From an uncultured Gemmatimonadota bacterium (GTDB lineage: Bacteria > JAAXHH01): 64,000 nucleotides of DNA. This document shows, one piece after another, positions 1 to 64,000 of this stretch (positions are counted from its first letter, which is position 1; each line of letters opens with the position of its first letter). The position numbers were made by a program, and so were the translations under genes. The stretch lies in contig OX638340.1 of assembly GCA_951812955.1 (NCBI GenBank), forward strand, positions 896,001 through 960,000, given 5' to 3'. The notes under the pieces are model-generated. The model had not been told where the DNA came from and did not search any database. It worked only from the letters and a program-made list of their open reading frames with translations.

Positions 1-82
1 CCTTCCTCGACGCTTTCGCCCAGTCTCGGCATGGTGATGTTCACGTTGCACATCCTCTTGGTGCTTTACGATCGACAGGCAA

Positions 83-1063
83 TCAGTAGGCCAGGAGATC
101 CCGTAGGGCCGCGGTTACTTTCTCCGTGTTCGGCAGGAAATAGTGCTCCAGCGGCGGACTGAAGGGTACGGGCGTGTCGATGGCCGCCAGCCTGCGGACG
201 GGCGCGTCGAGATGCTCGAAGGCCTCTTCGGCCACGACGGCGGCGATTTCACCGCCGAAACCGCCGGTCAGCGTGTCCTCATGTACGATCAGTAGCCGGT
301 TCGTCTTCCGAACGGATTCGAGGATCGCCTGCTTGTCATACGGCAGCAGGGACCGCAGGTCGATCACCTCAGTCTCTATCCCCTCGCCGGCCAGGGTCTC
401 GGCGGCGTCCAGGCTGTGAAAGACCATCTTGCCGTAGGTGACGATCGTCGCATCGATGCCCTCCCGCCGGATCGCCGCCTCACCGATGGGTACGGTGTAA
501 TCGTCTTCAGGGATCTCTTCCCGGATCCGGGGAAAACGGTACAGGCCCTTGTGTTCAAAATACAGCACCGGGTTGTTGTCCCGGATTGACGACTTGAGCA
601 GGCCCTTCGCGTCGTAGGTCGTTGCCGGCGCCACGACCTTGAGACCGGGGACCTTGCAGAACCAGGCCTCGGGATTCTGGGAGTGGAAGGGGCCGGCGTT
701 GCCGATGGCGCCGGAAGGGCACCGCACCACGAGGGGCACGGCGGCGCCCCAGCGGTAGTGCGCCTTGGCCGCGTTGTTGACCAGTTGATTGAAACCGCAG
801 GTAATGAAATCGGCGAACTGCATTTCAGCCACCGGCCGCATGCCCATGATCGCCGCGCCCATGGCCGCGCCGATGATGACCGATTCCGCCACGGGAGCGT
901 CGATCACCCGGTTTTCCCCGAAATCGTCCAGGAATCCCTTCGTGATCTTGAACGCCCCGCCGTAGACGCCGATGTCCTCGCCCAGGCAGAAGACGCTCTC
1001 ATCCCGTTCCATCTCTTCTCGGAGTCCGGCCGATATGGCTTCCAGGTAGGTTACGGGCGGCAT
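83..1063 (-). CDS. 2-oxoacid (pyruvate/acetoin/branched-chain) dehydrogenase E1 component beta subunit (transketolase-like C-terminal fold)
   Basis: Translation from MPPVTYLEAISAG... has typical E1-beta motifs (GEDIGVYGGAF, VIDAPVAES, PSGA). The 404-aa ORF in the track is N-terminally over-extended. The real start is the ATG at 1061-1063, 23 bp after the E1-alpha stop. Confidence 0.85.
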   Translation of the reverse strand: MPPVTYLEAISAGLREEMERDESVFCLGEDIGVYGGAFKITKGFLDDFGENRVIDAPVAESVIIGAAMGAAIMGMRPVAEMQFADFITCGFNQLVNNAAKAHYRWGAAVPLVVRCPSGAIGNAGPFHSQNPEAWFCKVPGLKVVAPATTYDAKGLLKSSIRDNNPVLYFEHKGLYRFPRIREEIPEDDYTVPIGEAAIRREGIDATIVTYGKMVFHSLDAAETLAGEGIETEVIDLRSLLPYDKQAILESVRKTNRLLIVHEDTLTGGFGGEIAAVVAEEAFEHLDAPVRRLAAIDTPVPFSPPLEHYFLPNTEKVTAALRDLLAY

Positions 1064-1085
1064 AGTCTGGTTCCGATTGGGGACA

Positions 1086-2111
1086 TCAGTCCGCGTAGAC
1101 CCCGTCGAGCGCTTCTTCGGGTTCGGGAAGGGGGCTTTGTTCCGCGTAATCGACCGCGTCATCGACGATGCCCTTGACTTCTTCCTTGATCCCGTCGAGC
1201 TCTTCGCGGGTAAAGTACTGCCGTTCCAACAGGAGGTTTTCAGTTTTCGTGACCGGATCGTTGTTCCAACCGTCCTCAATAATATCCTTGGGAACATAAA
1301 AAGCGTCGTCGTGCTGGGCGTGACCCAGCAACCGGGTACAACGGGCCTCGATGAGCGTCGGACCGCCGCCCTCCCGGGCGAGCTCCACGGCGGTCCGCGT
1401 CGCCTTGTACATGGCGCGCACGTCCGTGCCGTCCACCAGCGAACCCGCGATGCCGTAACCCTGCGCGCGGTCCACGATGTGCTCGCAGGCGTACTCGTAC
1501 CGGGTCGGGGTGGAGTAGGCGAACTTGTTGTTCTCCACGATCAGCACCATGGGCAACCTGTGTACGGCCGCGAAGTTGAGTCCTTCGTGAAAGTCGCCGA
1601 TACTAGAGCCGCCCTCGCCGATGTAGGTGAGGGAGACCGCGCCGTCGCCGCGGATCTTGCTGGCCAGCGCGACGCCCGCGGTCACGGGAATGTTCGCGCC
1701 GAGATGACTGATCATCCCGACGATGTGGTGATCCCAGTTCCCGCAGTGCATGTTGCCGTCTTTACCCGCCGACGGTCCATTGGCCCGGCCGAGGTACTGG
1801 CACATCATGTCCCGGGCGGTATGGCCGCGAAGAAAATGGGCGCCGATCACCCGGTGCATGGGGACCAGGACGTCCGCATCGCCCAGTGCGTGGGCGCTGC
1901 CCGCGGCAATCGCCTCGTGTCCCGCGCCCGCGTAGGCCGCGCCCACGAGCCGGCCCTGCCGGAAGAGCCGGTAAATGCGCTCCTCGAATTCCCGCTGCAG
2001 GCGCATGGTAAGAAACAGTATTCGATAGTCGTCCCGACCGAGGCCGAGATCGTCGAGGCCGGACTCGTTAAGGTCGGGATCGGACAGGGCGGGGGCGGTC
2101 TCAACGTTCAT
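1086..2111 (-). CDS. 2-oxoacid dehydrogenase E1 component alpha subunit (TPP-binding)
   Basis: 341 aa with TPP-binding GDG...NN region (YIGEGGSSIGDFHEGLNFAAVHRLPMVLIVENNKFA). Lies directly upstream of the beta subunit on the same strand. Confidence 0.85.
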   Translation of the reverse strand: MNVETAPALSDPDLNESGLDDLGLGRDDYRILFLTMRLQREFEERIYRLFRQGRLVGAAYAGAGHEAIAAGSAHALGDADVLVPMHRVIGAHFLRGHTARDMMCQYLGRANGPSAGKDGNMHCGNWDHHIVGMISHLGANIPVTAGVALASKIRGDGAVSLTYIGEGGSSIGDFHEGLNFAAVHRLPMVLIVENNKFAYSTPTRYEYACEHIVDRAQGYGIAGSLVDGTDVRAMYKATRTAVELAREGGGPTLIEARCTRLLGHAQHDDAFYVPKDIIEDGWNNDPVTKTENLLLERQYFTREELDGIKEEVKGIVDDAVDYAEQSPLPEPEEALDGVYAD

Positions 2112-2144
2112 GGCGCCTCCTGGGTGCGAAATGGCGTATTTTGT

Positions 2145-2825
2145 TCATATTCTTTGTTTCAATTCAGGCAGGCTCATCTCTTCAAAAGCCATACCAAAAA
2201 CGTCGCCCAGGTTTCGGAGGAGGCTGTTTTCGACATCCTCCATCGTAACCGGCCGGCCGAGTATCCGCTCCATCGAGCTGACCTCGCGGTCGGCGATGCC
2301 GCAAGGGACGATCCCTTCATACAGGGACAGATCGGGATGGACGTTCACGGAAAACCCGTGCATGGCAATCCACCAGCTGACCCGAATACCCAGGGCTGCG
2401 ACTTTACTGTTTTCTACCCAGACTCCGGTAATCCCCTCCAGGCGGCGGGCCGCGATACCGAAATCTCCCAGCAGTCCAATGATCACCCTTTCGAGATCGC
2501 GCAGGAACCGGTAGACGTCCTGGTACCACGCCGCGATATCGAAGATGGTGTAGCCCACCAGTTGGCCGGGACCGTGGCAGGTAATGTCTCCTCCGCGGTC
2601 CGTTTCGTAGACCTGGATGCCGTGGGCCTGGAGCGATTCTTCCCCGTAGAGCAGGTGATCGCCTGCCCTCAGCCTACGTCCGATCGTGTACGTGGGGGGA
2701 TGTTCGAGAATCAGGAGCACATTGTCGATCAGGCCGGAACGACGCGCCGCGAGCAGTTGTCGCTGAAGAGAAAGCGCCACGCCGTAATCCATCGTGCCGG
2801 CCCGAACAACCCAGCAAGGCAGCAC
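2145..2825 (-). CDS. lipB: octanoyltransferase (lipoyl(octanoyl) transferase) LipB
   Basis: 226 aa with the LipB signature DRGGDITCHGPGQLVGY. Lies upstream of the E1 alpha/beta genes on the same strand, consistent with a lipoylation role. Confidence 0.8.
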   Translation of the reverse strand: MLPCWVVRAGTMDYGVALSLQRQLLAARRSGLIDNVLLILEHPPTYTIGRRLRAGDHLLYGEESLQAHGIQVYETDRGGDITCHGPGQLVGYTIFDIAAWYQDVYRFLRDLERVIIGLLGDFGIAARRLEGITGVWVENSKVAALGIRVSWWIAMHGFSVNVHPDLSLYEGIVPCGIADREVSSMERILGRPVTMEDVENSLLRNLGDVFGMAFEEMSLPELKQRI

Positions 2826-2904
2826 CTGCCCTCCTCATACACGGCGACCTCGTATACCACAGGCCATATACCCCGCGTAAGCTATGGTTTCGCGGGCTGT
2901 CGTG

Positions 2905-3747
2905 TCAAGGTTTTTCTCCCTCGACAATGGCCCCGTAGAACTCCACTCTGCGGTCCTCCAGGCGGTCGAGCTCATAGGCCTTGGCCACGTTCACGATGTG
3001 CTTTTCCCGTGCGCCGGCCAGGTCCACGTCGGCAAAGATGATCTCTTCGGTGGACCGGTCCCCTTCCGCCAGCGTCCGCCCGGTATAATCGACGATTTTG
3101 CTCTGTCCGATGAAGTTGGTGCCCCGTTCTCTTCCGACCCGGTTCACGGCGACGTAATTGATACGATTCTCGAAGGCGCGGGTATTCACCACGAATTCGG
3201 TGTTGCAGTCGGCGCCTACCGGCCAGTTGGTGGGCAGGGCGATCAGCTCCGCGTCGCGTAGCATCATCACCCGGGCGCTTTCGGGGAACGCCGCGTCGTA
3301 ACAGATATTCAGGCCGATTCGGCCGACTTCCGAATCGTACACGCGGAAGGGGCGGTCACCGGGGGACAGGAACCGGTCGATTCCGAGAAAGGGGAGGTGG
3401 ATCTTGCGGTAGTGTCCGATCAACCCGTTGGGAGCGATGAGGACCGCCGTATTGTAGATACTCGATCCATCGGCCTCCAACAGGCCGACGATGACGTGGA
3501 TGTCCAGTTCGCTGCACCGCCGTTCGATGCGTTCGGTGAAAGGACCGGGAACGGGCTGGGCGGACGCCCGGGCTTCGTCCAGGTCGTAAAAGCAGTAGCC
3601 GGTCAGCGCGCACTCGGGAAACACGGCCAGGTCGGCGCCTTCCCGTGAGGCAGACTGCATCGCGTCGAATACCTTGATCAGGTTCTGTTCGGTCTCGGCG
3701 AGTTTCAGATCCATCTGCACGCCGGCGACCCGGATGGTGTCTCGCAT
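2905..3747 (-). CDS. carbon-nitrogen hydrolase (nitrilase/amidohydrolase superfamily)
   Basis: 280 aa with catalytic-triad-like context (FPECALTGY, RKIHLP, LNICYD), typical of CN hydrolases. Confidence 0.75.
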   Translation of the reverse strand: MRDTIRVAGVQMDLKLAETEQNLIKVFDAMQSASREGADLAVFPECALTGYCFYDLDEARASAQPVPGPFTERIERRCSELDIHVIVGLLEADGSSIYNTAVLIAPNGLIGHYRKIHLPFLGIDRFLSPGDRPFRVYDSEVGRIGLNICYDAAFPESARVMMLRDAELIALPTNWPVGADCNTEFVVNTRAFENRINYVAVNRVGRERGTNFIGQSKIVDYTGRTLAEGDRSTEEIIFADVDLAGAREKHIVNVAKAYELDRLEDRRVEFYGAIVEGEKP

Positions 3748-3757
3748 ATATCCCTTT

Positions 3758-4912
3758 CTAGCTTTTTCTATACGCTGGCATGGCGCTCAATCCGGTCGAG
3801 GAAGGATGGAAAAGCCGGGTCAGGTGGGCTTCGATGACGCCCCGGTTGAGATCGGGACGCTCCATGCAGGCGACGACCAGTTCATGGTCCACCTGTTCCG
3901 TCATTTCAGCGATGGCCTTCATGCGGTCGATGGAATTGATCAGGGCCTGCCGGATGGGGATGCGTTCCGGAAAGATGTCGATGCCCATGTAACCGCTGTA
4001 GCCATACATCTTCAGCGCGTACATGCCGGCGAAGATCTGCTCCGGTGAAACGATGCCGACCTGCAGGTCCTGGTCGTAATTTCCCAGGGGCTGGCTGTTC
4101 CAGTGCGTGTGGGCCAGCCTTCCCTGGCGAAGAATGCGGCTCAGGGCATAGGGGAAATCCTCGAACCCCATGAGGACGTGGCCGAGTTCGGGATTCAAGC
4201 CCACGATGGCGTGACCCTCATCAAGAAGCGCTCGATTTTGGGGGGCCTGGAGCCGCTCGTCCACGTTCTGGGCCATGAGTATGCCGTCCGTCGTGTTCCG
4301 GTAGATGTTATTGCCCCGGGGCTCGTAAGGCTTCGGTTCGATGGCCGTTCGAACCCCCGGCACGGCGTCCAGCGCCTCGGCAAGTCCCGATTCGAAGAGG
4401 TCCCACATGGCAAAGAAATCGGTCCCGAAATTCAGTTCGTAGCCGTCGCCTCCAGGCCACACGACCATGAAGTCCGTGTCCAGTTCCCGGTTCATCCGCA
4501 GCGTCTCGATCACCCGGTCTATGGCGGCGCGGCGCGCTTCGGGCACGGGAGAGGACAGAGAACCGAATTCGAACCGGGCGTCCCAGAAGAGATTGGGAAT
4601 CACTGTAACCAGCCGCACGCCTGTATCCTTCTCCAGTTGCTGGTAAAGATGGGCGTTGTCTTCGTTGATCTCGTTGGGATAGTGGGCCTCGATCCCGCAC
4701 AGCCCGAATTCCGCCAGTTCGCCGGCAATGGCTAGGCGCTCTTCGATGGAATAAGGATCCATGTAGGCTTCGTGAAACCGGATCTGTGACGGCGAGAAGA
4801 ACCAGACGCCGGCGGTGATCTTCAGTTCCAGCGTATGGCTTCCGAGATGACGCACAAGGTCATCGCCACTGCGCTTCGTCGCCTGGTCCCGCAAGTCTGC
4901 GAACATAGCCAT
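3758..4912 (-). CDS. sugar phosphate isomerase/epimerase (xylose isomerase-like TIM barrel) family protein
   Basis: 384 aa; the fold assignment comes from overall similarity to TIM-barrel sugar isomerases. The stop lies 11 bp before the nitrilase-like gene start, so probably the same operon. Confidence 0.55.
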   Translation of the reverse strand: MAMFADLRDQATKRSGDDLVRHLGSHTLELKITAGVWFFSPSQIRFHEAYMDPYSIEERLAIAGELAEFGLCGIEAHYPNEINEDNAHLYQQLEKDTGVRLVTVIPNLFWDARFEFGSLSSPVPEARRAAIDRVIETLRMNRELDTDFMVVWPGGDGYELNFGTDFFAMWDLFESGLAEALDAVPGVRTAIEPKPYEPRGNNIYRNTTDGILMAQNVDERLQAPQNRALLDEGHAIVGLNPELGHVLMGFEDFPYALSRILRQGRLAHTHWNSQPLGNYDQDLQVGIVSPEQIFAGMYALKMYGYSGYMGIDIFPERIPIRQALINSIDRMKAIAEMTEQVDHELVVACMERPDLNRGVIEAHLTRLFHPSSTGLSAMPAYRKS

Positions 4913-5048
4913 CTCCTGAGGTTACGCGGTGTTGGTTCAGATGGGTTCTGGTTCGGATGATCAGCGTTTCGATTCGGTAGGTTCCTGTGAAAAATAATAG
5001 GAGGCTCTTCGGGTACTGTCAACTGGTATATCCCTTTCAAAAGAGCGC

Positions 5049-5078
5049 TTGACACCTGATACCAAATCGCCGTATTTA
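5049..5078 (+). promoter_or_regulatory. putative sigma70-type promoter (-35 TTGACA 5049-5054, 18-bp spacer, -10 TATTTA 5073-5078) for the UXS-like gene
   Basis: GCGCTTGACACC followed by TATTTA. The ORF-track N-terminus (TTG at 5049) is actually this -35 element. Confidence 0.3.
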
Positions 5079-5132
5079 CCCCTTCATCCCGTTAATAACA
5101 ATGGCCTTGCACGGCCCGGAAAGGAACTGCTT

Positions 5133-6071
5133 TTGCGCGTTGTCGTTACCGGCGGTGCGGGATTCCTGGGATCCCATCTATGCGACCGTTTGCTGTCCGA
5201 CGGCCACCAGGTAGTCGCCGTCGACAATCTGATTACGGGCCGGACCGTAAATATCGCCCACAACATGGACCGCGACGGGTTCTCCTACATCCGGCAGGAC
5301 GTATCCGAGTACCTGGACATCGACGGCGACGTGGACTTCATCATGCACTTCGCCAGTCCCGCCAGTCCGGTGGATTTCGAGCGTGTGCCGATCCAGATCC
5401 TGAAAGTAGGCGCTCTGGGCACGCACAACGCGCTCGGTCTGGCCAGGGCGAAGGGCGCGGGGTTCTTCCTGGCATCCACCTCCGAGGTTTACGGCGACCC
5501 GCAGGTCAACCCGCAGCCGGAAAGCTACTGGGGCAACGTCAACCCGATCGGAGTGCGGGGCGTCTACGACGAGGCCAAGCGCTTCGCGGAGGCGCTGACC
5601 ATGGCCTACCACCGAAAGCACGGCATCGACACGCGGATCGTCAGGATCTTCAACACTTACGGTCCGCGAATGAGGCCTGCGGATGGACGGGTCGCGCCTT
5701 CTTTCATCACCAAGGCGCTCAGGGGCGAACCGCTGACTATCTTCGGAGAGGGGCGGCAGACCCGTAGTTTCTGCTATTACGAGGATCTCATGGAAGGCAT
5801 CGTGCGGCTCATGCATTCCGGCGAGCACGGACCGGTAAACATCGGAAACGAAAACGAAATTACCATACTTGAACTCGCGCGCACCATCCTCCGGCTATGC
5901 GATTCAGACAGCGAGATCGTCTTCCGGCCGCTTCCCCAGGACGATCCACAGCTTAGGCGGCCGGATACGACAAGGGCCCGGGAGATCCTGGACTGGGAAG
6001 CCCGCGTGACTCTGGATGAGGGGATGGGGAAGACCATCGAGTATTTCAGATCCAACGACGCGTCCGGCTGA
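5133..6071 (+). CDS. NAD-dependent epimerase/dehydratase, UDP-glucuronate decarboxylase (UXS)-like
   Basis: N-terminal Rossmann motif [18 protein letters not shown] and downstream YDEAKR catalytic motif. Probable TTG start at 5133, preceded by AAGGAA at 5121-5126. The ORF-track start at 5049 is an over-extension. Confidence 0.75.
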
Positions 6072-6100
6072 GCCGGAATACGGGGAAAGGACCCTGGCCG

Positions 6101-7138
6101 ATGACAACGACCGACGCCACGCGACCCGCCGCGGAGGAAGGACCGGGGCAAGTACGCATCGAAGCCTTCCGGGAAGGACGGGAGAAGATCCTGGCCGAAG
6201 TGCGCAAGGTAATCACCGGCCAGGAAGAGGTCCTGGAGCAGGTGCTGATCGCCCTGTTCGCGGGAGGCCACTGCCTCGTGACCGGCATGCCCGGGCTCGC
6301 AAAGACGCTGCTCATCAAGACCTTCGCACAGGTATTGGACCTGGAATTCCGGCGAATCCAGTTCACGCCCGATCTCATGCCCGCAGACATCACCGGTACC
6401 GAGATCCTGGAGGAGGACAAGGCCACCGGCCAACGTCGGCTGAATTTCATCAAGGGCCCGATATTCGGCAATATCGTGCTGGCCGATGAAATCAACCGCA
6501 CACCGCCCAAGACCCAGGCCGCCCTGCTCGAGGCCATGCAGGAGCACCGCGTGACCGCGGGCGGCACGACTTTCCAGCTGGATGAACCCTTCTTCGTCCT
6601 CGCCACCCAGAACCCCATCGAACTGGAAGGTACCTATCCCCTGCCCGAGGCCCAGCTCGACCGGTTCATGTTCAACATCCACATCGACTATCTGAAGGAA
6701 GACGACGAGGTGGCGGTAGCCCGCTCGACGACCTCCGCCGAAACGGCCTCAGTCGACACCGTACTGTCGGGCAAGGTAGTCGGGGAGTACCAGCGGCTTG
6801 TCAGGGAAGTCCTTGTCTCCGAGCAGGTTGCGCGGTACGCCGTACGCCTGGCATCCTCGAGCAGACCCTCCAGAGGGGAAGCGCCGGATTTCGTCGAAAA
6901 CTGGGTTTCGTGGGGGGCCGGCCTGCGCGCCTCCCAGTACCTGATCCTGGGCGCCAAGGCCAGGGCGCTGCTCGACGGCCGGGGACACGTTTCCTGCGAC
7001 GACATCCGATCACTCGCCCATCCGGTCCTGCGCCATCGCATCCTGACGAATTTCTACGCAGAGGCGGAGAAGATAACGCCCGAACACATCGTAGATCGGC
7101 TGCTCGGCACCGTTCCGGCGCCGCAGTCCGGCATGTAA
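6101..7138 (+). CDS. MoxR-family AAA+ ATPase
   Basis: 345 aa with Walker A (GMPGLAKT), Walker B (VLADEINR) and the typical MoxR C-terminal region. Confidence 0.85.
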   Translation: MTTTDATRPAAEEGPGQVRIEAFREGREKILAEVRKVITGQEEVLEQVLIALFAGGHCLVTGMPGLAKTLLIKTFAQVLDLEFRRIQFTPDLMPADITGTEILEEDKATGQRRLNFIKGPIFGNIVLADEINRTPPKTQAALLEAMQEHRVTAGGTTFQLDEPFFVLATQNPIELEGTYPLPEAQLDRFMFNIHIDYLKEDDEVAVARSTTSAETASVDTVLSGKVVGEYQRLVREVLVSEQVARYAVRLASSSRPSRGEAPDFVENWVSWGAGLRASQYLILGAKARALLDGRGHVSCDDIRSLAHPVLRHRILTNFYAEAEKITPEHIVDRLLGTVPAPQSGM

Positions 7139-7166
7139 TCAAGCACTCAAGCGCAACGGCACTGCC

Positions 7167-8096
7167 ATGGCTGAAATCCCGCGGTTTTTGGATCCGAATA
7201 CCCTTTCCCGCCTGTCCTCGATGGAGATGCGCGCCCGCATCGTGGTCGAAGGATTCGTGTCTGGTCTCCACAAGAGCCCATACCGGGGTTTCGGCGTTGA
7301 GTTCGTGGAATACAGGCAGTATACGCCGGGCGACGACGTCCGGCACGTGGATTGGAAAACCGTGGCGCGGTCGGACCGGTACTATGTCAAGGAATACGAG
7401 GACGAAACCAACCTGCAGTGCGTGCTATTGCTCGATTGCAGCGCGTCCATGGGTTATCGCTCCGGGCAGTCCGGGCGGTCAGGGCAGTCCGGGCCGTCAG
7501 GCGGATTGGACAAGCTCGAATACGGTTCGTACCTGGCGGCGTCCCTGGCGCATCTGATCATGCGGCAGGGAGACGGCGTGGGCCTCGTCACCTTCGACCA
7601 GGCCGTCCGGGATTATCTTCCGCCCAGTTCGAAGAACACCCAGCTGCCGGCCATTCACACCATGCTCGATGGACTGCGCGCCTCCGAAGGGACCGATATC
7701 GGCAAACCCCTGCATGAACTTGCCGAATCGATATCCAGGCGGGGACTGGTCATCCTGATTTCCGATCTGATCGATGACGTCGATGAAATGATGAATGCCC
7801 TGATGCACTTCCGTTTCAAGGGACACGAGGTGCTGGTGTTCCATATCGTCGACCGGGAAGAACTCGACTTCTCCTTCACGGAGACGGCAAGATTCGACGA
7901 TCCAGAGACCGGCGAGCGAATCACGGTCACGCCTTCGGCCATTCGCGAAGACTATATGGATGCCGTTCAGACGTTCATGGAGTCGATCAGGACCGGTTGC
8001 GCGAAGATCAAGGTCGACTACGAGCGCATGGAAACCGAAAGACCGCTGGATTACGCGCTGTTCTCCTATCTGAGCAGGCGCACGGTGAAGCAATAG
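7167..8096 (+). CDS. DUF58 domain protein (vWA-like MoxR partner)
   Basis: 309 aa with the conserved DUF58 N-terminal region (SPYRGFGVEFVEYRQYTPGDDVRHVDWK) immediately after the moxR gene. Contains an 18-bp x2 in-frame repeat encoding GQSGRS/GQSGPS. Confidence 0.8.
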   Translation: MAEIPRFLDPNTLSRLSSMEMRARIVVEGFVSGLHKSPYRGFGVEFVEYRQYTPGDDVRHVDWKTVARSDRYYVKEYEDETNLQCVLLLDCSASMGYRSGQSGRSGQSGPSGGLDKLEYGSYLAASLAHLIMRQGDGVGLVTFDQAVRDYLPPSSKNTQLPAIHTMLDGLRASEGTDIGKPLHELAESISRRGLVILISDLIDDVDEMMNALMHFRFKGHEVLVFHIVDREELDFSFTETARFDDPETGERITVTPSAIREDYMDAVQTFMESIRTGCAKIKVDYERMETERPLDYALFSYLSRRTVKQ

Positions 8097-8122
8097 GGTA
8101 AGCTCCCGCATCGGGTTACGTC

Positions 8123-10195
8123 ATGGATCTGGCCTTCCTCAACGTTACTTTTCTCTTTGCGGCCCTGGGCGCGGCGATACCGCTGATCCTGCATCTGGTC
8201 AGAAGACAGCGGGCCGGGATCCATGTCTTCAGCATGGTCCGTTTCCTCGTCTCGACCCAGCGGGCCGTCGTTCGCCAGCAGAAAATCCGGCGACTGCTGC
8301 TGCTGCTGCTTCGCATGGCGGCCTGCGCGCTCCTGGCCGTGATATTCGCACGGCCCTTCGTCCGGGATCAGAACGAATCCTTCTTTACGGGCACCCAGCC
8401 TGAAGCCGTGGCGATACTGGTCGATACTTCCTACAGCATGGGATACGGGAATCGCCTCGCCCTGGCCAGGCGCAGGGCCGCGGAAGTCGTGAACACGTTG
8501 CAAACCGGCGACCAGGTCGCCCTGCTGACCTTCGCCGTTCAGGCCAGGGTCGTGCGGGAACTCGGGCCGGACCATTCCGGATTGCCCGCCCTGTTGGACA
8601 CCGGGATCAATTCGACTTTCGAAGGAACGGACTACGTTGAAGCGCTGCGCGCCGCCGACGATCAACTGAGCGGGGCGGACTTCGACAAACGCACCCTCTA
8701 CCTGGTGTCCGATTTTCAGCAGTCCGGCTGGAATCCGCGGTCGGCCGGATGGAAACTCAGTCCGGGCGTTCAGCTCAGGCTGATCGACGTCGGGGACGAG
8801 CAGGATGGCAATACGGCCGTCACCGGGGTGGAAATACCGGCCGCGCTCTCGGGCGAGAACCGGACGCTCGACGTGGTCGTCCGGGTCCGGAACTACGGGC
8901 AGGCGCCTGTCCGGGACGAACTCACGCTTCGGGTCAACGGGAACGCAGTCGAGAAGCGGCTGGTCGATATTGCTCCGCACTCAGGCCGGTTGGAGAACTT
9001 CAGGCACACTTTTGAACCGGCAACGAATACGGGCGAGGTGATCCTGGGAGATGACGAGCTTCCGGTGGACAACCGGTTTTACTTCACCGTGAATGCGCCT
9101 TCTCCCGTGCGTGTTCTCTGCCTGGAGGAGCGCAGGCGCCCGAACCGGCTGTCGGAAGCCGCATACTACCTGTCCCAGGCCCTGTCGCTGCGCCAGGATC
9201 CGCCGGTCGTGGTAGATGTACGATCCCCCCGTGCGATGCCCGAAGTCGATCCCGCGCAATACGACGTGGTCATTTCGTCCAACCTTTCCGTCCTGCCACG
9301 TAGCGCGAAGACCAGGCTGACCGACTATGTACGTTCGGGCGGAAGCTTGATTATCGCCTTGAATTCCGCCGTTTCTCCCGATATATTCCATTCGTCTTTC
9401 GGCGAACTGCTGCCTGGACGCATCGAGTCTTTGTCATCCCCCGACGCCCCACGCGACCGGTACCGGCTGTTGACCGGCGTGAACTACCAGCACCCGGTCT
9501 TTCAACCCTTCTCCGGTCCCCGGCATGGTGATTTCGGCACGGTACGGTTTTACAGGACGGCTCGGTTCGATCCAGACTCCTCGTCGTCGGTTCCGGCACG
9601 GTTCGACGACGGCAGCGCCGCGGTAGCGGAGAAGTCCCTGGGAAACGGCCGCACGTTCCTGGTCCTGACTACCTTCGATCTTTCGTGGACCGACTTTCCC
9701 ATACGCGAGGTATTCGTACCTTTTCTATACGAGAGTATCGACTACCTGGCTTCCCGCGGGTCCATGCACGGACGCGGGACCGATTTGTACCGGCTGACGG
9801 GGGAGGCGGTCAGACTGCCGGAAGATGCACGGCACGTTGAAGTTCCATCCGGCGAGCGGATCCCGGCGGAAGCGTCGCAGTCGGGAACGAAGCTGTTTAC
9901 GCGGACGGAGAGACCGGGGTTGTACCAGGTACAGTCGGAAGGAGCCCAACACGCGTTCGCGGTCAACCTCGACACCCGTGAATCCGACTTTACGAGGTTG
10001 GACGTGGAATCCTTCGCGTCTGCGCTGATCAATCCCGTGGCCCGGAGCCCGGAGTCGCGGGAAACGGAGACGCTGGCCAGGCTGGCCCTGGACTCCGAAG
10101 TGGAGCGCCGCCAGCGACTCTGGTGGTTTCTCGGATTCACGCTGATCGCACTGGTCCTCGGAGAAACTTTCCTGGCAAATCGAACGCACAGGTGA
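8123..10195 (+). CDS. BatA-like protein: N-terminal double-transmembrane domain plus von Willebrand factor A domain
   Basis: N-terminus MDLAFLNVTFLFAALGAAIPLILHLVRRQR matches the aerotolerance-regulator N-terminal double-TM domain. A vWA region follows (VDTSYSMGYGNRL). Contains a (CTG)6 run at 8293-8310 encoding LLLLLL. Confidence 0.7.
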   Translation: MDLAFLNVTFLFAALGAAIPLILHLVRRQRAGIHVFSMVRFLVSTQRAVVRQQKIRRLLLLLLRMAACALLAVIFARPFVRDQNESFFTGTQPEAVAILVDTSYSMGYGNRLALARRRAAEVVNTLQTGDQVALLTFAVQARVVRELGPDHSGLPALLDTGINSTFEGTDYVEALRAADDQLSGADFDKRTLYLVSDFQQSGWNPRSAGWKLSPGVQLRLIDVGDEQDGNTAVTGVEIPAALSGENRTLDVVVRVRNYGQAPVRDELTLRVNGNAVEKRLVDIAPHSGRLENFRHTFEPATNTGEVILGDDELPVDNRFYFTVNAPSPVRVLCLEERRRPNRLSEAAYYLSQALSLRQDPPVVVDVRSPRAMPEVDPAQYDVVISSNLSVLPRSAKTRLTDYVRSGGSLIIALNSAVSPDIFHSSFGELLPGRIESLSSPDAPRDRYRLLTGVNYQHPVFQPFSGPRHGDFGTVRFYRTARFDPDSSSSVPARFDDGSAAVAEKSLGNGRTFLVLTTFDLSWTDFPIREVFVPFLYESIDYLASRGSMHGRGTDLYRLTGEAVRLPEDARHVEVPSGERIPAEASQSGTKLFTRTERPGLYQVQSEGAQHAFAVNLDTRESDFTRLDVESFASALINPVARSPESRETETLARLALDSEVERRQRLWWFLGFTLIALVLGETFLANRTHR

Positions 10196-10198
10196 CCC

Positions 10199-13100
10199 AT
10201 GACATCTGAACGTTCCATCCTGCAATCCTGCCTGCGCAGCGTCCTTCGCCGCTGGCGTCTCATGTTTGTCTTCCGAGGCGTCTCGGTGCTCGCGATCGCC
10301 GGAGTGATGCTATTCATTTGCGGCGTGGCGGCCCTGCATTTGTTTGACCCCGGAGTATTCGCCCGCATCCTGTTCCTGGCCGGCGCCACGGGAGCCCTCG
10401 GTTGGCTCGCATACCGGTTCCTGCTCGTTCCGCTTCGCCGAACGCCTACGGACCTGCAGGTCGCCCGTTACATCGAAGAACGGCATCCCGCCTTGAACGA
10501 CGCCTTAGTCAGCGCCGTGGAATACGGCCATGGTCATCTTCGAAGACCGCAGAAGGTCCTCATGGACCAACTTATGGCGCACGTCGCCGACTACACCGAG
10601 CAGATCGACTTCAAAAAGATCGTAGACCGGAAGCGCTACTTTACCCTCCAGGCGGCCGCTGTCGGAGCCGCCCTCGTCCTTGCCGGCCTTGTCTTCCTGG
10701 AACCCGGGTTTTTCGGCCGTTCCGCCCTTCGCCTGGTGTCGTGGACCCATGCGGAACCGGCCGTTCCCGGAGGCATCAGGGTAGAGCCCGGCGACACGCG
10801 GGTCAGGCGAGGGGAAAGCCTGGACGTTACCGCCGTACTGGGCAGCGGTCTGACCCCGGACCCGAACCTGTTCGTCCGATTCGGAAATGACGAAAACTGG
10901 TCGACGCTGGATCTATACGAGACGGATGGCGAACGGACCTTCTCGAACCGCATCCACGGCATCAGCGAGGACGCCCTGTATTACGTCGCCGTGACCGGAA
11001 CCCGGTCGAAAGAATTCCACATTGCAGCGATCGATCCGCCCTATGTCGAACGGATCGACGCCCGGTATGTCTTCCCGGCATACACGGAGCTGGCCGCGAA
11101 GGTCGAGGAAGACCGCGGGGACATTACGGCGCCGGTGGACACGCGGGTCGCCCTGCGCATCACTGCGAGCAAGGCGGTGCGTTCCGCCGAGATGCGCTTC
11201 AGCAACGGTCGCGCGTTGGAACTCGCGGTTACCGGGTCAGACCTCGAGGGATCATTCGTCGTGCGAGAGGATCTCTCCTATTCCATACACCTGGTGGACT
11301 CGGACGACTTCGCAAATGACGACCCGGTGGAATACTACGTCCGGGCGCTGCAGGACCGGGCGCCCCGGGTGACCATCCTCGAACCGAAGCGGGATACACG
11401 GGTATCCCCTGTCGATGAGGTGACCATTCGCGCCGAGGCCGTGGATGATTTCGGCCTATCGACCTTCTCTCTCAATTACGCGGTGAACGGCGGCGAGGAA
11501 GTCCTGGTGGACCTGGGTGCGCTGCAGGACGAATCGAGCGGCACGGTCTGGGAAGGGGAACATGTGGTCTACCTGGAGAATCTTTCGGTCCAGCCGGGCG
11601 ATTTCGTCGCCTATTACGCGGAGGCGGGTGATCGCCGGAGCGAGGGCGGCACGTCCGCGACGGACATTTACTTTATCGAAATCACGCCTTTCGATGCGTC
11701 CTACCGGCAGGGCGAGGGCGGAAGCGGTGGCGGAGGAGGAGGTGCCGGGAACGACGTGATGCAGACGAGACAGCTTTCTCGCAAGCAGAAGGAGATCATC
11801 TCGGCCACGTGGCGCGTAAAGAGAACGCTCGCGTCAGTCCCCGGGACGGAGGTAGCGGAAGACCTCGAAGCGATCGCCGAGGTCCAGGACGCACTTAGGA
11901 GCCAGGCGGATGAAGCGCTCGCGTTCATGCGGTTCACGGTCGGGATTTCGAGCGAGTCCATGGAAATGGTCGAAATGCTGGAGCTGGCGCTGGAACCGAT
12001 GTCGGCCGCCTCCGAAGCACTGCGGTCCGGTTCGGTCGACGATGCCCTGGTCCACGAGCGTTTAGCGCTTATGTACCTCACGAGGCTCGATGCGCTGATG
12101 CGGGATTTTACTGTGAACAGGGCACGCGGCATGGCGGGCAGGGCTCCGCTGGACTTCTCCGACACCTCCGAACTCGAGCTGGAGGATGAAAGGAACAGGT
12201 ACGAGGTACCCGATCAGCCGGCCCTGGATCGCCAGAGGGAGCGGAGCATCGAAGAGCACCATCAACGTGTCCAGGACCTGGCCCGGCGCCAACAACAACT
12301 GAATAACCAGCTCCGGGAGCTGACGGAGGTGGAAGATCGCCAGGAAGCCGAACGCCGCAGGGAATTGGACCGCCTGACCAGGACGCAGCGTGAGCTCAGG
12401 GAAGAGACGGAGGAAATCGCGCGATCGCTCTCCGGGAACCGGACCGATCCGGCCAATCGGGACCCGCGATCGGGCTCCCCCGGTCCCATGCTGGAGCAAG
12501 CGAACCAGGATCTGCGTGACAGTTCCGAGTCGATGGGCGAAACGATCGAGCAACTGCGCAGGAACCAGCTGCGGCCAGCAGCGGAAGACGGCGCTCAGAC
12601 CGCACAGCATCTGGCCGACGCGTCCAGACAACTGAAGCGTGCGCAGGGGGAGTCGCTGGAGCGGCTGGCGAGGGAAGCGGCTAGACAGGCGGATCAGCTG
12701 GCTGTCCGGCAGGAACAACTCGAACGGAACGTCAACGCGTTGAAAGAGGAGAAGGATAACGGCTTCGAGGGCATCATCAACCGTTTGGACGCGATCGAAT
12801 CGCGGCGCGGCGGCCTGGACCTGGAGTCGGATACGCGGCGCCTGGACCGGTTTGTGCGCGAACGGTTGAGGGGGGTCGAAGCGGCAAAGGACGAAATCCG
12901 TTCCGATCTCGAACGGCTAGAGAGCGACCTGGACCACCTCGCCCGGAGTTCGTCCCGTGCGCAGGCCGGGACGGCGGCAGCCGCGGATCGGGCCAGCGAG
13001 ATGATCGATGACGAGCGGTTGAAAGAACAGATCGAGCAATCGAAGCGCCTTTTGAGACGGGACACCCTGGACCAGTCCGCCCTCAGGGAGTCGGAAATCT

Positions 13101-13624
13101 CCGAAGCAATGGACCGGCTGGCGGAACAGGTCCGTACCGCGCGGGACAAGCTGATTACCCGGGACATGGATCATCTGTCCCGTACGCAGGAAAGCGCTCG
13201 GGATGCCATGTCCGAATGGCAGAACCTCCAACGGCAGCTATTCAGATTGAACCGCGGCATTCCCAATTCCGAGACCCTGGACCAGATTTCCCGGGATTAC
13301 CAGCGTCAGTTGCAGCGTCTGCGGGATCTTTCGGGTCAGGTTCCGCAGATGTCCGGAGAAACGCGGCAGTTGCAGAACGACCTGGACCGAGCGCTCGCCC
13401 TCGGCAATGAACCGTGGAAGATCGACCGGGGCCAATGGAACGAACTCCATCTCAACCTGGCCCGCAGTCTCGGTGATTTCTACGACGGGCTGCGCGCGGA
13501 GGTACGGGATATGCGCCGCAAGGAGCGTCTCTACCTGGCCAGGGAAGAGGATGTACCCCCGGGATACAGGGACCTCGTGAATGACTATTTCGAGAAGCTC
13601 TCAAAAAACGGGGACAGCAACTGA
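10199..13624 (+). CDS. large (1141 aa) membrane-anchored protein with a long C-terminal coiled-coil/charged region; possibly DUF4175-like companion of the MoxR/DUF58/BatA operon
   Basis: Two predicted N-terminal TM helices, then a globular region, a Gly run (GEGGSGGGGGGAGND), and about 500 aa of heptad-like Q/R/E/L-rich sequence. The start lies 4 bp after the BatA-like stop. The family assignment is an inference. Confidence 0.6.
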   Translation: MTSERSILQSCLRSVLRRWRLMFVFRGVSVLAIAGVMLFICGVAALHLFDPGVFARILFLAGATGALGWLAYRFLLVPLRRTPTDLQVARYIEERHPALNDALVSAVEYGHGHLRRPQKVLMDQLMAHVADYTEQIDFKKIVDRKRYFTLQAAAVGAALVLAGLVFLEPGFFGRSALRLVSWTHAEPAVPGGIRVEPGDTRVRRGESLDVTAVLGSGLTPDPNLFVRFGNDENWSTLDLYETDGERTFSNRIHGISEDALYYVAVTGTRSKEFHIAAIDPPYVERIDARYVFPAYTELAAKVEEDRGDITAPVDTRVALRITASKAVRSAEMRFSNGRALELAVTGSDLEGSFVVREDLSYSIHLVDSDDFANDDPVEYYVRALQDRAPRVTILEPKRDTRVSPVDEVTIRAEAVDDFGLSTFSLNYAVNGGEEVLVDLGALQDESSGTVWEGEHVVYLENLSVQPGDFVAYYAEAGDRRSEGGTSATDIYFIEITPFDASYRQGEGGSGGGGGGAGNDVMQTRQLSRKQKEIISATWRVKRTLASVPGTEVAEDLEAIAEVQDALRSQADEALAFMRFTVGISSESMEMVEMLELALEPMSAASEALRSGSVDDALVHERLALMYLTRLDALMRDFTVNRARGMAGRAPLDFSDTSELELEDERNRYEVPDQPALDRQRERSIEEHHQRVQDLARRQQQLNNQLRELTEVEDRQEAERRRELDRLTRTQRELREETEEIARSLSGNRTDPANRDPRSGSPGPMLEQANQDLRDSSESMGETIEQLRRNQLRPAAEDGAQTAQHLADASRQLKRAQGESLERLAREAARQADQLAVRQEQLERNVNALKEEKDNGFEGIINRLDAIESRRGGLDLESDTRRLDRFVRERLRGVEAAKDEIRSDLERLESDLDHLARSSSRAQAGTAAAADRASEMIDDERLKEQIEQSKRLLRRDTLDQSALRESEISEAMDRLAEQVRTARDKLITRDMDHLSRTQESARDAMSEWQNLQRQLFRLNRGIPNSETLDQISRDYQRQLQRLRDLSGQVPQMSGETRQLQNDLDRALALGNEPWKIDRGQWNELHLNLARSLGDFYDGLRAEVRDMRRKERLYLAREEDVPPGYRDLVNDYFEKLSKNGDSN

Positions 13625-13675
13625 AGGCATCGGCCGGCGGTCCCTTAAGACCGCGGCCGCCTGTATCTCCACACC

Positions 13676-14656
13676 ATGCCCACCGCATTGATCAGCCATC
13701 CCGATCTCCTGCTGCACGACACAGGCTCCTTCCATCCCGAACGGCCGGAGCGCATTACGTCCGTTCTTTCCCACCTCGGCGTGTCCGGCGACGAATCCAG
13801 CAACGAATCCGGCGACGAATCCCCCGGCACGAACCGGACCGGCCTGGTGCGCCTGTCGCCGTCCGCAGCCGATGAAGCCCGGATCAAGGCCGTCCACGAT
13901 GCGTCGTATGTCGACGCGGTAGCGGCGTGGTGCGCGGAAGGGTACCGGATTCTGCCCACCGGGGACACGACCCTTTCTTCCGCATCCGAGACCGTGGCCC
14001 GAATGGCTGCCGGCGCGGCAATACGAGCCGTCGACGCGGTACTGTCCAGGGAAGCGGACCGGGCATTCTGTGCCATCCGTCCTCCCGGGCATCATGCCGA
14101 ATCCGACCGGGGGATGGGCTTCTGCATCTACAACAACGCCGCCGTCGCGGCCCGTTACGCCCAGTCCCGCTTCGGGGTGGAACGGGTGGTCATCCTGGAC
14201 TGGGATGTCCACCACGGTAACGGGACCCAGGAGATTTTCGAGGACGACCCGTCCGTGTACTATATCAGCGTTCACCAGTCACCGCTCTATCCCTTTACCG
14301 GTGCTATGTGGGAAAAGGGCAGGGGAGAAGGGACGGGGTACACGATGAACGTCCCGGTTGCCGCGGGGTCCGGCGACGCGGTTTTCGTCGACGTGCTGCG
14401 CGGGCAGGTCATCCCGGCCATGAAGTCCTACCAACCGGATCTCCTCATTCTATCGGCGGGATTCGACGCCCACGTGGACGACCCGCTGTCCGGTACCCTG
14501 GTCACCGACGCGGGATTCCAGACCATGTCGCGCATCCTGATGGACTTCGTGGACGACGCCTGCGGGGGCCGCCTCGTATCCCTGCTGGAGGGCGGTTATG
14601 ATCTTGAAGTCCTGGGCCGGTGCGTCGCGGACCACGTAGGCATGATGGCGTCCTGA
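13676..14656 (+). CDS. histone deacetylase-family (acetoin utilization AcuC/HDAC-like) amidohydrolase
   Basis: 326 aa with HDAC-family motifs (RPPGHHAE, DWDVHHGNGTQ, EGGY). Confidence 0.8.
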   Translation: MPTALISHPDLLLHDTGSFHPERPERITSVLSHLGVSGDESSNESGDESPGTNRTGLVRLSPSAADEARIKAVHDASYVDAVAAWCAEGYRILPTGDTTLSSASETVARMAAGAAIRAVDAVLSREADRAFCAIRPPGHHAESDRGMGFCIYNNAAVAARYAQSRFGVERVVILDWDVHHGNGTQEIFEDDPSVYYISVHQSPLYPFTGAMWEKGRGEGTGYTMNVPVAAGSGDAVFVDVLRGQVIPAMKSYQPDLLILSAGFDAHVDDPLSGTLVTDAGFQTMSRILMDFVDDACGGRLVSLLEGGYDLEVLGRCVADHVGMMAS

Positions 14657-14726
14657 CACCCACTGTTAAACACGATGCCAGGCTGCATTTCCCGGAAAGT
14701 AGCGCACAACCTGTGACCATCTGCCA

Positions 14727-16152
14727 ATGAGACGAGAAGACTACCTGCAATGGGCCGAACGCGCGGCCCAATGGGGCGCCAGTTACCTGGCTACGCTCGA
14801 AGACCGTCCCGTCCGGGCGCAGACCGAACCGGGCGAAATCGCCGCGATGCTGCCGGTTATGCCACCGGAAGAGCCGGTGGACATGGAGACGATCTTCGAC
14901 GATTTCGAGCGCATCGTGCCGGACGGTATGACCCACTGGCAACACCGCCGTTTTTTCGCGTACTTCAGCGCCAACGCCGCGCCGGCTTCGATGATCGCCG
15001 AACACTTGACGGCCGTCATGGCGGCCCAATGCATGCTCTGGCAGACCTCGCCCGCGGCTACGGAGATCGAGACCCGCATGGTCGACTGGATGCGACAGGC
15101 ACTCGGTCTGCCGGAGGGGTTTCGCGGGGTTATCCAGGAGTCGGGCACCTCGGCGAATATCTGCGCCGTACTGACCATGCGAGAGCGCGCACTCGACTGG
15201 CGTGGGAACGACACCGGATTGGCGGGAGAGCATCAGCTCCGAATCTACGCCTCGCCGGAGGGCCATTCGTCGATCGACAAGGCGATCCGGATCACCGGTA
15301 TCGGCCAACAGCATCTCGTCAAAATCCCGACAGATGGTTCCTGGGCACTCGACCCTGATGCCCTTGGCCGTTCAATCGAAGCGGACCTCGCGGCGGGCTT
15401 CCGGCCGGCCGGTGTCATCCTCTGCGTCGGAGGCACGTCGATCGGCGCCTCTGACCACGTGCGCAAGACAATCGAAGTATCACGGGCATACGGGGCTCTA
15501 CGTCCATGTGGATGCGGCGTGGGCCGGTTCCGCGATGATCTGTCCCGAACTGCGGGCATTGTGGACGGGCGTCGAAGGCGCAGACAGCATCGTCTTCAAT
15601 CCGCACAAGTGGCTTGGCGCACAGTTCGACTGCTCGATCCAGTTTCTTGCAGACCCCGAACCGCAGGTACATACGCTGGGAATCCGACCGGATTATCTCG
15701 AAACCCTGGACCAGCGCGATATAACCAATTACAGCGAATGGACGATCCCTCTGGGGCGGCGCTTCCGCGCCCTGAAGCTATGGTTTCTGCTCCGTGCCCA
15801 CGGTCTGGAGGACCTCCGCAACCGTATCCGGAACCATATCGCCTGGGCAGGGGAGGCCGCGGACGCTATCGCATCGCTGGACGGATTTCGCCTGGCGACG
15901 GAACGCCATTTGGCACTCTTCACGTTCCAGTATGCTCCTGATGGTGTGCATGCCGACGACGCCACCGAACGCCTGCTTCGCGCCGTCAACGATGACGGTC
16001 GGATCTATTTGACGCACACAGTTCACGAGGGACGGTTCGTCATCCGCTTCCAGATCGGACAGTTCGATTGCCGGCGGGAGGACGTGCTCTTCGCAGTCGA
16101 GGTGCTGCGTGAGCTGGCCACTAAAGTAAACGTGAGCTGGCCACCAAATTGA
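14727..16152 (+). pseudogene. group II PLP-dependent decarboxylase (aromatic-L-amino-acid/tyrosine decarboxylase-like), disrupted by a +1 frameshift in a G4 run at 15492-15495
   Basis: Two overlapping ORFs (14727..15941 in frame 0, 15202..16152 in frame +1) together give a full-length decarboxylase of about 474 aa. Deleting one G from GGGG at 15492-15495 restores ...EVSRAYGLYVHVDAAWAGS..., including the PLP region (NPHKW). Confidence 0.7.
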
Positions 16153-16241
16153 AAATGTAATGGCGCGTCTGCGTGACCGGGGATCGGTGTATACCGGATC
16201 GGCACAAGTCCACACAACGCTACATCAAAGGAGATCAGGCC

Positions 16242-17195
16242 GTGCAGTACAGAATTCTGGGCCGGACCGGCTTAAGCGTTTCCGAAGTTTCCCTCGGAAC
16301 AGTAGAACTGGGTATGGAGTACGGGCTGAAGGAAGACGGCGAATCCAGCGTACCAGCGGAGACCGTTGCCAGGAACCTGCTGAACCGGGCAATCGATTCG
16401 GGCGTGAACTTCATCGACACCGCGGCCCAGTACGGCAACAGCGAGGAGATCATCGGCCGGGCGCTCAAAGACCGACGGTCCGAATACGTGCTCGCCACCA
16501 AGTGCATGCACCGGCTCGATGAAGGACTCGATTACCCCGGATCGAGACGGAGCATCTCCGAGTCGATAGACCAGAGCCTGTCCAGGCTCCAGACGGGCCA
16601 CATCGACCTGCTCCAGATACATGGCCGGGACAGCATTGAGCTGGAACAGCGGATGATCAGGGACGGCGAGGTGATGGATGAGCTCGAGAAGGCCCGAAAG
16701 GCGGGCAAGGTGCGCTACTTAGGTTATTCGTCCTACAGCAAAGAGGCCGCGCTGGCAGCCATCGAGGACGGCCGGTGGGACACGCTTCAGATCGCGTGCA
16801 ACATCCTGGACCGGCGTAACCTGAAACGCGTCATTCCCGAGGCACGCAGGCGCGGCGTGGGGGTCATCGTGCGATCCGCACTGCTGAAAGGCGCCTTGAC
16901 CGAGAAAATCAGGTTCATGCCGGAAAAGCTGAAGCCCCTCAGCGAGCACATCGACCGGCTGGTCGAAATCCAGTCAGCGACCCCTTACAGTCTGCCTGAA
17001 CTGGCCCTTCGCTTCGTGCTTTCCATCCCGGACATCTCCACCATCATCGTGGGCGTCGACAGGATGAAATACCTGGAAGAAGCCGTTTCCACGTCGGATG
17101 GCCTGGGGCTGAGCGTGGAGTTGCGCTTGAAGCTGGACGACATGTCGCTGGACGACCCGTTCCTGCTCAATCCAGGCAACTGGGGCATTCCCTGA
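16242..17195 (+). CDS. aldo/keto reductase
   Basis: Translation from GTG at 16242 (VQYRILGRTGLSVSEVSLGT...) with RBS AAGGAG at 16228-16233. The ORF-track ATG start at 16173 is probably an over-extension. Confidence 0.8.
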   Translation: MQYRILGRTGLSVSEVSLGTVELGMEYGLKEDGESSVPAETVARNLLNRAIDSGVNFIDTAAQYGNSEEIIGRALKDRRSEYVLATKCMHRLDEGLDYPGSRRSISESIDQSLSRLQTGHIDLLQIHGRDSIELEQRMIRDGEVMDELEKARKAGKVRYLGYSSYSKEAALAAIEDGRWDTLQIACNILDRRNLKRVIPEARRRGVGVIVRSALLKGALTEKIRFMPEKLKPLSEHIDRLVEIQSATPYSLPELALRFVLSIPDISTIIVGVDRMKYLEEAVSTSDGLGLSVELRLKLDDMSLDDPFLLNPGNWGIP

Positions 17196-17233
17196 AAGCC
17201 GCCTCGCGGCCAGTACCGCCGAAAGCCCTGGAT

Positions 17234-17851
17234 TCAATCCATTTTGCGGTACACCCCGACCACCTTCCCCACGATGGACACCTCATCGGCAATTATGGGT
17301 TCCATGGTCGGATGGGCGGGCACGAGCTCGAAGCGGTTGTTGCGGCGATAGAATCTCTTGACCGTGGCCTCGTCGTCCAGCATCGCGACGACCGTTTCAC
17401 CCGTCTCGGCCACGGGCTGCTCGCGGACCAGGACGTAATCGCCGTCCATGATGCCGTCTTGAATCATGCTGTCCCCATGTACCTCCAGGGCAAATACATT
17501 GCCGTCCTGCTTCACCATGCCGACTGGAAAAGTCATGTACTCTTCGATGTTCTCTTCGGCAAGAATCGGCAGTCCCGCGGCTACGCGGCCGAGGAGGGGA
17601 ACCCGAACTACGTCTTCTGCGCCCGGTGCCCCGGTATCCCTTGAACCCACGATTTCTATCGCACGGGGCTTCATGGGGTCGCGCCGGATATGGCCTTTTT
17701 TCTCGATCGCCCGAAGGTGATCGTACGCCGCGCGGGTACTAATTCCGAAATGCTGTGCGATCTCCCTGACACTGGGTGGATACCCTATCCGGCCGACATT
17801 TTTGCGTATATACTCGTATACGTTCTGCTGCTTGGCCGTTAGCGCTTTCAT
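17234..17851 (-). CDS. lexA: LexA repressor (SOS regulator, S24 peptidase)
   Basis: 205 aa from MKALTAKQQNVYEYI... with an N-terminal wHTH, cleavage-site region and C-terminal S24 Ser/Lys dyad region (GDSM...KRF). The ORF-track N-terminus (246 aa) is over-extended. AGGAG lies 10 nt upstream of the ATG at 17851. Confidence 0.85.
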   Translation of the reverse strand: MKALTAKQQNVYEYIRKNVGRIGYPPSVREIAQHFGISTRAAYDHLRAIEKKGHIRRDPMKPRAIEIVGSRDTGAPGAEDVVRVPLLGRVAAGLPILAEENIEEYMTFPVGMVKQDGNVFALEVHGDSMIQDGIMDGDYVLVREQPVAETGETVVAMLDDEATVKRFYRRNNRFELVPAHPTMEPIIADEVSIVGKVVGVYRKMD

Positions 17852-17912
17852 GAGGATGAACTCCTGAGCTTCAAGCAGACGATATTGCGCTCCTGAGGGA
17901 ATATGACCGAGA

Positions 17913-17941
17913 AATATACACAACATACGGTTAGTCGTCAA
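17913..17941 (-). promoter_or_regulatory. putative sigma70-type promoter of lexA (minus strand: TAATCGCTTGACG, 17 bp, TATATT)
   Basis: Reverse complement of 17913-17948 reads TAATCGCTTGACG-N17-TATATT. About 55 nt upstream of the lexA start. Confidence 0.35.
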
Positions 17942-18086
17942 GCGATTATTTTCGATTCCGTCACCGGTCCGCATTGATCACGCGATTGGATTTATGCTCA
18001 GGCCGGCGCTAAAAATCCATGTGCATGGACCGGCGGCGGGCTTATATTGAGTCGACCCTTAAGAGCCAGGAAAACAGGAGACCGCC

Positions 18087-18434
18087 ATGCCCGTCAACGA
18101 GATGATCCATACCATGCTGGAGGAATTGCGGCAGATCGCCGACACGGAGGTTCACGTGGGCAAACCCCTACATATCGGGGATTCCTATGTGGTTCCGGTT
18201 TCCAGGCTGTCCCTGGGGTTCGGTGCCGGGGGGTTTGGCGGCGAGGCCGATCAGAAGAGGGGGGCGGGGGGCGGTGTATCGGTCGAACCGGTCGCGTTTC
18301 TGGTCATCCAACAGGATCGCGCGCAACTGCTGCATATGAATTCGCCCAGCAGTCCCATGGGCAAGCTGCTGGATATCATGCCGGACGTCATCGAGGAACT
18401 GAAGAAGTATACCAGAAAAGACGGCGATCAGTAG
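18087..18434 (+). CDS. YtfJ/GerW-family small protein
   Basis: 115 aa with the characteristic glycine-rich core (GFGAGGFGGE...GAGGGVSVEPVAFLVI). GGAG-type RBS upstream. Transcribed divergently from lexA. Confidence 0.55.
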   Translation: MPVNEMIHTMLEELRQIADTEVHVGKPLHIGDSYVVPVSRLSLGFGAGGFGGEADQKRGAGGGVSVEPVAFLVIQQDRAQLLHMNSPSSPMGKLLDIMPDVIEELKKYTRKDGDQ

Positions 18435-20422
18435 ACCAGAGGCGCTACGGTCTTCGAAATCAGCGCGACGGCTACCGTGGCCATGCCGACCAATCCCGTG
18501 CCACAGGCATATCCGGCCGCGAGCACGGGCGTGTACCGCATCCATCTTTGCCTGCCGAACTTCCTTTCCATGTAGAACCTGCCCAGCAGTGCGCCGAAAA
18601 ACTGGGGAATGAAGGCGTGGGGCACCGTTCCCACGCTGGCGATCATACCGAAAATAAGCATGACAGGTAGATTGAAGGCTGCCAGGACGGCGTAGGCCAA
18701 TACGCCGAAAGCTGCGCCGCCTATCATGTAGGGGATTTTCAGCGCTTCGATCAGGTAGCTGGACTCGAATCCCGACCCGGCCGTGCTGGAATACCACAGC
18801 GCCTGCATCGTGGCCTGCTGCTGCCAGAACTTCTGCGCGTAGGGATAGGCCTGAGACGGAATAGGCGCGAGCCCCCAGACGAAGTGCCAGAACAGGAGAC
18901 TGCAGACCAGCAAAACGGGGATCATGACCAGCTCGGCCTTCAGCACGCTCGTGAACCGTGTTCCGGTGAGCTCGACTTCTCTAAAGGCCTGGGCCTGCCC
19001 CCCGTAGTTGAAAATCGGAATGGGCGCGAACCAGATGTCCACCCCCTTGTAGCCGCTGAGGATAAACGTGGCTTCCTTAATGAGGGGGAACTGCAGGTCG
19101 GCGCCCGTGATCGCGCGCAGGCGGGCGCTCGCGTACGAACTGATTGGCGTGTAAACGAACCCGTAGAACACGAAAAAGAGGATGGGGAACCCGGGCACCA
19201 GGCGCCAGCTCAGTACGACGTACCCAACTGTCAGAAGCAGAAAAGCGCCTAGAATCAGGGAGAAGGGAAAATCCCCCCTGCCGGTCGGCGTGGCGTTCCC
19301 GCTTGCAGATCCGCCCTTCGACTCTTCGCGCCCTTTTCCGCTCTTCCTTTTCCTGAGCCCGGCCAAAATGCTCCACCCGCCGATCAGCGCGACGGCTAAG
19401 CCCGTGCCGATGCGTACGCTCATCCAGAAATCGATATCGTTGACCAGCGTGGTCTGGATGGCGTCCATGCCCGGCGACCACGTACGCAGTATATTCAGAT
19501 CGTAGAGCAGCGGGTTGAGGACCACGGTAAGCAAAGCCCCGATGGCGGAACCGACCACGATCCAGAATGGCAGGACAAACCCCGTCAGCACTGGTCCCAG
19601 TCCCAGCTCGACCGCCATGGCCGCGGCCGGCAGAATGTTCTCGGTATTGCGCGTCAGGTCTGCAAAGGGAATGGGAATCAGTGTGATCGGTTCGGCCAGC
19701 AGCGCGCCCGTGACTGCCGGTATGCCGATATAGAACGCCCCGAATACGAGTCCCAGCATGGCCCCGATGCTGAATGCGCGCCAGCGCCATGATTCCTGTC
19801 CCGCCGAACTCTCCGCCAGGGCCGTGGCGCCTTCCGCCTGGATAGGAGCCAGGGGAAAGGGAAGGCGTTCCACGTCGGCCGTAACGCGGAATAATCCGTA
19901 ACCCAGCGTAAAGGCGCTCGCCCGGTTGAAGATGTGGAGCACGGCGACGAGCAGTATCGGCACGAGCCATTCCCCGTGCAGCAGCGTGCGGAGCACGATG
20001 GCTTCGGAGTCTCCACCGGGAGAGATCCACGAGGGAATCTGTTCGTCGATGCCGAAAGCCCGGGCTCCGGGGGACTGGACGAAGTACTGGTACCAGATCA
20101 GCTGGGCAAAGGGGCCCCCTGAAAGGGCCAGGCCCACGCCGGCGGTGAGGCTGGCCGCCACGTAGTACAGCATGTAAATTTCCTGGCGGCTGAGCTTGGT
20201 GAAGGACCGGCGCGCGACCTCGATAAACAGGATGATCGTGGTCCACTCCGCCGCGGGCCCCAGGCTCTGTCCGGCGATCAGGTTCAGGTAGATCGAACCG
20301 GGGATCATGAACAGCCCGAGAAAGACGATCCCAATGACCGTCTTTACGTTGAATCCTTCCTCGTAGACCTGGGGATGGTCGGAAAAGGCGGAGGTTGGCA
20401 GGTCGTCCTTAACTAGGGTCAT
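18428..20422 (-). CDS. polytopic membrane transporter, probably OPT (oligopeptide transporter) superfamily
   Basis: 664 aa and highly hydrophobic with about 15 or more predicted TM segments. The N-terminal region resembles OPT-family architecture. The call is by resemblance only. Confidence 0.45.
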   Translation of the reverse strand: MTLVKDDLPTSAFSDHPQVYEEGFNVKTVIGIVFLGLFMIPGSIYLNLIAGQSLGPAAEWTTIILFIEVARRSFTKLSRQEIYMLYYVAASLTAGVGLALSGGPFAQLIWYQYFVQSPGARAFGIDEQIPSWISPGGDSEAIVLRTLLHGEWLVPILLVAVLHIFNRASAFTLGYGLFRVTADVERLPFPLAPIQAEGATALAESSAGQESWRWRAFSIGAMLGLVFGAFYIGIPAVTGALLAEPITLIPIPFADLTRNTENILPAAAMAVELGLGPVLTGFVLPFWIVVGSAIGALLTVVLNPLLYDLNILRTWSPGMDAIQTTLVNDIDFWMSVRIGTGLAVALIGGWSILAGLRKRKSGKGREESKGGSASGNATPTGRGDFPFSLILGAFLLLTVGYVVLSWRLVPGFPILFFVFYGFVYTPISSYASARLRAITGADLQFPLIKEATFILSGYKGVDIWFAPIPIFNYGGQAQAFREVELTGTRFTSVLKAELVMIPVLLVCSLLFWHFVWGLAPIPSQAYPYAQKFWQQQATMQALWYSSTAGSGFESSYLIEALKIPYMIGGAAFGVLAYAVLAAFNLPVMLIFGMIASVGTVPHAFIPQFFGALLGRFYMERKFGRQRWMRYTPVLAAGYACGTGLVGMATVAVALISKTVAPLVY

Positions 20423-20443
20423 GCCCTGGTTCTTTCGGAGGCG

Positions 20444-20980
20444 TTATGGATCCGGTGAGGTTTCGCCGGGGGCCTGCTTCAGCCAGACGTCCTCAACGTT
20501 GAACTGTCTTCCCGAGGAGTGTCGGATTACCATGGAGGTGCGAACCAGCCTCAGACCGTCGAAAGTGAAGCGGTCCTCGAACTGCTGGTTATCATCGGTT
20601 ATGAAGTAGAAGAAACTGTCCAGAACGCTCCACCGTCCGTTCTGGATACGGACGACCGTGGAATCCGATACAGCGGTCGTATCGACCTGGCCATATCGGC
20701 CGTTGACACTGAGGCGGAGCAGGCCCCGTACCTGGGGAGGAACCAGCACGGTTTGTTCCAGCACGCTTTCGGAATCGGTCTGCGGGGCAAAGTTGACCGT
20801 GCGGCTTTCAAGATCGTAGATTCCGACGAGGGGGCGGGCGATATTGCCGGGACCGACATTGTTTTCGGCGCACCCGGCGATCAACGCGCTCAAGAGCAAA
20901 CCGTAAGAAAGGATCTGCTTGATCAAGGTTTTCTCCGGCGGGTTGACCACGAAATCGCGCAATGCCCCTGGGCGTTCCAT
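20444..20980 (-). CDS. hypothetical lipoprotein
   Basis: Signal peptide with lipobox (KQILSYGLLLSALIAGC). An alternative TTG start at 20926, preceded by GGAG, would give MIKQIL... 21 bp downstream of the OPT-like gene start on the same strand. Confidence 0.5.
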   Translation of the reverse strand: MERPGALRDFVVNPPEKTLIKQILSYGLLLSALIAGCAENNVGPGNIARPLVGIYDLESRTVNFAPQTDSESVLEQTVLVPPQVRGLLRLSVNGRYGQVDTTAVSDSTVVRIQNGRWSVLDSFFYFITDDNQQFEDRFTFDGLRLVRTSMVIRHSSGRQFNVEDVWLKQAPGETSPDP

Positions 20981-21036
20981 CAGCGATCCGGACGATTTTA
21001 GATCAGGGCCGGCACGCCGGTCGGGGAACGCTTGAG

Positions 21037-21065
21037 ATAATAGGCAAGCTCCACGGGGACGTCAA
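21037..21065 (-). promoter_or_regulatory. putative sigma70-type promoter of the lipoprotein/OPT operon (TAATCGCTTGACG, 17 bp, TATTAT)
   Basis: Reverse complement of 21037-21072 reads TAATCGCTTGACG-N17-TATTAT. About 55 nt upstream of 20980. Confidence 0.3.
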
Positions 21066-21275
21066 GCGATTACAGGTCCGTCCAACGGCATATTTCGCTT
21101 GACGTGCGCGGCCCGTCGGGTTAGAAGTGATGGGGTTTATCCGGCGGGATTCGCGTCGCCGGGTGGTGAATACGCTCCACGAAGGCGACGCCCGTTTCGT
21201 AACGAATTAAAGCGACGCCGGGCAATCCGTGCGCGTTTTCCGGTATCCTTTATTGCAATGGAGAAACGAAATCCC

Positions 21276-22379
21276 ATGTCAGCGTTCAGAGCGGGTATCA
21301 TCGGATGCGGCAACATCAGTAGTGTGTACTTCGAGGCGGGGCGTAAGTTCGAGGCTTTCGACGTGGTCGCATGTGCCGACATGGTCCCGGAACGGTCGCG
21401 GGCCAGGGCCGCCGAATTCGAGGGCGTGGAAGCCCGCACGGCCGAGGCCCTGCTAAACGATCCCGCCATAGAGATCGTCATCAACCTTACCATACCCGCC
21501 GCACATGCCGGAATCGCCCGGGCTGCTTTGGAGCACGGAAAATCGGTTTATACAGAAAAACCCATGGCGATCCGGAAAGAGGATGGGCGGGCCTTGCTCG
21601 ATCTCGCACGGAGATCGGGAAAACTGGTGGGCGGAGCGCCGGACACCTTCATGGGGGCCGGCATTCAGACCTGCCGAAAGCTCATCGACGACGGTTGGAT
21701 CGGCGAACCGGTGGCCGCCACGGCCTTTATGCTGAGTCCGGGACACGAGAGGTGGCATCCCGACCCCGGTTTCTTCTACAAGCCCGGCGCCGGTCCCATG
21801 CTGGACATGGGTCCGTACTACGTCACGGCGCTGGTCAATCTGCTGGGACCGGTCGCCCGGCTTACGGGCGCCACACGCATCACCCGTTCCGAGCGCACGA
21901 TAACGAGCGAACCTTTGTACGGAGAGAAAATAGAGGTCGAAGTGCCCACGCACCTGGCGGGCGTGATCGAATTCGAAAGCGGACCCATCGGGACGATCGT
22001 GACCAGTTTCGACGTGTGGCACCATGAACTGCCCCGCATCGAGATATACGGTACGGAGGGATCCCTGAGCGTACCCGATCCCAATTCGTTCGGCGGACCC
22101 GTGAAACTGCGCCGCGCCGGAGCCGAAACCTGGACGGAAATGCCCCTGAGCCACGGTTACGAGGAACAAAGCCGCGGGTTGGGCGTGGCGGACATGGTCT
22201 ATGCCCTGCGCTCGGGACGCCCGCACCGGGCCAGCGGCGAACTGACCTTTCACGTGCTTGACGTCATGCTGTCCATCGAGGAATCATCGGAGTCGGGACG
22301 GCATATTAACCTGGAAAGCACCTGTACCAGGCCGGCGCCCCTTCCGCTAGAACTGGCGCCTTACACCCTGGACCCATGA
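21276..22379 (+). CDS. Gfo/Idh/MocA-family NAD(P)-dependent oxidoreductase
   Basis: Start [15 protein letters not shown]... (Rossmann GxGxxG) at the ATG at 21276 with GGAG 12 nt upstream. The ORF-track start at 21099 is over-extended. Confidence 0.8.
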
Positions 22380-22410
22380 AGGAACACGGAAGCGGACCGG
22401 AAACGTAACC

Positions 22411-23319
22411 ATGCCCGATCATCCCGTAAGAAACCTGACCGATCTCCTGCCACGACTCGAACGGCTGATGGACCGCATCGAATCGCTCCTCTCCGCTTAT
22501 ACCGGAGGGTCGGGCAGCGAGTCCGGCGACGTCTATGCCGATTCGGTCGCATTCCAATGGCGGAAAAAGGGCGGAAAGGGATTCCTCGAACCGATCGTAC
22601 ACCCCGACCTGGCGGACCTGGGCGATCTCTTCGGCCTCGACCGCGAGATCGGGATCCTTGTCCGGAATACCCGCCAGTTCGTCCGGGGAATGCCCGCGAA
22701 CAACACGCTGATCTGGGGAGAACGCGGAACCGGCAAGTCCTCGGTGGTAAAGGGACTGCTGGCCCGTTTCGCCGGCGAGGGACTGCGCATGATCGAAGTC
22801 CGCAAGCAGGATCTGACGGATCTGCCCGAGATCGTTGAGATCCTGTGGGACCGCCCCGAGCGTTTCGTCCTGTTCTGCGACGACCTGTCCTTTTTGGATG
22901 ACGAATCCGTCTACCTCGAGCTCAAAGCGCTCCTCGAAGGCAGTCTTTCCGCCCGTCCCGACAACGTGCTCGTCTACGCCACGTCCAACCGCAGACACCT
23001 GATGTCGGAGAAGTTCGCCGACAACACGCCGCGATTCAGTCTGGACGACGACGAAATCCATCCACAGGAGACCGTGGAGGAGAAGGTTTCGTTGAGCGAC
23101 CGTTTCGGCCTCTCCATCGGATTCTATCGGATCACCCAGGACACCTATTTCGAAATCGTTCGCCATCTCGTCGATCAACGCGGAATCCATATCGACGGGG
23201 ACCTGCTGCGGCGGGAGTCCCTCCGGTGGGTGCAGCGCGCCAGCGGCCGTTCGGGCAGGGTCGCGCGGCAGTTCGTGGACGATCTGGAGGGGCGGCTCAA
23301 ACTGGGCGAATTGCCGTAG
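22411..23319 (+). CDS. DUF815-family AAA-like ATP-binding protein
   Basis: 302 aa with Walker A (GERGTGKSS) and Walker B (FVLFCDDLSF). Confidence 0.6.
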   Translation: MPDHPVRNLTDLLPRLERLMDRIESLLSAYTGGSGSESGDVYADSVAFQWRKKGGKGFLEPIVHPDLADLGDLFGLDREIGILVRNTRQFVRGMPANNTLIWGERGTGKSSVVKGLLARFAGEGLRMIEVRKQDLTDLPEIVEILWDRPERFVLFCDDLSFLDDESVYLELKALLEGSLSARPDNVLVYATSNRRHLMSEKFADNTPRFSLDDDEIHPQETVEEKVSLSDRFGLSIGFYRITQDTYFEIVRHLVDQRGIHIDGDLLRRESLRWVQRASGRSGRVARQFVDDLEGRLKLGELP

Positions 23320-23364
23320 ATTCCGGTGCGCCTCAGCAATTCGGGAAGTGGTTTTCTTTCCCAC

Positions 23365-23393
23365 TTGACACCGTATTTGACACAGCCTAATTA
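23365..23393 (+). promoter_or_regulatory. putative sigma70-type promoter for the molybdenum hydroxylase operon (-35 TTGACA 23365-23370, 17-bp spacer, -10 TAATTA)
   Basis: CACTTGACACC with a second TTGACA 12 bp downstream. AT-rich 180-bp intergenic region. Confidence 0.3.
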
Positions 23394-23411
23394 TGTAGAT
23401 CGTATTTTTGT

Positions 23412-23438
23412 ATATGCGCGGATTGAACTCGCGCATAT
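23412..23438. promoter_or_regulatory. perfect 9-bp inverted repeat ATATGCGCG-N9-CGCGCATAT; candidate operator or hairpin between promoter and first gene
   Basis: Arms at 23412-23420 and 23430-23438 are exact reverse complements. Lies about 65 bp upstream of the FAD-subunit start. Confidence 0.3.
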
Positions 23439-23503
23439 CCTGTACCTGATTTTCAGAATGATCACGCAGTTATCAGTTAAGGTCAACAGCAAAGGAGTGT
23501 GTC

Positions 23504-24376
23504 TTGCACGCATTCGACTATGCCACGCCGGAAAGCGTGGCCGATGCGGTGGTAATGCTCAGCGATCACGGGGAAAACGCCTGTGTGCTCGCGGGCGGAA
23601 CGGACCTGATCGTTCAGCTTCGGGAGAACCGGCGGCGTACCGACCTAGTGGTGGACGTCAAGAAAATCGCCGAACTGAACGCGTTGTCCTACAACGTCGC
23701 GACCGGTCTCACGATCGGAGCGGCCGTGCCCTGTTACCGGATCTACGGAGACGCGGAAATCGCAGCGGCCTATCCGGGACTCATGGACGCGGCGAAACTG
23801 GTAGGAGGCACGGGGATCCAGGGCAGGGCCAGCCTGGGTGGGAACCTGTGCAACGCATCCCCGGCGGGCGATACGATTCCCCCCATGATTGTCCTGGGCG
23901 GCGAGGCGGAAATCGCCGGTCCCGCCGGAACCCGGAACGTGGCGGTGGAAGACTTCTGTACGGCGCCCGGCCGCACCGTGCTGGCGGACGGCGAGTTCCT
24001 GGTGTCGCTCCGTTTCCCCGCGCCCGCGCCGAATTCCGGTGCGTTCTACCGGAGGTTCATCCCCCGCAACGAAATGGATATCGCCGTGGTGGGCGTCGGC
24101 GCGTCGGTGGTTCTCAGTGGCGACGGTTCTTCCTTCGTCTCCGCACGCATCGCCATAGGCGCCGTGGCCCCGACGCCGTTATTTGTAAGTGAAGCCGGAG
24201 CGGCCCTGGCCGGACAGCCCGTGTCCGACGAGTCGATCCAACGGGCTGCCGATATAGCCCGCGACGCGGCCCGGCCCATCAGCGACATGCGGGGTACCGC
24301 GGAATACCGAAAACATCTGACCAGCGTATTGACGCGCCGGGTTCTGCAGGGCGCGGTACAACGAGCCAAGGAGTAG
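23504..24376 (+). CDS. molybdenum hydroxylase FAD-binding (medium) subunit (CoxM/XdhB-like)
   Basis: 290 aa with the FAD-binding motif AGGTDLIVQL and a CO-dehydrogenase-flavoprotein C-terminal-domain-like region. Confidence 0.8.
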   Translation: MHAFDYATPESVADAVVMLSDHGENACVLAGGTDLIVQLRENRRRTDLVVDVKKIAELNALSYNVATGLTIGAAVPCYRIYGDAEIAAAYPGLMDAAKLVGGTGIQGRASLGGNLCNASPAGDTIPPMIVLGGEAEIAGPAGTRNVAVEDFCTAPGRTVLADGEFLVSLRFPAPAPNSGAFYRRFIPRNEMDIAVVGVGASVVLSGDGSSFVSARIAIGAVAPTPLFVSEAGAALAGQPVSDESIQRAADIARDAARPISDMRGTAEYRKHLTSVLTRRVLQGAVQRAKE

Positions 24377-24382
24377 CCGTCG

Positions 24383-24853
24383 ATGTCGAAAAAAGTACAC
24401 GTACAGACGAACATAAACGGAGAATCCGTCGATTTTCTTTGTGAACCGCGCAACAGCCTGCTCGAAGTACTGCGCGACGAGCTGGATCTCACCGGCGCGA
24501 AGGAAGGGTGCAACAACGGCAATTGCGGCGCCTGCAACGTGATCATGGACGGCAGGCTGGTCAATTCCTGCTGCGTGCTGGGCGTAGAAGCCGACGGTTG
24601 CGAGTTAACGACCATCGAAGGGGTCGGGTCGGCCGCTAACCTGCATCCGTTGCAGCAGAAGTTCCTGGAACACGCGGCGCTGCAGTGCGGCATATGCACG
24701 CCCGGGTTCATCGTTTCCGCCAAGGCCCTGCTGGACCGTAATCCGAACCCCTCCGAGGACGAGGTTCGCTACTGGCTGGCCGGCAATCTCTGCCGCTGCA
24801 CCGGATACGACAAAATCGTCCGCGCGGTCCTGGACGCCAGGAACGGCGCCTGA
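24383..24853 (+). CDS. molybdenum hydroxylase (2Fe-2S)-binding small subunit (CoxS/XdhC-like)
   Basis: 156 aa with two [2Fe-2S] motifs (CNNGNCGACNV and CGICTPGF...CRCTGY). Confidence 0.85.
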   Translation: MSKKVHVQTNINGESVDFLCEPRNSLLEVLRDELDLTGAKEGCNNGNCGACNVIMDGRLVNSCCVLGVEADGCELTTIEGVGSAANLHPLQQKFLEHAALQCGICTPGFIVSAKALLDRNPNPSEDEVRYWLAGNLCRCTGYDKIVRAVLDARNGA

Positions 24854-24946
24854 CCCGTCGCCTGACCCGTAACGATCGGCGCGCGTCTGCTCAGGGAACG
24901 CGGCCGGAAATGGCCAAATTGGAATGACTAAACGGAGGTAAGAAAC

Positions 24947-27223
24947 GTGTCACAAAACGGACATAAAGTCATCGGCACCCGTCCAATACGCCATGACGGG
25001 GTGGATAAGGTTACCGGCCGGGCGATCTACGGCGCCGATATACAGCTGACGGGCCTGCTTTATGGCGCAATAAAGCGCAGTCCCCACCCGCATGCGCGGA
25101 TCAAGCATATCGACACGAGCCGGGCGGAGGCCCATCCTGGGGTCCGGGCGGTAGTCACAGCCCACGACCTTCCTCAGATCGCCGACAAGATCGCCGATCT
25201 GGGCGAAGCGATCGTCAACCTGCGCGATTCCAGCAATAACGTGCTGGCCTATGGCAAGGTGCTTTACAAGGGCCATGCCGTCGCCGGCGTCGCGGCAATC
25301 AACCTGCACGTCGCCCAGGAAGCGGTGGAACTGATCGACGTGGAATACGAACTGCTGCCCCACGTGACGGGCGTACTGGAGGCCATGGAAGACGGCGCCC
25401 CGATCTTGCACGAGGACATGAAGACCACGTCCATGGGCGAGGAAACGGACAAGGTCAGCAATATCGCCAACCACTTCCAGCACAAGATGGGCGAGCCGGA
25501 CGACGGTTTTGCCGAAGCCGACGTGGTGATCGAGCGCGAATTCACGACGCAGACCGTCCACCAGGGCTATATCGAGTCTCATAACGCCACGGCGCTCTGG
25601 AACGAAGAAGGCCAGCTCACCGTCTGGACGAGTACGCAGGGCGCTTTTGCCGTACGGGATCAACTGGCCGAGATCCTCCAGATGCCCGTTTCGAAGGTCA
25701 AGATCGTACCCCTGGAGATCGGCGGCGGATTCGGAGGCAAGATTTCAGTTTACCTGGACCCGGTCGCCGCGCTGCTTTCGAAGAAGACGGGGCATCCCGT
25801 AAAGATGACGATGACCCGCGACGAGGTATTCGAAGCAACGGGCCCGACGCCGGGTTCCTACCTGAAGGTCAAGATGGGCGCCACCAGCGACGGACGGCTT
25901 ACGGCCGCCACGGCGTACATGGCCTACGAGGCCGGTGCCTATCCCGGCTCACCGGTCGGCGCGGGCGCGGGCTGCATATTCACGCCCTACGACATACCCA
26001 ATGTGCAGATCGACGGGTACGACGTGTGCGTAAACAAGCCCAAGACGAACGCCTACCGCGCGCCCGGGGCCACCAATGCGGCCTATGCGTCCGAAACGGT
26101 CGTGGACGAAATATGCGAGAAAATCGGCATGGACCCACTCGAGTTCCGGGTGAAGAACGGCGCGAAGGAAGGTGGTCGCCGGGCCGACGGTCCCGTGCAT
26201 CCGCGCATCGGCTGCATCGAGACCACCCAAGCCGCGCTCAACAGCGAACACTACCAATCCACGCTCGAGAAGACGGCGAACGGCAAGGTACGCGGACGGG
26301 GCGTAGCATCCGGTTACTGGTTCAACTTCAACGGCGGAAGGTCGGCCATCTCGGTAAGCATCAATCCCGACGGCACCATCAACATGCTCGAGGGTTCTAC
26401 CGATATCGGCGGGTCACGGGCATCCATCGCCATGCAGCTGGCCGAGACCATCGGTCTTGAAGCAACCGACATCAAGCCCTACGTGGTGGATACGGACTCG
26501 ATCGGCTACACCGACGTGACCGGCGGCAGCCGCACCACCTTCGGAACGGGCTACGCCGCCCACGCCACGGGCCTGGCCCTCATACGCGAAATCAAGGAGA
26601 GGGCGTCGAAGCTCTGGGACGTGCCTGCCGACGCCATCGACTTCGCCGACGGGGTCTTCTCCTACAAGGACGACGCGGAAAAGCGGGGCACCTTCAAGGA
26701 GGTTGCCAGCCAGGCCGGCGACGCCGGCGGTCCCGTGGTCGCCCAGGTCAGCACGAATCCCGACGGCAGCGGCGGCGGCGCCTTCGCCACCCACGTCGTC
26801 GACGTGGAAGTCGACAGGGAAACGGGCAAGGTGGACATACTCCGCTATACCGCGGTCCAGGACGCCGGAACGGCCATTCACCCAAGCTACGTGGAAGGCC
26901 AGATGCAGGGCGGCGTGGTGCAAGGCATCGGCTGGGGTCTCAACGAGGAGTACATCTACAACGACGAAGGCTCCATGACCAACGCCAGTTTCCTGGATTA
27001 CCGTATGCCCACGACGCTCGACCTGCCCATGATCGAGACGATCATCGTGGAAGTGCCCAACGAGTCCCATCCCTACGGCGTGCGGGGCGTCGGTGAAGTG
27101 CCGATCGTACCGCCTCCGGCCGCTCTCTCCAACGCGATCTACGACGCGACGGGCGTAAGGCTGCGTGACCTGCCCATGTCCCCGCCCCGGGTACAGAAGG
27201 CCGTAGCGGAGAACGGCGGGTAA
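24947..27223 (+). CDS. molybdopterin-binding large subunit of xanthine dehydrogenase/aldehyde oxidase-family molybdenum hydroxylase (substrate unknown)
   Basis: 758 aa, GTG start with GGAGG RBS. GGGFGGK motif and C-terminal GVGE active-site glutamate region. The active-site loop reads AYRAPGA, which matches neither form I CODH (AYRCSFR) nor form II (AYRGAGR). Confidence 0.85.
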   Translation: MSQNGHKVIGTRPIRHDGVDKVTGRAIYGADIQLTGLLYGAIKRSPHPHARIKHIDTSRAEAHPGVRAVVTAHDLPQIADKIADLGEAIVNLRDSSNNVLAYGKVLYKGHAVAGVAAINLHVAQEAVELIDVEYELLPHVTGVLEAMEDGAPILHEDMKTTSMGEETDKVSNIANHFQHKMGEPDDGFAEADVVIEREFTTQTVHQGYIESHNATALWNEEGQLTVWTSTQGAFAVRDQLAEILQMPVSKVKIVPLEIGGGFGGKISVYLDPVAALLSKKTGHPVKMTMTRDEVFEATGPTPGSYLKVKMGATSDGRLTAATAYMAYEAGAYPGSPVGAGAGCIFTPYDIPNVQIDGYDVCVNKPKTNAYRAPGATNAAYASETVVDEICEKIGMDPLEFRVKNGAKEGGRRADGPVHPRIGCIETTQAALNSEHYQSTLEKTANGKVRGRGVASGYWFNFNGGRSAISVSINPDGTINMLEGSTDIGGSRASIAMQLAETIGLEATDIKPYVVDTDSIGYTDVTGGSRTTFGTGYAAHATGLALIREIKERASKLWDVPADAIDFADGVFSYKDDAEKRGTFKEVASQAGDAGGPVVAQVSTNPDGSGGGAFATHVVDVEVDRETGKVDILRYTAVQDAGTAIHPSYVEGQMQGGVVQGIGWGLNEEYIYNDEGSMTNASFLDYRMPTTLDLPMIETIIVEVPNESHPYGVRGVGEVPIVPPPAALSNAIYDATGVRLRDLPMSPPRVQKAVAENGG

Positions 27224-27267
27224 GTGCTGGGAGCAGGGTGAAGGAAAGCGTTTCAGATGTGAAATAT

Positions 27268-27300
27268 GAAAGGGCGGGAGAGTCATCTTCCCGCCCTTTC
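27268..27300 (+). terminator. stem-loop terminator candidate after the Mo-hydroxylase operon
   Basis: GAAAGGGCGGGA (27268-27279) pairs perfectly with TCCCGCCCTTTC (27289-27300) around a 9-nt loop. Lies 45 bp after the large-subunit stop. No canonical U-tract. Confidence 0.5.
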
Positions 27301-27379
27301 GCATTGACGGTAAATGAAGCCCGGTCTTTTGGTAGACCCTCAATTATCCGACGATTTCGGAACTGCGGAAAGAAAACCC

Positions 27380-27652
27380 ATGGCGACCATCTACATCCCG
27401 TCCCTCATGCGCGATCTGACCGGCGGCATGGAGGTCATCCAGATTGAAGGGGCCGATATGCGGCAGATCATCGCCAACCTGGAGGCGGCCTACCCCGGAT
27501 TTAAGCAACGCCTGCTGGAGGAAGGTACGCAACGCATCAAACCCAACATCGCCGTCATGATAGACGGCCGGAACGCCCGCCGCATCCTGATCGACAAGGT
27601 GAACGAAAACAGCGAGATACACTTCCTGCCTGCGATCAGCGGGGGAAGTTGA
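27380..27652 (+). CDS. MoaD/ThiS-family ubiquitin-like sulfur-carrier protein (C-terminus ...ISGGS)
   Basis: About 90 aa from MATIYIPSLMRDL... with a beta-grasp-like pattern ending in GlyGly followed by one extra Ser. The ORF-track start at 27314 is probably over-extended. Confidence 0.5.
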   Translation: MATIYIPSLMRDLTGGMEVIQIEGADMRQIIANLEAAYPGFKQRLLEEGTQRIKPNIAVMIDGRNARRILIDKVNENSEIHFLPAISGGS

Positions 27653-27653
27653 T

Positions 27654-27920
27654 ATGCGTCTTCCCGTTCGCGTATATCCCAGGGCAGGACGTAACGAAGT
27701 GGCGCGGAACGACGACAGCAGCCTTTCCGTCCGGGTCACGGCCGTGCCGGAGGACGGTAAGGCCAACGCCGCATTGCTGGAGTTGCTGGCGGATCGGCTG
27801 AAAATCCCCCGGTCCAGCATCCGCATTGTCAGGGGACGACGGACACGCGACAAGGTCGTGCAGTTGGATGGTCTGACCAGTGAGGATCTTACGCGTCTGG
27901 CAGGATCGGCGGGTCGATAA
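27654..27920 (+). CDS. DUF167 (YggU-like) family protein
   Basis: 88 aa (VRVYPRAGRNEV...DGKANAALLELLA...). Start lies 2 bp after the MoaD-like stop, suggesting translational coupling. Confidence 0.6.
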   Translation: MRLPVRVYPRAGRNEVARNDDSSLSVRVTAVPEDGKANAALLELLADRLKIPRSSIRIVRGRRTRDKVVQLDGLTSEDLTRLAGSAGR

Positions 27921-27939
27921 GGGCTGCGGATGGTTTACG

Positions 27940-27960
27940 GGCCGTGTCGGATACACGGTC
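27940..27960. terminator. hairpin between convergent DUF167 gene and tex (possible bidirectional terminator)
   Basis: GGCCGTGT cggat ACACGGTC forms a stem of about 8 bp with a 5-nt loop, in the 46-bp convergent gap. Confidence 0.25.
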
Positions 27961-27966
27961 GTGCAG

Positions 27967-30378
27967 CTACAATTTCCGGTTCAGCTTGCGGAGGTGATCG
28001 ACCGTAAGGACTCTTTCCCGGGCCGGGGCGCCGGCGGGACCGGCCGCTTTGTTTCGGGGCTTCCTGTTCCGTCGTTTCTTCTGTGAATCCACCTTTGCAG
28101 ACGCCTCCGGCTCGCTCGCCGCGACCGGTTGTTCGGACTTATCCGTTTTGCCGCCGACGGCCTGTGCTGCCTGCATGTTCTTCGCCGGCCTCCGCCTTCT
28201 TCGGCGATCCGGCTTCCCGTTCTGCTGACCCTGCTCTTCCCGCATGGACAGCGAAATCCGGTTTCTCTCCTGGTCTACACCGAGCACACGCACCTCTACC
28301 TGCTGCCCCACCTTGACCGCTTCGCCCGCATGCTTGACATACCGGTCCACGAGCTGGCTGATATGCACGAGCCCATCGAGGTGGACCCCGACATCCACGA
28401 AGGCGCCGAAGTTCGTGACGTTGGTGACGACACCGTTGAGCCGCATCCCTTCCTTGACTTCATCGATGGTATGGATCCCTTCGGTGTATTCAACCGGCTT
28501 GAACGCGTCGCGCGGGTCGCGCCCCGGCCGTGCCAGTTCCACCATGATGTCCTCGAGGGTAGGCAGTCCCACGGTGTCGTTGACGTAGGAATCGAGCGCG
28601 ATTCGGCTCCGTAACTCAGCATCGTCCATGAGATCCTTCACCCCGCACTTCTGGTCGCTGGCCATCCGGTCCACGATACCGTAGCTTTCAGGATGGACGG
28701 CACTGGCATCCAGGGGGTTCTCGCCGTTTCCTATTCTCAGGAAGCCCGCGGCCTGTTCGAAGGCCCGGGGGCCCAGGTTCGGAACCTGCTGCAGATCCGT
28801 CCTCGCTGAGAAAGGTCCCGCCGACTCGCGGTGGGCAACGATGTGCTTCGCCAGTGCGGGTCCGATGCCGGACACGTAGGACAGGAGCTGGGCGCTGGCC
28901 GTATTCACTTCGACACCCACGTTGTTCACGCAACTCATCACCACGTCGTCCAGACTCTTCTTCAGAGACCCCTGGTCGACGTCGTGCTGGTATTGCCCGA
29001 CGCCTATCGATTTAGGATCGATCTTAACCAGTTCGGCAAGGGGATCCATAAGCCGCCGACCGATCGAAATCGCTCCGCGTACGGTGACATCCAACCTGGG
29101 GAATTCCTCCCGTGCCACGGCCGACGCCGAATAGACCGAAGCGCCGCTTTCGTTCACGAGCACGATGGACGGATCTCCGGCAAACTCGACCGTACGAAGG
29201 AACTGGGTCGTCTCCCGTCCGGCCGTCCCGTTGCCGACGGCGATGGCATCGAACTCGTACTGCTCGTGCAGGGACCGTAAGATCCGCGCCGCCCTTTCCT
29301 TCTTCTTCTCCCCCGAGTGGGGAAAGATGCTCGCTCTGTCCAGCAGTTTACCCTGTTCGTCCAGGCAGACGATCTTGCAACCCGTGCGGAAACCCGGGTC
29401 GATCGCCATGATGCGGCGGCGGCCCATGGGAGGCGCCATCAGCAGTTCCCGCAGGTTCCGCGCAAATACGAGGGTCGCCTCTTCTTCGGCCTTCTGGCGG
29501 ACATGGGACCTCAATTCCGTTTCGAGAGACAGCGAAAGCAGGCGGCGGTAACTGTCGGAGACGGCCAGGCGTACCTGCTCGGACGCGGGGCCTTCACCCT
29601 TGACGAACTGTTTCTCGAGACCCGCGATCGCCTCTCCTTCCGGCGGGGCGATGGTCAAGCGCAACACGTCCTCTTTCTCACCGCGCCGAATGGCGAGCAC
29701 GCGGTGCGAAGGCGCTTTCACAGCCGGCTCGGACCAATCGAAATAATCCCGGAACTTGATCCCCGATGATTCCTTTTCCGCTACCACTGTAGACCGGATT
29801 ACCGCCTTTTCGTGGAACAGCCGGCGCAAAGTAGACCTCGCCGTCGGATCTTCGTTAATCCATTCGGCGATGATGTCGCGAGCGCCGGACAGGGCATCTT
29901 CCGCGGTGGCGACTTCCTTTTCCGGATCGACGAATGCCGCGGCTTCCGCTTCCAGGTCCACGTCCTCCTGCCCGAATATGCGCTCCGCCAGGGGTTCCAG
30001 GCCCTTCTCCCGGGCCGCCGTGGCCCTTGTGCGACGCTTCGGACGAAATGGAAGGTAGATATCTTCCAGCGCGGTCAGAGTTTCCGCGGCGCGTACTTTC
30101 GATTCCAGCTCGTCGGTGAGCAGGGAGCGGTCTTTCAGGGAGGCAAGGATCGAAGTCCTGCGCTTTTCGAGTTCGCGGAGTTGGACGATCCGGTCTCGGA
30201 TCGCCGTGACGGCCACTTCGTCAAGCGACCCCGTTCGCTCTTTGCGATAGCGCGCGATAAAGGGTACCGTGGCTTCTTCATCCAGCAGCCGCGCTACGGC
30301 TTCCACCTGCTCGGGCCGGATGCCCAGTTCATTGGATATCTGCGTGATATGCGTGGTGATATGCGTGTCTTCACTCAT
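27967..30378 (-). CDS. tex: transcription accessory protein Tex (YqgF/HhH/S1 domains) with a basic C-terminal tail
   Basis: 803 aa; N-terminus (PEQVEAVARLLDEEATVPFIARYRKERTG) and C-terminal S1 domain are diagnostic of Tex. Confidence 0.85.
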   Translation of the reverse strand: MSEDTHITTHITQISNELGIRPEQVEAVARLLDEEATVPFIARYRKERTGSLDEVAVTAIRDRIVQLRELEKRRTSILASLKDRSLLTDELESKVRAAETLTALEDIYLPFRPKRRTRATAAREKGLEPLAERIFGQEDVDLEAEAAAFVDPEKEVATAEDALSGARDIIAEWINEDPTARSTLRRLFHEKAVIRSTVVAEKESSGIKFRDYFDWSEPAVKAPSHRVLAIRRGEKEDVLRLTIAPPEGEAIAGLEKQFVKGEGPASEQVRLAVSDSYRRLLSLSLETELRSHVRQKAEEEATLVFARNLRELLMAPPMGRRRIMAIDPGFRTGCKIVCLDEQGKLLDRASIFPHSGEKKKERAARILRSLHEQYEFDAIAVGNGTAGRETTQFLRTVEFAGDPSIVLVNESGASVYSASAVAREEFPRLDVTVRGAISIGRRLMDPLAELVKIDPKSIGVGQYQHDVDQGSLKKSLDDVVMSCVNNVGVEVNTASAQLLSYVSGIGPALAKHIVAHRESAGPFSARTDLQQVPNLGPRAFEQAAGFLRIGNGENPLDASAVHPESYGIVDRMASDQKCGVKDLMDDAELRSRIALDSYVNDTVGLPTLEDIMVELARPGRDPRDAFKPVEYTEGIHTIDEVKEGMRLNGVVTNVTNFGAFVDVGVHLDGLVHISQLVDRYVKHAGEAVKVGQQVEVRVLGVDQERNRISLSMREEQGQQNGKPDRRRRRRPAKNMQAAQAVGGKTDKSEQPVAASEPEASAKVDSQKKRRNRKPRNKAAGPAGAPARERVLTVDHLRKLNRKL

Positions 30379-31609
30379 GATGTTCAGTGGCCTCGCTTGT
30401 CGATCGGCCGCCCAGGATCGTCCTCAGACGCAGGGCTACCCGTTCCGGTTCACCGGGCTTCAGGCAGACCGGTCCGAAAAGCACGATCCCTTCCGAAATC
30501 CTTGCGGAATTGGCCTGGATGGGGGGACTGCCCTGTTGCAGTTCAAGGATCACGTCCAGGGCGGTTTTGCCCAATGCGGATTCGTCCAGTTTCAACTCTG
30601 TCATCGGTACCTCGCTGGGCCTGCTTTCGGTATCTATCGCGAACCGGCATCCCGGAATATCCCCGGCGGCGGCCACGAGTTCATCCATGCGATCCCGCCA
30701 CGCCGCGGCGCGTTCTTCAAGCTCCACTCCGGCAAAACGCCCAAGAGCGGTCAACAGGCCGACGATCTGTTCCTTCCCTACCTTGCAGGGCCTCCCGATT
30801 CCGTGGTGAGGCGCCCCGGGCAGAATCGACTTGTCGATGAGGGATTCGGGTGGATTCCACTGCTGCTTAAGTACGTCCATGTCAAGGTGCTGAAGCGCTA
30901 CGCACATGATGAGGTCCCGGCGGCCGCAGAGGATGCCCGAACCCTGGGGACCGCCGATCGCCTTGCCGCCGCTGAAGGCCACGAGATCGGCCCCCTGGGC
31001 AATGAAAGTCTGCAGGTTCGACCTTGGAGGCAATTGTCCCGCGGCATCGACGATTACCGGAACGCCGCGAGCGTGGGCGACTTCGACGACTTCCTCCAGG
31101 GGCGGCAGGGAGCGGGGATGGGCGACATAGCATATGGCCGCCGTTCGATCCGTGACGGCATCGGCGATCTCCCAGGCTTCGGTGTCCCGCACGCCGGCCC
31201 CGCTGTACCGGTCCGCAATCCCCACCTCGACGAGCTTTACGCCGACGGAACGGATCGCGTGGTCGTAGAAGTTACGCTGGCTGCGGGATATGATGACTTC
31301 GTTCTTCATGCCTTCGGTGTCCGGCAGCCGGTTCATCTTGCCGGGATCCGGTCCGGTGACGCATGCCGCCGTACCTAGAAGGAGACCCGCGGCCGCGCCG
31401 GACGTAACGTATCCTGCTTCGGCTCCGGTGATCTTCGCGATGATCCCGCTCGCCCGGGCCTGGAGTTCGGCGATGTCGACGCAGTACTGCGATGCCTCGC
31501 GCATGGCGTCCGCCACTTCGGGATCCATGATACCGCCGCTTAGTCGTGTCGTGGGTCCCGATGCGTTGATGATCGGACGTATGCCGATCTGCTCGTAGAT
31601 GTTGGGCAT
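30371..31609 (-). CDS. SelA-like (L-seryl-tRNA selenium transferase-fold) PLP-dependent enzyme, DgaE-like
   Basis: Start MPNIYEQIGIRPIINASGPTTRLSGG..., about 412 aa, lacking the SelA N-terminal domain. Stop overlaps the tex start by 8 bp. No selB or selD in the window. Confidence 0.55.
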   Translation of the reverse strand: MPNIYEQIGIRPIINASGPTTRLSGGIMDPEVADAMREASQYCVDIAELQARASGIIAKITGAEAGYVTSGAAAGLLLGTAACVTGPDPGKMNRLPDTEGMKNEVIISRSQRNFYDHAIRSVGVKLVEVGIADRYSGAGVRDTEAWEIADAVTDRTAAICYVAHPRSLPPLEEVVEVAHARGVPVIVDAAGQLPPRSNLQTFIAQGADLVAFSGGKAIGGPQGSGILCGRRDLIMCVALQHLDMDVLKQQWNPPESLIDKSILPGAPHHGIGRPCKVGKEQIVGLLTALGRFAGVELEERAAAWRDRMDELVAAAGDIPGCRFAIDTESRPSEVPMTELKLDESALGKTALDVILELQQGSPPIQANSARISEGIVLFGPVCLKPGEPERVALRLRTILGGRSTSEATEHHE

Positions 31610-31840
31610 GTATGACCCTGGCGTGAATCGAAGGTGGTGCCTAGAAAGCAGCACTAATCCTATTACATCGGACCCTGGTATGCAACCTGTTTTTTTCGCG
31701 TGGGCGGGAGACGGTGGGGTTGCCCGCCGGATCGCATTCCGCGCATGACGCGGAAATACAGGTTTCGATCACGCAGGGAAGGGCGCTCTAGCCGGCGTGG
31801 AACGGCGACCGGCCCGCTGCGTCGACCCACGAGTATTGAA

Positions 31841-31869
31841 TTGACGCGGCGTTACGTTAAGGCTATTTT
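31841..31869 (+). promoter_or_regulatory. putative sigma70-type promoter for the ubiD-like/mqn operon (-35 TTGACG, 17 bp, -10 TATTTT)
   Basis: GAATTGACGCGG...TATTTT about 70 bp upstream of 31943. Confidence 0.3.
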
Positions 31870-31942
31870 AGACCGTGGAAAAACCGTCGCGAGAAGGCAC
31901 TGAACGTCGTGTCAACCCAGAATCCAGGTAAGCAGTAGCCCA

Positions 31943-33388
31943 ATGGCCCACAGAGATTTACAATCGTTCGTCGACCTGCTCCGGGACGAAGGCGAGTTAA
32001 AGGAAATCACCGTCGAAATCGATCCCGACCTGGAGATCAGCGCCATCGCGGACCGCGTGGTCAAACGGAACGGTCCCGCGTTGTTGTTCACCAACGTCAA
32101 GGGCCATGCTGGTATTCCCGTGCTGATCAATACCTTCGGGTCGAAGCGCCGCATGGAACTGGCGCTGGGCGCGGAAGACCTCGACGACATCGCGGCCGAG
32201 ATCGCCGAACTGATCAATCCCCGGATGCCGGCCTCGCTCGCGGGAAAGCTGCAGATGCTGCCCCGGCTTGCCCGGTTGAAGGACACCCAGACGCGGACCG
32301 TCCGCAACGGCCCCTGCCAGGAGGTAGTGGAGACGGACACAGCGTCCTTCGAAACCCTTCCGGTCATCAAATGCTGGCCCGGCGACGGCGGGAAGTACAT
32401 CACCTTCCCCCAGGTCATTACGAAGCATCCCGAAAAGGGGACGCGCAACGTGGGTATGTACCGGCTGCAGGTCTTCGACGACAAGACGCTGGGACTGCAC
32501 TGGCAGCGTCACAAGGGTGGGGCCCACCACTACCACGTCGCGGAACAGGCCGGTAAGCGGCTGGAAGTCGCCGTCGTCCTCGGCCCCGATCCGGAGACCA
32601 TGTACGCCGCGACGGCGCCCCTGCCCGACGAGATCGACGAATACATGCTGGCCGGGTTTCTCCGCAGGCGGCCGGTGGAGCTAGTAAAGTGCCGGACGGT
32701 GGACCTGGAGGTGCCGGCCAACGCCCAGATCGTGCTGGAAGGCTACGCCGAGCCCCGCGAACGGCGTGTCGAGGGTCCCTTCGGCGATCACCAGGGTTAT
32801 TACTCGCTGACCGACGAATACCCGGTATTTCACCTTACGGCCATCACGCGAAGAAAAGAACCCATCTATCCCACGATCATCGTCGGGCCGCCTCCGCAGG
32901 AAGACGGTTGGCTCGGGAAGGCCACCGAACGCATTTTCCTGCCGCTCCTCAAGACCACGCTACCGGAGATCGTGGACATCGACCTGCCCATCGAAGGCAT
33001 TTTTCACAACCTGGCCATCGTATCTATCGACAAACGCTATCCGGGCCACGCCCGGAAGGTGATGCATGCCCTCTGGGGCCTGGGCCAGATGATGTTCACC
33101 AAGGTGATTATCGTTGTGGACAAGGACGTGGACGTGCATAATATGAGGGAGGTCGCCTGGCGGGTCGGGGTATCCATCGATCCGAAACGGGATCTGTTGA
33201 TCAGCGAGGGACCTTGTGACGTCCTGGATTTCGCCGCGCAGACCGCGGATGTAAGTGGCAAGCTGGGCATCGACGCCACCGAGAAATGGCCGGACGAAGG
33301 GTTCGACCGGGGATGGCCGGAAATCCTGCGCATGCCCGACGAGGTCGACCGGCGCATCGATGCGCTATGGCCGAAGCTGGATCTTTGA
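31943..33388 (+). CDS. UbiD-family decarboxylase (futalosine-pathway-associated menaquinone biosynthesis decarboxylase-like)
   Basis: 481 aa with UbiD-family N-terminus and core. Lies immediately upstream of the mqn radical-SAM genes. Confidence 0.8.
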   Translation: MAHRDLQSFVDLLRDEGELKEITVEIDPDLEISAIADRVVKRNGPALLFTNVKGHAGIPVLINTFGSKRRMELALGAEDLDDIAAEIAELINPRMPASLAGKLQMLPRLARLKDTQTRTVRNGPCQEVVETDTASFETLPVIKCWPGDGGKYITFPQVITKHPEKGTRNVGMYRLQVFDDKTLGLHWQRHKGGAHHYHVAEQAGKRLEVAVVLGPDPETMYAATAPLPDEIDEYMLAGFLRRRPVELVKCRTVDLEVPANAQIVLEGYAEPRERRVEGPFGDHQGYYSLTDEYPVFHLTAITRRKEPIYPTIIVGPPPQEDGWLGKATERIFLPLLKTTLPEIVDIDLPIEGIFHNLAIVSIDKRYPGHARKVMHALWGLGQMMFTKVIIVVDKDVDVHNMREVAWRVGVSIDPKRDLLISEGPCDVLDFAAQTADVSGKLGIDATEKWPDEGFDRGWPEILRMPDEVDRRIDALWPKLDL

Positions 33389-33403
33389 TTCAGGGAGAAT
33401 CGG

Positions 33404-34570
33404 ATGTTTGAAGCACTGATCGCCGAAGCAGGCCTTGAGGACATACACGGGAAAGTCGTGGCGGGCGAGCGGCTTTCTGCCGATGACGGGAGAAGGCTGT
33501 ACCGGCACGGTAACCTGCCGGCCGTCGGCTACCTGGCTAATCTCGTTCGCGAGCGCATGCACGGCGAACGGGTCTACTTCGTGCGTAACCAGCACCTGAA
33601 CTACACCAACATCTGCAACAAAAGCTGCCTCTTCTGTTCCTTTTACGCCCTGCCTAAAGATCCGGAAGGATACGTGCTTTCGCCCGACGACATCAGGACG
33701 CGGATGGAGACCTACTCGGACATGCCGATCTCCGAGATCCACATGGTCGGCGGAGTGAACCCCAGGTTGCCCTACGCCTATTACCTGGATATCGTCCGGG
33801 CGATCAAGGAAATGCGGCCTGGCGTGTCGCTCAAGGCCTTCACCATGATCGAGCTTGAGCAGATCCGTAGAATCGCCAAAAAACCCATGGACGAGACCCT
33901 GGCGGACCTGAAAGAGGCCGGGGTGGACGCGCTGCCTGGAGGCGGCGCCGAGGTTTTCAGCGAAAGGGTGCACGAGGAATTGTTCCAGGCCAAATCGGAC
34001 TCCGATAAATGGCTGGAAACCGCGCGCGTAGCACACGAGGTGGGTCTGCCCTCCAACGCGACCATGCTGTACGGCCACGTGGAGCAGACGGAGGAAAAGG
34101 TCTATCACCTCATGAAACTTCGGGAATTGCAGGATGAAACGAACGGGTTCCTGGCCTTCATTCCCCTTTCGTGGCACCCGGAGCGCACGGCTATCGAACA
34201 CCTGCCCGGACCGACGGGTCAGATGGACCTTCGGGAGATCGCGGTCGCACGGCTCATGCTGGACAACGTGCCCCATATCAAGTCGTTCTGGATCATGAAC
34301 ACCCCCGCGGTAACTCAGGTGGGACTGTGGTACGGCGCGGACGACATGGACGGCAGCGTCCTGGAGTACGAAATCACCCGCGATCCCGTTACCGACCGTG
34401 TGCAGGCCCTGACCCATCCCCAGATGCTCGACATGATCAGCGAGTCGGGCCGGCAGCCCGTCGAGCGCGACGCGCTCTACAACGTCGTGGACCGGCCGGA
34501 ATCGATTCGGCCGGCCTATCTGGATCCGGTCGGCGGTGCCACGGCCGACGCCCTCGCGAGCGCAGGATGA
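33404..34570 (+). CDS. radical SAM enzyme of the MqnE/MqnC family (aminofutalosine synthase or cyclic dehypoxanthine-futalosine synthase), paralog 1
   Basis: 388 aa with CNKSCLFC radical-SAM cluster motif and the MqnC/MqnE-type N-terminus (GERLSADDGRRLY). Which paralog it is cannot be decided by eye. Confidence 0.75.
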   Translation: MFEALIAEAGLEDIHGKVVAGERLSADDGRRLYRHGNLPAVGYLANLVRERMHGERVYFVRNQHLNYTNICNKSCLFCSFYALPKDPEGYVLSPDDIRTRMETYSDMPISEIHMVGGVNPRLPYAYYLDIVRAIKEMRPGVSLKAFTMIELEQIRRIAKKPMDETLADLKEAGVDALPGGGAEVFSERVHEELFQAKSDSDKWLETARVAHEVGLPSNATMLYGHVEQTEEKVYHLMKLRELQDETNGFLAFIPLSWHPERTAIEHLPGPTGQMDLREIAVARLMLDNVPHIKSFWIMNTPAVTQVGLWYGADDMDGSVLEYEITRDPVTDRVQALTHPQMLDMISESGRQPVERDALYNVVDRPESIRPAYLDPVGGATADALASAG

Positions 34571-34600
34571 CTCCATGCATCACGAGCGCAGGATGACTTC

Positions 34601-35725
34601 ATGATTGCAGATATCGCAGAAAAGGTCCTGGCCGGCGCCCGCCTGAGCGCCAACGACGGACGCCGTCTGTTCCGGCACCCGAACGTTACAGAACTGGGCA
34701 TGTTGGCCGACCACGTGCGTCGACGGAAGCACCCCGAACCGGTAGTGACATACAATATCGGCCGTAACATCAATTACACCAACGTGTGCTGGGTGCGGTG
34801 CAAGTTTTGCGCTTTCTACCGCCCGCCGGGCGATGGCGAAGGATACACGCTCCCAGACGAGGAGATTTTCGCCAAGGTCGAGGAACTGATCGACGTCGGG
34901 GGTGACGCGGGGGAGTCCTGCGAGATCCTCATGCAGGGCGGACTCAATCCCAGGCTGAAGATCGACTATTATGAAACCCTCTTCTCGGAAATCACCCGTC
35001 GCTATCCCGCGGCCTATCTCCATTCGCTTTCCGTAGCGGAAATCGTTTACCTCGCCCATATCTCCCGGATCTCGGTCGAAGAAGCGCTGGTCCGTCTGCG
35101 CGCGGCTGGATTGAAGTCCCTCCCGGGCGCCGGCGCCGAAATCCTAGACACCGAAGTCCGCGACGCCATCGCCTTCCGTAAGGAAACGGTTCAGGAGTGG
35201 TTGGACGTACACAGCCTGACCCATCGGCTGGGCATGAAATCGACGGCGACCATGATGTTCGGATCGGTGGAAACCGTCGAGCACCGATTGAATCACCTCC
35301 TCCGTGTTCGCGAAGTACAGGACGAGTCGCTCGCACGCCACGACGGTTACTTCACGGCATTTATCGCCTGGAGCTTCCAACCCGAAGGCACCGAACTGCC
35401 CGATACGCGAAAGGCTACGGGATACGATTACCTGCGGACAGTAGCCATTGCCAGGCTTATGTTGGACAACATAGAGAACATCCAGGCTTCCTACGTAACG
35501 CAGGGACCGAAGATCGCGCAGATCGCTCTCGGTTACGGCGTGAACGATTTCGGCAGCACCATGATGGAAGAAAACGTCATCAGCGCCGGCGGCACGAGTT
35601 TCGTGATGCCCACCCCGGAGATCGAGCGGCTGATCGGCGACGCGGGGTTTATTCCGCGCCGGCGCAACACGCGGTATGAATTCGTAGAAAACGGCACTCC
35701 CGCAAATCATGAATCCGCAGTATAG
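34601..35725 (+). CDS. radical SAM enzyme of the MqnE/MqnC family, paralog 2
   Basis: 374 aa with CWVRCKFC motif and N-terminus GARLSANDGRRLF, paralogous to the upstream gene. Confidence 0.75.
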   Translation: MIADIAEKVLAGARLSANDGRRLFRHPNVTELGMLADHVRRRKHPEPVVTYNIGRNINYTNVCWVRCKFCAFYRPPGDGEGYTLPDEEIFAKVEELIDVGGDAGESCEILMQGGLNPRLKIDYYETLFSEITRRYPAAYLHSLSVAEIVYLAHISRISVEEALVRLRAAGLKSLPGAGAEILDTEVRDAIAFRKETVQEWLDVHSLTHRLGMKSTATMMFGSVETVEHRLNHLLRVREVQDESLARHDGYFTAFIAWSFQPEGTELPDTRKATGYDYLRTVAIARLMLDNIENIQASYVTQGPKIAQIALGYGVNDFGSTMMEENVISAGGTSFVMPTPEIERLIGDAGFIPRRRNTRYEFVENGTPANHESAV

Positions 35726-35859
35726 GCGAACGTACGCCCGGGCCCAACCCGCTCGTCCCGCCCAACCTGGCGGATTCGCCAATACCGCGACCACCTGGAT
35801 GAACAGGCTGTAATCACCGCCGGAAGGCGTTGACGGAGCAACCGGCGGACGATTGAAGC

Positions 35860-36675
35860 ATGGTCTCTAAAACCCGTCTTAACGCCGTGAGTTTTCTGAA
35901 TACCAGGCCCTTGACCTATGGCCTGGAACGCGGAGGCCGGGATCACGGATTCGAAATCCTCTATGATATCCCCTCCGTATGCGCCAGGCAGGTGAGGACG
36001 GGCGAAGCCTCGGCGGGCGTCATTCCCAGCATCGAATACGCACGCAGTGCGGTACCTTACTCAATCGTTCCCGAGGTATCCATCGCATCCAACGGTCCAG
36101 TCGCCAGCATTCTACTGTTCCACAGGGTGCCGGTCCGGGGCATCCGAAAGGTCGCGATGGATGTGAGTTCCCGGACAGCCGCGGCCCTGGTCCATATCGT
36201 CCTGTATGAGCGGTACGGCCTGGAAATCGAATCGGTCGACCACCCGCCGGACGTATCTGCGATGCTTGAACGGGCGGACGCGGCCCTGGTCATCGGCGAT
36301 CCTGCCCTGGAGAATACGAACCGGCCCGAACCCCGTCTGGACCTGGGGCAGGCATGGCGGGAACTGACCGGGTTGCCTTTTGTGTACGCCTTCTGGGCGG
36401 GGAAGGATGGTGGTCTCACGCCCGGCGAGGTCGAACTGCTGATCGCGTCGAAGAACCAGGGGATGTCCGCCTTCGACGAGATCGCCGAAGTTCACGCGAG
36501 GGACCGCTCACATCCGACTTCGTACTACGCGTCGTACCTCAGCGATAACCTGGTTTACGACCTGGGAGAAGAGGAACAACGAGGACTCATGGAGTTTTAC
36601 GGGATGGCCCATGTTCGCGGCCTGATCCCGTACGTACCGGAATTGCGTTTTTATCCGCGTCAAGGAAGGAGATGA
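35860..36675 (+). CDS. MqnA/MqnD-family protein (PF02621, futalosine-pathway menaquinone biosynthesis)
   Basis: 271 aa with the N-terminal SFLNTRPL motif typical of MqnA-like periplasmic-binding-fold enzymes. Confidence 0.7.
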   Translation: MVSKTRLNAVSFLNTRPLTYGLERGGRDHGFEILYDIPSVCARQVRTGEASAGVIPSIEYARSAVPYSIVPEVSIASNGPVASILLFHRVPVRGIRKVAMDVSSRTAAALVHIVLYERYGLEIESVDHPPDVSAMLERADAALVIGDPALENTNRPEPRLDLGQAWRELTGLPFVYAFWAGKDGGLTPGEVELLIASKNQGMSAFDEIAEVHARDRSHPTSYYASYLSDNLVYDLGEEEQRGLMEFYGMAHVRGLIPYVPELRFYPRQGRR

Positions 36676-37637
36676 TCATGGCATCGGCAACAACGGTCGG
36701 CATCGGCACGGGAAGCAACCGCCGCGAGAACGTGCGCGTGGCGGTGGAACGCTCCGCCCCGCAATTGGCCTCCCTCATGGGGGAAGAGGTCATGCTCAAG
36801 CCTAATTTCCTCTCCGGCACCAACCCGGTGGTATGCACCCACCCGGACGCGGTCCGCGGCGTGCTGGACGTCATCATGACCCTGCCGGAGAAACCGCGCC
36901 GGGTACTGATCGCAGAGGGCGGCAATGAATCCGTGCCGGGAGAGTGCTTCCGTCACATGGGATACACCGACATCCCGGACGAATACGACATCCCCATCGA
37001 ACTGGTGGACCTGAACCAGGAGACCAGGTGGCGAAATACCCGGGTGTACATGGTCGACGGCACCTGGACTACGGTCAGGATGCCGCGTACCGTGCTGGAC
37101 TGTCCCTGCGTTATCTCGGTCGCCGTGGCCAAGACCCATGACGGCGCCATGGTTACCCTGGCGCTGAAGAATCTCATCATGGGTACGATATTGAAGAAAG
37201 ACCGAATCAAGGTCCATGGCTATACGACCCACCACGACCGGCGCCATCCTCCGGAAGCCCGGGCGCTCAGCAGGAACCTGATCCGCCTCGCCCGCCACCT
37301 CTACCCCCACTACAGCGTGGTGGACGGTACGGTCGGCATACAGGGTAACGGTCCAGGGGGAACTGACACCGTGCCGCTGGGCCTGGCGGCGGCCGGGGAG
37401 GACACCATCGCCGTGGACGCCGTCATTTCAAAGGCCATGGGATTCGAACCATTGGAGGTGGGAACGGTATTCTACGGGGACGCAATCGGCCTGGGCGTGG
37501 GCGATCTGGAACGCATCTGCGTGAACGGCGGACGGCTGGATGAACTTGCCCTGTCCTTCAAGGGGCATGAATCCATCGATCTGCAGCGTCAGTGGGCTTT
37601 CGAAGGCGCGTGGGAATCGGCGGCGGTCGGCGGTTGA
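36672..37637 (+). CDS. DUF362 domain protein
   Basis: 321 aa. The ATG at 36672 overlaps the mqnA/D stop by 4 bp (ATGA), suggesting translational coupling. The last 7 codons plus stop are copied into the downstream 22-bp repeat array. Confidence 0.6.
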   Translation: MIMASATTVGIGTGSNRRENVRVAVERSAPQLASLMGEEVMLKPNFLSGTNPVVCTHPDAVRGVLDVIMTLPEKPRRVLIAEGGNESVPGECFRHMGYTDIPDEYDIPIELVDLNQETRWRNTRVYMVDGTWTTVRMPRTVLDCPCVISVAVAKTHDGAMVTLALKNLIMGTILKKDRIKVHGYTTHHDRRHPPEARALSRNLIRLARHLYPHYSVVDGTVGIQGNGPGGTDTVPLGLAAAGEDTIAVDAVISKAMGFEPLEVGTVFYGDAIGLGVGDLERICVNGGRLDELALSFKGHESIDLQRQWAFEGAWESAAVGG

Positions 37638-37712
37638 AACGGCGGCGGTCGGCGGTTGAAACGGCGGCGGTCGACGGTTGAAACGGCGGCGGTCGACGGT
37701 TGAAACGGCGGG
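37618..37712. repeat. tandem repeat, 22-bp unit CGGCGGCGGTCG(G/A)CGGTTGAAA, about 4.3 copies
   Basis: Near-perfect copies at 37618, 37640, 37662 and 37684 plus a partial. The array begins within the last codons of the DUF362 gene and includes its stop, and fills the convergent gap to the minus-strand aminotransferase. Confidence 0.85.
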
Positions 37713-37737
37713 GACACAGGCATCTACAGGTTTGAGA

Positions 37738-39006
37738 TCAATGCCCCGGCAGGACATCTGGGACGCGCAGCACCTCTTCTTCCGTGTTGTAGAAGTGCGG
37801 TGAAATGCGAATGCCACCCCCGCGGCGGGCGCCGATAATCTGGTGGCTTCGCAACGTTCGATGCAGGTCTTCGGTCTCGTGGACCGGGCTGTCGAAGGTC
37901 ACGATACCCGACCATTCGGACTCGCCCCGTGGACTCAGGACGCGGAAGCCCGAGTCGCACAGGGCTTCGGCCAGTCGGTCGGTCAACTGGCGCAGCCTCT
38001 CCTGTACAACGTCGATACCCACCTCCAGCAGCAGTTCCAGCGAAGCCCCCAGCGCGTGTATGCCCAGCGTGTTGTGGGATCCGCATTCGAAGCGGCGCGC
38101 CGTCGGCGCCGGGGTCGGATCGTAGACGTCGTAGTTGCCCGCATTAGCCACCGAATTCCAACCCACCTCGTAGAGCCTCAACTGCTCGGTCATGTGTGGC
38201 GCGCAGTAGAAGATGCCGATCCCTTCGGGACTCAGAAGCCATTTGTGTCCATCGGCCGTGAGGATGTCGATATTCATCGCATCCACGTCAACCGGAGTCT
38301 GACCGAGGGATTGTATGGCGTCGACGACGAAACAGACGCCCTTTTCCCGGCATAGAGCGCCGATCGCAGCAATGTCGTTGCGGAATCCGTTACCGTACTC
38401 GACGTGGCTGATGGAGACTGCGCGCGTCCTGGAATCGATCCTGTCCGAGATCGCATCCACCGTGAGACGGCCGTCCACGGACTTGACCATCCGCGTTTCC
38501 ACTCCGTCTCGCGAGAGATTAAGCCACGGATATACGTTGGATGGAAATTCGAGGTCGTTCAGGACCACGTTGTCGCCCCTGCGCCAGTCGATGCCGTTGG
38601 CGGCAAAACAGAGCCCTTCCGTGGTATTCTTGACAAATGCGATCTGACTGGGATCGGCGTTGATCAGCCTGGCCGACCGGGACCGGGCGGTCTCGATAGC
38701 CGATTCCCAGTCGCGGTAGTTGGAGGCGGCGTACTCGCTGAAATCCGCTGCATAGGCTCGCACGGCCTCGAAGGCGCGGCCGGGCAACGTGCCGACCGCA
38801 GCGTGGTTCAGGTAGGTACAGTGGTGGACAACAGGAAATTCCTGGCGGATGCGGTCCAGGTTCAATAGAGGCCGTTCCGGTTCTGCGGGAAGGAGCAGGT
38901 TGGTGACTGCCGCCGATTGATGCGAAGCCGGGATCGATTCGAAAGCGGTCCGATCAGAAACTTGCCGCGGCGTCCTCCGTCGAGTCGAAAATATTGAATA
39001 CGGCAT
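37738..39006 (-). CDS. class V aminotransferase-fold PLP-dependent enzyme (cysteine desulfurase/IPN-epimerase-like)
   Basis: 422-aa ORF with YLNHAAVG N-terminal motif and PLP-lysine context (DGHKWL). The annotated ATG start overlaps the STAS gene by 53 bp, so the true start may be a downstream non-ATG codon. Confidence 0.7.
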   Translation of the reverse strand: MPYSIFSTRRRTPRQVSDRTAFESIPASHQSAAVTNLLLPAEPERPLLNLDRIRQEFPVVHHCTYLNHAAVGTLPGRAFEAVRAYAADFSEYAASNYRDWESAIETARSRSARLINADPSQIAFVKNTTEGLCFAANGIDWRRGDNVVLNDLEFPSNVYPWLNLSRDGVETRMVKSVDGRLTVDAISDRIDSRTRAVSISHVEYGNGFRNDIAAIGALCREKGVCFVVDAIQSLGQTPVDVDAMNIDILTADGHKWLLSPEGIGIFYCAPHMTEQLRLYEVGWNSVANAGNYDVYDPTPAPTARRFECGSHNTLGIHALGASLELLLEVGIDVVQERLRQLTDRLAEALCDSGFRVLSPRGESEWSGIVTFDSPVHETEDLHRTLRSHQIIGARRGGGIRISPHFYNTEEEVLRVPDVLPGH

Positions 39007-39286
39007 CCAGTCGGGTTACGACGACGAGCACGTTGTGCGTGCGTTCGCTCAGGTTGGCCAGCCTCAGGTCGCCTCCGGCCTCGCGGAGGGTCTTGGCGCT
39101 GCCTACGAGCGCGCCGACACCGGAACTGCTGATGAGGTTCAACCTGCCGAGATCTACTACGGCTCCGGTCGTACCTTCGGACTTCAACGCCCTTACACGA
39201 TCGTGGAAGGCGGTCACTTCGGGATCGCCCAGGAAGCTGCCAACGAGTTCGATAACCGGTACTCCGTTAATCCTGCGTTCGTTCAT
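38954..39286 (-). CDS. STAS-domain protein (anti-sigma-factor antagonist-like)
   Basis: 110 aa from MNERRINGVPVIELVGSF... with a SpoIIAA-like pattern and a conserved Ser region (SSSGVGALV). The 237-aa ORF in the track is over-extended. Confidence 0.6.
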   Translation of the reverse strand: MNERRINGVPVIELVGSFLGDPEVTAFHDRVRALKSEGTTGAVVDLGRLNLISSSGVGALVGSAKTLREAGGDLRLANLSERTHNVLVVVTRLDAVFNIFDSTEDAAASF

Positions 39287-39420
39287 TACACGTCCCCTTC
39301 GTCTGTACGCTGCTGAAGCGAAAACCGGCCTTTTGAATGTGCCATCATTAAACACCTCGTATTCGGTTTCCGCAAGGATAAATTGCGCGGGGGCAGGTAG
39401 ACCCGTCCGGGGCATTGGTG

Positions 39421-39474
39421 CGGCAGGGACGCGGCAGAGCAGCGGCACGGCAGGGACGCGGTGTGCACGACGGC
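39421..39474. repeat. 27-bp tandem duplication (CGGCAGGGACGCGG... x2, second copy diverged at its 3' half)
   Basis: The 14-bp core CGGCAGGGACGCGG occurs at 39421 and 39448, just downstream of the iorA-like stop. Confidence 0.5.
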
Positions 39475-39504
39475 CGTCCGTCCATTTCCTGCACCTGCCG
39501 ATGG

Positions 39505-41199
39505 TCACGGATTCGACGCGAAAACGGCGGTCTCGGCGCCCGCGGCGCTGTATCCCGGGCAGAACCCCGCCTCGATGTAGGGACAGGGACTCCGGGCGAT
39601 GATCACGCGGATACCTGCCTGGCGCAGGCCCTTGCCGATCACGTCTCGTGTCCGGACTTCGTCCCACGGATCGACGGTTTCGTTCAGCGAGACCGGACAG
39701 GCTCCCACGATATCGTCTATACTAAGCGCCGTCGTCTCGTGGCCCAGTTCGGTTCCGCCCAGGTTGGGTGTACCCTGGAACCCGGACAGGGCCGTCGTGG
39801 CGTTGTCCAGTATGAGGATGAGCAGATCCGACCCCTGGTGGACCACATTGAACAGCGCGTTTGCGCTCAGGTGGAAGAAGTCGGAATCCCCGACGACGGC
39901 AATCACCGGGTCGGTCACGCCGGACAGAACGAGACCCGATGCGATTCCGATGCTCGAACCCATGGAATACTTCACGTCGAGCATCTCGAAGGGCGGCGTA
40001 TTGATCTTGATCGCGCAACCGGGATCGACCACGTACACCGGCGACATGCCGTATCGCGCACTCAAATCGCGCAGGATTTCGAAAACCGGTGTATAGGGGC
40101 AGTTCGACGGCAGTCCGGCCTCGCTGGGCAGGTACTTCTGTTCGTCTTCCGGCGAGAAGTCTCGGTCGGGTTTATAACCGGGGACGAAACCGGCCAGGGA
40201 CTCCGCGATCTGCCAGCGGAACAACTCCCCTTCCCGCGGCACGGCCCGGTCGTGCTTGCCGCTGACCGGCGTCGATATCTTCGCATCATAGGCAACCGAC
40301 TTGATCAACGTTTCCAGAAAGGGCTCGTTCTCTTCCAGTACCAGGGTTTTCTCCGTCGAACGTAGAAATCCGGTGATCTGGTCGGCGGGCAGCGGCCACA
40401 GGGTGGACAGCTTGAGGATGGACAGACCGGAAGTGTCCGCCCCATGAAGCACGTCCATCAACTTGGTGTGAATTACGCCCGCGGCGATTATGCCGGTCTT
40501 TCCCGTGCCGGTTACGGTGTTGAAATCCGCCCGTTCGAAATGCCGCGCGATCGATTCGAGCCGGTCGTGCAGACGCCTGTGCAATCGGACGGCGTTTCCG
40601 GGAACCGAAATCCACCGCATGGGATGCCGTTCGAAGGCATGGGGCCGCACGTAAGTCGTACGAGGAATCTCTGGTCGTTCCAGTTCTTCTTCCATCGTGC
40701 CGAAGGATTTCGTGATCCGCACGATGAAGGGCATCTGCGTTTCGCGGGAAAGCCGGAACGCCTCCCGCGTCATTGCGATCCCTTCCGAGGGTGTCGCCGG
40801 TTCCAGCATGGGCAGTTCGCTACCCCAGGCGATCGGACGGGTATCCTGGTCGTTCTGGGAGGCCCATGCGCCCGGATCGTCCCCGAGCAGGATGACCAGC
40901 CCCGCGCCCACGTCCGTCAGGTTGGCCACCATGACGGCGTCGAGTGCGACGTTGAACCCGACGCCCTTGCACCCCATCAGGGCCGGCACCCCTCCGATGG
41001 ACGCGCCGACCGCCGTCTCAAAGGCGACCTTTTCGTTGGCGGACCATTCAACGTGCAGACCGTGACTGTCCACGAAGCCGCGCAGGAACTCGATGGTGCT
41101 GCTGCTCGGCGAACCAGGATAGCTTGTCGCCACCGCGACACCCGACTGCAGTGCGCCGTAGGCGATGGCCTGGTCACCGGTGATTCGCATCCCGGCCAC
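39505..41199 (-). CDS. indolepyruvate/2-oxoacid:ferredoxin oxidoreductase alpha-subunit-like TPP enzyme (IorA-like), apparently lacking the canonical 2x[4Fe-4S] ferredoxin domain
   Basis: 564 aa with an IorA-like N-terminus (AIAYGALQSGVAVATSYPGSPSS) and TPP region (GDSDFFH). The C-terminus carries only one CP...CPG pair, not two CxxCxxCxxxCP motifs. No iorB partner in the window. Confidence 0.65.
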   Translation of the reverse strand: MAGMRITGDQAIAYGALQSGVAVATSYPGSPSSSTIEFLRGFVDSHGLHVEWSANEKVAFETAVGASIGGVPALMGCKGVGFNVALDAVMVANLTDVGAGLVILLGDDPGAWASQNDQDTRPIAWGSELPMLEPATPSEGIAMTREAFRLSRETQMPFIVRITKSFGTMEEELERPEIPRTTYVRPHAFERHPMRWISVPGNAVRLHRRLHDRLESIARHFERADFNTVTGTGKTGIIAAGVIHTKLMDVLHGADTSGLSILKLSTLWPLPADQITGFLRSTEKTLVLEENEPFLETLIKSVAYDAKISTPVSGKHDRAVPREGELFRWQIAESLAGFVPGYKPDRDFSPEDEQKYLPSEAGLPSNCPYTPVFEILRDLSARYGMSPVYVVDPGCAIKINTPPFEMLDVKYSMGSSIGIASGLVLSGVTDPVIAVVGDSDFFHLSANALFNVVHQGSDLLILILDNATTALSGFQGTPNLGGTELGHETTALSIDDIVGACPVSLNETVDPWDEVRTRDVIGKGLRQAGIRVIIARSPCPYIEAGFCPGYSAAGAETAVFASNP

Positions 41200-41244
41200 G
41201 AAACGCTCCTGTTAAATGTAAAACAGCCTGTGAATGAACGGGTG

Positions 41245-41273
41245 AATATAGACTTTCACCCCATCCCGGTCAA
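41245..41273 (-). promoter_or_regulatory. putative sigma70-type promoter of the iorA-like gene (TAATCGCTTGACC, 17 bp, TATATT)
   Basis: Reverse complement of 41245-41280 reads TAATCGCTTGACC-N17-TATATT. About 40 nt upstream of the start at 41199. Confidence 0.35.
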
Positions 41274-41454
41274 GCGATTACCATCGTGGAGAACCGGTCA
41301 GAAACCGCTTGCGACCGTTTCGCTGTCCGGCTATATTTGACCCGTTTCCTCTTAAGGTATGGCAACAGGATTCGGATGGCGCGCGCATTTCCACGGCGGT
41401 CGTTCGTTCCACGCTTTCCGCTCCGAATATCCTCTCAATCGACGGAGTATTGGA

Positions 41455-42744
41455 ATGGCCAGAAAAAAGCAAGCTGCCAGAAAAAAGCAAGCTGAAGGAA
41501 GTAAAAAAGCAGCAGTTAAAAACAATCGAGCCATCGGGATGGCGGACACCATAGACGAATTGAAAAAGACGCTCGGTAGCACCGGTCCGGCCGAGGTGGA
41601 CAACGAGGAATACTGGCGCGCCGTGCGGGCCCAGTTTCCGTACAATGGTTCGATACGATACACCAATAACGGGACGATAGGCATCCTGCCCCACATGGTC
41701 CTGCAGGCCCAGATCGCCACCCTGAAGGAGGCGGAGGTTCAGGATGGGGATACCGGGGGCGTCGCCTATCCCGCTCCCCACGAAGCCCACGGGAAGCTGG
41801 CCGCGCTGATCAACGCGGATCCCAGCGAGGTCGCCATTACGCGGAATTCGACCGAGAGCATGAACATCATCGCCCTCGGACTCGACCTGAAACCGGAAGA
41901 CGAGATCCTGACCACGACGCACGAGCATTACGGCGGCTGGTCCTGCTGGCAGCATCGGCACGCCCTCTTCGGAAACCCGATCCGGAAACTCGACCTATAC
42001 GATCCGCCTGAAGACGAAGACGAGATCGTGGGGCTGATCGAAGAAGCCATTCGGCCGGAAACCCGCGTGCTCAGTTTCTGCCATGTCACCTGCACCACGG
42101 CCTGGCGCCTGCCCGTCAAGAAGATCTGCGCGATGGCCCGCAAGCGGGGGCTTATTACGGTCGTCGACGGCGCCCAGTCTGTGGGCATGATCGCGGTCGA
42201 CGTGAAGGACCTAGGCGGTGATTTCTACGTAAGCAGCACGCACAAATGGCTTTTTACGCCCAAAGGTACGGGCCTGTTGTACGTGGATGAGGCGGCACAG
42301 GACACGATCACGCTGGGTTACTACTCCGGAGGCGGCCGGCTGACGGCGAGGCGTTTCGAGAACAACGCGAGCCAGAGCTACGCGCCGTTCGTGGGGTTCG
42401 CCTTGGCCGTGGATTTCCACAACGCCATCGGTACCAGTCTGATCGAGGACCGCGGCGCGGCCATGGCGAAGTGGCTCAAGACCCGTCTTTCCGATATACC
42501 CGGCGTCCGTGTGTGGACACCCATGAGCCGCGGGCTGTCCGCATCCATGGTTTCCTTCTCCATCGCCGGCATGACCTCCTCCGACGTGGGTACGCCGCTC
42601 AGGGAACGGTACCGTATACACAGCCGCGGCCTGCACGAAGGCGGATATCACGGCGCCCGCATTTCCTGCGCCATGCACAACAGTTATGATGAGATGGAGC
42701 AAGTCGTTAGCGCCGTGCAAGAAATCGCGGCGAACCGGTGCTGA
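41455..42744 (+). CDS. class V aminotransferase-fold PLP-dependent enzyme with lysine-rich N-terminal extension
   Basis: Start MARKKQAARKKQA... (ATG at 41455, GGAG 8 nt upstream). IRYTNNGTIG and SSTHKW PLP-lysine motifs. An 18-bp x2 perfect in-frame repeat at 41458-41493 encodes ARKKQA twice. An alternative start lies at M(ADTID) 41539. Confidence 0.7.
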   Translation: MARKKQAARKKQAEGSKKAAVKNNRAIGMADTIDELKKTLGSTGPAEVDNEEYWRAVRAQFPYNGSIRYTNNGTIGILPHMVLQAQIATLKEAEVQDGDTGGVAYPAPHEAHGKLAALINADPSEVAITRNSTESMNIIALGLDLKPEDEILTTTHEHYGGWSCWQHRHALFGNPIRKLDLYDPPEDEDEIVGLIEEAIRPETRVLSFCHVTCTTAWRLPVKKICAMARKRGLITVVDGAQSVGMIAVDVKDLGGDFYVSSTHKWLFTPKGTGLLYVDEAAQDTITLGYYSGGGRLTARRFENNASQSYAPFVGFALAVDFHNAIGTSLIEDRGAAMAKWLKTRLSDIPGVRVWTPMSRGLSASMVSFSIAGMTSSDVGTPLRERYRIHSRGLHEGGYHGARISCAMHNSYDEMEQVVSAVQEIAANRC

Positions 42745-42808
42745 ATCCGAGTTCATTCCAGAACCCGCGGCTATCCATACGCGGGCTCACTCAGCGGGAG
42801 AACGGATC

Positions 42809-44518
42809 ATGTCCGATACTGTACTTACCATAAAAGCACTGAAGGATCAATTGGGCGAGAAGTTCGCGGAGAACGTCGTCCTTCGGATTAAGCGCGACGG
42901 AGAATACGTTGAATTCACTGGAGGAGAAGCGGCTCGACGTGCCGACGCGCTCGCCGGACTGCTGTCCTCCCTCGGGTTGCAGCCCGGCGACCGGGTCGCG
43001 CTGCTGGCGGACAACCAGCCCGAGTGGGGCGTCACCTACCTGGCCATCGTGGGACACGGGATGACGGCCGTTCCCATCGACCGCCTGTTGAAACCCGGTG
43101 AATACCAGCGGATTCTCGAGGATTCCGGGACCCGGGCGATCGTCGTGTCGGACGCCTTCCGCGATGAGTTCCATTCCATTGCGGGCTCGCTGCCCGAGCT
43201 GAAGCACGTGCTGAGTCTTGAAGAAGTCATGGCCAGCGAGACAGGTGCTCCTGCGCCGGACAACCCGGTCAGCCCGGACGATCTGGCCGTTCTGATCTAT
43301 ACCTCGGGCACTACCGGACAGCCCAAGGGCGTGATGCTTTCCCACCGGAATATCATGTCCAACGTGGTGGCCGCCAGCCAGGTCATCTCCATTTCATCCG
43401 ACGACAGCTTCGTTTCGGTACTCCCCCTTCACCACACTTTCGAATGCACCGCCGGGTTCCTCGCGCCGATATACAACGGCGCCATGGTTTCCTACGTGGG
43501 CAGCCTCAAGTCACGGGACATCGTCGATACGATGAAGGACTCCAAGGCGACCATCATGCTGGCGGTCCCGCTGCTTTACGAGAAGATGTTCCAGGGAATC
43601 ATGCGCAAGGTAGGCTCACAGCCCGCCGTCACGCGGACGGTGTTCAATCTTTTGATGGGCGCGGTGAAACTGGGCGAGAAGTTCAACAAGCGCATGGGGA
43701 CGGCCCTGTTCAGAAGCCTGCGCGACAAGGGCGGACTCGGGACCATCCGGTTCTTCGTGTCCGGCGCCGCCGCGCTTCCGCCTGAAGTGGCCACGGGATT
43801 CGATCGCCTGGGCCTTCGCATCCTGCAGGGTTACGGACTCACGGAAACCTCGCCGGTCGTTTCGGTACATCGCGTGGAGCAACCACCCAAACCCGATTCC
43901 GTCGGACCGCCCCTAAACGGCGTGGAAGTGGAAGTCGTGGACCCGGACGAAACGGGCGTGGGTGAACTCATCGTCCGGGGAGACAACGTGATGCTGGGCT
44001 ATTACAACAACCCGGAGGCCACGGCGGAGGTGCTCAAGGACGGAGCGCTGTACACCGGCGATTCGGGATGGATCGACGAGGAAGGACACCTGCACATTGC
44101 GGGGCGCCTGAAGAACGTGATCGTTACCCGGGCAGGCAAGAACATCTATCCCGAAGAAATCGAGGGGGAACTCGTCCTCAGTCCCTATATCGCCGAGGTG
44201 CTCGTCTTCGGCGCCGAAGTCCCGGACACAGGGGAAGAATACGTACGGGCGGTCGTTGTCCCCGATTTCGAGTACCTGGAAGAGGAAGGCACGCCGAACG
44301 ACGACGAAACCCTGAACACGCTCATAAACAAGGAAGTGCGGGACCGGTGCGGAAACCTTGCGGACTACAAGCGGGTCCGGGAAGTGGAGATCCGCAGGGA
44401 GGAGTTCTCCAAGACCTCGACACGCAAGATCAAGCGGTTTCTCTTCCAATCCGGACAGTCCGCACAGTCCGAGCAGTCCGGACAGGCGGCCCCGTCAGAA
44501 GAAGCTGACGGCCAATAG
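42809..44518 (+). CDS. long-chain-fatty-acid--CoA ligase-like AMP-dependent synthetase
   Basis: 569 aa from MSDTVLTIK... with AMP-binding motif LIYTSGTTGQPKGVMLSHRNI and C-terminal GYGLTE/ARK motifs. C-terminus has a 9-bp-period QSGQSAQSEQSGQ repeat (44448-44492). Confidence 0.8.
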   Translation: MSDTVLTIKALKDQLGEKFAENVVLRIKRDGEYVEFTGGEAARRADALAGLLSSLGLQPGDRVALLADNQPEWGVTYLAIVGHGMTAVPIDRLLKPGEYQRILEDSGTRAIVVSDAFRDEFHSIAGSLPELKHVLSLEEVMASETGAPAPDNPVSPDDLAVLIYTSGTTGQPKGVMLSHRNIMSNVVAASQVISISSDDSFVSVLPLHHTFECTAGFLAPIYNGAMVSYVGSLKSRDIVDTMKDSKATIMLAVPLLYEKMFQGIMRKVGSQPAVTRTVFNLLMGAVKLGEKFNKRMGTALFRSLRDKGGLGTIRFFVSGAAALPPEVATGFDRLGLRILQGYGLTETSPVVSVHRVEQPPKPDSVGPPLNGVEVEVVDPDETGVGELIVRGDNVMLGYYNNPEATAEVLKDGALYTGDSGWIDEEGHLHIAGRLKNVIVTRAGKNIYPEEIEGELVLSPYIAEVLVFGAEVPDTGEEYVRAVVVPDFEYLEEEGTPNDDETLNTLINKEVRDRCGNLADYKRVREVEIRREEFSKTSTRKIKRFLFQSGQSAQSEQSGQAAPSEEADGQ

Positions 44519-44552
44519 GAGACACCGCGACGGCAGGGCGGAATCGCGATCG

Positions 44553-45554
44553 ATGGATAAAATGGAGCAATCAGGTTCAGATCCGGTGCCGCCTTCCCCG
44601 AAGGACGCGCTCTCTGATACCCCGTTACGTATCGATGCGGGACAGCAGAGAACGCATTGGCGACGCCCTGCCATCCTTTTCGCCTGTACCTTCCTTACCA
44701 CCCTTGTTTCCGGTACGATCATGGAGCACCCCGCCGTGCCGCCGCTGGTGGTGCTTTTCACCCTGTTGAGCGTCCCGTCGCTTCTCCTGGACGGCCTGCC
44801 CTTTTCCCTGTCGGTACTCGGTATACTCATGGCCCACGAGATGGGCCACTATCTCTACGCCAGGTGGTATGGCGTCCATACCTCCCTCCCCCATTTCATC
44901 CCCTCGCCCTTCGTCTTCATCACGCCGAATCCGGGCACCTTCGGCGCCGTCATCGTCACGAAGGCGCCTTACCCGAACAGGCAAGCGCTGATGGACATCG
45001 GCGCCGCCGGACCTATCGCCGGTTTCATCGTGGCCGTCCCGATCATGGCCTACAGTCTCGTCGGAGCCAGGGTGGATCTCGTCCCCGGCGAGGGAGAGGG
45101 CCTTTACCTTGGCGAACCCCTGGTGTTTCAGGCGCTCGCATACCTGATACACGGCCCGCTGCCCGAGAACTATACCATTTACCTTGATTCCGTTGGCCTT
45201 GCGGCATGGTTCGGCTGCCTGGTGACCATGCTCAACCTGCTGCCGGTGGGACAATTGGACGGCGGCCATATTCTGTACGCGTTCACGGGTGGCGCGGTCC
45301 GGAGCAGGCGTCTCCAGCGGAACCTTACGATCGCGAGTTTCCTGGCACTGGCGGTGCTAGGTATGTATTCGCCGGGTTGGTGGGTTTTCGGGGCGCTGCT
45401 GCTGCTCATGGGCAGGTTCAGCGGCTTCAGGCACCCCGCGCCGATCGACGATGCCGCGCCGCTTCCCAGGCACAGCAAGTGGCTGGGCTGGCTCGCGGTC
45501 CTGGTCTTTATTCAGACCTGCATGCCGGTGCCGATCTCGTTTACGGGACCGTAG
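44553..45554 (+). CDS. M50-family (site-2 protease-like) membrane metalloprotease
   Basis: 333 aa from MDKMEQ... with HEMGH zinc motif and LDGG motif (GQLDGGHILYA), and multiple TM segments. The 398-aa ORF-track N-terminus overlaps the ligase gene and is an over-extension. Confidence 0.7.
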   Translation: MDKMEQSGSDPVPPSPKDALSDTPLRIDAGQQRTHWRRPAILFACTFLTTLVSGTIMEHPAVPPLVVLFTLLSVPSLLLDGLPFSLSVLGILMAHEMGHYLYARWYGVHTSLPHFIPSPFVFITPNPGTFGAVIVTKAPYPNRQALMDIGAAGPIAGFIVAVPIMAYSLVGARVDLVPGEGEGLYLGEPLVFQALAYLIHGPLPENYTIYLDSVGLAAWFGCLVTMLNLLPVGQLDGGHILYAFTGGAVRSRRLQRNLTIASFLALAVLGMYSPGWWVFGALLLLMGRFSGFRHPAPIDDAAPLPRHSKWLGWLAVLVFIQTCMPVPISFTGP

Positions 45555-45609
45555 GATGATCGTCGCGTCGCGGGACGGCGTTGAGGTGGGTAGGGGATCG
45601 GCGCGGGGA

Positions 45610-46383
45610 TCAACTGATCAGTAGCCGTTCCAGTTTCTTGTGGATTCGTTCGTCGTCCCCGTCGATACGATGGGCCTTGAGCAATTCGTCGATCGCCCGG
45701 GCGTTTTCCCCCATGATCTCGAAAATGGATCCCAGTGCGTAGTGGGCCGCGAAATTGGTAGCGTCGAGTTCGAGGGCCTTCTGGTACTCACCGATCGCGA
45801 AGTCCCATTTCTCCTGACGGACGTAGATTTCCGCGAGACTCATATGGACTTCCGAAACATCACCATCCCAGCGTAACGCTTCCCGGTATGAGACGACGGC
45901 TTCATCGTACATCGTGCGCCGTTTGTACACCATGCCCAGGAGTTTGTATGCGTCGCCGTTCCGAGGTGATCTGCGGATGACTTCCCGGAAGCAGTTGGTC
46001 GCTTTTTCGAATTCGCCGAGATAGCAGTAGATTCTACCAAGATCCTGAAAAAGGACATCGGTGCGATACCCGCCTTCGAGGGCGTTCAGCATGTATCCGC
46101 GGGCTTCGCTGTAGCATTCCTGCTTCATGTAGATCAGGCCGATATCATACTGTACCGCAACTTTCTTCGGATACTCCCTGGCACACTTGCTGAGCCACTC
46201 GAAGGCCTCACTCGTGCGGCCGGTATACATGAGCCCAAGGCCAAGGCCCCGCAGGGTCCAGTAGTCGGTCTGGTGTTGCTCCAGGCGCTCGAAGCAAAGG
46301 CGCACAATGGTTTCGTAGTCCTTCTTCGCCAGGAGGAGCTTGAGCTTATGAGACCAAAACCACATATTTGTTTTCTCTTCCAA
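45610..46383 (-). CDS. tetratricopeptide repeat (TPR) protein
   Basis: 257 aa with several 34-residue TPR-like units (W-LG-Y...A...F...A). Locally lower GC (about 52-54% by eye) than surroundings. Confidence 0.7.
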   Translation of the reverse strand: MEEKTNMWFWSHKLKLLLAKKDYETIVRLCFERLEQHQTDYWTLRGLGLGLMYTGRTSEAFEWLSKCAREYPKKVAVQYDIGLIYMKQECYSEARGYMLNALEGGYRTDVLFQDLGRIYCYLGEFEKATNCFREVIRRSPRNGDAYKLLGMVYKRRTMYDEAVVSYREALRWDGDVSEVHMSLAEIYVRQEKWDFAIGEYQKALELDATNFAAHYALGSIFEIMGENARAIDELLKAHRIDGDDERIHKKLERLLIS

Positions 46384-46456
46384 AAACGGCCGGTACCTTC
46401 GAGGGGATTAGATCCCGGGGTATCGGGCCGAGCGAAATCCTCGTCCCGACACTTTA

Positions 46457-46485
46457 AATATACGGCCGGCGGCCAGGGGTGTCAA
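46457..46485 (-). promoter_or_regulatory. putative sigma70-type promoter of the TPR gene (CGCTTGACA, 17 bp, TATATT)
   Basis: Reverse complement of 46457-46489 reads CGCTTGACA-N17-TATATT. About 65 nt upstream of the start at 46383. Confidence 0.3.
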
Positions 46486-46575
46486 GCGGTGGGGACGGAC
46501 CGGAACCTGGGTGACTTCATGGTACGAACAGGTGGATTCACCCACCCTGAAACCTGGTTGGGGAGCACTGGATAA

Positions 46576-47193
46576 ATGACCGATAGAGATGAGGTTACGG
46601 GCGTCATCCTCGCGGGAGGAATGAGCAGCCGATTCGGTTCCAACAAGGCGCTGAGCAGGTTTGATGGAGAACGGTTGATCCTCCGGCTGTGCAAGAGGGT
46701 GGGCGCAGTGACGGACCGGATGGCACTGATCACAAATACGCCGGAAGAATACGCCTTTCTGAACCTGGATTCCCGGAAGGACCTGGTACCCCGATGTGGT
46801 CCTATCGGCGGCATCTACACCGCGCTCAAAACGGCTGAAACTCCACTGTGCCTGTGTGTCGCGTGCGACATGCCCTTCATCAGGCCGGCACTGCTGGAGT
46901 ACATGGTCGAAAGGTCGCCAGGGTACGACGTGATCGTCCCCGTACAAGACGGCCGCGAGGAACCGCTGTGTGCGGTTTACCGGAACACCTGCGTCCCGGC
47001 GATCGACAACCGGATCCAGGCAGGGAAGTACAGGATTACCGGGTTTTTCAACGAGGTTCGCGTCCTTCGCGTCGCTTTGGAAGACGCGGGGATCCATGAT
47101 GCGGATATGTTCTTCAACATCAACCGGCCGGAGGACTATGACGAGGCGTTGAAACGGCTGAACCGGCCGGAGGATCGGCGGTCGTCGCAGTGA
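46576..47193 (+). CDS. molybdenum cofactor nucleotidyltransferase (MobA/MocA-like)
   Basis: 205 aa with N-terminus GVILAGGMSSRFGSNKAL typical of MobA-like NTP transferases. The sequence does not decide between guanylyl- and cytidylyl-transferase. C-terminal NRPEDYDEALKRL/NRPEDRRSSQ duplication (39-bp period). Confidence 0.7.
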   Translation: MTDRDEVTGVILAGGMSSRFGSNKALSRFDGERLILRLCKRVGAVTDRMALITNTPEEYAFLNLDSRKDLVPRCGPIGGIYTALKTAETPLCLCVACDMPFIRPALLEYMVERSPGYDVIVPVQDGREEPLCAVYRNTCVPAIDNRIQAGKYRITGFFNEVRVLRVALEDAGIHDADMFFNINRPEDYDEALKRLNRPEDRRSSQ

Positions 47194-47244
47194 TCGCAGG
47201 GACCCGGGCACGGTGCGGAGGATTGCCGACGGACAGACCGGCAC

Positions 47245-47304
47245 GGCCTTTCAAGGCGGATAGGCCGGAGTACCGGCCATTCCGGGCGGATAGGCTACCC
47301 GCCG
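47245..47304. repeat. 30-bp x2 degenerate tandem repeat (CGGCCTTTCAAGGCGGATAGGCCGGAGTAC / CGGCCATTCCGGGCGGATAGGCTACCCGCC) in the convergent gap after mobA
   Basis: Core GGCGGATAGGC at 47256 and 47285, with a further CTACCCGCC x2 at 47295 and 47311. Confidence 0.5.
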
Positions 47305-47311
47305 GATCCGT

Positions 47312-47983
47312 CTACCCGCCCGATCGGCCCTCGATCAACAGGATGAATTCTCCCCTGAGCCGCCGGTCGCGGGTCTCCTCCAGCAGCCGGGACAGTGAAT
47401 GCCGGTCGATTTTCTCGTGAAGCTTCGTCAGTTCGTTCGCCAGAACCGCCCTGCGGTCTCCGAATACCTCCAGGGCGGCGGCGATGAGCGCGGGTACCCG
47501 GTGGGGACTCTCGAAATAGATCAGCGTATCTTCCCGTTCCACGTCCACTTCGAGATAGCGTCGCCGGGCTCCGGGTTTTCGGGGAGGAAATCCGCAGAAG
47601 GCGAAGCGATGCACGGGCAGGCCCGACAGGACCAGCGCCATAATCAACGCGCTCGGTCCCGGAGCCATGCTCACGGGGATTTCGGCCTGTACCGCAGCCC
47701 GTACCAGACGGTAACCAGGATCGGCGATTCCGGGCGTGCCCGCATCCGTGACCAGGGCAAGTTCCCGGCCCTTTTCAAGGAGCGAAAGCGCCCTGGTTAC
47801 GGCCCGTTGTTCGTTGTGTTCGTGATAGGCCATCTGCCGGGCGTTGATCCCGAAATGCTTGAGCAGGCGTCCGGTCCTGCGCGTATCTTCGCTGAGAACG
47901 ATATCCACGCCGCGCAGGATCTCCAGCGCCCTGAGCGTGATGTCGTCAAGATGGCCGATCGGCGTGGCTACAAGGTAGAGCAT
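47312..47983 (-). CDS. rsmI: 16S rRNA (cytidine1402-2'-O)-methyltransferase RsmI
   Basis: 223 aa with N-terminal [22 protein letters not shown] and tetrapyrrole-methylase-fold motifs diagnostic of RsmI. Confidence 0.85.
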
Positions 47984-47986
47984 GAA

Positions 47987-49033
47987 TCAGTTCGACTGTT
48001 CGGGAAACGGCGCGCGTATGTCGTAGCGTCCGTGTATCTCCACGGGAAGTGTCCCCTCCTCTACCATGATGTCCAGTGGATTGTCTCCCGTCCGGAGCGG
48101 CAATTCGACCGCGTCGCGGATTCGCGCCGACTCGTAGATCGCCATCATGAGTTCCATGGTCAGGCGGGCCGTTCCGCCCTCGTTGCGGTGCGCATCGATG
48201 CGGCCGTCCAGCCAGGATATGAACTCGTCGTACTGGTCGGCCTCCACCGGCGGTGGCTGGATGGACTGCCAGTCGCTGGAATGCCGGTTCAACAACAGTA
48301 GGCTGCCCTCCGGACCGCGCTTCAAAATCCCCTCCGTCCCGTAAATGACGTCGCCCTGAAGGCCCGGTTCGGGCAGATCGCTTTCGTAGGTTCCCCTTAT
48401 CCCACCCTCGAAGGCGATGATCGCCGCGCACCGGTCCTCGCACCGCACCCGACGCTCCCACCGGTCCGTCTTGCGCGTCACCTGGCCGATCACCCAGATC
48501 GGTCTGGGGTCGCCCAGCACATACATCATTTCATCGAGTTCGTGGGTACCCCTGTTGAGCAGGCCGTGGGCGTCCCTGCGCAGCATGGCCGTGGGCGTTC
48601 CGATCGCGCCTTCCAGCACGAGGCGTCGCGCTTCCACGTTCTGCGGGGTGAACCGGCGCTGGTGACCGATTGCCAGCTTGACACCGTGTTCCGCGCAGGC
48701 TTCCAGCATGCGGTCGGCCTCGCCCAGACTGGACGCCATGGGCTTTTCGCCCAGGATTCCTACCACGCCCGACTCCGCCGCCGTCACGGTGATCTCGGCC
48801 CGGACGTTCTGCCATGTGGTGACGCTGACGATGTCACACGCCTCGCTCTCCAGCATGTGCTCGTAATCCGTGTAGGACTTCGCGCCGAATTCGCCGGCCA
48901 GTTTACGGGCGCTTCGCTCGTTGACGTCAGCGACCGCGACCACCTCGGTGTGCGTCTTCTGCGTCCAGTGGCGCGCATGAGAACCGCCCATGCCCCCGCT
49001 GCCTATGATGCCGACCCGATATGACCCGGTCAT
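47987..49033 (-). CDS. Gfo/Idh/MocA-family oxidoreductase
   Basis: 348 aa with N-terminal Rossmann motif YRVGIIGSGGMGGSH. Stop lies 4 bp upstream of the rsmI start, so likely co-transcribed. Confidence 0.8.
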   Translation of the reverse strand: MTGSYRVGIIGSGGMGGSHARHWTQKTHTEVVAVADVNERSARKLAGEFGAKSYTDYEHMLESEACDIVSVTTWQNVRAEITVTAAESGVVGILGEKPMASSLGEADRMLEACAEHGVKLAIGHQRRFTPQNVEARRLVLEGAIGTPTAMLRRDAHGLLNRGTHELDEMMYVLGDPRPIWVIGQVTRKTDRWERRVRCEDRCAAIIAFEGGIRGTYESDLPEPGLQGDVIYGTEGILKRGPEGSLLLLNRHSSDWQSIQPPPVEADQYDEFISWLDGRIDAHRNEGGTARLTMELMMAIYESARIRDAVELPLRTGDNPLDIMVEEGTLPVEIHGRYDIRAPFPEQSN

Positions 49034-49168
49034 GTATACTCCTTGAATACGGTCAGTTTCATGATCTCACGGCTCGACAGCGCGCCGTCCCGCGCAATTT
49101 ACTCCTTTCGCGACCGACCCGCAACCCCTGATTAGTAACGCCCGCGAGGTGGAATTCACGCCAACTTA

Positions 49169-49202
49169 TTGTATTGCACCGTGTCTGTATCGTCTGTATG
49201 AT
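49169..49202 (+). promoter_or_regulatory. putative promoter region of hemE (-10 TATGAT at 49197-49202, weak -35 TTGTAT/TTGCAC) with a TCTGTAT x2 direct repeat
   Basis: TGTCTGTATCGTCTGTATGATAGAT. RBS AAAGGA lies 5 nt upstream of the ATG at 49232. Confidence 0.25.
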
Positions 49203-49231
49203 AGATCTGGTCATCATGAGAAAGGATGGAC

Positions 49232-50737
49232 ATGGACTATAATGGATTGCAGGTCGCGACGCTCGATGAGTCTCTGAGCGACGCCATTGCCGCGCGCGGT
49301 GGCAAACCTGTGGTATCCAGGGCGGACGACACGGAGAGCCTGGATTCCTTTCTTGAAAACCTGGCACGGGACGACATCGCCGTACTGTTACTGACAGAAC
49401 CTGAACATGTCCGTGCGTTGTTCGGTCGCGCGTCCGCAACAGGGCGCGTCGAGCCCCTGCTGGATGCAGTCAGGCAAATTGCCGTGGGTTCGGCGGGACC
49501 CGCGTGCACGAAAATCTGGAGAAACCACCATCTTTCCGTCGATTTCGAACCTGACGGGACCGGCGGAGAAGCACTCGTGTCGGGCATGGCGCGCCTCGCC
49601 GCATACCTGGTCAACAAGAAACGCACCGCCGTGGACAGTGGGGTGGACACCTCGCACTGGCAACGCATCGACATGCGGTGGCATTTCGAAAGCGATCCCT
49701 ACGGAACCCGGGGCGAGTCTGCCTTCCTCCGGGCGTGCCGCCGGGAACCGACGGAATATACGCCCGTATGGCTGCTGCGTCAGGCGGGCCGATACCAGCG
49801 GGCCTATCGGGAACTGAAATCCGACCTGGATTTCCTGGACATGTGCAAGACCCCGGAACTCACCGCCGAGATCACGTTGATGGCCGTAGAACGCCTGGGG
49901 GTGGACGCCGCCATCCTATTCGCAGACATCCTCCCGCTGCTGCAACCGATGGGCTTCCACCTGGAATACGTCAAGGGACAGGGACCCGTCATTCGCAATC
50001 CGATTCGGTCGGACCGGGCCGTGGATCAACTCGAGGAGGAAGGACCGGAATCCCAGCATTTCGTTTACGAGGCCATCCGCATGGCATTGCCGGCGCTTCC
50101 ACCCCATATCCCGCTCATCGGTTTTTCCGGCGCTCCATTCACCCTGGCCGCCTATGCCATCGAGGGGCAGAGTTCGCGGGACTTCAGGCGCGTCAAGACC
50201 TTCATGTATTCCGAACCGAGGGCCTGGCATGCCTTGATGGCGAAACTGGCGAGAACCGTCACGGCCTACCTCAACGAACAGATCGAGGCGGGCGTTCATG
50301 CCGTACAGTTATTCGACAGCTGGGCAGGCTGCCTTTCGCCCGATGATTACAGGACATTCGTCCTTCCCCATACCGGGTACGTCTTCTCCAATCTGCGCCC
50401 CGGCGTTCCTTCCATACATTTCGGGGTCTGCACCGGTTCTCTGCTCGATTTGATGCGGGAGGCGGGTGGTGAGGTCATCGGGCTGGATTGGCGCGTGGAC
50501 CTGTCCGAAGCATGGCAGGACCTTGAACACGAGGTGGCGGTCCAGGGAAACCTGGATCCCATGGTCCTCTTTTCGTCCCCCGATGTAATCCGCCAGCATG
50601 CGGCGACCGTCCTGCACAAGGCCGGGGGACGTCCCGGACATGTCTTCAACCTGGGTCACGGCATACTGCCCGGCACACCGGAAGACCACGTCATCGCGCT
50701 CGTGGACGCCGTGCATGAATTGGGAATCGCTCGATGA
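49232..50737 (+). CDS. hemE: uroporphyrinogen decarboxylase HemE with an N-terminal ~150-aa HemD (uroporphyrinogen-III synthase, HEM4)-like half-domain in the same reading frame
   Basis: C-terminal ~350 aa is canonical HemE (FLRACRREPTEYTPVWLLRQAGRYQRAYR...). The N-terminal 150 aa resembles one HEM4 domain. There is no stop between the two parts, and an RBS and promoter precede the ATG at 49232. An alternative reading is a separate HemE start at M150 (ATG 49673). Confidence 0.75.
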   Translation: MDYNGLQVATLDESLSDAIAARGGKPVVSRADDTESLDSFLENLARDDIAVLLLTEPEHVRALFGRASATGRVEPLLDAVRQIAVGSAGPACTKIWRNHHLSVDFEPDGTGGEALVSGMARLAAYLVNKKRTAVDSGVDTSHWQRIDMRWHFESDPYGTRGESAFLRACRREPTEYTPVWLLRQAGRYQRAYRELKSDLDFLDMCKTPELTAEITLMAVERLGVDAAILFADILPLLQPMGFHLEYVKGQGPVIRNPIRSDRAVDQLEEEGPESQHFVYEAIRMALPALPPHIPLIGFSGAPFTLAAYAIEGQSSRDFRRVKTFMYSEPRAWHALMAKLARTVTAYLNEQIEAGVHAVQLFDSWAGCLSPDDYRTFVLPHTGYVFSNLRPGVPSIHFGVCTGSLLDLMREAGGEVIGLDWRVDLSEAWQDLEHEVAVQGNLDPMVLFSSPDVIRQHAATVLHKAGGRPGHVFNLGHGILPGTPEDHVIALVDAVHELGIAR

Positions 50738-52155
50738 AAGTCGTCGTGGTCGGCGGGGGCATAGCCGGGTTGAGCGCCGCGCACCGGCTGGCGGAAACGA
50801 AACGTCACGACCTGGAAGTGACGCTGCTGGAGCGGACGGACCGATTCGGTGGCACGATACGCACGATCGAGCTCGGCGGATGTCTGGTCGAACTGGGTCC
50901 GGATTCCTTTCTTTCGTCCAAGCCCTGGTTGACGCAACTGGCTGAGCGATTGGGCGTGGCTGATCGGATCATCGCCACTGCAACCACCCATCGCAGGTCC
51001 CACGTCGTCCATCGCGGCAAGCTGCACCCGTTGCCCGACGGGTTCCTGATGATGGCGCCTACCCGCCTCTGGCCCATGGTGACCACTTCGCTTTTTTCGT
51101 GGACGGGCAAGATCCGGTGCGCTTTGGACCTGGTACTGCCACGTTCGCGTGCAACCGGAGACGAGAGTCTGGGCGCGTTCGTCCGCCGGCGTTTCGGCGG
51201 AGAGGTGCTCGAGCGCGTCGTACAACCGCTCATCGGGGGCATCTATGCGGGAGACCCCGATAGGCTCAGCCTGAAGGCCACCATCCCGCGGTTCCTCGAG
51301 ATGGAAACCCGATACCGCAGTGTCATACGGGCCATGGTCGCACAGCGGCGCGCGGCCGCCCGGCGCGGAGGCGGTCCCACGGCCGGCAGCGGCGCGCGCT
51401 ACGGTGAACTGGTCACCTTCGACCATGGCATGAAAACCATCGTGCAGGCGTTGATGGAAAGCCTTCCGGAAGAAACGATGCGCACGCATTCCGACGTCGT
51501 GAGCCTGAGCCGCGAAGGGGACCTCTGGCGTCTGGCATGCGGCGACGGACAGCATATCGATGCGGATGCGGTCATTCTTGCCCTGCCTGCCCGAAAGGCC
51601 GCGGATCTGCTTCGCGGCATCGAAACGGGCCTTCATGATGAACTGTCGGCCATCCCCCACGCGTCGACGGCCGTCCTGAACCTCGTGTACCGGCGTTCGG
51701 ATGTGCCCCATCCCATGGACTGCTTCGGGTTTGTGGTTCCCGCGGTAGAGGAACGGGATATCATCGCCTGCACCTTCAGCAGCGTTAAGTTCCCGAACCG
51801 GGCGCCGGAGGACCACGTGCTGTTGCGCGCTTTCATCGGCGGCGCCCGGCAGCGGCACATGCTCGGTTTCGATGACGGGGAGCTGAACCGGATCGTCCGG
51901 GCGGAGCTGAAAGACCTCATGGGCATCGAAGCCGCTCCTCTTCACACCGCGCTTGCCCGGTACCCGGACGCCATGCCCCAGTACCTCGTCGGCCATAGCC
52001 GGCGCGTTGAGCGGATCGAATCACTGCTCGATCGGTATCCCGGACTTGCGTTGGCAGGCAATGCCTATGGCGGCGTGGGCCTGCCCGATTGCGTGCGTTC
52101 GGGTGAACAGGCAGCGGAGCGGGTACTGGAGATGGAGGAGAACGGCTCCCGTTAG
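50734..52155 (+). CDS. hemY: protoporphyrinogen/coproporphyrinogen oxidase (HemY/CgoX-family FAD amine-oxidase fold)
   Basis: 473 aa with N-terminal FAD motif VVVVGGGIAGLSAA. ATGA overlap with the hemE stop. The last 8 codons plus stop are tandemly copied downstream. Confidence 0.8.
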   Translation: MKVVVVGGGIAGLSAAHRLAETKRHDLEVTLLERTDRFGGTIRTIELGGCLVELGPDSFLSSKPWLTQLAERLGVADRIIATATTHRRSHVVHRGKLHPLPDGFLMMAPTRLWPMVTTSLFSWTGKIRCALDLVLPRSRATGDESLGAFVRRRFGGEVLERVVQPLIGGIYAGDPDRLSLKATIPRFLEMETRYRSVIRAMVAQRRAAARRGGGPTAGSGARYGELVTFDHGMKTIVQALMESLPEETMRTHSDVVSLSREGDLWRLACGDGQHIDADAVILALPARKAADLLRGIETGLHDELSAIPHASTAVLNLVYRRSDVPHPMDCFGFVVPAVEERDIIACTFSSVKFPNRAPEDHVLLRAFIGGARQRHMLGFDDGELNRIVRAELKDLMGIEAAPLHTALARYPDAMPQYLVGHSRRVERIESLLDRYPGLALAGNAYGGVGLPDCVRSGEQAAERVLEMEENGSR

Positions 52156-52238
52156 CAGATGGAGAAGGGCGACTTTCGCTAGCAGTTGAAGGAGCACGAC
52201 TCCTGTTCGGAGATGGAGCAGGGCGACTCTTGTTGACC
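52129..52238. repeat. 4 degenerate tandem copies of a 27-bp unit (GATGGAG-AGGGCGACT-T-GTTAGCA-like) starting in the last codons of hemY
   Basis: Units at 52129-52157, 52158-52184, 52185-52211 and 52212-52238. In the hemY frame they read EMEENGSR*, QMEKGDFR*, QLKEHDSCS and EMEQGDSC*. Three of the four keep an in-frame stop. Confidence 0.8.
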
Positions 52239-52276
52239 GACGCCGCCCGCGGGATTCATGCGTCGTGTTCCCGTTC

Positions 52277-52378
52277 TCCGGATGACATTCAATCCGTCCC
52301 CCGGTCCCGCAGCATCGTGTTCCAGCTCGCCGGATGCCATTCAAGCAGTCCCCTGGTCCCGCAGCATCGCAATCGCCG
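52277..52378. repeat. direct repeat, about 50 bp x2 (period 52 bp, about 88% identity over the 41-bp core), spanning the sulP stop codon
   Basis: R2 (52329-52378) is the 3' end of sulP on the minus strand (...AIAMLRDQGTA*). R1 (52277-52326), downstream of the stop, translates on the minus strand to a degenerate copy NTMLRDRGTD* with its own TGA. Confidence 0.7.
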
Positions 52379-53969
52379 TCTTCCGGGCTTCCTCCATGCT
52401 TCCGACCAGGCGCCAATCGGGGATGCTCCTTACGATGTCGAAGGACTTCAGTGTTTTAGATGCTGCGCCCGAGAGTCCCATCACGATCGTACCGGTTTTC
52501 TGTTCTTCGGCGACCTCAAACAGCCGTTGAATCACAAGGGCCGCACTGTCGTCCACATACTGGGTGTCAGAAAAATCGAAGATGACCACCTGGTGTTCCT
52601 TGATGTCTTCACCAATGGCCATGACCAGTTTCCTTGATGAAGCGATGGTAAAGCTACCCCTGAGAGAGACCAGACCCACCCGAGCTGTATGGGGTTCCAC
52701 ACCGGCCTGGATTCCTTCGGTGGAGAAAAACTCGCGGTCCAACAGGGGCACTGAGACCACGTTGTCGAGCTCCAGGTGTTCCAGCTGCCGGGCGTGGACC
52801 ATCCCGGCGGCGATCAGCCCGATGGCCACTGCCGTGATCAGATCGATGAAAACCGTGAGGCCCAGCGTGAGCGCCATCACCAGCAGATGTTCCCGCTGGA
52901 GACGATGAATCCGGGCGAGTACCCGCCAGTCGATGATGTTCCATCCGACCACAATGAGGATACCGGCCAGGACGGCATGGGGAACCGGCTCGACAAACCT
53001 GCCCAACCCGAGTAGAATCAACAGCAGGAACACGGCGCGCAGAACGCCTGAGACCGGAGTCTGTCCTCCCGAACGGATATTCGCCACGGTACTGACGGTG
53101 GCACCTGATCCAGGAAGACCGCCAAACAGCCCTGCCGCCATGTTGCCTATACCCTGACCCACCAGTTCCCGGTCAGGATTATGGCTTGATCCCGTGAGCG
53201 AATCCGCGATGAGGCAGGCGAGCAGACTGTCCACGGAGCCCAAAAGGGCGATAATCAGCGCGGGTTGGACCGCATACAGCAGAAACGACCAGGAAGGCAA
53301 CTGGAACTGTAGCGCGGGCAGTCCGGCCGGTATCTCTCCAATAACCGGCACGTCACTCAGCCAGAATACGCCCACCATCGTGCCGGCCAGCAAAGCCAGC
53401 AAGGGCGCGGGCACGTACCGGCTCAGCTGCCGAGGCCAGAAAACCGCCAGGACAAGGGTGACCACGGCGATGGCTACTGCGCTGAAGTTCGTGCTGTTCA
53501 ATGCATCGGGAAGGGATCGGATCGCGGCAAGTGCGCCCCCAGGGGCGACAGGCGTGCCGAGAAACGGAAGGGCCTGCATGAGGATGATGATGATGCCGAT
53601 ACCGGACATGAATCCGGATACAACCACATGGGGGGTGTAGGCGATGTATCGGCCCAAATTGGAAATACCCAGCAGCACCTGGATCGCTCCGGCGAGCATG
53701 ACAACGATCAGCGCCTCCGAGAGCGTGCTCACCTGGCTGGTGACGATTAACGCCATCGCGATCGTGACGGATGGCGCAGGACCGGAAACCACCGTCCGCG
53801 TGCCGCCGAACACTGAAGCAAAGAAACCTACCGCGATCGCGCCGTACATGCCCGCGGCCGCACCCATGCCGGACGCAACGCCAAAGGCCAGTGCGAAAGG
53901 CAATGACACCACGGCGGAGGTGAGTCCGCCGGTAAAATCACCTCTGAATGTACCCGGATCATACTTCAA
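52341..53969 (-). CDS. SulP-family sulfate/anion permease with C-terminal STAS domain
   Basis: 542 aa with a SulP-type N-terminus (FRGDFTGGLTSAVVSLPFALAFGVASG), many TM segments and a C-terminal STAS region. Confidence 0.85.
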   Translation of the reverse strand: MKYDPGTFRGDFTGGLTSAVVSLPFALAFGVASGMGAAAGMYGAIAVGFFASVFGGTRTVVSGPAPSVTIAMALIVTSQVSTLSEALIVVMLAGAIQVLLGISNLGRYIAYTPHVVVSGFMSGIGIIIILMQALPFLGTPVAPGGALAAIRSLPDALNSTNFSAVAIAVVTLVLAVFWPRQLSRYVPAPLLALLAGTMVGVFWLSDVPVIGEIPAGLPALQFQLPSWSFLLYAVQPALIIALLGSVDSLLACLIADSLTGSSHNPDRELVGQGIGNMAAGLFGGLPGSGATVSTVANIRSGGQTPVSGVLRAVFLLLILLGLGRFVEPVPHAVLAGILIVVGWNIIDWRVLARIHRLQREHLLVMALTLGLTVFIDLITAVAIGLIAAGMVHARQLEHLELDNVVSVPLLDREFFSTEGIQAGVEPHTARVGLVSLRGSFTIASSRKLVMAIGEDIKEHQVVIFDFSDTQYVDDSAALVIQRLFEVAEEQKTGTIVMGLSGAASKTLKSFDIVRSIPDWRLVGSMEEARKTAIAMLRDQGTA

Positions 53970-54021
53970 TGACAGGTATCCCTTGCAGATTACGACCGAT
54001 TACACGACGAGACCGCCCATA

Positions 54022-55359
54022 TCATCTTACCAGCCTTCTGAAGGGTTCTTTCTTCAGATCGCATTCCAGCAATTCCGCCAGGTTGCCACGGTCCAGGCCC
54101 GACTTGATGAGGCCGAAGACCTCCGACGCGGCTTCGCCGAGCTGCCGGATGTCTTCCTCCGTGTGGGCCATGGTTACCCGGAACGAGGTCGGGGTGAAAA
54201 CGCCCCGCCGCGACATCTCCTGGACGAATAGCGTGGAGACGACGGGCAGTAGTTCTGGATCGGGCAGGTCGAAGGAAAGGCCGGGATTGTAGGACAGGCC
54301 CACGCAGGCGCCCGGAAGCCCCGCGCTCGCCAGGGCGTCGTTTATCGTGGCTTTGACCAATGTACCCATGGATTCGAAGAAGGTTTCTGAATCCCGTCGT
54401 TTCAACTCGCGAATCGTGGTCAGCGCGGCGGCCAGACCCACGTTGTCGCTCCAGTAGGAACTGGAAACGAACATCGAAGCGGCCGGCGCCATGGCTTCGC
54501 GGGATCCCACGACGGCGCCCATGGCGTATCCGTTCGACATGGCTTTGGCCAGGGTCGTCACGTCGGGCGTCACCCCGGTATACTCCTGAAATCCCCCGAT
54601 GCGAAAGCGCCATCCGCAGGACACCTCGTCGAACACCAGCAGCGCGTCGTGTTCATGGGCCAGCCGCTTCACGGATTCCAGGTATCCGGGAGGCGGAAGC
54701 TCGGACCGCGCGGGTTCCATCATGACCGCCGCGACCTGTCCGTCGTACTGCTTGAGCAGGTCCGAGAGCATGTCCAGGTCACCGTACGTGAAGGGTATGG
54801 CCGTCCCCGCCAGTACGCGCGGCACGCCGATGGGCTCGATGCCCGCGAAGGGATATTCGCCGCTTTCGGGATCGACGAGGTAGTTGGCGGACTGGTACCA
54901 GTCGTGCCAGCCATGGTATCCGCAGAAGAGGATAATGTCCTTCCCGGTCGTACCCCGCACGATACGCACCGCCAGGGCGCAGGTCTCGCCGCCCGCCTTG
55001 GCGTACCGCACCATCTCGGCGCTGGGGATGGTATCGACGAGTTCCTCGGCGAGTTCGATTTCGAGCGCGCTGTTCAGCGTGTAGATGCTGCCCCGGTCGA
55101 TCTGTTCCTTCACCGCCTGGTCCACAACGTCATCGGCATGGCCCAGGATGATGGCGCTGACGGCGTTCATCATGTCCAGGTACTCGTTGCCGTCCACGTC
55201 TGTGAACCGCGCGCCCTTGGCCCGTTCCGCGTACACGGGGCTCACCCCGTTTGCGAACTGGCTGGCCCGCCTGCTGATCAGTTGCGTCCAGCCAGGGATC
55301 AATTGCTCGGCCCGTCTGTACATGCTCATGGACTGTTCTACGGAACGGATGACGGTCAT
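54022..55359 (-). CDS. class III aminotransferase (glutamate-1-semialdehyde 2,1-aminomutase-like fold)
   Basis: 445 aa with N-terminal AEQLIPGWTQ, GYHGWHDW and PLP-lysine region typical of GSA-AM-like enzymes. Last gene of a three-gene minus-strand operon. Confidence 0.75.
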   Translation of the reverse strand: MTVIRSVEQSMSMYRRAEQLIPGWTQLISRRASQFANGVSPVYAERAKGARFTDVDGNEYLDMMNAVSAIILGHADDVVDQAVKEQIDRGSIYTLNSALEIELAEELVDTIPSAEMVRYAKAGGETCALAVRIVRGTTGKDIILFCGYHGWHDWYQSANYLVDPESGEYPFAGIEPIGVPRVLAGTAIPFTYGDLDMLSDLLKQYDGQVAAVMMEPARSELPPPGYLESVKRLAHEHDALLVFDEVSCGWRFRIGGFQEYTGVTPDVTTLAKAMSNGYAMGAVVGSREAMAPAASMFVSSSYWSDNVGLAAALTTIRELKRRDSETFFESMGTLVKATINDALASAGLPGACVGLSYNPGLSFDLPDPELLPVVSTLFVQEMSRRGVFTPTSFRVTMAHTEEDIRQLGEAASEVFGLIKSGLDRGNLAELLECDLKKEPFRRLVR

Positions 55360-55401
55360 GCCTTCCTTCCTTTCACAATGTAAGTACGTCGTCGCGGCGC
55401 A

Positions 55402-56232
55402 TCAGCCGCGCGTCCGGTGCCAGGGTTTGAACAGCGCGCGCTGGTCGTCGTCCCAGCGCTTGAAAGTCGATTCGGTTATGTACTGCGCTTCGTCCATGGT
55501 GGCCTGATTCTGCGAAAGCATCCAGTAGGGACCGTATCCTACGTGGATGGTCTTCCGGACCTGGACGGACCGGTTGGTAATGCCGCCGTGCCTCAGGTTT
55601 TCCGTGAACAGAATGGCGTCGCCGGCCTTGACTTCCAGGGCGATCATGCCGGGTTCCTCGTCCGGATTGCCGCCATGGGGGCAGGGAAGGTTCGTCTTGT
55701 GGGTGCCGGGGACAACGGAAAAAGCGCCCTGGTCCCGGGAAACATCGTGAATGAAGTAGATCATGCGCACCATCATGCAGTCGATTCCGCCCGCGTTGAA
55801 CGCGTATCGGTACTTCTGATTCTCCGGACGCATGCCGCCGTGGGAGCCCGACTGGTTGCCGCGGTAGCGTATCCGGATCTCCGAGTTGTTAATCGTGGCC
55901 CTGCCCTGGACGATCCCGCCGATATACGCCATCGTGCGCGGGTCGTTCACCAGTACGTCGAATCGCTCGTCGGCATTCCAGAAATCCTCTATGATAATGG
56001 TTCTTCCTTCTTCATTCGATCCATCGGCGTGGTATCCCAGTTCGGGATTGCGGTGATAGTCCGGTCCCCACGGGCTGGCCTTTCGGGGCGGTTCATCGAG
56101 GTGCCGCAAAGCATGGACTTCCAGTTCGTCCACGGCGGACGCAAGCGAGGACACGGTATCGGAATCCAGCATGTCCTCGATCACGATATAGCCCTGTCGG
56201 TCGAATTCGTAGCGTTCGACATCGTTCATCAC
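55402..56232 (-). CDS. phytanoyl-CoA dioxygenase (PhyH)-family Fe(II)/2-oxoglutarate-dependent oxygenase
   Basis: 276 aa with PhyH-like HxD...H context (HAD...H near the C-terminus). Start lies 7 bp after the stop of the upstream PBP-like gene. Confidence 0.7.
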   Translation of the reverse strand: MMNDVERYEFDRQGYIVIEDMLDSDTVSSLASAVDELEVHALRHLDEPPRKASPWGPDYHRNPELGYHADGSNEEGRTIIIEDFWNADERFDVLVNDPRTMAYIGGIVQGRATINNSEIRIRYRGNQSGSHGGMRPENQKYRYAFNAGGIDCMMVRMIYFIHDVSRDQGAFSVVPGTHKTNLPCPHGGNPDEEPGMIALEVKAGDAILFTENLRHGGITNRSVQVRKTIHVGYGPYWMLSQNQATMDEAQYITESTFKRWDDDQRALFKPWHRTRG

Positions 56233-56238
56233 GACTCC

Positions 56239-57072
56239 TTAGCTGCCGGGTTCCCAGAGTGGAACGTAACCCGCCCGTTCGACGACGGCCTGACCCTCGT
56301 CGCTCAGTATCCAATCGACGAAGGACTTGATGGCGCCACGCGGCGAATGGGCGATGTAGAAATACAGGTACCTGTTCAGAGGATAGGTGCCGTCCCGCAC
56401 GGTGGCGGCCGTGGGAAACACACCGTTGATGCTGCAGGGCACAGTCCCCTCGCCAGATCGGATCCCTCCGTATCCGATCGCGTTGGGCCAGCGCGCCACG
56501 GTCTCGACCACGGCCCTGGAAGTGGGCACGATCCGCGCTTGCGGAGTAAAATCCAACTCCTGAAGCACGAATTGGTCGAAATACACGCGCGTGCCCGAGT
56601 TCGGGGGACGGTTTACCACGAGGATAGGTGCTTGCGGTCCATTAACCTGGCGCCAGTTATCGATCTTTCCCGAGAAAATCGCCCTGACCTGGTCGATGGA
56701 GAGATCGCGAACGGTATTCTCGCGATGGACATATATGCTCAGCGCGTCCCGTGCTGTCAGAATGCTCATGCCGAGCGAACCGCGCTTCTCCAGCAACCGC
56801 TTGACTTCATCGGCAAGCATGGTCCGCGAGGCTGCCCCAATATCGGTTTTCCCGGAGATCAACGACTCGATGCCAAAACGGCTGCTTCCGCTTTCGGTTT
56901 CGATGAACACCCCGGGGTGGGCGTCCATGTATGCGAACGCCCACTGCTGCACCAACCGGTTCATCGTGGTCGACCCGGTGATTTTGAATCGTACGGGTCC
57001 ATCCATCACGGGCGGCGCCGCGATACCGCACGATAAAAGAAACAGGCCCGCTATCCCAATGAGTCGCTTCAT
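56239..57072 (-). CDS. PstS-family (PBP-like 2) phosphate/phosphonate-type substrate-binding lipoprotein
   Basis: 277 aa with lipoprotein signal (LFLLSCG) and a GSTTM..NRPPNSGTR pattern typical of PstS-like binding proteins. No permease or ATPase genes adjacent. Confidence 0.6.
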   Translation of the reverse strand: MKRLIGIAGLFLLSCGIAAPPVMDGPVRFKITGSTTMNRLVQQWAFAYMDAHPGVFIETESGSSRFGIESLISGKTDIGAASRTMLADEVKRLLEKRGSLGMSILTARDALSIYVHRENTVRDLSIDQVRAIFSGKIDNWRQVNGPQAPILVVNRPPNSGTRVYFDQFVLQELDFTPQARIVPTSRAVVETVARWPNAIGYGGIRSGEGTVPCSINGVFPTAATVRDGTYPLNRYLYFYIAHSPRGAIKSFVDWILSDEGQAVVERAGYVPLWEPGS

Positions 57073-57092
57073 TTCTCAATCCGCGCCGGCAT

Positions 57093-58751
57093 CTACCGGC
57101 TTTCGATGATGGACCGCAGCCGCGCCACGTTGTACCGTGACTGCGAAACCCATTGCACAGGCCGAAAGGTATCGGCCAGGGCGCCGACGTAGGCGAGCAG
57201 CACCTGGACGTGCTGCCGGACTGCGGCGCGGTTGAACGGCTGTTCGAGATCGTCGAAGGGCGTGTGGTACCGGAGCCGGCCCCAATTAACGAAGATCTCG
57301 ATGCCCGCCTCGCTCGAAAGGTTCTTGAACTGTATCCCTTCCATGAGCAGTATCGCAGGAATGCCTGCCTGGGCAAAAGCGAACTGGTCAGACAGAGCGA
57401 AGGGGTCCAGACCCTGGAACATCAGGGGAATCTGCGAGACCGTCATGTCCAGTTCACCGGCGACTGTTTGCAGCAGTTCTCCCAGGGTGGACAGTTCGGC
57501 GCCGACCCCAATGATATCCCTGAAGGTGTCGACGATGGCGAGTCCATCCACGTTAACCGCCGCCATCGTCCGATGCAGCGGTACGGCCGGGTGGTCCAGG
57601 TAGAATCGGCTGCCGAGCATGCCCTTCTCTTCTCCCGTTACGAAAAGAAAGACCAGAGACCTCCTCGGCGGCTCGGGCATGGCCGCGATCCCGCGGGCTA
57701 TCTCCAGCACACCGGAACACCCCAACGCGTTATCGACCACGCCGTTGTATATGGAATCCGCCAAGACTGGAGGGCCGACTCCCAGGTGGTCGTAATGGGC
57801 CGAGACGATCACGTACTCGTTCCGAAGTATCGGATCGCTGCCCGGCAGGACGCCAATGACATTGGACGAGAAGAACTCGCGCTCCCGGAATCTTCCCACG
57901 AAGCGTAGCTGCGTTTCGAGCGGAAAACTGCGCATTTCGTAATTCAGGTCCATTTCATACACGTCACCCAGACTGTAGGAGGCTCCTTCAAAAAAAACGG
58001 AGGCCCGGGCCGGGTTCACCAGCATGGTCAGGTTCGCGGGCTCACCGTAAAGCAGCGTGACATGCTCGAAGGCGAACATATCCCGCCATTCGCTCCACGT
58101 ACGTCCACCATGTTCCCGGTATGAAGGAATCATGATGCTGCCCACCGCGCCCCTGGACAGGGCCTGGCGCTGCTTCATCCCGGGAATGGAATGGACGGTC
58201 GGTCGTACCCCCTTGAAATAGTCTGTCACTTCCGAGTAGGGTTCGCCCGATAGAAAAACCACGACCGCTCCCTCTACCTGGAGGTCCTGGTAATCGTCGT
58301 AGTCGTATTCCGGCGCGATGATACCATAGCCGACGAACACGATAGGCACCGGCTGGGGTATGATGGTATAGTCCCCAGTGTCGTACAGGAGATAGTCCTG
58401 GACCAATTCGAGTTGATAGACCGTGTCAGCGACAATGACCTGTAACAGGCTACCTGAAAGCGCGTGGCTGCCATGTAGCGGTACACGTTGCAGGTATGAT
58501 CCGTCTTCCGCACCTGGCCTGATTTTCAGGTGCCGCAGTTGGTCTGCAAGGTATTGCGCCGCGGTATCAGCACCCGCGGTGCCCACGGCCCTTCCCATCA
58601 ACCGATCATTGCCCAGGTACTCCGTATGGGACCATATCCGTTCGATGGATACCGATTCCATTGCCATCCGCACCCTGGGGGATAGGGCCTGCTGCGCATG
58701 GCAGGGCGCAACAAGGAGCAATTGCAGCAGCATCAGTGCGTAACGCGGCAT
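57093..58751 (-). CDS. M28-family peptidase (aminopeptidase-like with PA domain), secreted
   Basis: 552 aa with N-terminal signal peptide and M28 zinc-ligand regions (HYDHLG, DNALGCS...EEKG). Confidence 0.7.
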   Translation of the reverse strand: MPRYALMLLQLLLVAPCHAQQALSPRVRMAMESVSIERIWSHTEYLGNDRLMGRAVGTAGADTAAQYLADQLRHLKIRPGAEDGSYLQRVPLHGSHALSGSLLQVIVADTVYQLELVQDYLLYDTGDYTIIPQPVPIVFVGYGIIAPEYDYDDYQDLQVEGAVVVFLSGEPYSEVTDYFKGVRPTVHSIPGMKQRQALSRGAVGSIMIPSYREHGGRTWSEWRDMFAFEHVTLLYGEPANLTMLVNPARASVFFEGASYSLGDVYEMDLNYEMRSFPLETQLRFVGRFREREFFSSNVIGVLPGSDPILRNEYVIVSAHYDHLGVGPPVLADSIYNGVVDNALGCSGVLEIARGIAAMPEPPRRSLVFLFVTGEEKGMLGSRFYLDHPAVPLHRTMAAVNVDGLAIVDTFRDIIGVGAELSTLGELLQTVAGELDMTVSQIPLMFQGLDPFALSDQFAFAQAGIPAILLMEGIQFKNLSSEAGIEIFVNWGRLRYHTPFDDLEQPFNRAAVRQHVQVLLAYVGALADTFRPVQWVSQSRYNVARLRSIIESR

Positions 58752-58994
58752 AAGACCGGTTTCTCGTTTGTGGCTGCGGGTGGCGACCCACTGCCGGTCT
58801 GTTCATCGTAACCTGTTCTTTAGGAAGCGATCCTTCAGCATGCTTCGATCCGATGGCTAGTTCAGCAGGTGGAAAACCAAACCAGGACCACGTATCCTCG
58901 TGATTCAAAATAACGCAAGAACGGGAGCCTGACAATATGCGCGTGGACCGTATGGTTTATTTTCCAGTGGCGGTCGTCTACGCCAATCTGAGAG

Positions 58995-59023
58995 TTGACG
59001 CGTCTCACGGGAATCTTTATATA
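58995..59023 (+). promoter_or_regulatory. putative sigma70-type promoter of the pntAA-pntAB-pntB operon (-35 TTGACG 58995-59000, 17 bp, -10 TATATA 59018-59023)
   Basis: Near-consensus hexamers with optimal spacing in an AT-richer 400-bp intergenic region. Predicts a 5' leader of about 125 nt. Confidence 0.4.
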
Positions 59024-59153
59024 TAGAACTCGGCCGGCCAGGATCCGGCAGTCGCCAATTAAGCAGCGCTTCATGGGCGGGGCCGGACAAGACGACGGGC
59101 CGTTGCCTCCAGGCGTCCTCGATTACCGAGCAAGCATCCAGTCGGAGCACTAA

Positions 59154-60311
59154 ATGACCATCGGCGTCCCTACTGAAACCAGTCCGGGCGAGCGGCGCGT
59201 ATCCATCGTTCCGGCCGGGGTTTCCAACCTGGTGAAGGCGGGATGCGCCGTCCGGGTCTCCGCGGGCGCGGGCCGGGAGGCGGGCATCTCGGACGCAGAA
59301 TACGAAGAAGCCGGCGCCACAGTCGTGCAGGAGCGCGGATCCGTATTCGACGAGTCCGACGTGATCGTGCAGGTAAGAGGCGGCGGCGCGAATCCCGACT
59401 CAGGCATGGCGGACGTGGAGCGATTGCGCGAGGGACAGGTGCTGATCAGTTTCCTGGAACCGTTGTCGGCCCCGGCGGAGATCAAGGCGCTCTCCAACCG
59501 GCGGGTGACCGCCTGCGCCATGGAATTCATACCGCGGACATCCCGTGCGCAAAGCATGGACGCCCTTTCTTCCCAGGCCAACATCGGGGGGTACAAGGCC
59601 GCGCTGGTAGCGGCCGAATACCTGCCCAGACTTTTCCCCATGATGATGACCGCGGCCGGGACCATAACGCCCGCCCACATTTTCGTGGTCGGCGTCGGTG
59701 TGGCCGGGCTGCAGGCCATCGCCACGTGCAAGCGGCTGGGCGCCGTGATCCAGGCCTACGACGTGCGTCCCGCCGTCAAGGAGCAGGTCCAGAGCGTCGG
59801 GGCCCGGTTCGTGGAGCTGGAACTGGATACGGCCGATTCGGAAGGATCGGGTGGGTACGCCCAGGCCATGGACGAGCAGTTCTATGCAAAACAACGCGAG
59901 ATGATGGCCCGCGTCGTATCTGAAAACGACGTCGTGATCACCACGGCCGCCGTACCCGGCAAGCCAGCGCCCGTGCTGGTTACAGAAGACATGATTAAAA
60001 GCATGCGGCCCGGCTCGGTCGTGATCGATCTCGCTGCGGAGCGGGGGGGAAACTGCGAAATCACCGAACCCGGCAGGACCGTCGTCAAGCACGGCGTGAC
60101 GCTCGTGGGCGAGGTGAATCTTCCTTCAACCGTGCCCTTTCATGCCAGCCAGATGTATTCCAACAACATCGTGAATTTCCTTAAGCTGATGATAAACGAC
60201 GGTACGCTTGACGTGGGCATCGACGACGACATCGTGCAAGGCGCAACGGTAACCCGCGACGGCGAGATCGTCAACGAGCAGGTGAGCGCCCTGCTTACCG
60301 AAGCCGGGTGA
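59154..60311 (+). CDS. pntA: NAD(P) transhydrogenase subunit alpha part 1 (PntAA, alanine-dehydrogenase-like dI domain)
   Basis: 385 aa with N-terminus IGVPTETSPGERRVSIVP and Rossmann region VVGVGVAGLQAIA diagnostic of PntAA. Confidence 0.85.
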   Translation: MTIGVPTETSPGERRVSIVPAGVSNLVKAGCAVRVSAGAGREAGISDAEYEEAGATVVQERGSVFDESDVIVQVRGGGANPDSGMADVERLREGQVLISFLEPLSAPAEIKALSNRRVTACAMEFIPRTSRAQSMDALSSQANIGGYKAALVAAEYLPRLFPMMMTAAGTITPAHIFVVGVGVAGLQAIATCKRLGAVIQAYDVRPAVKEQVQSVGARFVELELDTADSEGSGGYAQAMDEQFYAKQREMMARVVSENDVVITTAAVPGKPAPVLVTEDMIKSMRPGSVVIDLAAERGGNCEITEPGRTVVKHGVTLVGEVNLPSTVPFHASQMYSNNIVNFLKLMINDGTLDVGIDDDIVQGATVTRDGEIVNEQVSALLTEAG

Positions 60312-60379
60312 CGGGCGGAGCGACTGCGATCGAAGCCGGGTGACGAGCGGAGCACCATCGAACGAAGCGAGGAGTTCCC

Positions 60380-60661
60380 ATGGGTGAAACCATTGCCATT
60401 CTGACTATATTCGTCCTGGCGGTATTCGTCGGATTCGAAGTCATAACCAAGGTGCCGCCCATATTGCATACGCCGCTCATGTCGGGCTCGAACGCCATAT
60501 CGGGCATCACGATCATTGGCGCCATCCTGTCGGCCGGGGCACAGTACAGCACGCTGACAACCGTCCTCGGCTTCGCCGCGGTGGTCTTCGCGACCATCAA
60601 CGTGGTCGGCGGCTACCTCGTTACCAACCGCATGCTGGACATGTTCAAGGGAAAGGAGTAG
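60380..60661 (+). CDS. NAD(P) transhydrogenase subunit alpha part 2 (PntAB, membrane)
   Basis: 93 aa with three TM helices; typical PntAB sequence (PLMSGSNAISGITIIGA). Confidence 0.8.
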   Translation: MGETIAILTIFVLAVFVGFEVITKVPPILHTPLMSGSNAISGITIIGAILSAGAQYSTLTTVLGFAAVVFATINVVGGYLVTNRMLDMFKGKE

Positions 60662-60665
60662 GCGG

Positions 60666-62066
<1,401 letters not shown>

Positions 62067-62118
62067 CCTCGGCGCCCGCGAATGTGGGAATCAGAAAATA
62101 CACCGGAAGGACCGTCCG

Positions 62119-63300
62119 ATGAGCGCGATAGGAACGCCGTTATCCCCTTCGGCGACCCGGGTTCTGATGTGCGGTTCGGGCGAGCTGGGCAAGGAAGTAG
62201 CCATCGAGTTTCAACGCCTCGGCGTCGAAGTGATCGCGGTGGACCGCTACCCCAACGCGCCGGCCATGCAGGTAGCCCACCGCTCCCATGTCGTGGATAT
62301 GCTGGACCCATCCGCCCTGCGCGCGGTGATCGAGAAAGAAAAACCGGATTATATCGTACCCGAAATAGAAGCCATTGCCACAGACGCCCTGGTGGACCTG
62401 GAATCGGAAGGCTTCAACGTCGTTCCCACCGCGCGGGCCGTACACCTTACGATGAACCGGGAGGGGATACGCAGGCTCGCCGCGGAGCAGCTCGGCCTTC
62501 CCACGTCGCCCTATCGCTTCGCCGGGACCAGCAATGAATACGATCGGGCGGTGAGAGAAATCGGGCTTCCCTGCGTGATCAAACCGGTCATGAGTTCCTC
62601 CGGTAAGGGACAGAGTACGGTCAGAGAAAGATCGGAAGTGTCCGGCGCCTGGCGGAGGGCGCACGACGAGACCCGCGGCGGCGCAGGCAAGGTGATCGTC
62701 GAGGGGTTCGTCGAATTCGACTACGAAATCACGCTGCTGACCGTTCGCCACGCGGGAGGCACGGGTTTCTGCCAGCCCATCGGGCACCAGCAGATCGACG
62801 GCGATTACAGGTACTCCTGGCAGCCCCAGCCCATGAGCGAAAGGGCGTGGGAACGCGCCAGGCGGACCGCGGAGAAGATAACCGAAGCTCTGGGCGGGTA
62901 CGGCGTCTTCGGCGTAGAACTGTTCGTCAAGGGCGACGACGTGGTTTTCAGCGAGGTGTCGCCCCGACCCCACGATACCGGCATGGTAACGCTCATTTCG
63001 CAGGATCTTTCCGAATTTGCCCTGCACGCGCGGGCAGTGCTGGGACTCCCGATCCCCGGGATCCGACAGCATGGTCCTTCCGCCTCGGCGGCGCTCGTCG
63101 TGGAAGGCGAGTCCAACCGGATGAAATTCGACAATCTCGGCGCCGCTGTCTCCCAGCCTGACACGGGCCTGTACCTATTCGGCAAGCCCGAAGTTTCTGG
63201 TCACCGGCGTCTCGGCGTATCCGTCGCCCGTGGACCCAACATCGAATCGGCCCGCGCGAAGGCGGTCCGGGCCATGGAAGCCGTTCGCGTCGTATTGTAA
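62119..63300 (+). CDS. purT: formate-dependent phosphoribosylglycinamide formyltransferase (PurT, GAR transformylase 2)
   Basis: 393 aa with ATP-grasp motifs and PurT N-terminus ([32 protein letters not shown]). Confidence 0.85.
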
Positions 63301-63370
63301 CGCCCCGCGCGCATGATCAGTGGGAGAACGCCCGCCACCCGCGGCGCCTGCATCACCGGCGAAAGGAGGG

Positions 63371-64000
63371 ATGATGCAATCGCAGAAGGCAGATGAGATC
63401 AACGTGGACGACCGGGACTGGCGCGCGTTGACCCGGGGCGAGCGTATCCGGATGATCGAAGAGGAGGGCTATCTGATCATACCGGACTGGATCCCGCCCG
63501 GCTATCTGGCGGAACTGAAAGCGGAATGCAGAAAACTCGAAACGGTCGGACGGGACTACAGCGAAAAGCAACGGGGCTGCAGGGATCCCCACCTGAGCAG
63601 CCGGAAACTGGCCGAACTCATCGCCTACGAACCCACTGTCGCATTCCTGGAAGCGTTGTTCGGCGACCGACTCGTTTTTATTCACTATACCTACGACCGG
63701 TCCGAGCCCGGCACCCCTGGCATCAGTCTACATACCGACGGTCAGCCCTACGGATCCAAGATATTCGGTTACGAAGGGAGTTGTCCCATCACCGTGCGGG
63801 TACTCTACTATCTCGACGACCTGACGATGGACGTATCACCTTTCCGGGTGGTTCCAAGGTCCCATCTCTGCATGCACGCGGACGCCCATCCGTACAAAAG
63901 GTACGACGGGCATCCCGAAGAGGTCGTCGTACCGTGCACCGCGGGTTCGGCGCTGTTTCTCAACCACCGGACGTTTCACGGCACCCTGCCCAACAGGGGA
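63371..64000 (+). CDS. phytanoyl-CoA dioxygenase (PhyH)-family protein, 3'-truncated by the window end
   Basis: ATG at 63371 with RBS AAAGGAGGG. The translation MMQSQKADEINVDDRDWRAL...HTDGQPYG... has a PhyH-like His-x-Asp facial triad region. It is not in the ORF track because it has no stop within the window. Confidence 0.55.
   Translation, partial: MMQSQKADEINVDDRDWRALTRGERIRMIEEEGYLIIPDWIPPGYLAELKAECRKLETVGRDYSEKQRGCRDPHLSSRKLAELIAYEPTVAFLEALFGDRLVFIHYTYDRSEPGTPGISLHTDGQPYGSKIFGYEGSCPITVRVLYYLDDLTMDVSPFRVVPRSHLCMHADAHPYKRYDGHPEEVVVPCTAGSALFLNHRTFHGTLPNRG

Follow-up and report, generated by a model that had tools for sequence, protein, structure and literature searches.

A CysO-like sulfur-carrier gene linked to a xanthine-oxidase-family molybdenum hydroxylase in uncultured bacteria

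Genes and signals at the locus

The locus lies in a 64-kb window, by which we mean the whole stretch of DNA that was analysed, and holds the genes for three subunits (M, S and L) of a molybdenum hydroxylase, followed by a small gene for a beta-grasp protein, hereafter D, and by a member of the DUF167/YggU family (Table 1). The Pfam domains of M, S and L all score far above their gathering thresholds, which places the enzyme among the L/M/S members of the xanthine oxidase family and bears out the M-S-L gene order given in a preliminary description of this sequence. The true start of D is the ATG at 27380 (MATIYIPS...), where all homologues start, and not the first start of the open reading frame at 27314. 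Two promoter-like sites were found in the region, with 1.3 expected by chance, and an Rfam scan (at the gathering threshold and at E <= 1) together with a tRNA scan returned no RNA element and no Moco riboswitch.

The hairpin after L, previously described as terminator-like, keeps that description, as it has the look of an intrinsic terminator or of an attenuator. None of 200 shuffled sequences equalled its folding energy, and the hairpins of relatives carry the T-rich tail TTTTGCTTT. In seven aligned loci of the window clade (L001, L008, L013, L015, L018, L021 and L022) the stem is conserved while the flanks diverge. The stem is not conserved in the marine locus L005, and most cassettes of Dehalococcoidia and Binatus have no room for such a hairpin because their L and D genes are 9-60 nt apart.

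Table 1. Coordinates of the genes and signals of the locus, numbered from the first letter of the window.
Feature	Coordinates	Strand	Basis
Sigma-70-like promoter match TTGACA-18-AATTAT, 5' of M	23365..23394	+	weak match
M subunit, FAD-binding flavoprotein, 290 aa	23504..24376	+	Pfam FAD_binding_5 143 bits, CO_deh_flav_C 90 bits
S subunit, two [2Fe-2S] domains, 156 aa	24383..24853	+	Pfam Fer2_2 111.5 bits, Fer2 24.3 bits
L subunit, molybdopterin-binding, catalytic, 758 aa	24947..27223	+	Pfam Ald_Xan_dh_C, MoCoBD_1, MoCoBD_2
Active-site loop AYRAPGA of L	26051..26071	+	translation; lies within KTNAYRAPGATNA at 26042-26080
Hairpin between L and D, perfect 12-bp G+C-rich stem	27268..27300	+	-26.7 kcal/mol, z = -4.7
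D, CysO/MoaD-like beta-grasp sulfur-carrier protein, 90 aa, C-terminal GG-Ser	27380..27652	+	profile, PDB, model, synteny
DUF167/YggU-family gene, 88 aa	27654..27920	+	Pfam 83.6 bits, TIGR00251 88.7 bits

The hydroxylase and its active-site loop

In 68 D-linked orthologues of L, the active-site loop is kept together with the GVGE glutamate and the STQ and GGGFGGK motifs, which align with those of 1rm6 and 8uem; in this family, the GVGE glutamate near the C-terminus is the catalytic residue. All of the commonest loop variants in this set share an AYRAPG core, with alanine or serine at the seventh position.

The observation, made earlier, that the loop AYRAPGA fits neither form of CO dehydrogenase holds on translation and is joined by the NCBIfam equivalog models, for which L, M and S all fall below every curated cut-off. 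In aerobic CO dehydrogenase this loop reads AYRCSFR in form I and AYRGAGR in form II; L reaches 319.5 bits with CO_dehy_Mo_lg against a cut-off of 991, and no cox accessory genes are present in the 64-kb window. Xanthine dehydrogenase was rejected on the XdhA/PucD/XdhB models (462.7 bits against 780, 441.8 against 916, 337 against 784 and 234.5 against 850), the first of which, XdhA_XDHase, together with 4hydrxCoA_A (455 against 995), gives the best NCBIfam scores of L. The latter comparison also led us to reject 4-hydroxybenzoyl-CoA reductase, as did the scores for its gamma subunit (156 against 258) and for its beta subunit, whose profile of 321 positions M matches in two separate stretches, the better one covering residues 2-117, with 142.6 bits against 404.55. 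The beta subunit of that enzyme carries an extra [4Fe-4S] loop, an insertion that the 290-residue M would lack. The top NCBIfam match of S is glyceraldDH_gamma (199.7 bits, cut-off 290).

We judged the kinship of L to characterised enzymes by bit scores against PDB chains. The nearest solved chains are the alpha subunit of 4-hydroxybenzoyl-CoA reductase (HcrCAB of Thauera aromatica; 1rm6_A, 300.8 bits) and CoxL (8uem_A, 279 bits), with KdhL (7dqx_A, 262 bits) in fifth place and Qor (1t3q_B) at 249 bits. The sequence of L thus matches two characterised enzymes in different respects, since its overall similarity is highest to the reductase alpha subunit, which has the loop GAMRGHG and stands in a complex whose equivalog cut-offs all of our subunits miss, whereas its loop matches that of the N-heterocycle hydroxylase KdhL of Arthrobacter nicotinovorans, a characterised enzyme that also has AYRAPG (PMC8305194). 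Some Dehalococcoidia cassettes adjoin genes for a CoA transferase or a thioesterase, a further point in common with the reductase. KdhLMS (6-hydroxypseudooxynicotine dehydrogenase, 7DQX) shares with the window enzyme this identical loop core, the L/M/S architecture and probably the CoxL/Qor/Kdh branch, but its genes stand in another context and no MoaD-like partner has been reported for it.

On sequence grounds, the enzyme is a cytoplasmic (LMS)-type molybdenum hydroxylase of the xanthine oxidase family, which can be neither named a CO dehydrogenase nor given a substrate. Candidate substrates would be aldehydes such as glyceraldehyde and glycolaldehyde, to which DHDPS-family, MR/MLE and GFO neighbours hint, Kdh-type N-heterocycles, and aroyl- or heteroaroyl-CoA esters. 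Metagenome surveys often count "coxL-like" genes as CO dehydrogenases, and the AYRAPG loop together with a D gene marks out among them a separate enzyme class that is unassigned.

D and its linkage to the hydroxylase

The small open reading frame had been read as a beta-grasp protein ending in Gly-Gly plus one extra serine, and profile searches and modelling agree. D, which ends in ...PAISGGS, matches Pfam ThiS with 28.4 bits (gathering score 22.5), and in a phmmer search against the PDB it finds the CysO chain of the BexX/CysO complex (4n6e_B, 2.9e-7) and CysO of Mycobacterium tuberculosis (3dwg_C, 1.3e-6). Its AlphaFold2 model (pLDDT 87) is matched by Foldseek to CysO with a TM score of 0.91 and a probability of 1.00, against a TM score of about 0.6 for canonical MoaD. 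By sequence and predicted structure, D is therefore a genuine MoaD/ThiS-type beta-grasp protein with CysO as its nearest relative, which makes it less likely that D is the small molybdopterin synthase subunit. Both CysO and D open with IP(S/T)(L/I)(M/L)R..TGG and close with LPA..GG, and the concept of JAMM trimming applies to both. CysO, known from the CysO-CysM-Mec+-MoeZ system of M. tuberculosis and from CysO-BexX of Amycolatopsis, is nonetheless only 25-30% identical to D, and the partner of D is a molybdenum hydroxylase.

D scores below every NCBIfam cut-off, the archaeal model moaD_arch (TIGR01687) giving 43.6 bits against 49.5. All 20 of the D members tested match this model and SAMP1, ten match the bacterial moaD model TIGR01682, weakly, and Urm1-like models of NCBIfam also match D. 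These sub-threshold moaD and moaD_arch scores do not identify D as MoaD proper, and neither does its neighbourhood, where no moaE was found in the window or in 95 loci. In public databases D is labelled "molybdopterin synthase sulfur carrier subunit" or "MoaD/ThiS family protein". Apparent fusions of D to a hydrolase, a methyltransferase or a DedA-like protein are its usual downstream genes read through, and carry no functional information.

D is under purifying selection, with dN/dS of 0.11-0.14, and the GG near its C-terminus, followed in the window by serine, is invariant among homologues. What follows the GG varies freely: among 80 genome loci, nothing follows it in 23, one residue in 35 and a longer tail in 22, and the tail differs even between sequences that are more than 89% identical, as would be expected if it is cut off.

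D travels with the enzyme. Among 75 species genomes found through D, 72 carry an L orthologue upstream on the same strand, with a gap of at most 300 bp in 57 of these 72; in a few others L is missing although D is present (L051, L068 and L090). Sampling in the reverse direction, with loci chosen through the active-site loop motif of L and not through D, placed D directly downstream in 14 of 15 S-L cassettes; of 14 L paralogues that stand alone, only 2 have D. Sequence distances of D and L are correlated (r = 0.88) about as those of S and L are (r = 0.89; Mantel p = 0.001). The M-S-L-D arrangement recurs in metagenome-assembled genomes labelled Latescibacterota, Zixiibacteriota, Poribacteria, Chloroflexota/Dehalococcoidia, Gemmatimonadetes and Binatus, in the last of which (Ca. 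Binatus) L and D are 28 nt apart, while the flanking genes are unrelated from phylum to phylum. Chromosomes assembled in full that bear the cassette include OZ245326.1, OY843748.1, OZ253560.1 and OZ241920.1. M-S-L-D is a compact, co-inherited unit of four genes in several phyla, and the link between the small gene and the molybdenum enzyme, offered in the preliminary description as one of two options, gains firm ground from this adjacency and co-divergence. Between phyla D is 50-60% identical, which fits joint movement with the enzyme genes.

Could D instead be a housekeeping MoaD or CysO that stands by chance beside a major molybdenum enzyme, with DUF167, D and the hydroxylase functionally unrelated? 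The database labels of D as a MoaD-type carrier, the hairpin between L and D in the window clade and the three genomes with D but not L would all suit such a view. However, the adjacency of L and D outlasts every change of flanking genes between phyla and appears in both sampling directions, the cross-phylum identity of D is as given above, and in one lineage, L101, another CysO-like gene lies at a distance of 7 kb from the cassette, so that D is a distinct paralogue there. We regard a chance neighbourhood as quite unlikely.

Possible roles of D and of its DUF167 neighbour

Xanthine-oxidase-family enzymes require a sulfurated molybdenum cofactor, and the delivery of this sulfur in bacteria is only partly understood. 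Accessory proteins such as XdhC, PaoD and CoxF mature the sulfurated cofactor of these enzymes and thus occupy a functional slot like that proposed below for D, but their fold and chemistry, with a persulfide from a cysteine desulfurase, are unrelated to it. The 64-kb window contains no coxDEFG, xdhC, ThiF/MoeB, JAMM, MoaE or CysM gene, in agreement with the earlier remark that coxDEFG and xdhC are not adjacent, and of the CysO-type cysteine biosynthesis genes CysM, Mec+ (JAMM) and MoeZ it has none. In 95 loci, no MoaE, E1, XdhC or cysteine desulfurase gene accompanies the cassette; for E1 and MoaE this is a weak negative, since it rests on tblastn with approximate E. coli MoeB and MoaE queries, which found nothing in the window or in the 95 loci. 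The XdhC family is likewise missing from the annotated cassette loci, and MoaE from those annotated with Pfam. As no maturation gene accompanies the cassette, its surroundings do not indicate the sulfur acceptor.

The best explanation as a whole, to which we give slightly less than an even chance, is that D is a dedicated sulfur carrier supplying the cofactor of this hydroxylase, a function proposed from gene neighbourhood and homology. A comparable arrangement is known, as MoaD genes strictly adjoin those of tungsten aldehyde oxidoreductases, which has been read as dedicated cofactor supply (PMC1779556). In both cases a beta-grasp gene stands beside one pterin enzyme, and the pair turns up here and there in distant phyla, as a mobile cluster would. 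The tungsten clusters, however, often include MoeB, MoaE or MoaA, which M-S-L-D never does in the loci examined, and D is CysO-like and not a typical MoaD. Our literature searches for a MoaD-like protein with a molybdenum hydroxylase, or for MoaD with coxL/M/S, returned nothing relevant, and a paper on coxL of sponge symbionts gives neither synteny nor loop data.

How might such a carrier work? D would be made as a pro-form, from which a JAMM/Mec+-type peptidase encoded elsewhere would remove the extra serine. In favour of this step, a gene for a Prok-JAB (JAMM) peptidase stands some 1-7 kb upstream in a minority of the 80 genome loci, namely in 7, all from Dehalococcoidia. The exposed Gly-Gly would then be adenylated and thiocarboxylated by an unlinked E1 of the MoeB/MoeZ type, and the sulfur could pass to the pterin cofactor of this enzyme, either as dithiolene sulfurs, with D as a dedicated MoaD, or as the terminal Mo=S ligand. 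In the window clade, the hairpin would separate the expression of D (and DUF167) from that of the enzyme. That a terminator-like hairpin parts D from L in this clade speaks against a dedicated donor.

The second of these sulfur destinations deserves separate mention, although we think it unlikely: the D-thiocarboxylate might serve as a dedicated, XdhC-independent donor of the Mo=S ligand, or repair the desulfo form. To our knowledge, a thiocarboxylate in this role has no precedent. If true, it would amount to a new route of Moco sulfuration, carried along with the enzyme on a mobile cassette of four genes, in uncultured bacteria that abound in sea and soil.

A CysO-like protein is thus tied to a single clade of hydroxylases in thousands of uncultured bacteria, with SAR202/Dehalococcoidia, Poribacteria, Latescibacterota and Binatus among them. 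The linkage offers a concrete, testable candidate for enzyme-specific sulfur supply and extends the tungsten enzyme-MoaD pairing to the xanthine oxidase family.

D could also act without any sulfur transfer, as a beta-grasp accessory subunit like TmoB of toluene monooxygenase, as an assembly chaperone, or as a ubiquitin-like modifier or regulator after the model of SAMP and Urm1. Its co-divergence with L, as tight as that of S, its matches to SAMP1 and Urm1-like models and the lack of a linked sulfur-activating enzyme in the cassette are compatible with this. The invariant GG with its free tails, however, argues for chemistry at the C-terminus and not for mere binding, and AorD and AorE of Aromatoleum aromaticum, the MoaD-like proteins encoded with a tungsten aldehyde oxidoreductase, do not form part of that enzyme as purified (PMC6365974). 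Nor do E1-like, E2-like and JAMM genes form a ubiquitin-like operon with D, since the window has none and none is found consistently beside D in the examined loci. The unrelated ubiquitin-like system once suggested for the small gene thereby loses its footing in the window, and we give a role without sulfur transfer little weight.

Comparably improbable, in our estimate, is a role in the sulfuration of a small molecule, in which the hydroxylase and the thiocarboxylate of D would share a pathway for the synthesis or breakdown of a thio-compound, as with CysO-CysM/BexX or with QbsE and PdtH of thioquinolobactin and PDTC. The nearest relatives of D are CysO-type carriers, which serve metabolite sulfuration, and operons for PDTC and quinolobactin encode, besides a ThiS-like carrier, an AMP ligase and a CaiB-like CoA transferase (PMC1779556). 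Such genes occur at several Dehalococcoidia cassettes, where a CaiB-type CoA transferase immediately precedes the cassette or an AMP ligase immediately follows it. The CaiB and AMP-ligase neighbours are confined, however, to subsets of related genomes, to which the window clade, Poribacteria and Binatus do not belong, leaving M-S-L-D alone as the conserved part, and no sulfur acceptor like CysM, ThiG or BexX accompanies the cassette.

The gene behind D was correctly recognised as a member of DUF167/YggU, since its scores (Table 1) lie well above the cut-offs of PF02594 (gathering 30.9) and TIGR00251 (35). The spacer between the two genes is a single base (TGA-T-ATG) and not the 2 bp first reported, and a Shine-Dalgarno-like sequence, GGGGGAAG, precedes the DUF167 start. 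Such close spacing might suggest that the two genes act together as a functional module, as first proposed, and the arrangement is shared by seven related loci (L008, L009, L015, L016, L018, L020 and L021), with DUF167 under purifying selection. Yet the pairing is limited to the one subclade formed by these loci and the window: DUF167 is a double-frameshift pseudogene in the close relatives L093-L095 and cleanly absent from the sister lineages (L001-L007, L013, L019 and L022) and from every other phylum, and its dN/dS of 0.18-0.46 reflects the most relaxed selection at the locus. Outside the clade, its nearest homologues belong to a yggS-sepF-proC-yggT-divIVA-DUF167-ileS neighbourhood that has no ThiS gene, in keeping with the usual yggS-(sepF-proC)-yggT-(divIVA)-DUF167 surroundings of this family (UPF0235), and published work on DUF167/YggU gives no function for it. 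Co-occurrence thus fails to sustain the proposed pair, a module being highly improbable, and DUF167 drops out as a candidate partner of D. From these comparative sequence data we regard it as a lineage-specific, dispensable passenger, which would have relocated recently, ride on the D transcript and stand outside the mechanism proposed for D. The DUF167 protein of the window also has a cluster of 100% identical sequences (P0121).

M, S, L and D form a co-inherited cassette

Five co-oriented genes make up the region, encoding the FAD (M), [2Fe-2S] (S) and molybdopterin-binding catalytic (L) subunits of a molybdenum hydroxylase, a small beta-grasp protein (D) and a DUF167 protein. Here, we show that M-S-L-D is a cassette inherited as a unit, with D tied to the hydroxylase by three independent lines of evidence: sampling through D, sampling through L, and co-divergence.

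Features of the hydroxylase region in the window
Feature	Position	Strand	Description
M	23504-24376	+	xanthine-oxidase-family domain set (Pfam)
S	24383-24853	+	xanthine-oxidase-family domain set (Pfam)
L	24947-27223	+	xanthine-oxidase-family domain set (Pfam)
Hairpin	27268-27300		perfect 12-bp stem, -26.7 kcal/mol, z = -4.7
D	start 27380	+	MATIYIPS..., 90 aa, ending GGS
DUF167	27654-27920	+	begins one base past the D stop codon
Tex	27967-30378	minus	convergent; closes the locus

Exact-protein look-ups return the order GFO-DUF815-M-S-L-D-Tex in close relatives. Dehalococcoidia whose D is 58% identical keep M-S-L-D within unrelated flanks, with an L-D gap of 12 nt, and the Ca. Binatus locus has the same four genes, a 28-nt gap and new flanks. 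A scan with D, using one genome per species, gave 522 relatives; the best 80 of these, taken as loci, belong to MAGs with the labels Latescibacterota, Zixiibacteriota, Dehalococcoidia/SAR202/Chloroflexota, Poribacteria and Gemmatimonadetes. Upstream of D and on its strand, 72 of the 75 loci with enough upstream sequence have an L orthologue (54-96% identical); 38 of them show a gap of no more than 60 nt, 19 one of 60-300 nt and 15 one above 300 nt, and the longer spacers, where inspected, hold inserted genes. From the side of L, metagenomes were scanned for a DNA pattern encoding K-T-x-A-Y-R-A-P-G, and D was found directly downstream in 14/15 S-L cassettes with enough sequence, in contrast to only 2/14 L genes without S directly upstream. 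D therefore belongs to the full cassette, and further L paralogues, solo or in tandem, presumably draw on the same M, S and D. Pairwise distances of D follow those of L (r = 0.88) as closely as those of S do (r = 0.89; Mantel p = 0.001), and clustering of all neighbouring ORFs leaves only M, S, L and D common across contexts. Reciprocal sampling and co-divergence thus bear out the link between the small carrier gene and the molybdenum enzyme that the preliminary description had raised as a possibility. Adjacency of D and L in both directions of sampling also counts against the rival reading of D as a coincidental housekeeping gene.

The L-D spacer accepts insertions while the order of L and D is kept (related loci L017, L020, L093-L095; L023:4156-7887; L037, L038, L049, L063; L083:6958-7827). 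The inserts include an NTase_sub_bind/NTP_transf_2 toxin-antitoxin-like pair, a gene for a 1243-aa protein and, judged from sequence only, periplasmic-binding-protein-like and PhyH-like genes. AYRAPG-type L is itself often solo, lacking M or S, or tandem-duplicated (M-S-L-L-D in L036, L050 and L065; M-S-L-D-L in L048 and L059), also in metagenome loci (L104, L112, L122, L132 and others), which suggests that several catalytic L subunits share one M/S(/D) set.

The hairpin stem between L and D is conserved within diverged flanks in seven aligned loci of the window clade, the close relatives of the window locus (L001, L008, L013, L015, L018, L021, L022); it is not conserved in the marine locus L005. 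A T-rich tail follows it in relatives, and the hairpin probably attenuates or ends L-to-D transcription in this clade. In most Dehalococcoidia and Binatus cassettes, L and D are only 9-60 nt apart, which leaves no room for a hairpin of this kind.

The enzyme and its substrate

Together, M, S and L hold the complete Pfam domain set of a xanthine-oxidase-family molybdenum hydroxylase. Every curated NCBIfam equivalog scores far below its own cut-off, among them those for xanthine dehydrogenase, 4-hydroxybenzoyl-CoA reductase, glyceraldehyde dehydrogenase, PaoC and aerobic CO dehydrogenase. The closest solved chain to L is 4-hydroxybenzoyl-CoA reductase alpha (300.8 bits), ahead of CoxL, KdhL and quinoline oxidoreductase; against the profile for the beta subunit of 4-hydroxybenzoyl-CoA reductase (321 positions), M (290 aa) aligns in two stretches only, far below cut-off. 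The loop of L translates as KTNAYRAPGATNA. Across 68 L orthologues linked to D, conservation covers the AYRAPG loop, the glutamate of GVGE and the STQ and GGGFGGK motifs. KdhL, which hydroxylates the pyridine ring in nicotine degradation, has an identical AYRAPG loop (PMC8305194). Residue 343 of L (window 25973-25975) is a cysteine in GAGAGC(I)F, kept in 62/68 of these orthologues and aligned with no cysteine in 4-hydroxybenzoyl-CoA reductase.

Neighbouring genes give substrate hints that conflict between lineages. Some Dehalococcoidia cassettes have CoA-transferase, thioesterase or AMP-ligase neighbours and others a DHDPS-family aldolase, MR/MLE dehydratase and hydrolase, while the window clade has a GFO/IDH/MocA dehydrogenase (window 21099-22379). 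The latter two sets resemble a non-phosphorylative pathway of sugar-acid breakdown with an aldehyde oxidoreductase as its last step, a resemblance that offers a substrate lead and is not a finding. Downstream of D in the Dehalococcoidia loci L026-L066, a DHDPS-family aldolase, an MR/MLE enolase-superfamily enzyme, an alpha/beta hydrolase and PIG-L recur.

D as a putative sulfur carrier

The true start of D is shared by all homologues, and its family exceeds 4000 clusters by profile search, Ca. Binatus and Ca. Acidoferrum among them, with 'MoaD/ThiS family' as its only public-database label. Its Pfam ThiS match exceeds the gathering score, and its best solved relatives by sequence are CysO of the Amycolatopsis BexX/CysO complex, M. 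tuberculosis CysO and a Thermus MoaD-related protein. An AlphaFold2 model (pLDDT 87) superposes on CysO with a TM of 0.91, canonical MoaD chains reaching only ~0.6. TIGR01687 (archaeal-type MoaD) and SAMP1 are matched, below cut-off, by 20/20 D members tested, whereas the bacterial moaD profile touches only half of them. D is therefore a genuine beta-grasp carrier, as first supposed, of the CysO/archaeal-MoaD branch and the equivalog of no named protein; its dN/dS of 0.11-0.14 indicates purifying selection. Locus L101, on a low-GC (~36%) marine contig, holds a second ThiS-family gene 7 kb downstream of the cassette D (L101:11383-11679), which is nearer to typical CysO and terminates exactly at GG.

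The Gly-Gly of D is invariant, but the residues behind it are not. Among the 80 genome loci, 23 tails end at GG, 35 have one further residue and 22 are longer; the first 120 homologues show a similar mixture, and even proteins more than 89% identical disagree in what they add to GG (S, I, C, R, G or none). Judged from these endings, such drift is what removal of the tail would lead one to expect. C-terminal trimming is exemplified by Mec+/CysO, HcyD/HcyS and QbsD/QbsE. In addition, a MoaD-MoaE fusion is cleaved by JAMM (as cited in PMC8832034). Seven Dehalococcoidia loci carry a Prok-JAB gene ~1-7 kb upstream of the cassette; the JAMM peptidase of L039 (L039:1506-1925, minus strand) has 139 aa and an HSHTHx7SxxD motif, and the others lie near L047, L052, L066, L083, L089 and L090, opposite in strand to the cassette and in two Dehalococcoidia groups. 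Some D homologues (representatives P0226, P0295, P0192) are annotated as fused, past GG and a linker, to the usual downstream gene type, by eye alpha/beta hydrolase-like, methyltransferase and DedA-like membrane protein; they represent either genuine fusions open to cleavage or gene calls that ran on past the stop of D.

What does D do for the enzyme? A Pfam scan of ~50 ORFs in the 64-kb window found no ThiF/MoeB, JAMM, MoaE, XdhC, CysM or cox accessory gene, and Rfam and tRNA scans were empty, hence no Moco riboswitch. We infer the function of D from context only: an unlinked JAMM peptidase would trim the tail, an unlinked E1 would activate D to the thiocarboxylate, and the sulfur would be delivered to the cofactor of the M-S-L enzyme, either for the dithiolene, as with MoaD, or for Mo=S. 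Two points weaken the dithiolene role somewhat: D resembles CysO closely, and MoaE is consistently missing. The Mo=S role is weakened in that we know of no precedent for a thiocarboxylate as Mo=S donor. Rival readings have D donate sulfur to a metabolite, or serve as a non-sulfur subunit or modifier. The nearest precedent for a cassette carrier comes from tungsten aldehyde oxidoreductases, to which a MoaD gene is strictly linked; that gene was taken to supply cofactor to this enzyme specifically (PMC1779556), and AorD/AorE were not found in the purified enzyme (PMC6365974). As a putative carrier gene dedicated to a pterin-cofactor enzyme, D falls into a known kind and not a new category. In the literature that could be searched, we found no description of a xanthine-oxidase-family/MoaD-like gene neighbourhood. 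The link between D and the enzyme is very robust, recurs widely among abundant uncultured lineages and offers a way to test how the cofactor is sulfurated.

DUF167 and the wider surroundings

The placement of DUF167 one base behind D is confined to the window, L008, L009, L015, L016, L018, L020 and L021. A protein cluster (P0121) is 100% identical to the DUF167 protein of the window. The L093-L095 copies are disrupted by a +1 and a -1 indel, on which independent assemblies agree, and are called only as a 58-aa remnant; L001-L007, L013, L019 and L022 have Tex within ~20 nt behind D, and the gene is absent from every cassette of other phyla examined and all metagenome loci. No other gene of the locus reaches the dN/dS of DUF167 (0.18-0.46). 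Outside the clade, its nearest homologues occupy a yggS-sepF-proC-yggT-divIVA-DUF167 cluster or the position immediately ahead of ileS-lspA. Given this narrow distribution, the remnant, the high dN/dS and these other homes, the D-DUF167 pairing is a local relocation. The suggested MoaD-like/DUF167 maturation pair consequently falls away, as co-occurrence is confined to one subclade. The dS of DUF167 (1.1-1.5; window 27654-27917 against L015, L018 and L021) exceeds that of adjacent D, L, S and M (0.4-0.7) two- to threefold, which hints that the allele may have been replaced or independently acquired between subclades.

Tex overlaps by 8 nt (30371-30378) a SelA-like/class-V PLP enzyme gene, both on the minus strand (window 27967-31654), a pairing whose conservation does not extend beyond the window clade. 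A DUF815 AAA-type ATPase gene (window 22411-23319), directly upstream of M, is syntenic throughout the window clade and missing from cassettes of other phyla. Further upstream, adjacent minus-strand ORFs of 664 aa, seemingly a multi-pass membrane protein, and 178 aa (window 18428-20980) have no Pfam match and are positionally conserved in related MAGs (L001-L007). A MoxR (AAA_3)-DUF58-BatA/VWA cluster, followed by a 1141-aa ORF without Pfam match (window 6101-13624), is of the Bat aerotolerance-operon type and not a coxD/coxE set for the hydroxylase. Finally, a futalosine-type menaquinone cluster (window 31943-37637), with UbiD-like, two CofH/MqnC-type radical SAM and VitK2_biosynth genes and then DUF362, is syntenic in relatives.

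Follow-up and report, generated by a model that had tools for sequence, protein, structure and literature searches.

A 22-bp tandem array carrying the stop codon of a DUF362 gene varies in copy number among sponge and coral symbionts

In a 64-kb stretch of DNA from an uncultured Gemmatimonadota bacterium (contig OX638340.1; hereafter the window), the 3' end of a DUF362 gene is repeated head-to-tail: a 22-bp unit, which consists of the last codons of the gene, its TGA and two further nucleotides, is present four times, and closely related genomes carry one to three full units at the same place. The array is flanked by microhomology, and other duplications containing stop codons have arisen repeatedly in the same gap and at other gene ends. 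We consider it probable, at roughly 85%, that the array is a neutral minisatellite of variable copy number (VNTR), generated by slipped-strand mispairing or unequal exchange at the end of the DUF362 gene. As such, it challenges nothing in current understanding, and its added value lies only in the recurrent, lineage-wide occurrence of duplications that contain a stop codon.

The array and its flanking genes

The array lies at the junction of two convergent genes, both of which are recognized by Pfam. The features of the region are as follows:

36672 to 37637, plus strand: DUF362 gene (PF04015, E = 1e-37), with an open reading frame from 36672; the start in relatives is the ATG equivalent to 36678 (319 aa), and the TGA is at 37635 to 37637
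37614 to 37623, plus strand: upstream microhomology GAATCGGCGG, inside the DUF362 gene; its ancestral single-copy partner lies 22 bp downstream (GAAWCGGC...)
37618 to 37639, plus strand: unit 1 (CGGCGGCGGTCGGCGGTTGAAA), the native copy, with the last DUF362 codons, the TGA and 2 nt
37640 to 37661, plus strand: unit 2, identical to unit 1 and non-coding; TGA in frame +1 relative to DUF362
37662 to 37683, plus strand: unit 3, the G-to-A variant GTCGAC, which L046, the closest relative, has as its second unit; TGA in frame +2
37684 to 37705, plus strand: unit 4, identical to unit 3; TGA in frame 0
37706 to 37711, plus strand: partial unit CGGCGG, the original downstream microhomology arm; the junction ...GAAACGGCGG-GGACAC is also found in L001, L039, L046, L047 and L050
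37712 to 37737, no strand: unique remainder of the gap (GGACACAGGCATCTACAGGTTTGAGA), conserved in the clade
37738 to 38865, minus strand: class-V aminotransferase gene (PF00266, E = 1e-57), convergent with DUF362; stop at 37738 to 37740 and TTG start at 38865 (375 aa), as called in relatives

The open frame of the aminotransferase reaches up to 39006, and the protein P0157 is identical to the 375-aa form of the window except for the start residue.

The first-pass annotation of this stretch had described a near-perfect array of four 22-bp units, and the sequence, TRF and a pattern search all agree with this description. TRF places the array at 37614-37711, with a period of 22, 4.5 copies, 97% matches and a score of 175, the highest in the window. 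A search of the 64 kb with the degenerate unit returned four matches without mismatches (at 37618, 37640, 37662 and 37684), 100 shuffles of the sequence yielded none, and no further copy was found in the window with up to three mismatches allowed. The four exact units (37618-37705) and the terminal partial unit give the sequence …GGGAAT-CGGCGGCGGTCGGCGGTTGAAA-CGGCGGCGGTCGGCGGTTGAAA-CGGCGGCGGTCGACGGTTGAAA-CGGCGGCGGTCGACGGTTGAAA-CGGCGG-GGACACAGGCATCTACAGGTTTGAGA-TCAATG…, in which units 1 and 2 (…GTCGGCGG…) and units 3 and 4 (…GTCGACGG…) are pairwise identical and the pairs differ by a single G/A, in the register starting at 37618. The array had also been thought to fill the whole convergent gap; this goes too far, as it covers 74 of the 100 bp (37638-37737) and leaves 26 bp (37712-37737) in front of the aminotransferase stop.

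The same annotation had read the unit as a copy of the final DUF362 codons with their TGA, and the comparison with homologs bears this out. The reading frame ends with GCG GCG GTC GGC GGT TGA within unit 1, and the corresponding C-terminus WE(S/T)AAVGG is found in all DUF362 homologs at 93-99% identity, with AAVG retained in a homolog at 77%. Relatives thus share this ending, which identifies unit 1 as the native gene end and the three units behind the stop codon as copies of it. It had further been argued that a period that is no multiple of 3 does not befit a coding repeat, and indeed only unit 1 is coding. As 22 equals 1 modulo 3, the TGAs of the successive units fall into frames 0, +1, +2 and 0, which is a by-product of the period.

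Several other classes of repeats were considered and rejected. The array is not a CRISPR array, as its units abut, with a period equal to the unit length of 22 bp and no spacers; the unit end GTTGAAAC merely resembles the ends of some CRISPR repeats. Nor does it belong to a dispersed family of the REP, MITE or MIRU type, as the 64-kb window holds no other copy of the unit, and the units that make up its remaining arrays, or those of relatives, are unrelated to it. MIRUs (mycobacterial interspersed repetitive units) are intergenic tandem repeats of variable number at gene junctions, and include the stop codon of the gene upstream, with one family of 40-100 bp being dispersed over many loci. The array resembles them in having intergenic, variable tandem units with the upstream stop codon at a gene junction, but its unit is specific to this locus, without another copy in 64 kb and with different units in other lineages and at other junctions.

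Copy number among related genomes

By scanning genome and metagenome collections and by exact-protein look-ups, we collected about 50 related loci. They stem from sponge and coral metagenome bins, which their submitters labelled as Gemmatimonadota or Latescibacterota. In a neighbor-joining tree of the flanking genes, all carriers of the 22-bp unit fall into one clade, and its sister L027 is free of the array. Within the clade, the flanks are 92-97% identical to those of the window at the nucleotide level, and the number of units varies as listed below, where counts refer to full units including the native one, and every allele has an additional terminal partial unit of 6-10 bp:

1 full unit: L031, L041, L042, L044, L045, L047
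1.7 units, with a deletion at the junction: L002
2 full units: L043, L046, L050
3 full units: the L001/L032 group, L039
4 full units: the window, the largest allele seen

Expressed as copies, the numbers in the clade are 1, 1.7, 2, 2.5, 3.5 or 4.5. Alleles from 1 to 4.5 copies all encode the same …AAVGG end, with the native stop codon in unit 1.

The most direct view of this variation comes from pairs of nearly identical contigs. L046 (two units) and L047 (one unit) encode the same DUF362 protein; across 3.2 kb, a 22-bp gap and two mismatches are all that separates them. As the second unit of L046 is the GTCGAC variant of units 3 and 4 of the window, this variant must be old, with L047 having lost it recently. 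Likewise, L043 shares its DUF362 protein with L041, L042, L044 and L045, and has two units where these have one; it is 98.7% identical to L031 over 4.8 kb with just one gap, and 96.7-98.7% identical to the single-unit loci L031, L041, L042 and L044. Here, the two units of L043 are perfectly identical, which speaks for a recent gain. In L039, a lineage-specific GTA codon of the gene is present in all three units, which indicates either turnover or homogenization of the units. The lineage of L032, by contrast with these cases, is constant: 3.5 copies are found in all five complete independent assemblies (99.1-99.7% identical), with one SNP in the array, and the locus is therefore not hypervariable on the shortest time scales. 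Judging from these alleles, it behaves as a VNTR at the scale of strains and species, and not as a hypervariable site. The first-pass annotation had suspected a recent or actively varying array, possibly a VNTR, and had proposed a comparison of strains; carried out on relatives, this comparison finds 1 to 4.5 copies at 92-97% identity and two pairs, L046/L047 and L043/L031, that are one unit apart.

The locus thus combines a tandem unit of at least about 10 bp with whole-unit variation between close genomes and conserved flanks, two of the features by which a VNTR is recognized. The bacterial VNTRs or minisatellites used as MLVA loci have the same appearance, with head-to-tail units of 10-100 bp at one locus, conserved flanks, whole-unit differences between close strains and an origin that is attributed to slipped-strand mispairing. 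They differ in that they are known from typed isolates, whereas the polymorphism described here is seen between metagenome assemblies of uncultivated sponge and coral symbionts only, and in that the unit described here can be recognized as a copy of the adjacent gene's terminal codons together with its stop.

Given that the copy number of four in the window comes from a single assembly, it has to be asked whether the array, or its copy number, was produced by expansion or collapse during assembly. Five short-read contigs (L025, L035, L037, L038 and L045) do end inside the array or at most about 35 bp behind it, and look-ups with the exact proteins (DUF362 with 321 and 319 aa, the 422-aa aminotransferase reading frame and P0157) returned no second assembly of the strain in the window. 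Yet more than ten assemblies, made independently by different pipelines and from different samples, show the same 22-bp array; at 98 bp, with a longest exact internal repeat of 37 bp, it can be resolved by ordinary reads and by k-mers above 37; and the ordered AABB pattern of its variants is not easily made by a collapsed or over-expanded graph. We therefore regard an assembly artefact as highly unlikely. The five broken contigs come from different samples, and two of them, L025 and L038, stop at the identical base (…CTACAGGTTA); heterogeneity between strains could explain why the assembly graph breaks here.

Another reading, in which the units are phased protein-binding sites of the iteron or operator type, draws on the regular phasing of 22 bp, about two helical turns, and on the palindromic GTCGAC core of units 3 and 4. 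The unit is, however, a copy of local coding sequence that occurs nowhere else in the 64 kb, its sequence and number vary between close relatives, other lineages have unrelated units, and the region lacks any replication or plasmid context. Such sites are, accordingly, extremely improbable.

Probable slippage at the gene end and possible functions

The single-copy alleles suggest how a VNTR could have started at this gene end. In L031, L041, L042, L044 and L047, they have the sequence GAATCGGCGGCGGTCGGCGGTT-GAA(T/A)CGGC(A/G)GGGACACC and read GAATCGGC-GGCGGTCGGCGGTT-GAATCGGC, that is, an 8-bp direct repeat with a period of 22 bp. Short direct repeats are a classic substrate of slippage. We propose, based on this anatomy and on what is established about repeat instability, that exchange occurred between two direct repeats of 8-10 bp (GAAWCGGCGG), which lie 22 bp apart and bracket the last DUF362 codons and the stop. 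Slipped-strand mispairing or unequal exchange between these two arms would yield exactly the products seen: with every slip, the stretch behind the native stop would grow or shrink by a single 22-bp unit, and units would thereby pile up in the gap between the two convergent genes. As added units lie behind the native stop, they leave the DUF362 protein unaltered, and the change would escape purifying selection. Since its lineage and that of its closest relative parted, the allele of the window would have undergone at least two further single-unit duplications (from unit 1 to 2 and from unit 3 to 4). The direct repeat of 8-10 bp is also present in the array-free sister L027, where, as in many other relatives, TGAAACGG(CGG) lies just behind the stop codon, and CGGCGGT recurs with a 7-bp period inside the DUF362 gene end, as detected by TRF. 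The flanking repeat of 8-10 bp could be the relic of an older array instead of a chance substrate.

The folding of the two strands has some likeness to slipped hairpins of the (CGG)n type, which favor slippage. As single-stranded DNA, the G-rich strand (…CGGCGGCGGTCGGCGG…) is predicted to form an imperfect CGG-type hairpin with C-G pairs and mismatches (z = -2.15), and its C-rich complement remains unfolded (z = +3.69); a fold asymmetry of this kind between strands is associated with slippage. Unlike in triplet repeats, however, the unit is 22 bp long, and shuffled sequences fold almost as well. A G-quadruplex seems unlikely, since the GG-C-GG runs of the unit give a hand-computed G4Hunter-type score of about 0.7 per base, under the usual thresholds.

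It had been suggested in the first-pass annotation that the array affects the termination of both transcripts, and this suggestion found no positive support: no intrinsic terminator with a hairpin and a U-tract was found on either strand of 37500-37800, where the plus-strand hairpins lack a U-tract; Rfam models matched nowhere in the window at the gathering score, nor in 37450-37900 at E ≤ 1; and neither copy number nor gap length is conserved. A consensus scan of the array found no promoter-like site. We also rejected a contingency locus, as the stop in unit 1 precludes a frame shift and the array has no promoter-like site.

A more specific possibility is that selection keeps the array as a 3' element, be it as a rut-like loading site for Rho on the aminotransferase RNA, as a spacer between the convergent genes or as a stop trap for DUF362 in three frames. 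Rut sites are C-rich, G-poor and unstructured stretches of untranslated RNA of about 70-80 nt, with 3' ends that depend on Rho. The minus-strand RNA over the array, with about 48% C and 22% G, fits this composition and folds unusually poorly (z = +2.74), less well than 199 of 200 shuffles. Rho-dependent 3' ends would be the prediction from this, and the missing conservation of copy number and gap length speaks against a selected role. Furthermore, TGA is present in all three plus-strand frames, and in some relatives the two stops are 6-7 bp apart, so that more spacing could in principle help. However, close relatives manage with one or two units and four lineages have kept a gap of 6-7 bp, the C-richness mirrors the G-rich gene end that was copied into the unit, arrays derived from the aminotransferase end in L005 and L015 do not have this composition, and a hairpin with a U-tract is missing. 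Maintenance by selection is thus very unlikely. We found no evidence for a function of the array, and it is most likely neutral; this neutrality is what the lack of conservation in copy number, unit sequence and gap length suggests.

Duplications at this and other gene ends

The gap between the DUF362 and aminotransferase genes has been the site of duplications more than once. Its length ranges from 6 to 194 bp among relatives, with 6-7 bp in L004, L007, L018 and L022, and five other lineages show independent tandem duplications in it, with other periods and registers:

L008: 17 bp, 3.1 copies, beside another, longer copy of the gene end that is older
L011: 19 bp, 2.6 copies, 100% identical
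L005: 20 bp, 2.2 copies, a duplication of the aminotransferase end that includes the stop codon
L015: 23 bp, likewise derived from the end of the aminotransferase gene, with some positions masked by N
L019: 23 bp, 3.3 copies, internal to the gap

Together with the 22-bp array, this amounts to six independent origins among about 22 lineages. In local alignments, the similarity between gap and gene end exceeds that of shuffled gaps (p ≤ 0.006) at 8 of 20 loci, namely in the window, L001, L039, L002, L005, L008, L011 and L014; by the same shuffle test it is not significant in L003, L010, L013, L016, L017, L019 and L020. With just these 8 of 20 loci, the idea that all long gaps are decayed copies of a gene end is not supported. 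In L013, the gap (~4975-5010) holds an insert that is A+T-rich, in contrast to the otherwise G+C-rich locus, and free of repeats, with the palindrome CAGTTTTTTAAAAAACT; L016 and L017, of the same subclade, have such inserts as well. On a smaller scale, L031 and L041-L044 have a 4-bp tandem duplication just before the aminotransferase stop (GATCAATCAATGCCCC, compared to GATCAATGCCCC in the window), which includes the stop codon and is a miniature of the same phenomenon.

Beyond this gap, the other three arrays of the window with a TRF score of at least 90 also contain the stop codon of a Pfam-confirmed gene:

52130 to 52229: 27 bp, 3.7 copies, repeating the 3' end of an amine-oxidase gene (50734 to 52155, plus strand), with the stop at 52155
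52263 to 52369: 52 bp, 2.1 copies, including the stop (52341 to 52343) of a SulP transporter gene (52341 to 53969, minus strand)
60299 to 60368: 32 bp, 2.2 copies; unit 1 comprises the final codons of pntAA (59154 to 60311) with its TGA (60309 to 60311), at the operon junction before pntAB (60380 to 60661)

The first two fill one convergent gap, between the amine-oxidase and SulP genes, and each consists of the last codons and the stop of its neighboring gene. Counting every array that scores 50 or more in TRF, the density per 10 kb is 1.25 in the window, 2.25 in 213 kb of sequence from relatives, and 0.2 in a single 50-kb sample of E. coli, which serves only as a rough control.

As a duplication that spans a stop codon leaves the reading frame intact, it can survive, and the simplest reading is that duplications whose length is no multiple of 3 are purged from coding sequence and persist in gaps or when they carry a stop codon. 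The DUF362 array belongs to a wider tendency of this genome and its relatives to retain short tandem duplications where genes end. In a survey of 5374 prokaryotic genomes, tandem repeats are described as more common downstream of stop codons and as rarer inside coding sequence (PMC12418385, NAR 2025), a pattern that the four strongest arrays of the window follow. The parts of this survey available to us describe no repeat unit that contains a stop codon, and they suggest possible regulatory roles, in contrast to the neutral survival proposed here (PMC12418385). In the literature on these sponge and coral symbionts, we found no description of tandem repeats.

One may go further and suppose that the intergenic spacers of this lineage were largely made de novo by tandem duplications across stop codons. 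Behind this could stand a mutational signature specific to the lineage, such as unusually slippage-prone replication or repair, or else selection that separates convergent genes whose stops are 6-7 bp apart, with the 22-bp array providing the aminotransferase transcript with a C-rich, unstructured stretch for the loading of Rho. We consider this broader scenario unlikely.

The VNTR at the DUF362 gene end is of modest practical use as a strain marker for an uncultivated clade of sponge or coral symbionts, in which sizing a PCR product over 37590-37740 would separate alleles of one to at least four units; short-read assemblies of these genomes are also prone to break at this point. In addition, it illustrates neatly how tandem duplications pass or fail under selection, with those that carry a stop persisting and being able to lengthen very short convergent gaps. 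Given the recurrence of such duplications, with six origins at one gap and three other gene ends in 64 kb, a genome-wide census in this lineage may be worthwhile.

Several further repeats were seen in these genomes. A 25-bp tandem unit (AGCGCAGGATGACTTCATGATCACG), which takes in both the TGA of the first radical-SAM mqn gene and the ATG of the second, so that their entire 4-bp junction is duplicated, is present in 2.0 copies in L002 (1887-1935) and in 2.9 copies in L039 (858-929), with 97-100% identity. The intergenic region between the STAS and indolepyruvate-oxidoreductase genes harbors large tandem arrays that differ by lineage, of 48 bp with 3.6 copies in L001 (6701-6872, equal to L032 5695-5866), of 24 bp with 4.5 copies in L014 (6760-6866) and of 59 bp with 2.1 copies in L018 (6653-6774). 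In L033, this region has 2.6 copies where L032 has 3.6, and is thus another polymorphic locus. Finally, the window contains a perfect, A-rich, in-frame duplication of 18 bp with 2.1 copies at 41458-41494 (GCCAGAAAAAAGCAAGCT), which encodes ARKKQA twice. It belongs to the N-terminal extension that another class-V aminotransferase reading frame (41359 to 42744) has ahead of its Pfam domain, which starts only at residue 134.

As to the gene neighborhood, relatives share an order of two radical-SAM mqn genes, mqnA and DUF362, followed by the convergent aminotransferase and the STAS gene. In the window, 34601-37637 constitutes a futalosine-pathway cluster with two mqnC/E-like radical-SAM genes, mqnA and DUF362. 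In every relative, down to 77% identity, DUF362 lies directly behind mqnA, either abutting it or with a 4-bp overlap (36672-36675 in the window), an arrangement that hints that the DUF362 protein may be functionally linked to menaquinone synthesis. The aminotransferase gene, on the other hand, is deleted in L006 (~4966-5160), where about 50 bp of its 3' end are left and the STAS gene directly follows DUF362, and in L012 (~4966-5000); with its deletion in two relatives, it is dispensable in the clade.

What the first reader, a model, noticed from the sequence alone, without database searches (positions are those of the whole stretch)
49232..50737. HemE carrying an N-terminal HemD (uroporphyrinogen-III synthase)-like half-domain
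The ORF begins about 150 aa upstream of the canonical HemE N-terminus (FLRAC...TPVWLLRQAGRY), with no intervening stop. The extra 150 aa resemble a single HEM4/HemD domain (…DIAVLLLTEPEHVRALF…IAVGSAGPACTKIW…). A plausible promoter (-10 TATGAT) and RBS precede the upstream ATG. A fusion of one HemD half-domain to the next pathway enzyme would be unusual and could mean substrate channeling or a regulatory module. Alternatively HemE starts at the internal ATG at 49673 and the upstream part is a separate or degenerate hemD remnant.
Basis: partly seen in the sequence, partly recalled or inferred. Interest (0 to 1): 0.6.

Follow-up and report, generated by a model that had tools for sequence, protein, structure and literature searches.

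The report
HemE with a leftover HemD domain
This heme-pathway enzyme (uroporphyrinogen decarboxylase) carries at its front end one of the two domains of the preceding pathway enzyme, left over after a deletion in an ancestral two-enzyme fusion; the remnant has been kept by selection in a whole bacterial lineage, but probably no longer does the preceding enzyme's job.

Summary
One ORF (conserved start ATG 49232, stop 50737, 501 aa) encodes a canonical HemE (residues ~163-501) preceded by ~135 residues homologous to HemD plus a ~27-residue linker. About 25 protein clusters and 19 or more Latescibacterota MAG species share this architecture without interruption. The extension is under purifying selection (dN/dS 0.21, against 0.09 for HemE).

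The motifs that are invariant in the full fusions are degraded in the short class. A close relative with the same synteny has lost the remnant entirely. I therefore judge it most likely a non-catalytic scaffold or docking domain. I could not check whether a separate hemD exists in these genomes. It is a new variant of a known kind and of moderate interest.

The parts
49174..49202 (+). Promoter-like block: TTGCAC (49174-49179), 17-nt spacer, TATGAT (49197-49202)
   Evidence: Read directly from the sequence. The block is the most conserved part of the intergenic region in 9 aligned orthologous loci. The consensus scanner did not score it because the -35 is weak. Function is inferred, not shown.
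49220..49234 (+). Shine-Dalgarno-like GAAAGGA (49220-49226) and the conserved start codon ATG 49232-49234. The upstream ATG at 49226 overlaps the SD and is not conserved.
   Evidence: Orthologous proteins start MDYNGL.
49232..49315 (+). Residues 1-28: strand-helix-strand derived from the N-terminus of full-length HemD (beta1-alpha1 of structural domain 1)
   Evidence: A profile of the fusions' HemD N-terminus scores 11.2 bits for the window and up to 36.4 bits for basal short-class members. The repeat-2 start profile scores 2.2 bits or less. BLASTP aligns P0022 residues 1-35 to P0024 residues 1-35. AF2 secondary structure: E7-10, H13-21, E25-28.
49316..49636 (+). Residues 29-135: the C-terminal part of HemD (rest of structural domain 1, including the long C-terminal helix 112-135)
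49637..49717 (+). Residues 136-162: fusion linker (VDSGVDTSHWQRIDMRWHFESDPYGTRGE). It contains Met148 (ATG 49673-49675), the proposed internal start.
   Evidence: G137, T140, W143, D147, M148 and W150 are invariant in the short class. dN/dS for residues 116-150 is 0.09. No SD-like sequence precedes 49673.
49718..50737 (+). Residues 163-501 plus stop: canonical uroporphyrinogen decarboxylase (HemE/UroD)
   Evidence: PF01208 E 1.6e-123 and TIGR01464 400.7 bits. Foldseek target-normalised TM-score 0.93 and 37-44% identity to solved URODs. The RQAGRY motif, D234, Y310 and H478 are invariant.
50734..52155 (+). hemY (protoporphyrinogen oxidase family). Its start overlaps the hemE stop in ATGA.
   Evidence: TIGR00562 347 bits against a cutoff of 97.85. 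The 4-nt overlap is also present in L001.

Best explanation
The gene encodes one polypeptide: an intact uroporphyrinogen decarboxylase (HemE) with, at its N-terminus, structural domain 1 of uroporphyrinogen-III synthase (HemD) and a conserved linker. It arose from a ~650-aa HemD-HemE fusion by a single internal deletion of about 140 residues. That deletion removed HemD domain 2 and both hinge strands, and joined HemD's N-terminal beta1-alpha1 to its C-terminal part, so that a closed flavodoxin-like domain remains (shown). HemD binds its tetrapyrrole in the cleft between its two domains. The hinge tyrosine and the motifs that are invariant in the full fusions are deleted or degraded here. The remnant is therefore most likely no longer a synthase (inferred). 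It is kept as a structural or docking appendage of HemE. The invariant linker and C-terminal helix probably pack on the HemE barrel, and the domain may still help to receive uroporphyrinogen III from a separate HemD encoded elsewhere (inferred, untested). The HemE part does the catalysis and is translationally coupled to hemY.
For: Architecture and translation. One ORF. The 25 short-class clusters cover 99-100% of the query. All 21 orthologous MAG loci have the ORF intact. dN/dS is 0.21 for the domain, 0.09 for the linker and 0.09 for HemE.

Origin by internal deletion. Alignment to the 650-aa fusions. The N-terminal 28 residues match the fusion's N-terminus and not the start of repeat 2. BLASTP of P0022 against P0024 gives two colinear blocks, 1-35 to 1-35 and 44-503 to 183-642. 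In an NJ tree of the HemE part, the short class is monophyletic and nested within the long fusions.

Loss of catalytic features. 'VPVYxW', 'QEYGxSN' and all of domain 2 are absent. FESR, FTSxxQ, GP and G100, which are 0.9-1.0 conserved in the fusions, are relaxed or replaced in the short class. The hinge Tyr of the fusions aligns to the Tyr of T. thermophilus UroS 'MPYRH'. A tyrosine is the only residue that mutagenesis has implicated in UroS catalysis (PMC7242693).

Dispensability. The sister lineage P0050 keeps the rsmI|hemE-hemY synteny but has a plain 352-aa HemE only 100 bp from rsmI.
Against: The remnant has persisted through deep divergence (N-terminal identity down to ~30%) at constant length and under purifying selection, so it does something, and that function has not been identified. 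I could not examine whole genomes. No second HemD is present in the 64-kb window or within 10 kb either side of the gene in the 24 related loci then held, 22 of them short-class loci. A stand-alone hemD elsewhere is therefore assumed, not shown. No essential UroS residue is known (PMC7242693), so loss of the tyrosine alone does not prove inactivity. T55, G86 and S87 remain conserved.
Confidence: 0.6

Rival explanations
1. The single HemD domain is still a working uroporphyrinogen-III synthase. HemE is a homodimer, so two copies of domain 1 could be held face to face and recreate a symmetric two-domain cleft. That would be a homodimeric, single-domain UroS that hands its product directly to HemE.
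For: Purifying selection on the domain. T55, G86 and S87 are retained. UroD is a homodimer, and some heme-making organisms lack an annotated UroS (PMC13564367). No other HemD was found in the window or the flanks of orthologs. Engineered single HemD halves fold stably (6th8; PMC8250049).
Against: The hinge strands and their tyrosine are deleted. The FESR loop, the Q of FTSxxQ and the GP motif, which are invariant in the full fusions, are degraded. The domain evolves about twice as fast as HemE. A syntenic relative has lost it completely. In known UroS the two domains are not equivalent, and the product contacts both. No dimer model could be made.
Confidence: 0.1
2. The remnant has acquired a new ligand-binding or regulatory role, for example sensing a tetrapyrrole or heme to tune HemE, or recruiting HemC or a stand-alone HemD into a complex.
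Against: No specific ligand motif was recognised. The short class is sampled from closer relatives, which inflates its apparent conservation. The domain is dispensable in the P0050 lineage.
Confidence: 0.2
3. Annotation artefact: HemE is translated from the internal ATG at 49673 and the upstream 147 codons are a decaying, untranslated hemD pseudogene.
For: Met148 is conserved, and canonical HemEs start about 15-20 residues before FLRAC.
Against: No stop or frameshift in any of more than 40 orthologous sequences. dN/dS is well below 1 for the upstream codons. The residues flanking Met148 are invariant as protein. There is no SD before 49673, while a conserved SD and promoter-like block lie before 49232. 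AF2 models the whole chain as one confident unit with pTM 0.91.
Confidence: 0.03

Closest known systems
Full-length HemD-HemE fusion proteins (~650 aa; e.g. P0104, named by NCBI 'Uroporphyrinogen III synthase, uroporhyrinogen decarboxylase' of Candidatus Methylomirabilis oxyfera; also found in Phycisphaerae, Binatia and Abditibacteriales MAGs)
   Same: Same domain order, the same conserved C-terminal HemD helix and linker (KKRxA..GVDT..W.R.DM.W), and the same HemE. Overall identity is 47-60%. The window protein is nested within them in the HemE tree.
   Different: The window protein lacks about 140 residues: HemD domain 2, both hinge strands ('APxMREVP' and 'VPVYxW') and, in its own subclade, the 'FESR' loop. 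I found no paper describing the fusion in the searchable library. It is known only from database annotation.
Uroporphyrinogen-III synthase (HemD/UroS), e.g. Thermus thermophilus 3D8N/1WCW and human 1JR2
   Different: UroS is a monomer of two domains joined by a two-stranded hinge, with the active site between the domains (domain boundaries for human UROS, 1-35 plus 173-260 versus 42-165, are from my memory of Mathews et al. 2001). Here only one domain is present, with no hinge and no hinge tyrosine.
Engineered single-domain HemD half, cU3Sd (PDB 6TH8, 'Reconstructing the Origins of the HemD-like fold', Toledo-Patino et al.)
   Different: 6TH8 is a laboratory construct. The window domain is a natural deletion product that has been maintained by selection and is fused to HemE. 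Sequence identity is only about 10-13%.
Canonical stand-alone HemE (UroD), ~350 aa
   Same: Residues 163-501 are a normal HemE with the catalytic motifs intact. Close relatives P0039 and P0050 (69-71% identical) are plain HemEs.
   Different: The window protein carries a 162-residue N-terminal extension.

Membership tests
Uroporphyrinogen decarboxylase (HemE/UroD; PF01208, TIGR01464) | Full-length match above the curated cutoffs | tested here: met
   PF01208 412.6 bits (GA 23.9). TIGR01464 400.7 bits (cutoff 302.95), profile positions 2-338 of 338.
Uroporphyrinogen decarboxylase (HemE/UroD; PF01208, TIGR01464) | TIM-barrel-like UROD fold and conserved active-site residues (RQAGRY arginines, Asp of FADIL, Tyr of AAYAIEG, His of LGHG; residue roles from my knowledge of human UROD) | tested here: met
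   Foldseek target-normalised TM-score 0.91-0.93 to 24 UROD chains. R185, R189, D234, Y310 and H478 are invariant.
Uroporphyrinogen-III synthase (HemD/UroS; PF02602 HEM4) | Sequence match above the Pfam gathering score | tested here: not met
   24.5 bits against GA 27.5 for the window's N-terminus. NCBIfam HemD models score 17 bits or less. Homology itself is established by profile comparison.
Uroporphyrinogen-III synthase (HemD/UroS; PF02602 HEM4) | Two alpha/beta domains joined by a two-stranded hinge, forming the substrate cleft | tested here: not met
   Only one domain is present. About 140 residues, comprising domain 2 and both hinge strands, are absent relative to the parent fusions. AF2 shows a single closed domain.
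Uroporphyrinogen-III synthase (HemD/UroS; PF02602 HEM4) | Conserved hinge tyrosine implicated in catalysis (human Tyr168 and T. thermophilus Tyr155 by my memory; 'possible active-site tyrosine' in PMC7242693) | tested here: not met
   The 'VPVYxW' segment (Y 95% conserved in the fusions; it aligns to the Tyr of 'MPYRH' in 1WCW) is deleted in all short-class proteins.
Uroporphyrinogen-III synthase (HemD/UroS; PF02602 HEM4) | HemD-type fold of the individual domain | tested here: met
Uroporphyrinogen-III synthase (HemD/UroS; PF02602 HEM4) | Conversion of hydroxymethylbilane to uroporphyrinogen III | not testable with these tools
   Needs an enzyme assay or complementation of a hemD mutant.
HemD-HemE fusion (~650 aa, database-annotated) | Complete HemD (PF02602 over both repeats), then the conserved linker, then HemE | tested here: not met
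   The linker and HemE are present. The HemD profile of the fusions matches only its positions ~178-286 of 287.
HemD-HemE fusion (~650 aa, database-annotated) | Common descent with the fusions | tested here: met
   The short class is monophyletic and nested among the fusions, with P0024 (648 aa) as the nearest fusion (NJ tree without bootstrap support). P0022 and P0024 are 69% identical over residues 44-503.

The most novel reading that the evidence does not exclude
These Latescibacterota have no two-domain HemD at all. The single HemD domain fused to HemE makes uroporphyrinogen III as a homodimer assembled on the HemE dimer. That would be a natural 'ancestral-style' single-domain UroS that channels its product straight into the decarboxylase.
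Probability: 0.08. Interest if true: 0.75.

Novelty: new variant of a known kind. Interest (0 to 1): 0.35.

Why it matters
For heme biosynthesis, it documents that HemD-HemE fusions are widespread in uncultured phyla, and that one lineage has kept only half of the HemD part. HemD is poorly conserved and is often reported as missing from genomes. A sub-threshold HEM4 hit like this one could therefore be misread either as the organism's UroS or as nothing at all. Knowing that it is a domain-1 remnant prevents both errors.

For protein evolution, it is a natural counterpart of the laboratory experiment that reverted the HemD-like fold to a single flavodoxin-like domain. Here a deletion did the same thing, and the product has been maintained by selection over long evolutionary time.

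If the remnant turned out to be catalytic, it would show that the two-domain cleft of UroS can be rebuilt by dimerisation.

Tried and rejected
1. The search for homologous proteins with the N-terminal 155 aa alone returned nothing. This was a limit of the word index, not evidence of absence, because the full-length query found 98%-identical proteins.

2. phmmer of the N-terminus against PDB sequences found nothing. Structure comparison was needed.

3. My first reading was that the extension is the contiguous second sequence repeat of HemD (alignment; hhalign also forces this colinear path). I rejected it after segment profiles and BLASTP showed that residues 1-28 come from HemD's N-terminus.

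4. Search for a second HemD:
   - The fusion HemD profile against all ORFs of the window and of the 24 related loci then held found none.
   - Pfam annotation of 30 further window ORFs found no heme gene other than hemY.
   - A search with the HemD part of the nearest full fusion, looking for hits whose longest contig equals a Latescibacterota chromosome, found none among the best 120. This is inconclusive.
   - Cluster look-up of stand-alone HemDs gave no taxonomy.

5. The first genome-contig scan, with a 14-sequence alignment, failed for lack of conserved stretches. It was repeated with 6 sequences.

6. The afdb50 fold library was unavailable.

7. Literature searches for a described HemD-HemE fusion found nothing relevant. 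The primary UroS structure papers and the 2017 MMBR review of prokaryotic heme biosynthesis (Dailey et al.) were not held.

8. The consensus promoter scan only picked a site inside the coding start. I did not use it.

Full report
**1. What is there**

The window has one open reading frame from 49226 to 50737 on the + strand (503 aa from the first ATG).

Orthologs conserve it (their proteins begin MDYNGL), and GAAAGGA lies 5 nt upstream of it.
- The first ATG overlaps that Shine-Dalgarno-like sequence and is absent in several orthologs. I take the protein to be 501 aa and number residues from 49232.
- Upstream, TTGCAC, a 17-nt spacer and TATGAT (49174-49202) form the best-conserved block of the intergenic region across nine orthologous loci.
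- The stop overlaps the start of the next gene in ATGA (50734-50737). That gene is a HemY-type protoporphyrinogen oxidase (TIGR00562, 347 bits).

**2. The C-terminal two thirds are an ordinary HemE**

- PF01208 matches at E 1.6e-123 and TIGR01464 scores 400.7 bits against a cutoff of 303.
- The AlphaFold model (pLDDT 92.7, pTM 0.91) superposes on 24 solved UROD chains with target-normalised TM-scores of 0.91-0.93.
- The RQAGRY motif and the Asp, Tyr and His of the active site are invariant in the alignment.

**3. The N-terminal extension is real, translated and HemD-derived**

- Pfam HEM4 hits residues 17-123 at 24.5 bits, just under the gathering score of 27.5. Ten of 14 orthologous N-termini hit HEM4, the best at 2.9e-8.
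- A full-length database search found about 25 protein clusters of 500-512 aa. They are 54-98% identical and cover 99-100% of the query. It also found many ~650-aa proteins carrying both PF02602 and PF01208.
- A scan of species-representative genomes found the short form intact in 19 MAGs. Most are labelled Candidatus Latescibacterota, several come from sponge or coral metagenomes, and some are complete ~3.9-Mb chromosomes.
- Pairwise Nei-Gojobori estimates over the window gene plus 18 orthologs give dN/dS of 0.21 for residues 1-115, 0.09 for residues 116-150 and 0.09 for HemE.
- The extension is therefore translated in frame and constrained, though about twice as relaxed as HemE.
- Met148, the proposed internal start at 49673, sits in the linker motif DMxW. 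It is invariant in the short class, and Met is also the commonest residue at that position in the long fusions (42%). No SD-like sequence precedes it. The separate-gene or pseudogene alternative is effectively excluded.

**4. Anatomy of the extension**

Aligned to the ~650-aa fusions, residues ~29-135 correspond to the part of HemD that follows the motif VPVYxW|ALPED, including the long C-terminal helix. Residues 136-162 are the fusion linker.

I first read residues 1-28 as the start of HemD's second sequence repeat. Three results contradict that.

- A profile of the fusions' N-terminus scores the short-class N-termini at up to 36.4 bits (window 11.2). A profile of the repeat-2 start scores 2.2 bits or less.
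- BLASTP of the basal short protein P0022 against the nearest full fusion, P0024, gives two blocks: 1-35 to 1-35, and 44-503 to 183-642 at 69% identity.
- In ~280-aa stand-alone HemDs, the short-class profile matches from the protein's N-terminus (profile positions ~3-106, spanning its first repeat) and, more strongly, its C-terminal ~100 residues.

So a single internal deletion of about 140 residues joined HemD's N-terminal beta1-alpha1 to its C-terminal portion. From my memory of the human UROS structure (Mathews et al. 2001; paper not held), domain 1 is residues 1-35 plus 173-260 and domain 2 is residues 42-165. On that basis the deletion excised domain 2 and both hinge strands and left domain 1 contiguous.

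The structure predictions agree.

- The model shows a closed five-strand alpha/beta domain (E7-10, H13-21, E25-28, H34-45, E49-54, H57-69, H73-80, E84-87, H90-97, one further single-residue strand/bridge near residue 105, H112-135).
- 6th8 comes from the work that experimentally reverted the duplication and segment swap thought to have created the HemD-like fold from a flavodoxin-like ancestor (PMC8250049). The window domain is a natural analogue of that construct.

**5. Polarity**

- In a neighbour-joining tree of the HemE part (114 sequences, no support values), the short class is monophyletic.
- It is sister to two plain HemEs (P0039, P0050). Together they are sister to the 648-aa fusion P0024, and all are nested among the long fusions.
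- P0050's contig keeps the rsmI|hemE-hemY synteny seen in the window, but has only 100 bp upstream of a 352-aa HemE. In that relative the remnant is gone entirely.
- A second HemE-only pair (P0108, P0120) lies inside another fusion clade.
- The full fusion is therefore ancestral and the HemD part has been reduced or lost repeatedly.
- The fused HemD belongs to a large family of ~285-aa stand-alone HemDs that are 52-66% identical to it. Its profile matches T. thermophilus UroS over the full length at E 1.9e-18.

**6. Does the remnant still make uroporphyrinogen III?**

Evidence against:

- Domain 2 and the hinge are absent, so the interdomain cleft cannot form within one chain.
- The hinge tyrosine is deleted. 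It is 95% conserved in the fusions and aligns to the Tyr of T. thermophilus 'MPYRH'. A tyrosine is the only residue that mutagenesis has implicated in UroS catalysis, although no residue is known to be essential (PMC7242693).
- Motifs that are 0.9-1.0 conserved in the fusions are replaced or variable in the short class. These are FESR after strand 1, the Q of FTSxxQ, GP of GSIGP, G100 and M112. Core hydrophobic positions and the linker stay conserved. That these loops line the cleft is my inference from the general rule for alpha/beta folds, not something I could measure.
- A close syntenic relative does without the domain.

Evidence for a retained function of some kind:

- Purifying selection across deep divergence (N-terminal identity down to ~30%) and constant length.
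- T55, G86 and S87 are conserved.
- The linker is invariant.
- UroD is a homodimer and UroS is often unannotated in heme-making organisms (PMC13564367). This leaves room for a dimer-reconstituted synthase.

I could not decide the key question of whether the same genomes encode a normal hemD.

- The window and the 10 kb either side of the gene in the 24 related loci then held contain none. The window's other ORFs include no heme gene except hemY.

**7. Verdict**

- Most likely (about 0.6), the domain is a non-catalytic remnant kept as a scaffold or docking appendage of HemE, with UroS activity supplied by a gene elsewhere.
- A new ligand-binding or regulatory role is possible (about 0.2).
- A homodimeric single-domain UroS is the most novel reading that is not excluded (about 0.1).
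- An internal-start artefact is very unlikely (about 0.03).

The full fusion is already annotated in databases, although I found no paper on it. The domain-1-only form appears undescribed. It is a new variant of a known kind and of moderate interest.

Noticed in passing
window 50734-50737; L001 11509-11512: The hemE stop and hemY start overlap in ATGA, and the overlap is conserved in an ortholog. This suggests translational coupling of the two consecutive heme-pathway enzymes.
   Followed up: partly
proteins P0290-P0408: The HemD part of the fusions belongs to a very large family of ~285-aa stand-alone HemDs (Omnitrophica, Binatia and Deltaproteobacteria MAGs). They are 52-66% identical to it across phyla, which is unusually conserved for an enzyme family noted for poor sequence conservation.
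   Followed up: no
L025 2503-3561; L026 8001-9065; L027 1332-2396: Two independent lineages nested among the HemD-HemE fusions carry plain ~353-aa HemEs. One has rsmI|hemE-hemY synteny like the window. The other sits in a hemE-hemH-epimerase-hemY cluster. The HemD part of the fusion has therefore been lost repeatedly.
   Followed up: partly
window 6101-13624: A MoxR AAA+ ATPase, a DUF58 protein, a BatA/VWA protein and a 1141-aa ORF with no Pfam hit lie in a row on the + strand. This looks like an aerotolerance (Bat)-like operon.
   Followed up: no
window 31943-36675: Genes linked to futalosine-route menaquinone synthesis are clustered here: UbiD-family decarboxylase (31943-33388), MqnC-like radical SAM with a CofH_C domain (34601-35725) and a VitK2_biosynth protein (35860-36675). 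DUF362 follows at 36672-37637.
   Followed up: no
window 23504-27223: A three-subunit molybdopterin dehydrogenase set is present (FAD_binding_5/CO_deh_flav_C, a [2Fe-2S] subunit, and MoCoBD large subunit). It is of the CoxMSL / xanthine dehydrogenase type.
   Followed up: no
window 1077-3041, 18428-20422, 22306-23436, 33365-34576: Long ORFs (375-664 aa) have no Pfam match at E <= 1e-5. Whether they are real genes was not examined.
   Followed up: no
The word-indexed protein search returned no hit for the 155-aa N-terminus alone, although 98%-identical full-length proteins are in the same database. Short, fast-evolving queries can be missed by that tool.
   Followed up: yes

Follow-up and report, generated by a model that had tools for sequence, protein, structure and literature searches.

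The hemY and sulP genes of an uncultured Gemmatimonadota bacterium lie convergently, and each ends in tandem copies of its own last codons, stop codon included. How such copies come to lie behind a gene, and why they should centre on stop codons, is the question raised by this locus, which was analysed within a window of 64,000 nt (the whole stretch of DNA under study). A preliminary description had reported stop-containing tandem duplications at both gene ends; these are present in the sequence and are recovered both by TRF and by a repeat search. The arrays are probably fossils of recurrent short tandem duplication, arising by slippage or mediated by microhomology and filtered by selection, rather than a new genetic device.

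Anatomy of the hemY and sulP gene ends

The focal locus comprises hemE, hemY, sulP, and an aminotransferase gene. An exact look-up of the hemY protein of the window returned no record, and relatives were used in its place; their loci, labelled L0xx, come from records titled Latescibacterota or Gemmatimonadetes metagenome-assembled genomes. The features of the two gene ends are as follows.

50734-52155, plus strand: hemY, protoporphyrinogen/coproporphyrinogen oxidase family, 473 aa (ORF; Pfam Amino_oxidase, 3.3e-66; homologs named protoporphyrinogen oxidase)
52130-52237, plus strand: hemY 3' array, 27-bp unit x 4 (TRF, repeat search)
52238-52262, no strand: ancestral hemY-sulP spacer core, homologous to the flank directly 3' of the single hemY stop in L004 and L021
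52263-52314, minus strand: sulP distal 52-bp unit, a non-coding fossil with the own-frame reading MLRDRGTD-stop, its own TGA kept
52315-52366, minus strand: sulP proximal 52-bp unit, the real C-terminus (...MLRDQGTA) with stop and 26 nt of 3' flank
52341-53969, minus strand: sulP, SulP-family anion transporter with STAS domain, 542 aa (Pfam Sulfate_transp, 1.9e-81; STAS, 1.2e-8)

The hemY stop, a TAG at 52153-52155, lies inside the first unit of the array (U1, 52130-52156), which is followed, as had been described, by three further degenerate 27-bp copies, two of them with an in-frame stop (U2, 52157-52183; U3, 52184-52210; U4, 52211-52237). Translated in order, the four units read EMEENGSR-stop, QMEKGDFR-stop, QLKEHDSCS, and EMEQGDSC-stop: U2 keeps an in-frame TAG and U4 an in-frame TGA, and the stop is lost to TCG in U3. 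TRF scores this array at 95, with a period of 27, 3.7 copies, and 68% matches. U1 is the real C-terminus and U2, U3, and U4 are non-coding fossil copies, the last of which retains the ancestral TGA-plus-flank junction. The spacer core beyond it holds a short inverted repeat (CGACGC...GCGTCG, extending to 52266) without a T-run, and no terminator-like site was found at the hemY-sulP locus.

On the opposite strand, the sulP tail consists of a 52-bp unit in two copies of 85-87% identity (TRF score 165), the sulP stop (TGA, 52341-52343) lying in the gene-proximal one. The second copy had been described as repeating the last 12 or so codons with its own TGA; the TGA stands, but the unit holds about 8 codons, the stop, and 26 nt of 3' flank. 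A period of 52 is not divisible by 3 and shifts the second copy into another reading frame.

A 53-aa ORF on the minus strand of the spacer (52179-52340), the counterpart of which is also called by a gene finder in L001, was considered as a real small gene and rejected: its likeness to the ORF of L001 reflects no more than similar DNA, and in L003 indels disrupt the frame. Spurious small ORFs are also called in arrays of the relatives (53 aa in L001, 107 aa in L003).

Copy number among relatives and other arrays of the window

Dating of the duplications by orthologous loci, as the preliminary description had advised, was informative: a single-copy ancestral state is found in L004, L021, and L090, and copy number is graded at four places, namely the hemY, DUF362, and pntAA gene ends and a junction between two radical-SAM genes. 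The hemY tail is single in two relatives (L004 and L021), has three units in one (L002) and four in two (among them L003), and takes the form of a 53/54-bp variant in one (L001), for an overall series of 1/3/4/5+. Similarly, the second 52-bp copy of sulP is present in L003, L001, and L002, and absent in L021. In the latter, where both tails are single-copy, the two stops are separated by 49 nt, versus 185 nt in the window, and the difference of 136 nt equals 3x27 + 52 + 3. In an identity matrix of hemY units, orthologous units agree at 24-27 of 27 positions and paralogous ones at 16-21 of 27; the array is thus older than the split of these genomes, with units gained and lost since. Unit 2 of L002 looks like a U2/U3 hybrid. 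These values bear out the proposal of frequent duplication in which older arrays diverge.

Further duplications are distributed along the window.

16108-16153, plus strand: 23-bp duplication at the extreme 3' end of a PLP-decarboxylase gene (repeat search)
34552-34603, plus strand: 26-bp duplication at the radical-SAM junction, covering the stop of gene 33404-34570 and the RBS and start of gene 34601-35725
37614-37711, plus strand: DUF362 gene-stop array, 22 bp x 4.5 (TRF, 97% matches; stop at 37635-37637)
39412-39461, no strand: two-copy repeat at 27-bp spacing, 3' of the stop of a POR/TPP-enzyme gene (39505-41199, minus strand; repeat search)
41458-41493, plus strand: perfect in-frame 18-bp x 2 repeat (ARKKQA ARKKQA) at an aminotransferase N-terminus
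44447-44499, plus strand: in-frame 9-bp repeats (SGQ/SAQ/SEQ) in the C-terminal tail of an AMP-binding enzyme, the tail being 6 aa longer than in L002
46576-47193: mobA (NTP_transf_3 gene), upstream of the 30-bp repeat
47244-47295, no strand: 30-bp two-copy repeat in the convergent spacer after mobA (repeat search)
60299-60368, plus strand: pntAA-stop array, 32 bp x 2.2 (stop at 60309-60311), in the pntAA-pntAB spacer

Both the 22-bp repeats after the DUF362 gene and the two-copy 30-bp repeat after mobA had been noticed before and are real. A duplicated C-terminus reported inside mobA amounts to a weak, 14-nt exact match (AACCGGCCGGAGGA) at 39-nt spacing and was not counted as a duplication. 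The pntAA array, the radical-SAM junction, and the duplication at 16108-16153 are additions to the earlier list. The radical-SAM duplication creates a 7-codon mini-ORF between the two genes; that at 16108-16153 lies 8 nt before a stop, and the stop now in use (16150-16152) comes from its second copy, in which translation proceeds in another frame.

Among relatives, the DUF362 array has 1 copy in L090, about 2 in L088, and 3.5 in L085-L087, compared with 4.5 in the window, and the pntAA-pntAB spacer, which is 68 bp long both in the window and in L003, is shorter in L002 and L004 (36 bp) and longer in L001 (100 bp). At the radical-SAM junction, L090 and L085 show the ancestral form (stop, 4-5 nt, ATG), and L088 carries an independent 11-12-bp array. 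Different periods at one gene end across genomes are indicative of independent events: these are 10/17/18/30/31/44/55 bp in the convergent spacer between mobA and the TP_methylase gene, 48 bp in L085 and 34 bp in L090 in the spacer 3' of the POR gene, 52 bp in the window versus 17 bp x 5 in L013 at the sulP end, and 18/28 at the purT end in different genomes.

The units are directly head-to-tail, with no spacer between copies, and derive from the local sequence. When every unit was compared with the window by blastn-short, only self matches and chance 11-12-mers were returned, so that the units are locus-specific. Direct-repeat arms are seen at the 32-bp unit (CGAAGC, 3 occurrences) and at the 52-bp unit (GCATCG, its first occurrence being GCGTCG); the arm is only 1 nt at the perfect 18-bp duplication at 41458, and the hemY array is too old and diverged for arm scoring.

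Placement of the duplications and the reading frame

Each of the four top-scoring tandem repeats of the window runs across a stop codon. Among the seven TRF repeats with a period of at least 12 and a score of at least 50, four lie on a stop, against 0.3 expected from random placement, and 15 tandem duplications (period at least 15, identity at least 80%) are observed in the window versus 0-3 in a first-order Markov simulation. The pattern extends to the clade, where 21 stop-spanning duplications were counted among 409 genes (23 loci) at 11 or more different gene ends, a count that is not fully independent since the clade loci are syntenic; the outgroup has 4 among 636 genes (55 loci). With that same reservation about synteny, the excess of the clade over the outgroup has a Fisher p of 8e-6, at equal GC content (0.614 and 0.606). 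Duplications of this kind seem to be produced or kept at an unusually high rate in this lineage.

The reading frame separates the two classes of duplication. Periods are divisible by 3 in 10/10 gene-internal duplications versus 7/20 stop-spanning ones, the remaining 13 of the 20 including those of 52, 22, and 32 bp in the window; this agrees with the earlier suggestion that selection removes disruptive events. The accompanying claim that only stop-spanning duplications persist was too strong, as in-frame internal ones (41458-41493, 7464-7501, 44447-44499) and intergenic ones (39412-39461, 47244-47295) persist too. By class, enrichment reaches 13-fold in convergent spacers, 8-fold at stops, 4-fold in co-directional spacers, 2.5-fold in divergent spacers, and 2-fold at starts, this last class resting on the gene caller of the analysis itself, for which starts are uncertain. 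Spacers have a median length of 27 bp where genes are co-directional, 55 bp where they converge, and 175-194 bp, the longest, where they diverge.

Origin of the stop-spanning arrays

The stop-spanning duplications of the window are head-to-tail local copies, their copy number is unstable among relatives, and they pass through a frame filter, as expected of slippage or microhomology-mediated events. We infer the molecular mechanism from these properties: recurrent tandem duplications of about 17-55 bp would arise by replication slippage or microhomology-mediated template switching. When a stop lies inside the duplicated segment, the gene would be left intact, its protein still terminating at the first stop, and the surplus terminal codons and stop would become untranslated 3' sequence, free to drift, expand, and contract. 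Gene-internal events would survive only when in frame, and events on the 5' side would be tolerated less often. Since spacers in this compact genome are very short, nearly any tolerated 20-50-bp duplication outside a gene body includes a gene end. The arrays themselves would then be neutral and presumably have no function of their own. The core of the preliminary interpretation (frequent 20-50-bp duplication, purifying selection, older arrays diverging) is thereby retained, although three of its points are not.

Selection may not be the whole explanation. Target size alone is not obviously enough to account for an 8- to 13-fold enrichment on the 3' side versus about 2- to 2.5-fold on the 5' side; the asymmetry exceeds the target-size prediction even though divergent spacers are the longest, and a selective account has to assume strong constraint on promoter regions. 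We give a real, if minor, chance to the mutation process itself targeting gene 3' ends, which would make these ends true hotspots and not merely the most tolerant places. Candidate triggers include breaks or fork stalling tied to termination, convergent-gene supercoiling or topoisomerase action, and transcription-replication conflict, with repair by short templated duplications. The graded enrichment from convergent spacers down to starts points in this direction, as do the clade-specific excess at equal GC content and the independent striking of the same few ends with different periods (mobA, sulP, hemY, the radical-SAM junction, and the spacer downstream of POR). However, a simple lack of constraint at those ends would also predict repeated strikes, some in-frame duplications lie within genes and at an N-terminus, and the focal locus has no terminator-like structure. 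The more specific proposal of an unusual, clade-specific process laying 17-55-bp tandem duplications at transcription-unit ends, with stop codons as genuine hotspots, seems rather unlikely to us; its cause would perhaps lie in termination, convergent-gene supercoiling, the absence of a single-strand exonuclease, or unusual repair.

Accounts that give the repeats a function, or deny them a natural origin by duplication, fare much worse. Programmed stop-codon readthrough, recoding buffers, back-up stops, or a repeated element (RNA or protein-binding) with a part in termination or mRNA stability would fit the frame-keeping 27-bp hemY unit and the in-frame stop in two of its three extra copies; yet U3 has lost its stop, 13/20 stop-spanning periods break the frame, the same genes carry just one copy in close relatives, and unit sequence differs wholly from locus to locus, which makes function very improbable. 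Readthrough of TAG was rejected in particular, as TAG is an ordinary stop here (13/50 genes) and most arrays are out of frame, and so was an RNA-level function: the arrays fold no better than shuffled sequence on either strand (z = -0.69 and +0.78), there is no terminator-like site, and no Rfam family was matched in the entire window. An assembly or sequencing artefact (collapsed or expanded repeats, stutter) is more improbable again. The DUF362 units, 97% identical, could be mis-assembled as to their exact copy number, and one apparent frameshift is present in a decarboxylase gene within the window, but the focal units are only 68-87% identical to one another, whereas artefactual copies would be identical, and diverged orthologs of these units are also present in long-read and short-read assemblies made independently from other samples, which excludes an assembly artefact for the focal locus. 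Both alternatives offered in the preliminary description, recoding and artefact, are accordingly set aside. The footprint of a mobile or retro-element (a template/variable pair of a diversity-generating retroelement, a MIRU-like unit, or attachment-site duplications) is hardly conceivable. A near-copy of a gene 3' end lying downstream does recall the template/variable layout, and MIRUs do reach into the stop and start codons of adjoining genes (PMC3184786, PMC12548453); against this, each copy directly abuts the next, and the units come from local gene sequence and are found nowhere else in the window, so that a dispersed MIRU- or REP-like family was rejected. A diversity-generating retroelement was rejected likewise, given the mixed changes among hemY units, an A in the downstream copy at only 3 of 7 sulP mismatches, and no reverse transcriptase among the neighbouring genes.

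The tandem-duplication reading, which we prefer, can also be set against known systems. Tandem duplication by slipped misalignment of strands belongs to the E. coli literature. Microhomology-mediated tandem duplications with the same frame-selection signature have been documented, and were detected about 20-fold less often in the E. coli genome than in fission yeast (PMC8639346). The arrays described here share with them the head-to-tail arrangement, a size of tens of bp, junction arms in the case of the 32-bp and 52-bp units, gain and loss, and the purging of frameshifts within genes, with any length accepted outside; unlike those cases, they are fixed, diverged, lineage-wide, and stop-centred, a class absent from that paper. 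Bacterial minisatellites or VNTRs are likewise short-period arrays of mostly unique sequences, scattered and of species-dependent abundance (PMC6749651), but the term "stop codon" is not mentioned in that survey, whereas here the unit is made of a gene's own C-terminal codons and stop. MIRUs are tandem 40-100-bp units in operon spacers, the ends of which overlap the flanking stop and start while translational coupling is preserved (PMC3184786, PMC12548453), an overlap resembled by the 26-bp duplication at the radical-SAM junction; they nevertheless form one dispersed, probably mobile family of about 40-50 copies, and the units here are mutually unrelated and locally derived. The likeness to a template/variable pair is confined to the second near-copy of 3'-terminal coding sequence just downstream of the gene, the units being much shorter, directly tandem, not adenine-specific, and without a reverse transcriptase.

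Gene 3' ends are also known to evolve by stop-codon shift, through point mutation of stops, with weakly constrained C-terminal tails and post-stop sequence gained or lost. The variable tails of hemY homologs in the clade (467 to 505 aa) are in keeping with this; the adjacent sequence here, by contrast, was made by duplicating the tail itself. A limited literature search, which is no proof of novelty, found no explicit description of stop-spanning tandem duplications in prokaryotes. The earlier label of an undescribed signature thus does not apply to the process, slippage or microhomology-mediated tandem duplication being already known, and applies to the lineage-wide stop-spanning pattern as the part for which no description was found.

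The pattern is tidy, runs through the lineage, and is built on a known process; its interest is modest. The locus nonetheless provides a clear, dated natural series of short tandem duplications in a compact bacterial genome, in which non-coding spacers grow from near nothing (from 7 to 100 bp after the DUF362 gene, and from 49 to 185 nt between the stops of hemY and sulP), stop-bearing fossil C-termini pile up behind genes, and the reading frame acts as a filter on surviving events. If the 3' bias proved mutational, it would link transcription-unit ends to genome instability in bacteria, and a 3'-directed process would steadily supply material from which new C-terminal tails and longer spacers could form in a compact genome. 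C-terminal variation among orthologs may stem from such duplications, and stop-spanning repeats could serve as strain markers, while their frequency could report the slippage rate of a lineage.

Tandem copies of gene tails in the window

The convergent genes hemY and sulP, in a window of 61% G+C that is about 91% coding, are each followed by tandem copies of their own tail, stop codon included. hemY (Pfam Amino_oxidase, 3.3e-66; homologs named protoporphyrinogen oxidase) ends in ...GAG ATG GAG GAG AAC GGC TCC CGT TAG, and its 27-bp unit, formed by the final 26 nt of hemY and the base after them, occurs four times. sulP, which encodes Sulfate_transp and STAS domains, ends in ...ATG CTG CGG GAC CAG GGG ACT GCT TGA, and its 52-bp unit takes in the last 8 codons with their stop, together with 26 nt of 3' flank. 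A 25-nt core carrying a small inverted repeat (CGACGC...GCGTCG) separates the two arrays.

Features of the hemY-sulP locus
50734-52155, +, hemY
52130-52156, +, hemY unit 1, EMEENGSR-stop
52157-52183, +, hemY unit 2, QMEKGDFR-stop
52184-52210, +, hemY unit 3, QLKEHDSCS
52211-52237, +, hemY unit 4, EMEQGDSC-stop
52341-53969, -, sulP
52315-52366, -, sulP 52-bp unit
52263-52314, -, second copy of this unit (85-87% identity)

Gene-caller ORFs of 53-107 aa lie on these arrays (L003 11288-11611, L001 5189-5350 and window 52179-52340, all on the minus strand; L numbers denote syntenic loci from relatives). Their frame differs between relatives, without in-frame conservation, and judging from these sequences they are probably repeat-caused annotation artefacts; a hidden small gene was rejected, as the 53-aa spacer ORF is lost in L003. 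Of note, hemE (URO-D, 49226-50737, +) is extended at its N-terminus by about 160 aa that resemble uroporphyrinogen-III synthase HemD weakly and below the cutoff (PF02602; E = 1.6e-4, 21.3 bits, cutoff 27.5) and could by sequence be a degenerate HemD fusion; hemE length is unchanged in relatives, at about 501 aa.

The tail copies that the preliminary description reported at hemY, sulP and DUF362 are real, and further cases occur at pntAA and a radical-SAM junction. A stop codon lies inside each of the four top-scoring window repeats detected by TRF (DUF362, hemY, sulP, pntAA), and the repeat announced after mobA is also present.

Other repeats in the window
37614-37711, +, DUF362 array, 22 bp x 4.5 copies, 97% matches (TRF), straddles the stop
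60299-60368, +, pntAA array, 32 bp x 2.2 copies (TRF), straddles the stop
34552-34603, +, radical-SAM junction, 26-bp duplication covering the upstream gene's stop and the downstream gene's ribosome-binding site and start (more sensitive scan)
16108-16153, +, 23-bp duplication 8 nt before a stop, last residues swapped for a frameshifted tail (more sensitive scan)
39412-39461, unstranded, two-copy repeat in a 3' spacer (more sensitive scan)
47244-47295, unstranded, two-copy 30-bp repeat in the 3' spacer after mobA, the NTP_transf_3 gene at 46576-47193 (more sensitive scan)
41458-41493, +, perfect in-frame 18 bp x 2 (ARKKQA x 2) inside a class-V aminotransferase gene, at what is likely its true N-terminus (ATG 41455)
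44447-44499, +, in-frame 9-bp repeats that extend an AMP-binding enzyme at its C-terminal tail

The window holds 15 tandem repeats, against 0-3 per window in Markov simulations, and four TRF repeats on a stop, against 0.3 expected from random placement; chance cannot account for these numbers. The aminotransferase repeat has a near-identical counterpart in L085 (14706-14748), and the ARKKQA duplication is therefore shared rather than new. Separately, a PLP-dependent decarboxylase gene (Pyridoxal_deC, 14727-16152, +) shows an apparent frameshift near 15480, with its N-terminal part in ORF 14727-15941 and its C-terminal part in ORF 15202-16152, and is either a pseudogene or the product of an assembly indel error.

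Copy number at gene ends among relatives

Relatives were found via the hemY protein (94-73% identity) and their syntenic loci compared. Their record titles are those of Gemmatimonadetes or Candidatus Latescibacterota metagenome-assembled genomes, several being complete chromosomes of about 3.9 Mb; judging only by isolate and bin names, these could be metagenome bins from sponges and corals. Comparison of orthologous loci, suggested earlier for dating the duplications, yielded both single-copy states and graded copy numbers. The hemY tail is single, the ancestral state, in L021 (77% identity) and in L004 (80% identity), where EMEKDDSR and a TGA are directly followed by the flank found 3' of window unit 4. 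Three units are present in L002 and four each in L003 and the window, while in L001 the first and the last unit are accompanied by two 53/54-bp units with an inserted imperfect palindrome. This palindrome, GCGCCTTACGGAAGACGC, is found in each of the 53/54-bp units (L001 5090-5205) and in none of the 27-bp units of other genomes. The sulP tail is also single in L021, whose hemY and sulP stops lie 49 nt apart versus 185 nt in the window, a difference of 136 nt, or 3x27 + 52 + 3.

Orthologous hemY units match at 24-27 of 27 positions between genomes, versus 16-21 of 27 for units within one genome, so that the array predates the split of these genomes; the sequences indicate that units have been both gained and lost since. 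Independent long-read and short-read assemblies carry these diverged orthologous units, which rules out the assembly artefact considered in the preliminary description. The 52-bp sulP duplication is common to the window, L003 and L001, and in part to L002; L013 has an independent 17 bp x 5 array across the sulP stop.

An intact sulP is confined to the window, L003, L013, L021 and a few other relatives. Close relatives have lost it by deletion on at least three separate occasions, with remnants each time: one deletion junction is common to L001 (5250-5450), L005 and L006, the deletion in L002 (11500-11600) is larger, and L004 (11420-11650) retains about 170 bp from the sulP 5' end, with a CCGGA microhomology at the junction. 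Fossil copies of the sulP tail persist even in genomes without sulP.

Other gene ends behave similarly. The pntAA-pntAB spacer ranges from 36 bp (L002, L004) through 68 bp (window, L003) to 100 bp (L001). At DUF362, L090 has one unit and a 7-bp spacer, L088 about two units and L085-L087 3.5, while the window has 4.5 units and a 100-bp spacer; all of them keep the protein tail WESAAVGG. The radical-SAM junction is a stop, 4-5 nt and an ATG in L090 and L085, versus the 26-bp duplication in the window, and L088 has another array there, of 11-12 bp. Between the POR/TPP-enzyme stop and the STAS start, the array differs genome by genome: 48 bp x about 3.9 with identical adjacent units in L085 (12526-12713), 34 bp in L090 (12639-12761), and the weak two-copy repeat at 27-bp spacing in the window (39412-39461). 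Divergence from the relative genome APA_bin_41 (loci L085 and L006) is very uneven, with the products of STAS (38957-39286, -), DUF362 (36672-37637, +) and hemY (50734-52155, +) being 100%, 97% and 92% identical, respectively, which may reflect recombination between populations or differing constraint.

Excess of stop-spanning duplications in the clade

Genes were called with a codon-usage scorer, and duplications with TRF and our own scan (period 17-80, identity at least 80%).

Stop-spanning duplications by group
Clade (Latescibacterota/Gemmatimonadetes): 23 loci, 526 kb, 409 genes, 21 duplications
Outgroup (Planctomycetota, Binatia, others): 55 loci, 879 kb, 636 genes, 4 duplications

TRF repeats by class, observed versus expected from random placement
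Stops: 21 versus 2.6
Starts: 5 versus 2.5
Convergent spacers: 4 versus 0.3
Co-directional spacers: 4 versus 1.0
Divergent spacers: 4 versus 1.6
Gene interiors: 20 versus 57.1

The clade exceeds the outgroup with an odds ratio of 8.6 (Fisher p = 8e-6; the clade loci are syntenic, and counts are not fully independent), and at least one event is seen in 12/23 clade loci versus 4/55 in the outgroup. G+C content is alike (0.614 and 0.606), and limiting the outgroup to GC >= 0.58 leaves 3 events in 470 genes. Clade loci hold 49 tandem duplications versus 1 in Markov simulation. The stop-spanning ones arose repeatedly and independently, hitting at least 11 distinct gene ends, several with genome-specific periods. 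The enrichment at stops anticipated in the preliminary description is thus borne out in the window and across the loci; with database gene calls, four events in L085, L088 and L090 span a stop and none spans a start. The period is divisible by three in 10/10 interior events and 7/20 stop-spanning ones.

Origin of the arrays

When a segment containing a stop is duplicated in tandem, the sequence through the first stop would stay unchanged and the second copy untranslated, so that the protein would be unaffected. Interior frameshifting duplications would be purged by selection, in-frame ones sometimes surviving, and 5'-side duplications would shift promoters or ribosome-binding sites or create upstream mini-ORFs, and should therefore be less often tolerated. 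In addition, median spacers in this genome are so short (27 bp co-directional, 55 bp convergent) that a 20-50-bp duplication outside gene interiors can hardly miss a gene end. Such a selection filter on short tandem duplications is, in our judgment, the probable explanation of the stop-spanning pattern. The frame statistics and copy-number series make the earlier proposal of frequent duplication plus selection essentially right; its statement that only stop-spanning duplications persist was too strong, given the in-frame interior repeats at 41458-41493 and 44447-44499. A mutation process that targets gene 3' ends as a hotspot seems rather unlikely; it would agree with the few arrays in divergent spacers, the longest of all (median 175-194 bp). 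This scarcity is not fully explained by the selection filter, and reflects either strong promoter-region constraint or 3'-favouring mutation. The junctions of the 32-bp and 52-bp units carry short direct-repeat arms (CGAAGC and GCATCG, respectively), consistent with duplication by strand slippage or by microhomology; the microhomology-mediated process is known to be reversible and subject to the same frame filter (PMC8639346). From these patterns we infer the molecular mechanism, the neutrality of the copies and the cause of the clade's excess.

Several alternatives were rejected. A recoding or readthrough device, raised earlier, is contradicted by the majority of periods being frame-breaking, by the single copies that suffice in relatives and by TAG being an ordinary stop (13/50 genes). 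Against a structured RNA or intrinsic terminator, the hemY-sulP arrays yielded no terminator-like site, and fold z-scores of -0.69 and +0.78, and no Rfam family matched anywhere in the window. Within the window, each unit's matches are confined to its own locus, which excludes a dispersed repeat family, and a diversity-generating retroelement was discarded, mismatches lacking adenine specificity and adjacent genes a reverse transcriptase.

On the features tested, the arrays belong to the short tandem duplications arising via slippage or microhomology, the source of bacterial minisatellites. They share head-to-tail local copies, copy-number instability among relatives and the frame-selection signature; microhomology arms are seen in two window arrays, the old hemY array being too diverged to judge. 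Mycobacterial MIRUs likewise overlap neighbouring stop and start codons, but form one dispersed, probably mobile family (PMC3184786, PMC12548453), which the window units do not. A limited literature search found no paper reporting that tandem duplications cluster at stop codons within a bacterial lineage, and such clustering follows from known principles. The undescribed signature of the preliminary description is overstated in that the underlying process is well known. The arrays are a clean case, seen across the lineage, of an ordinary process.
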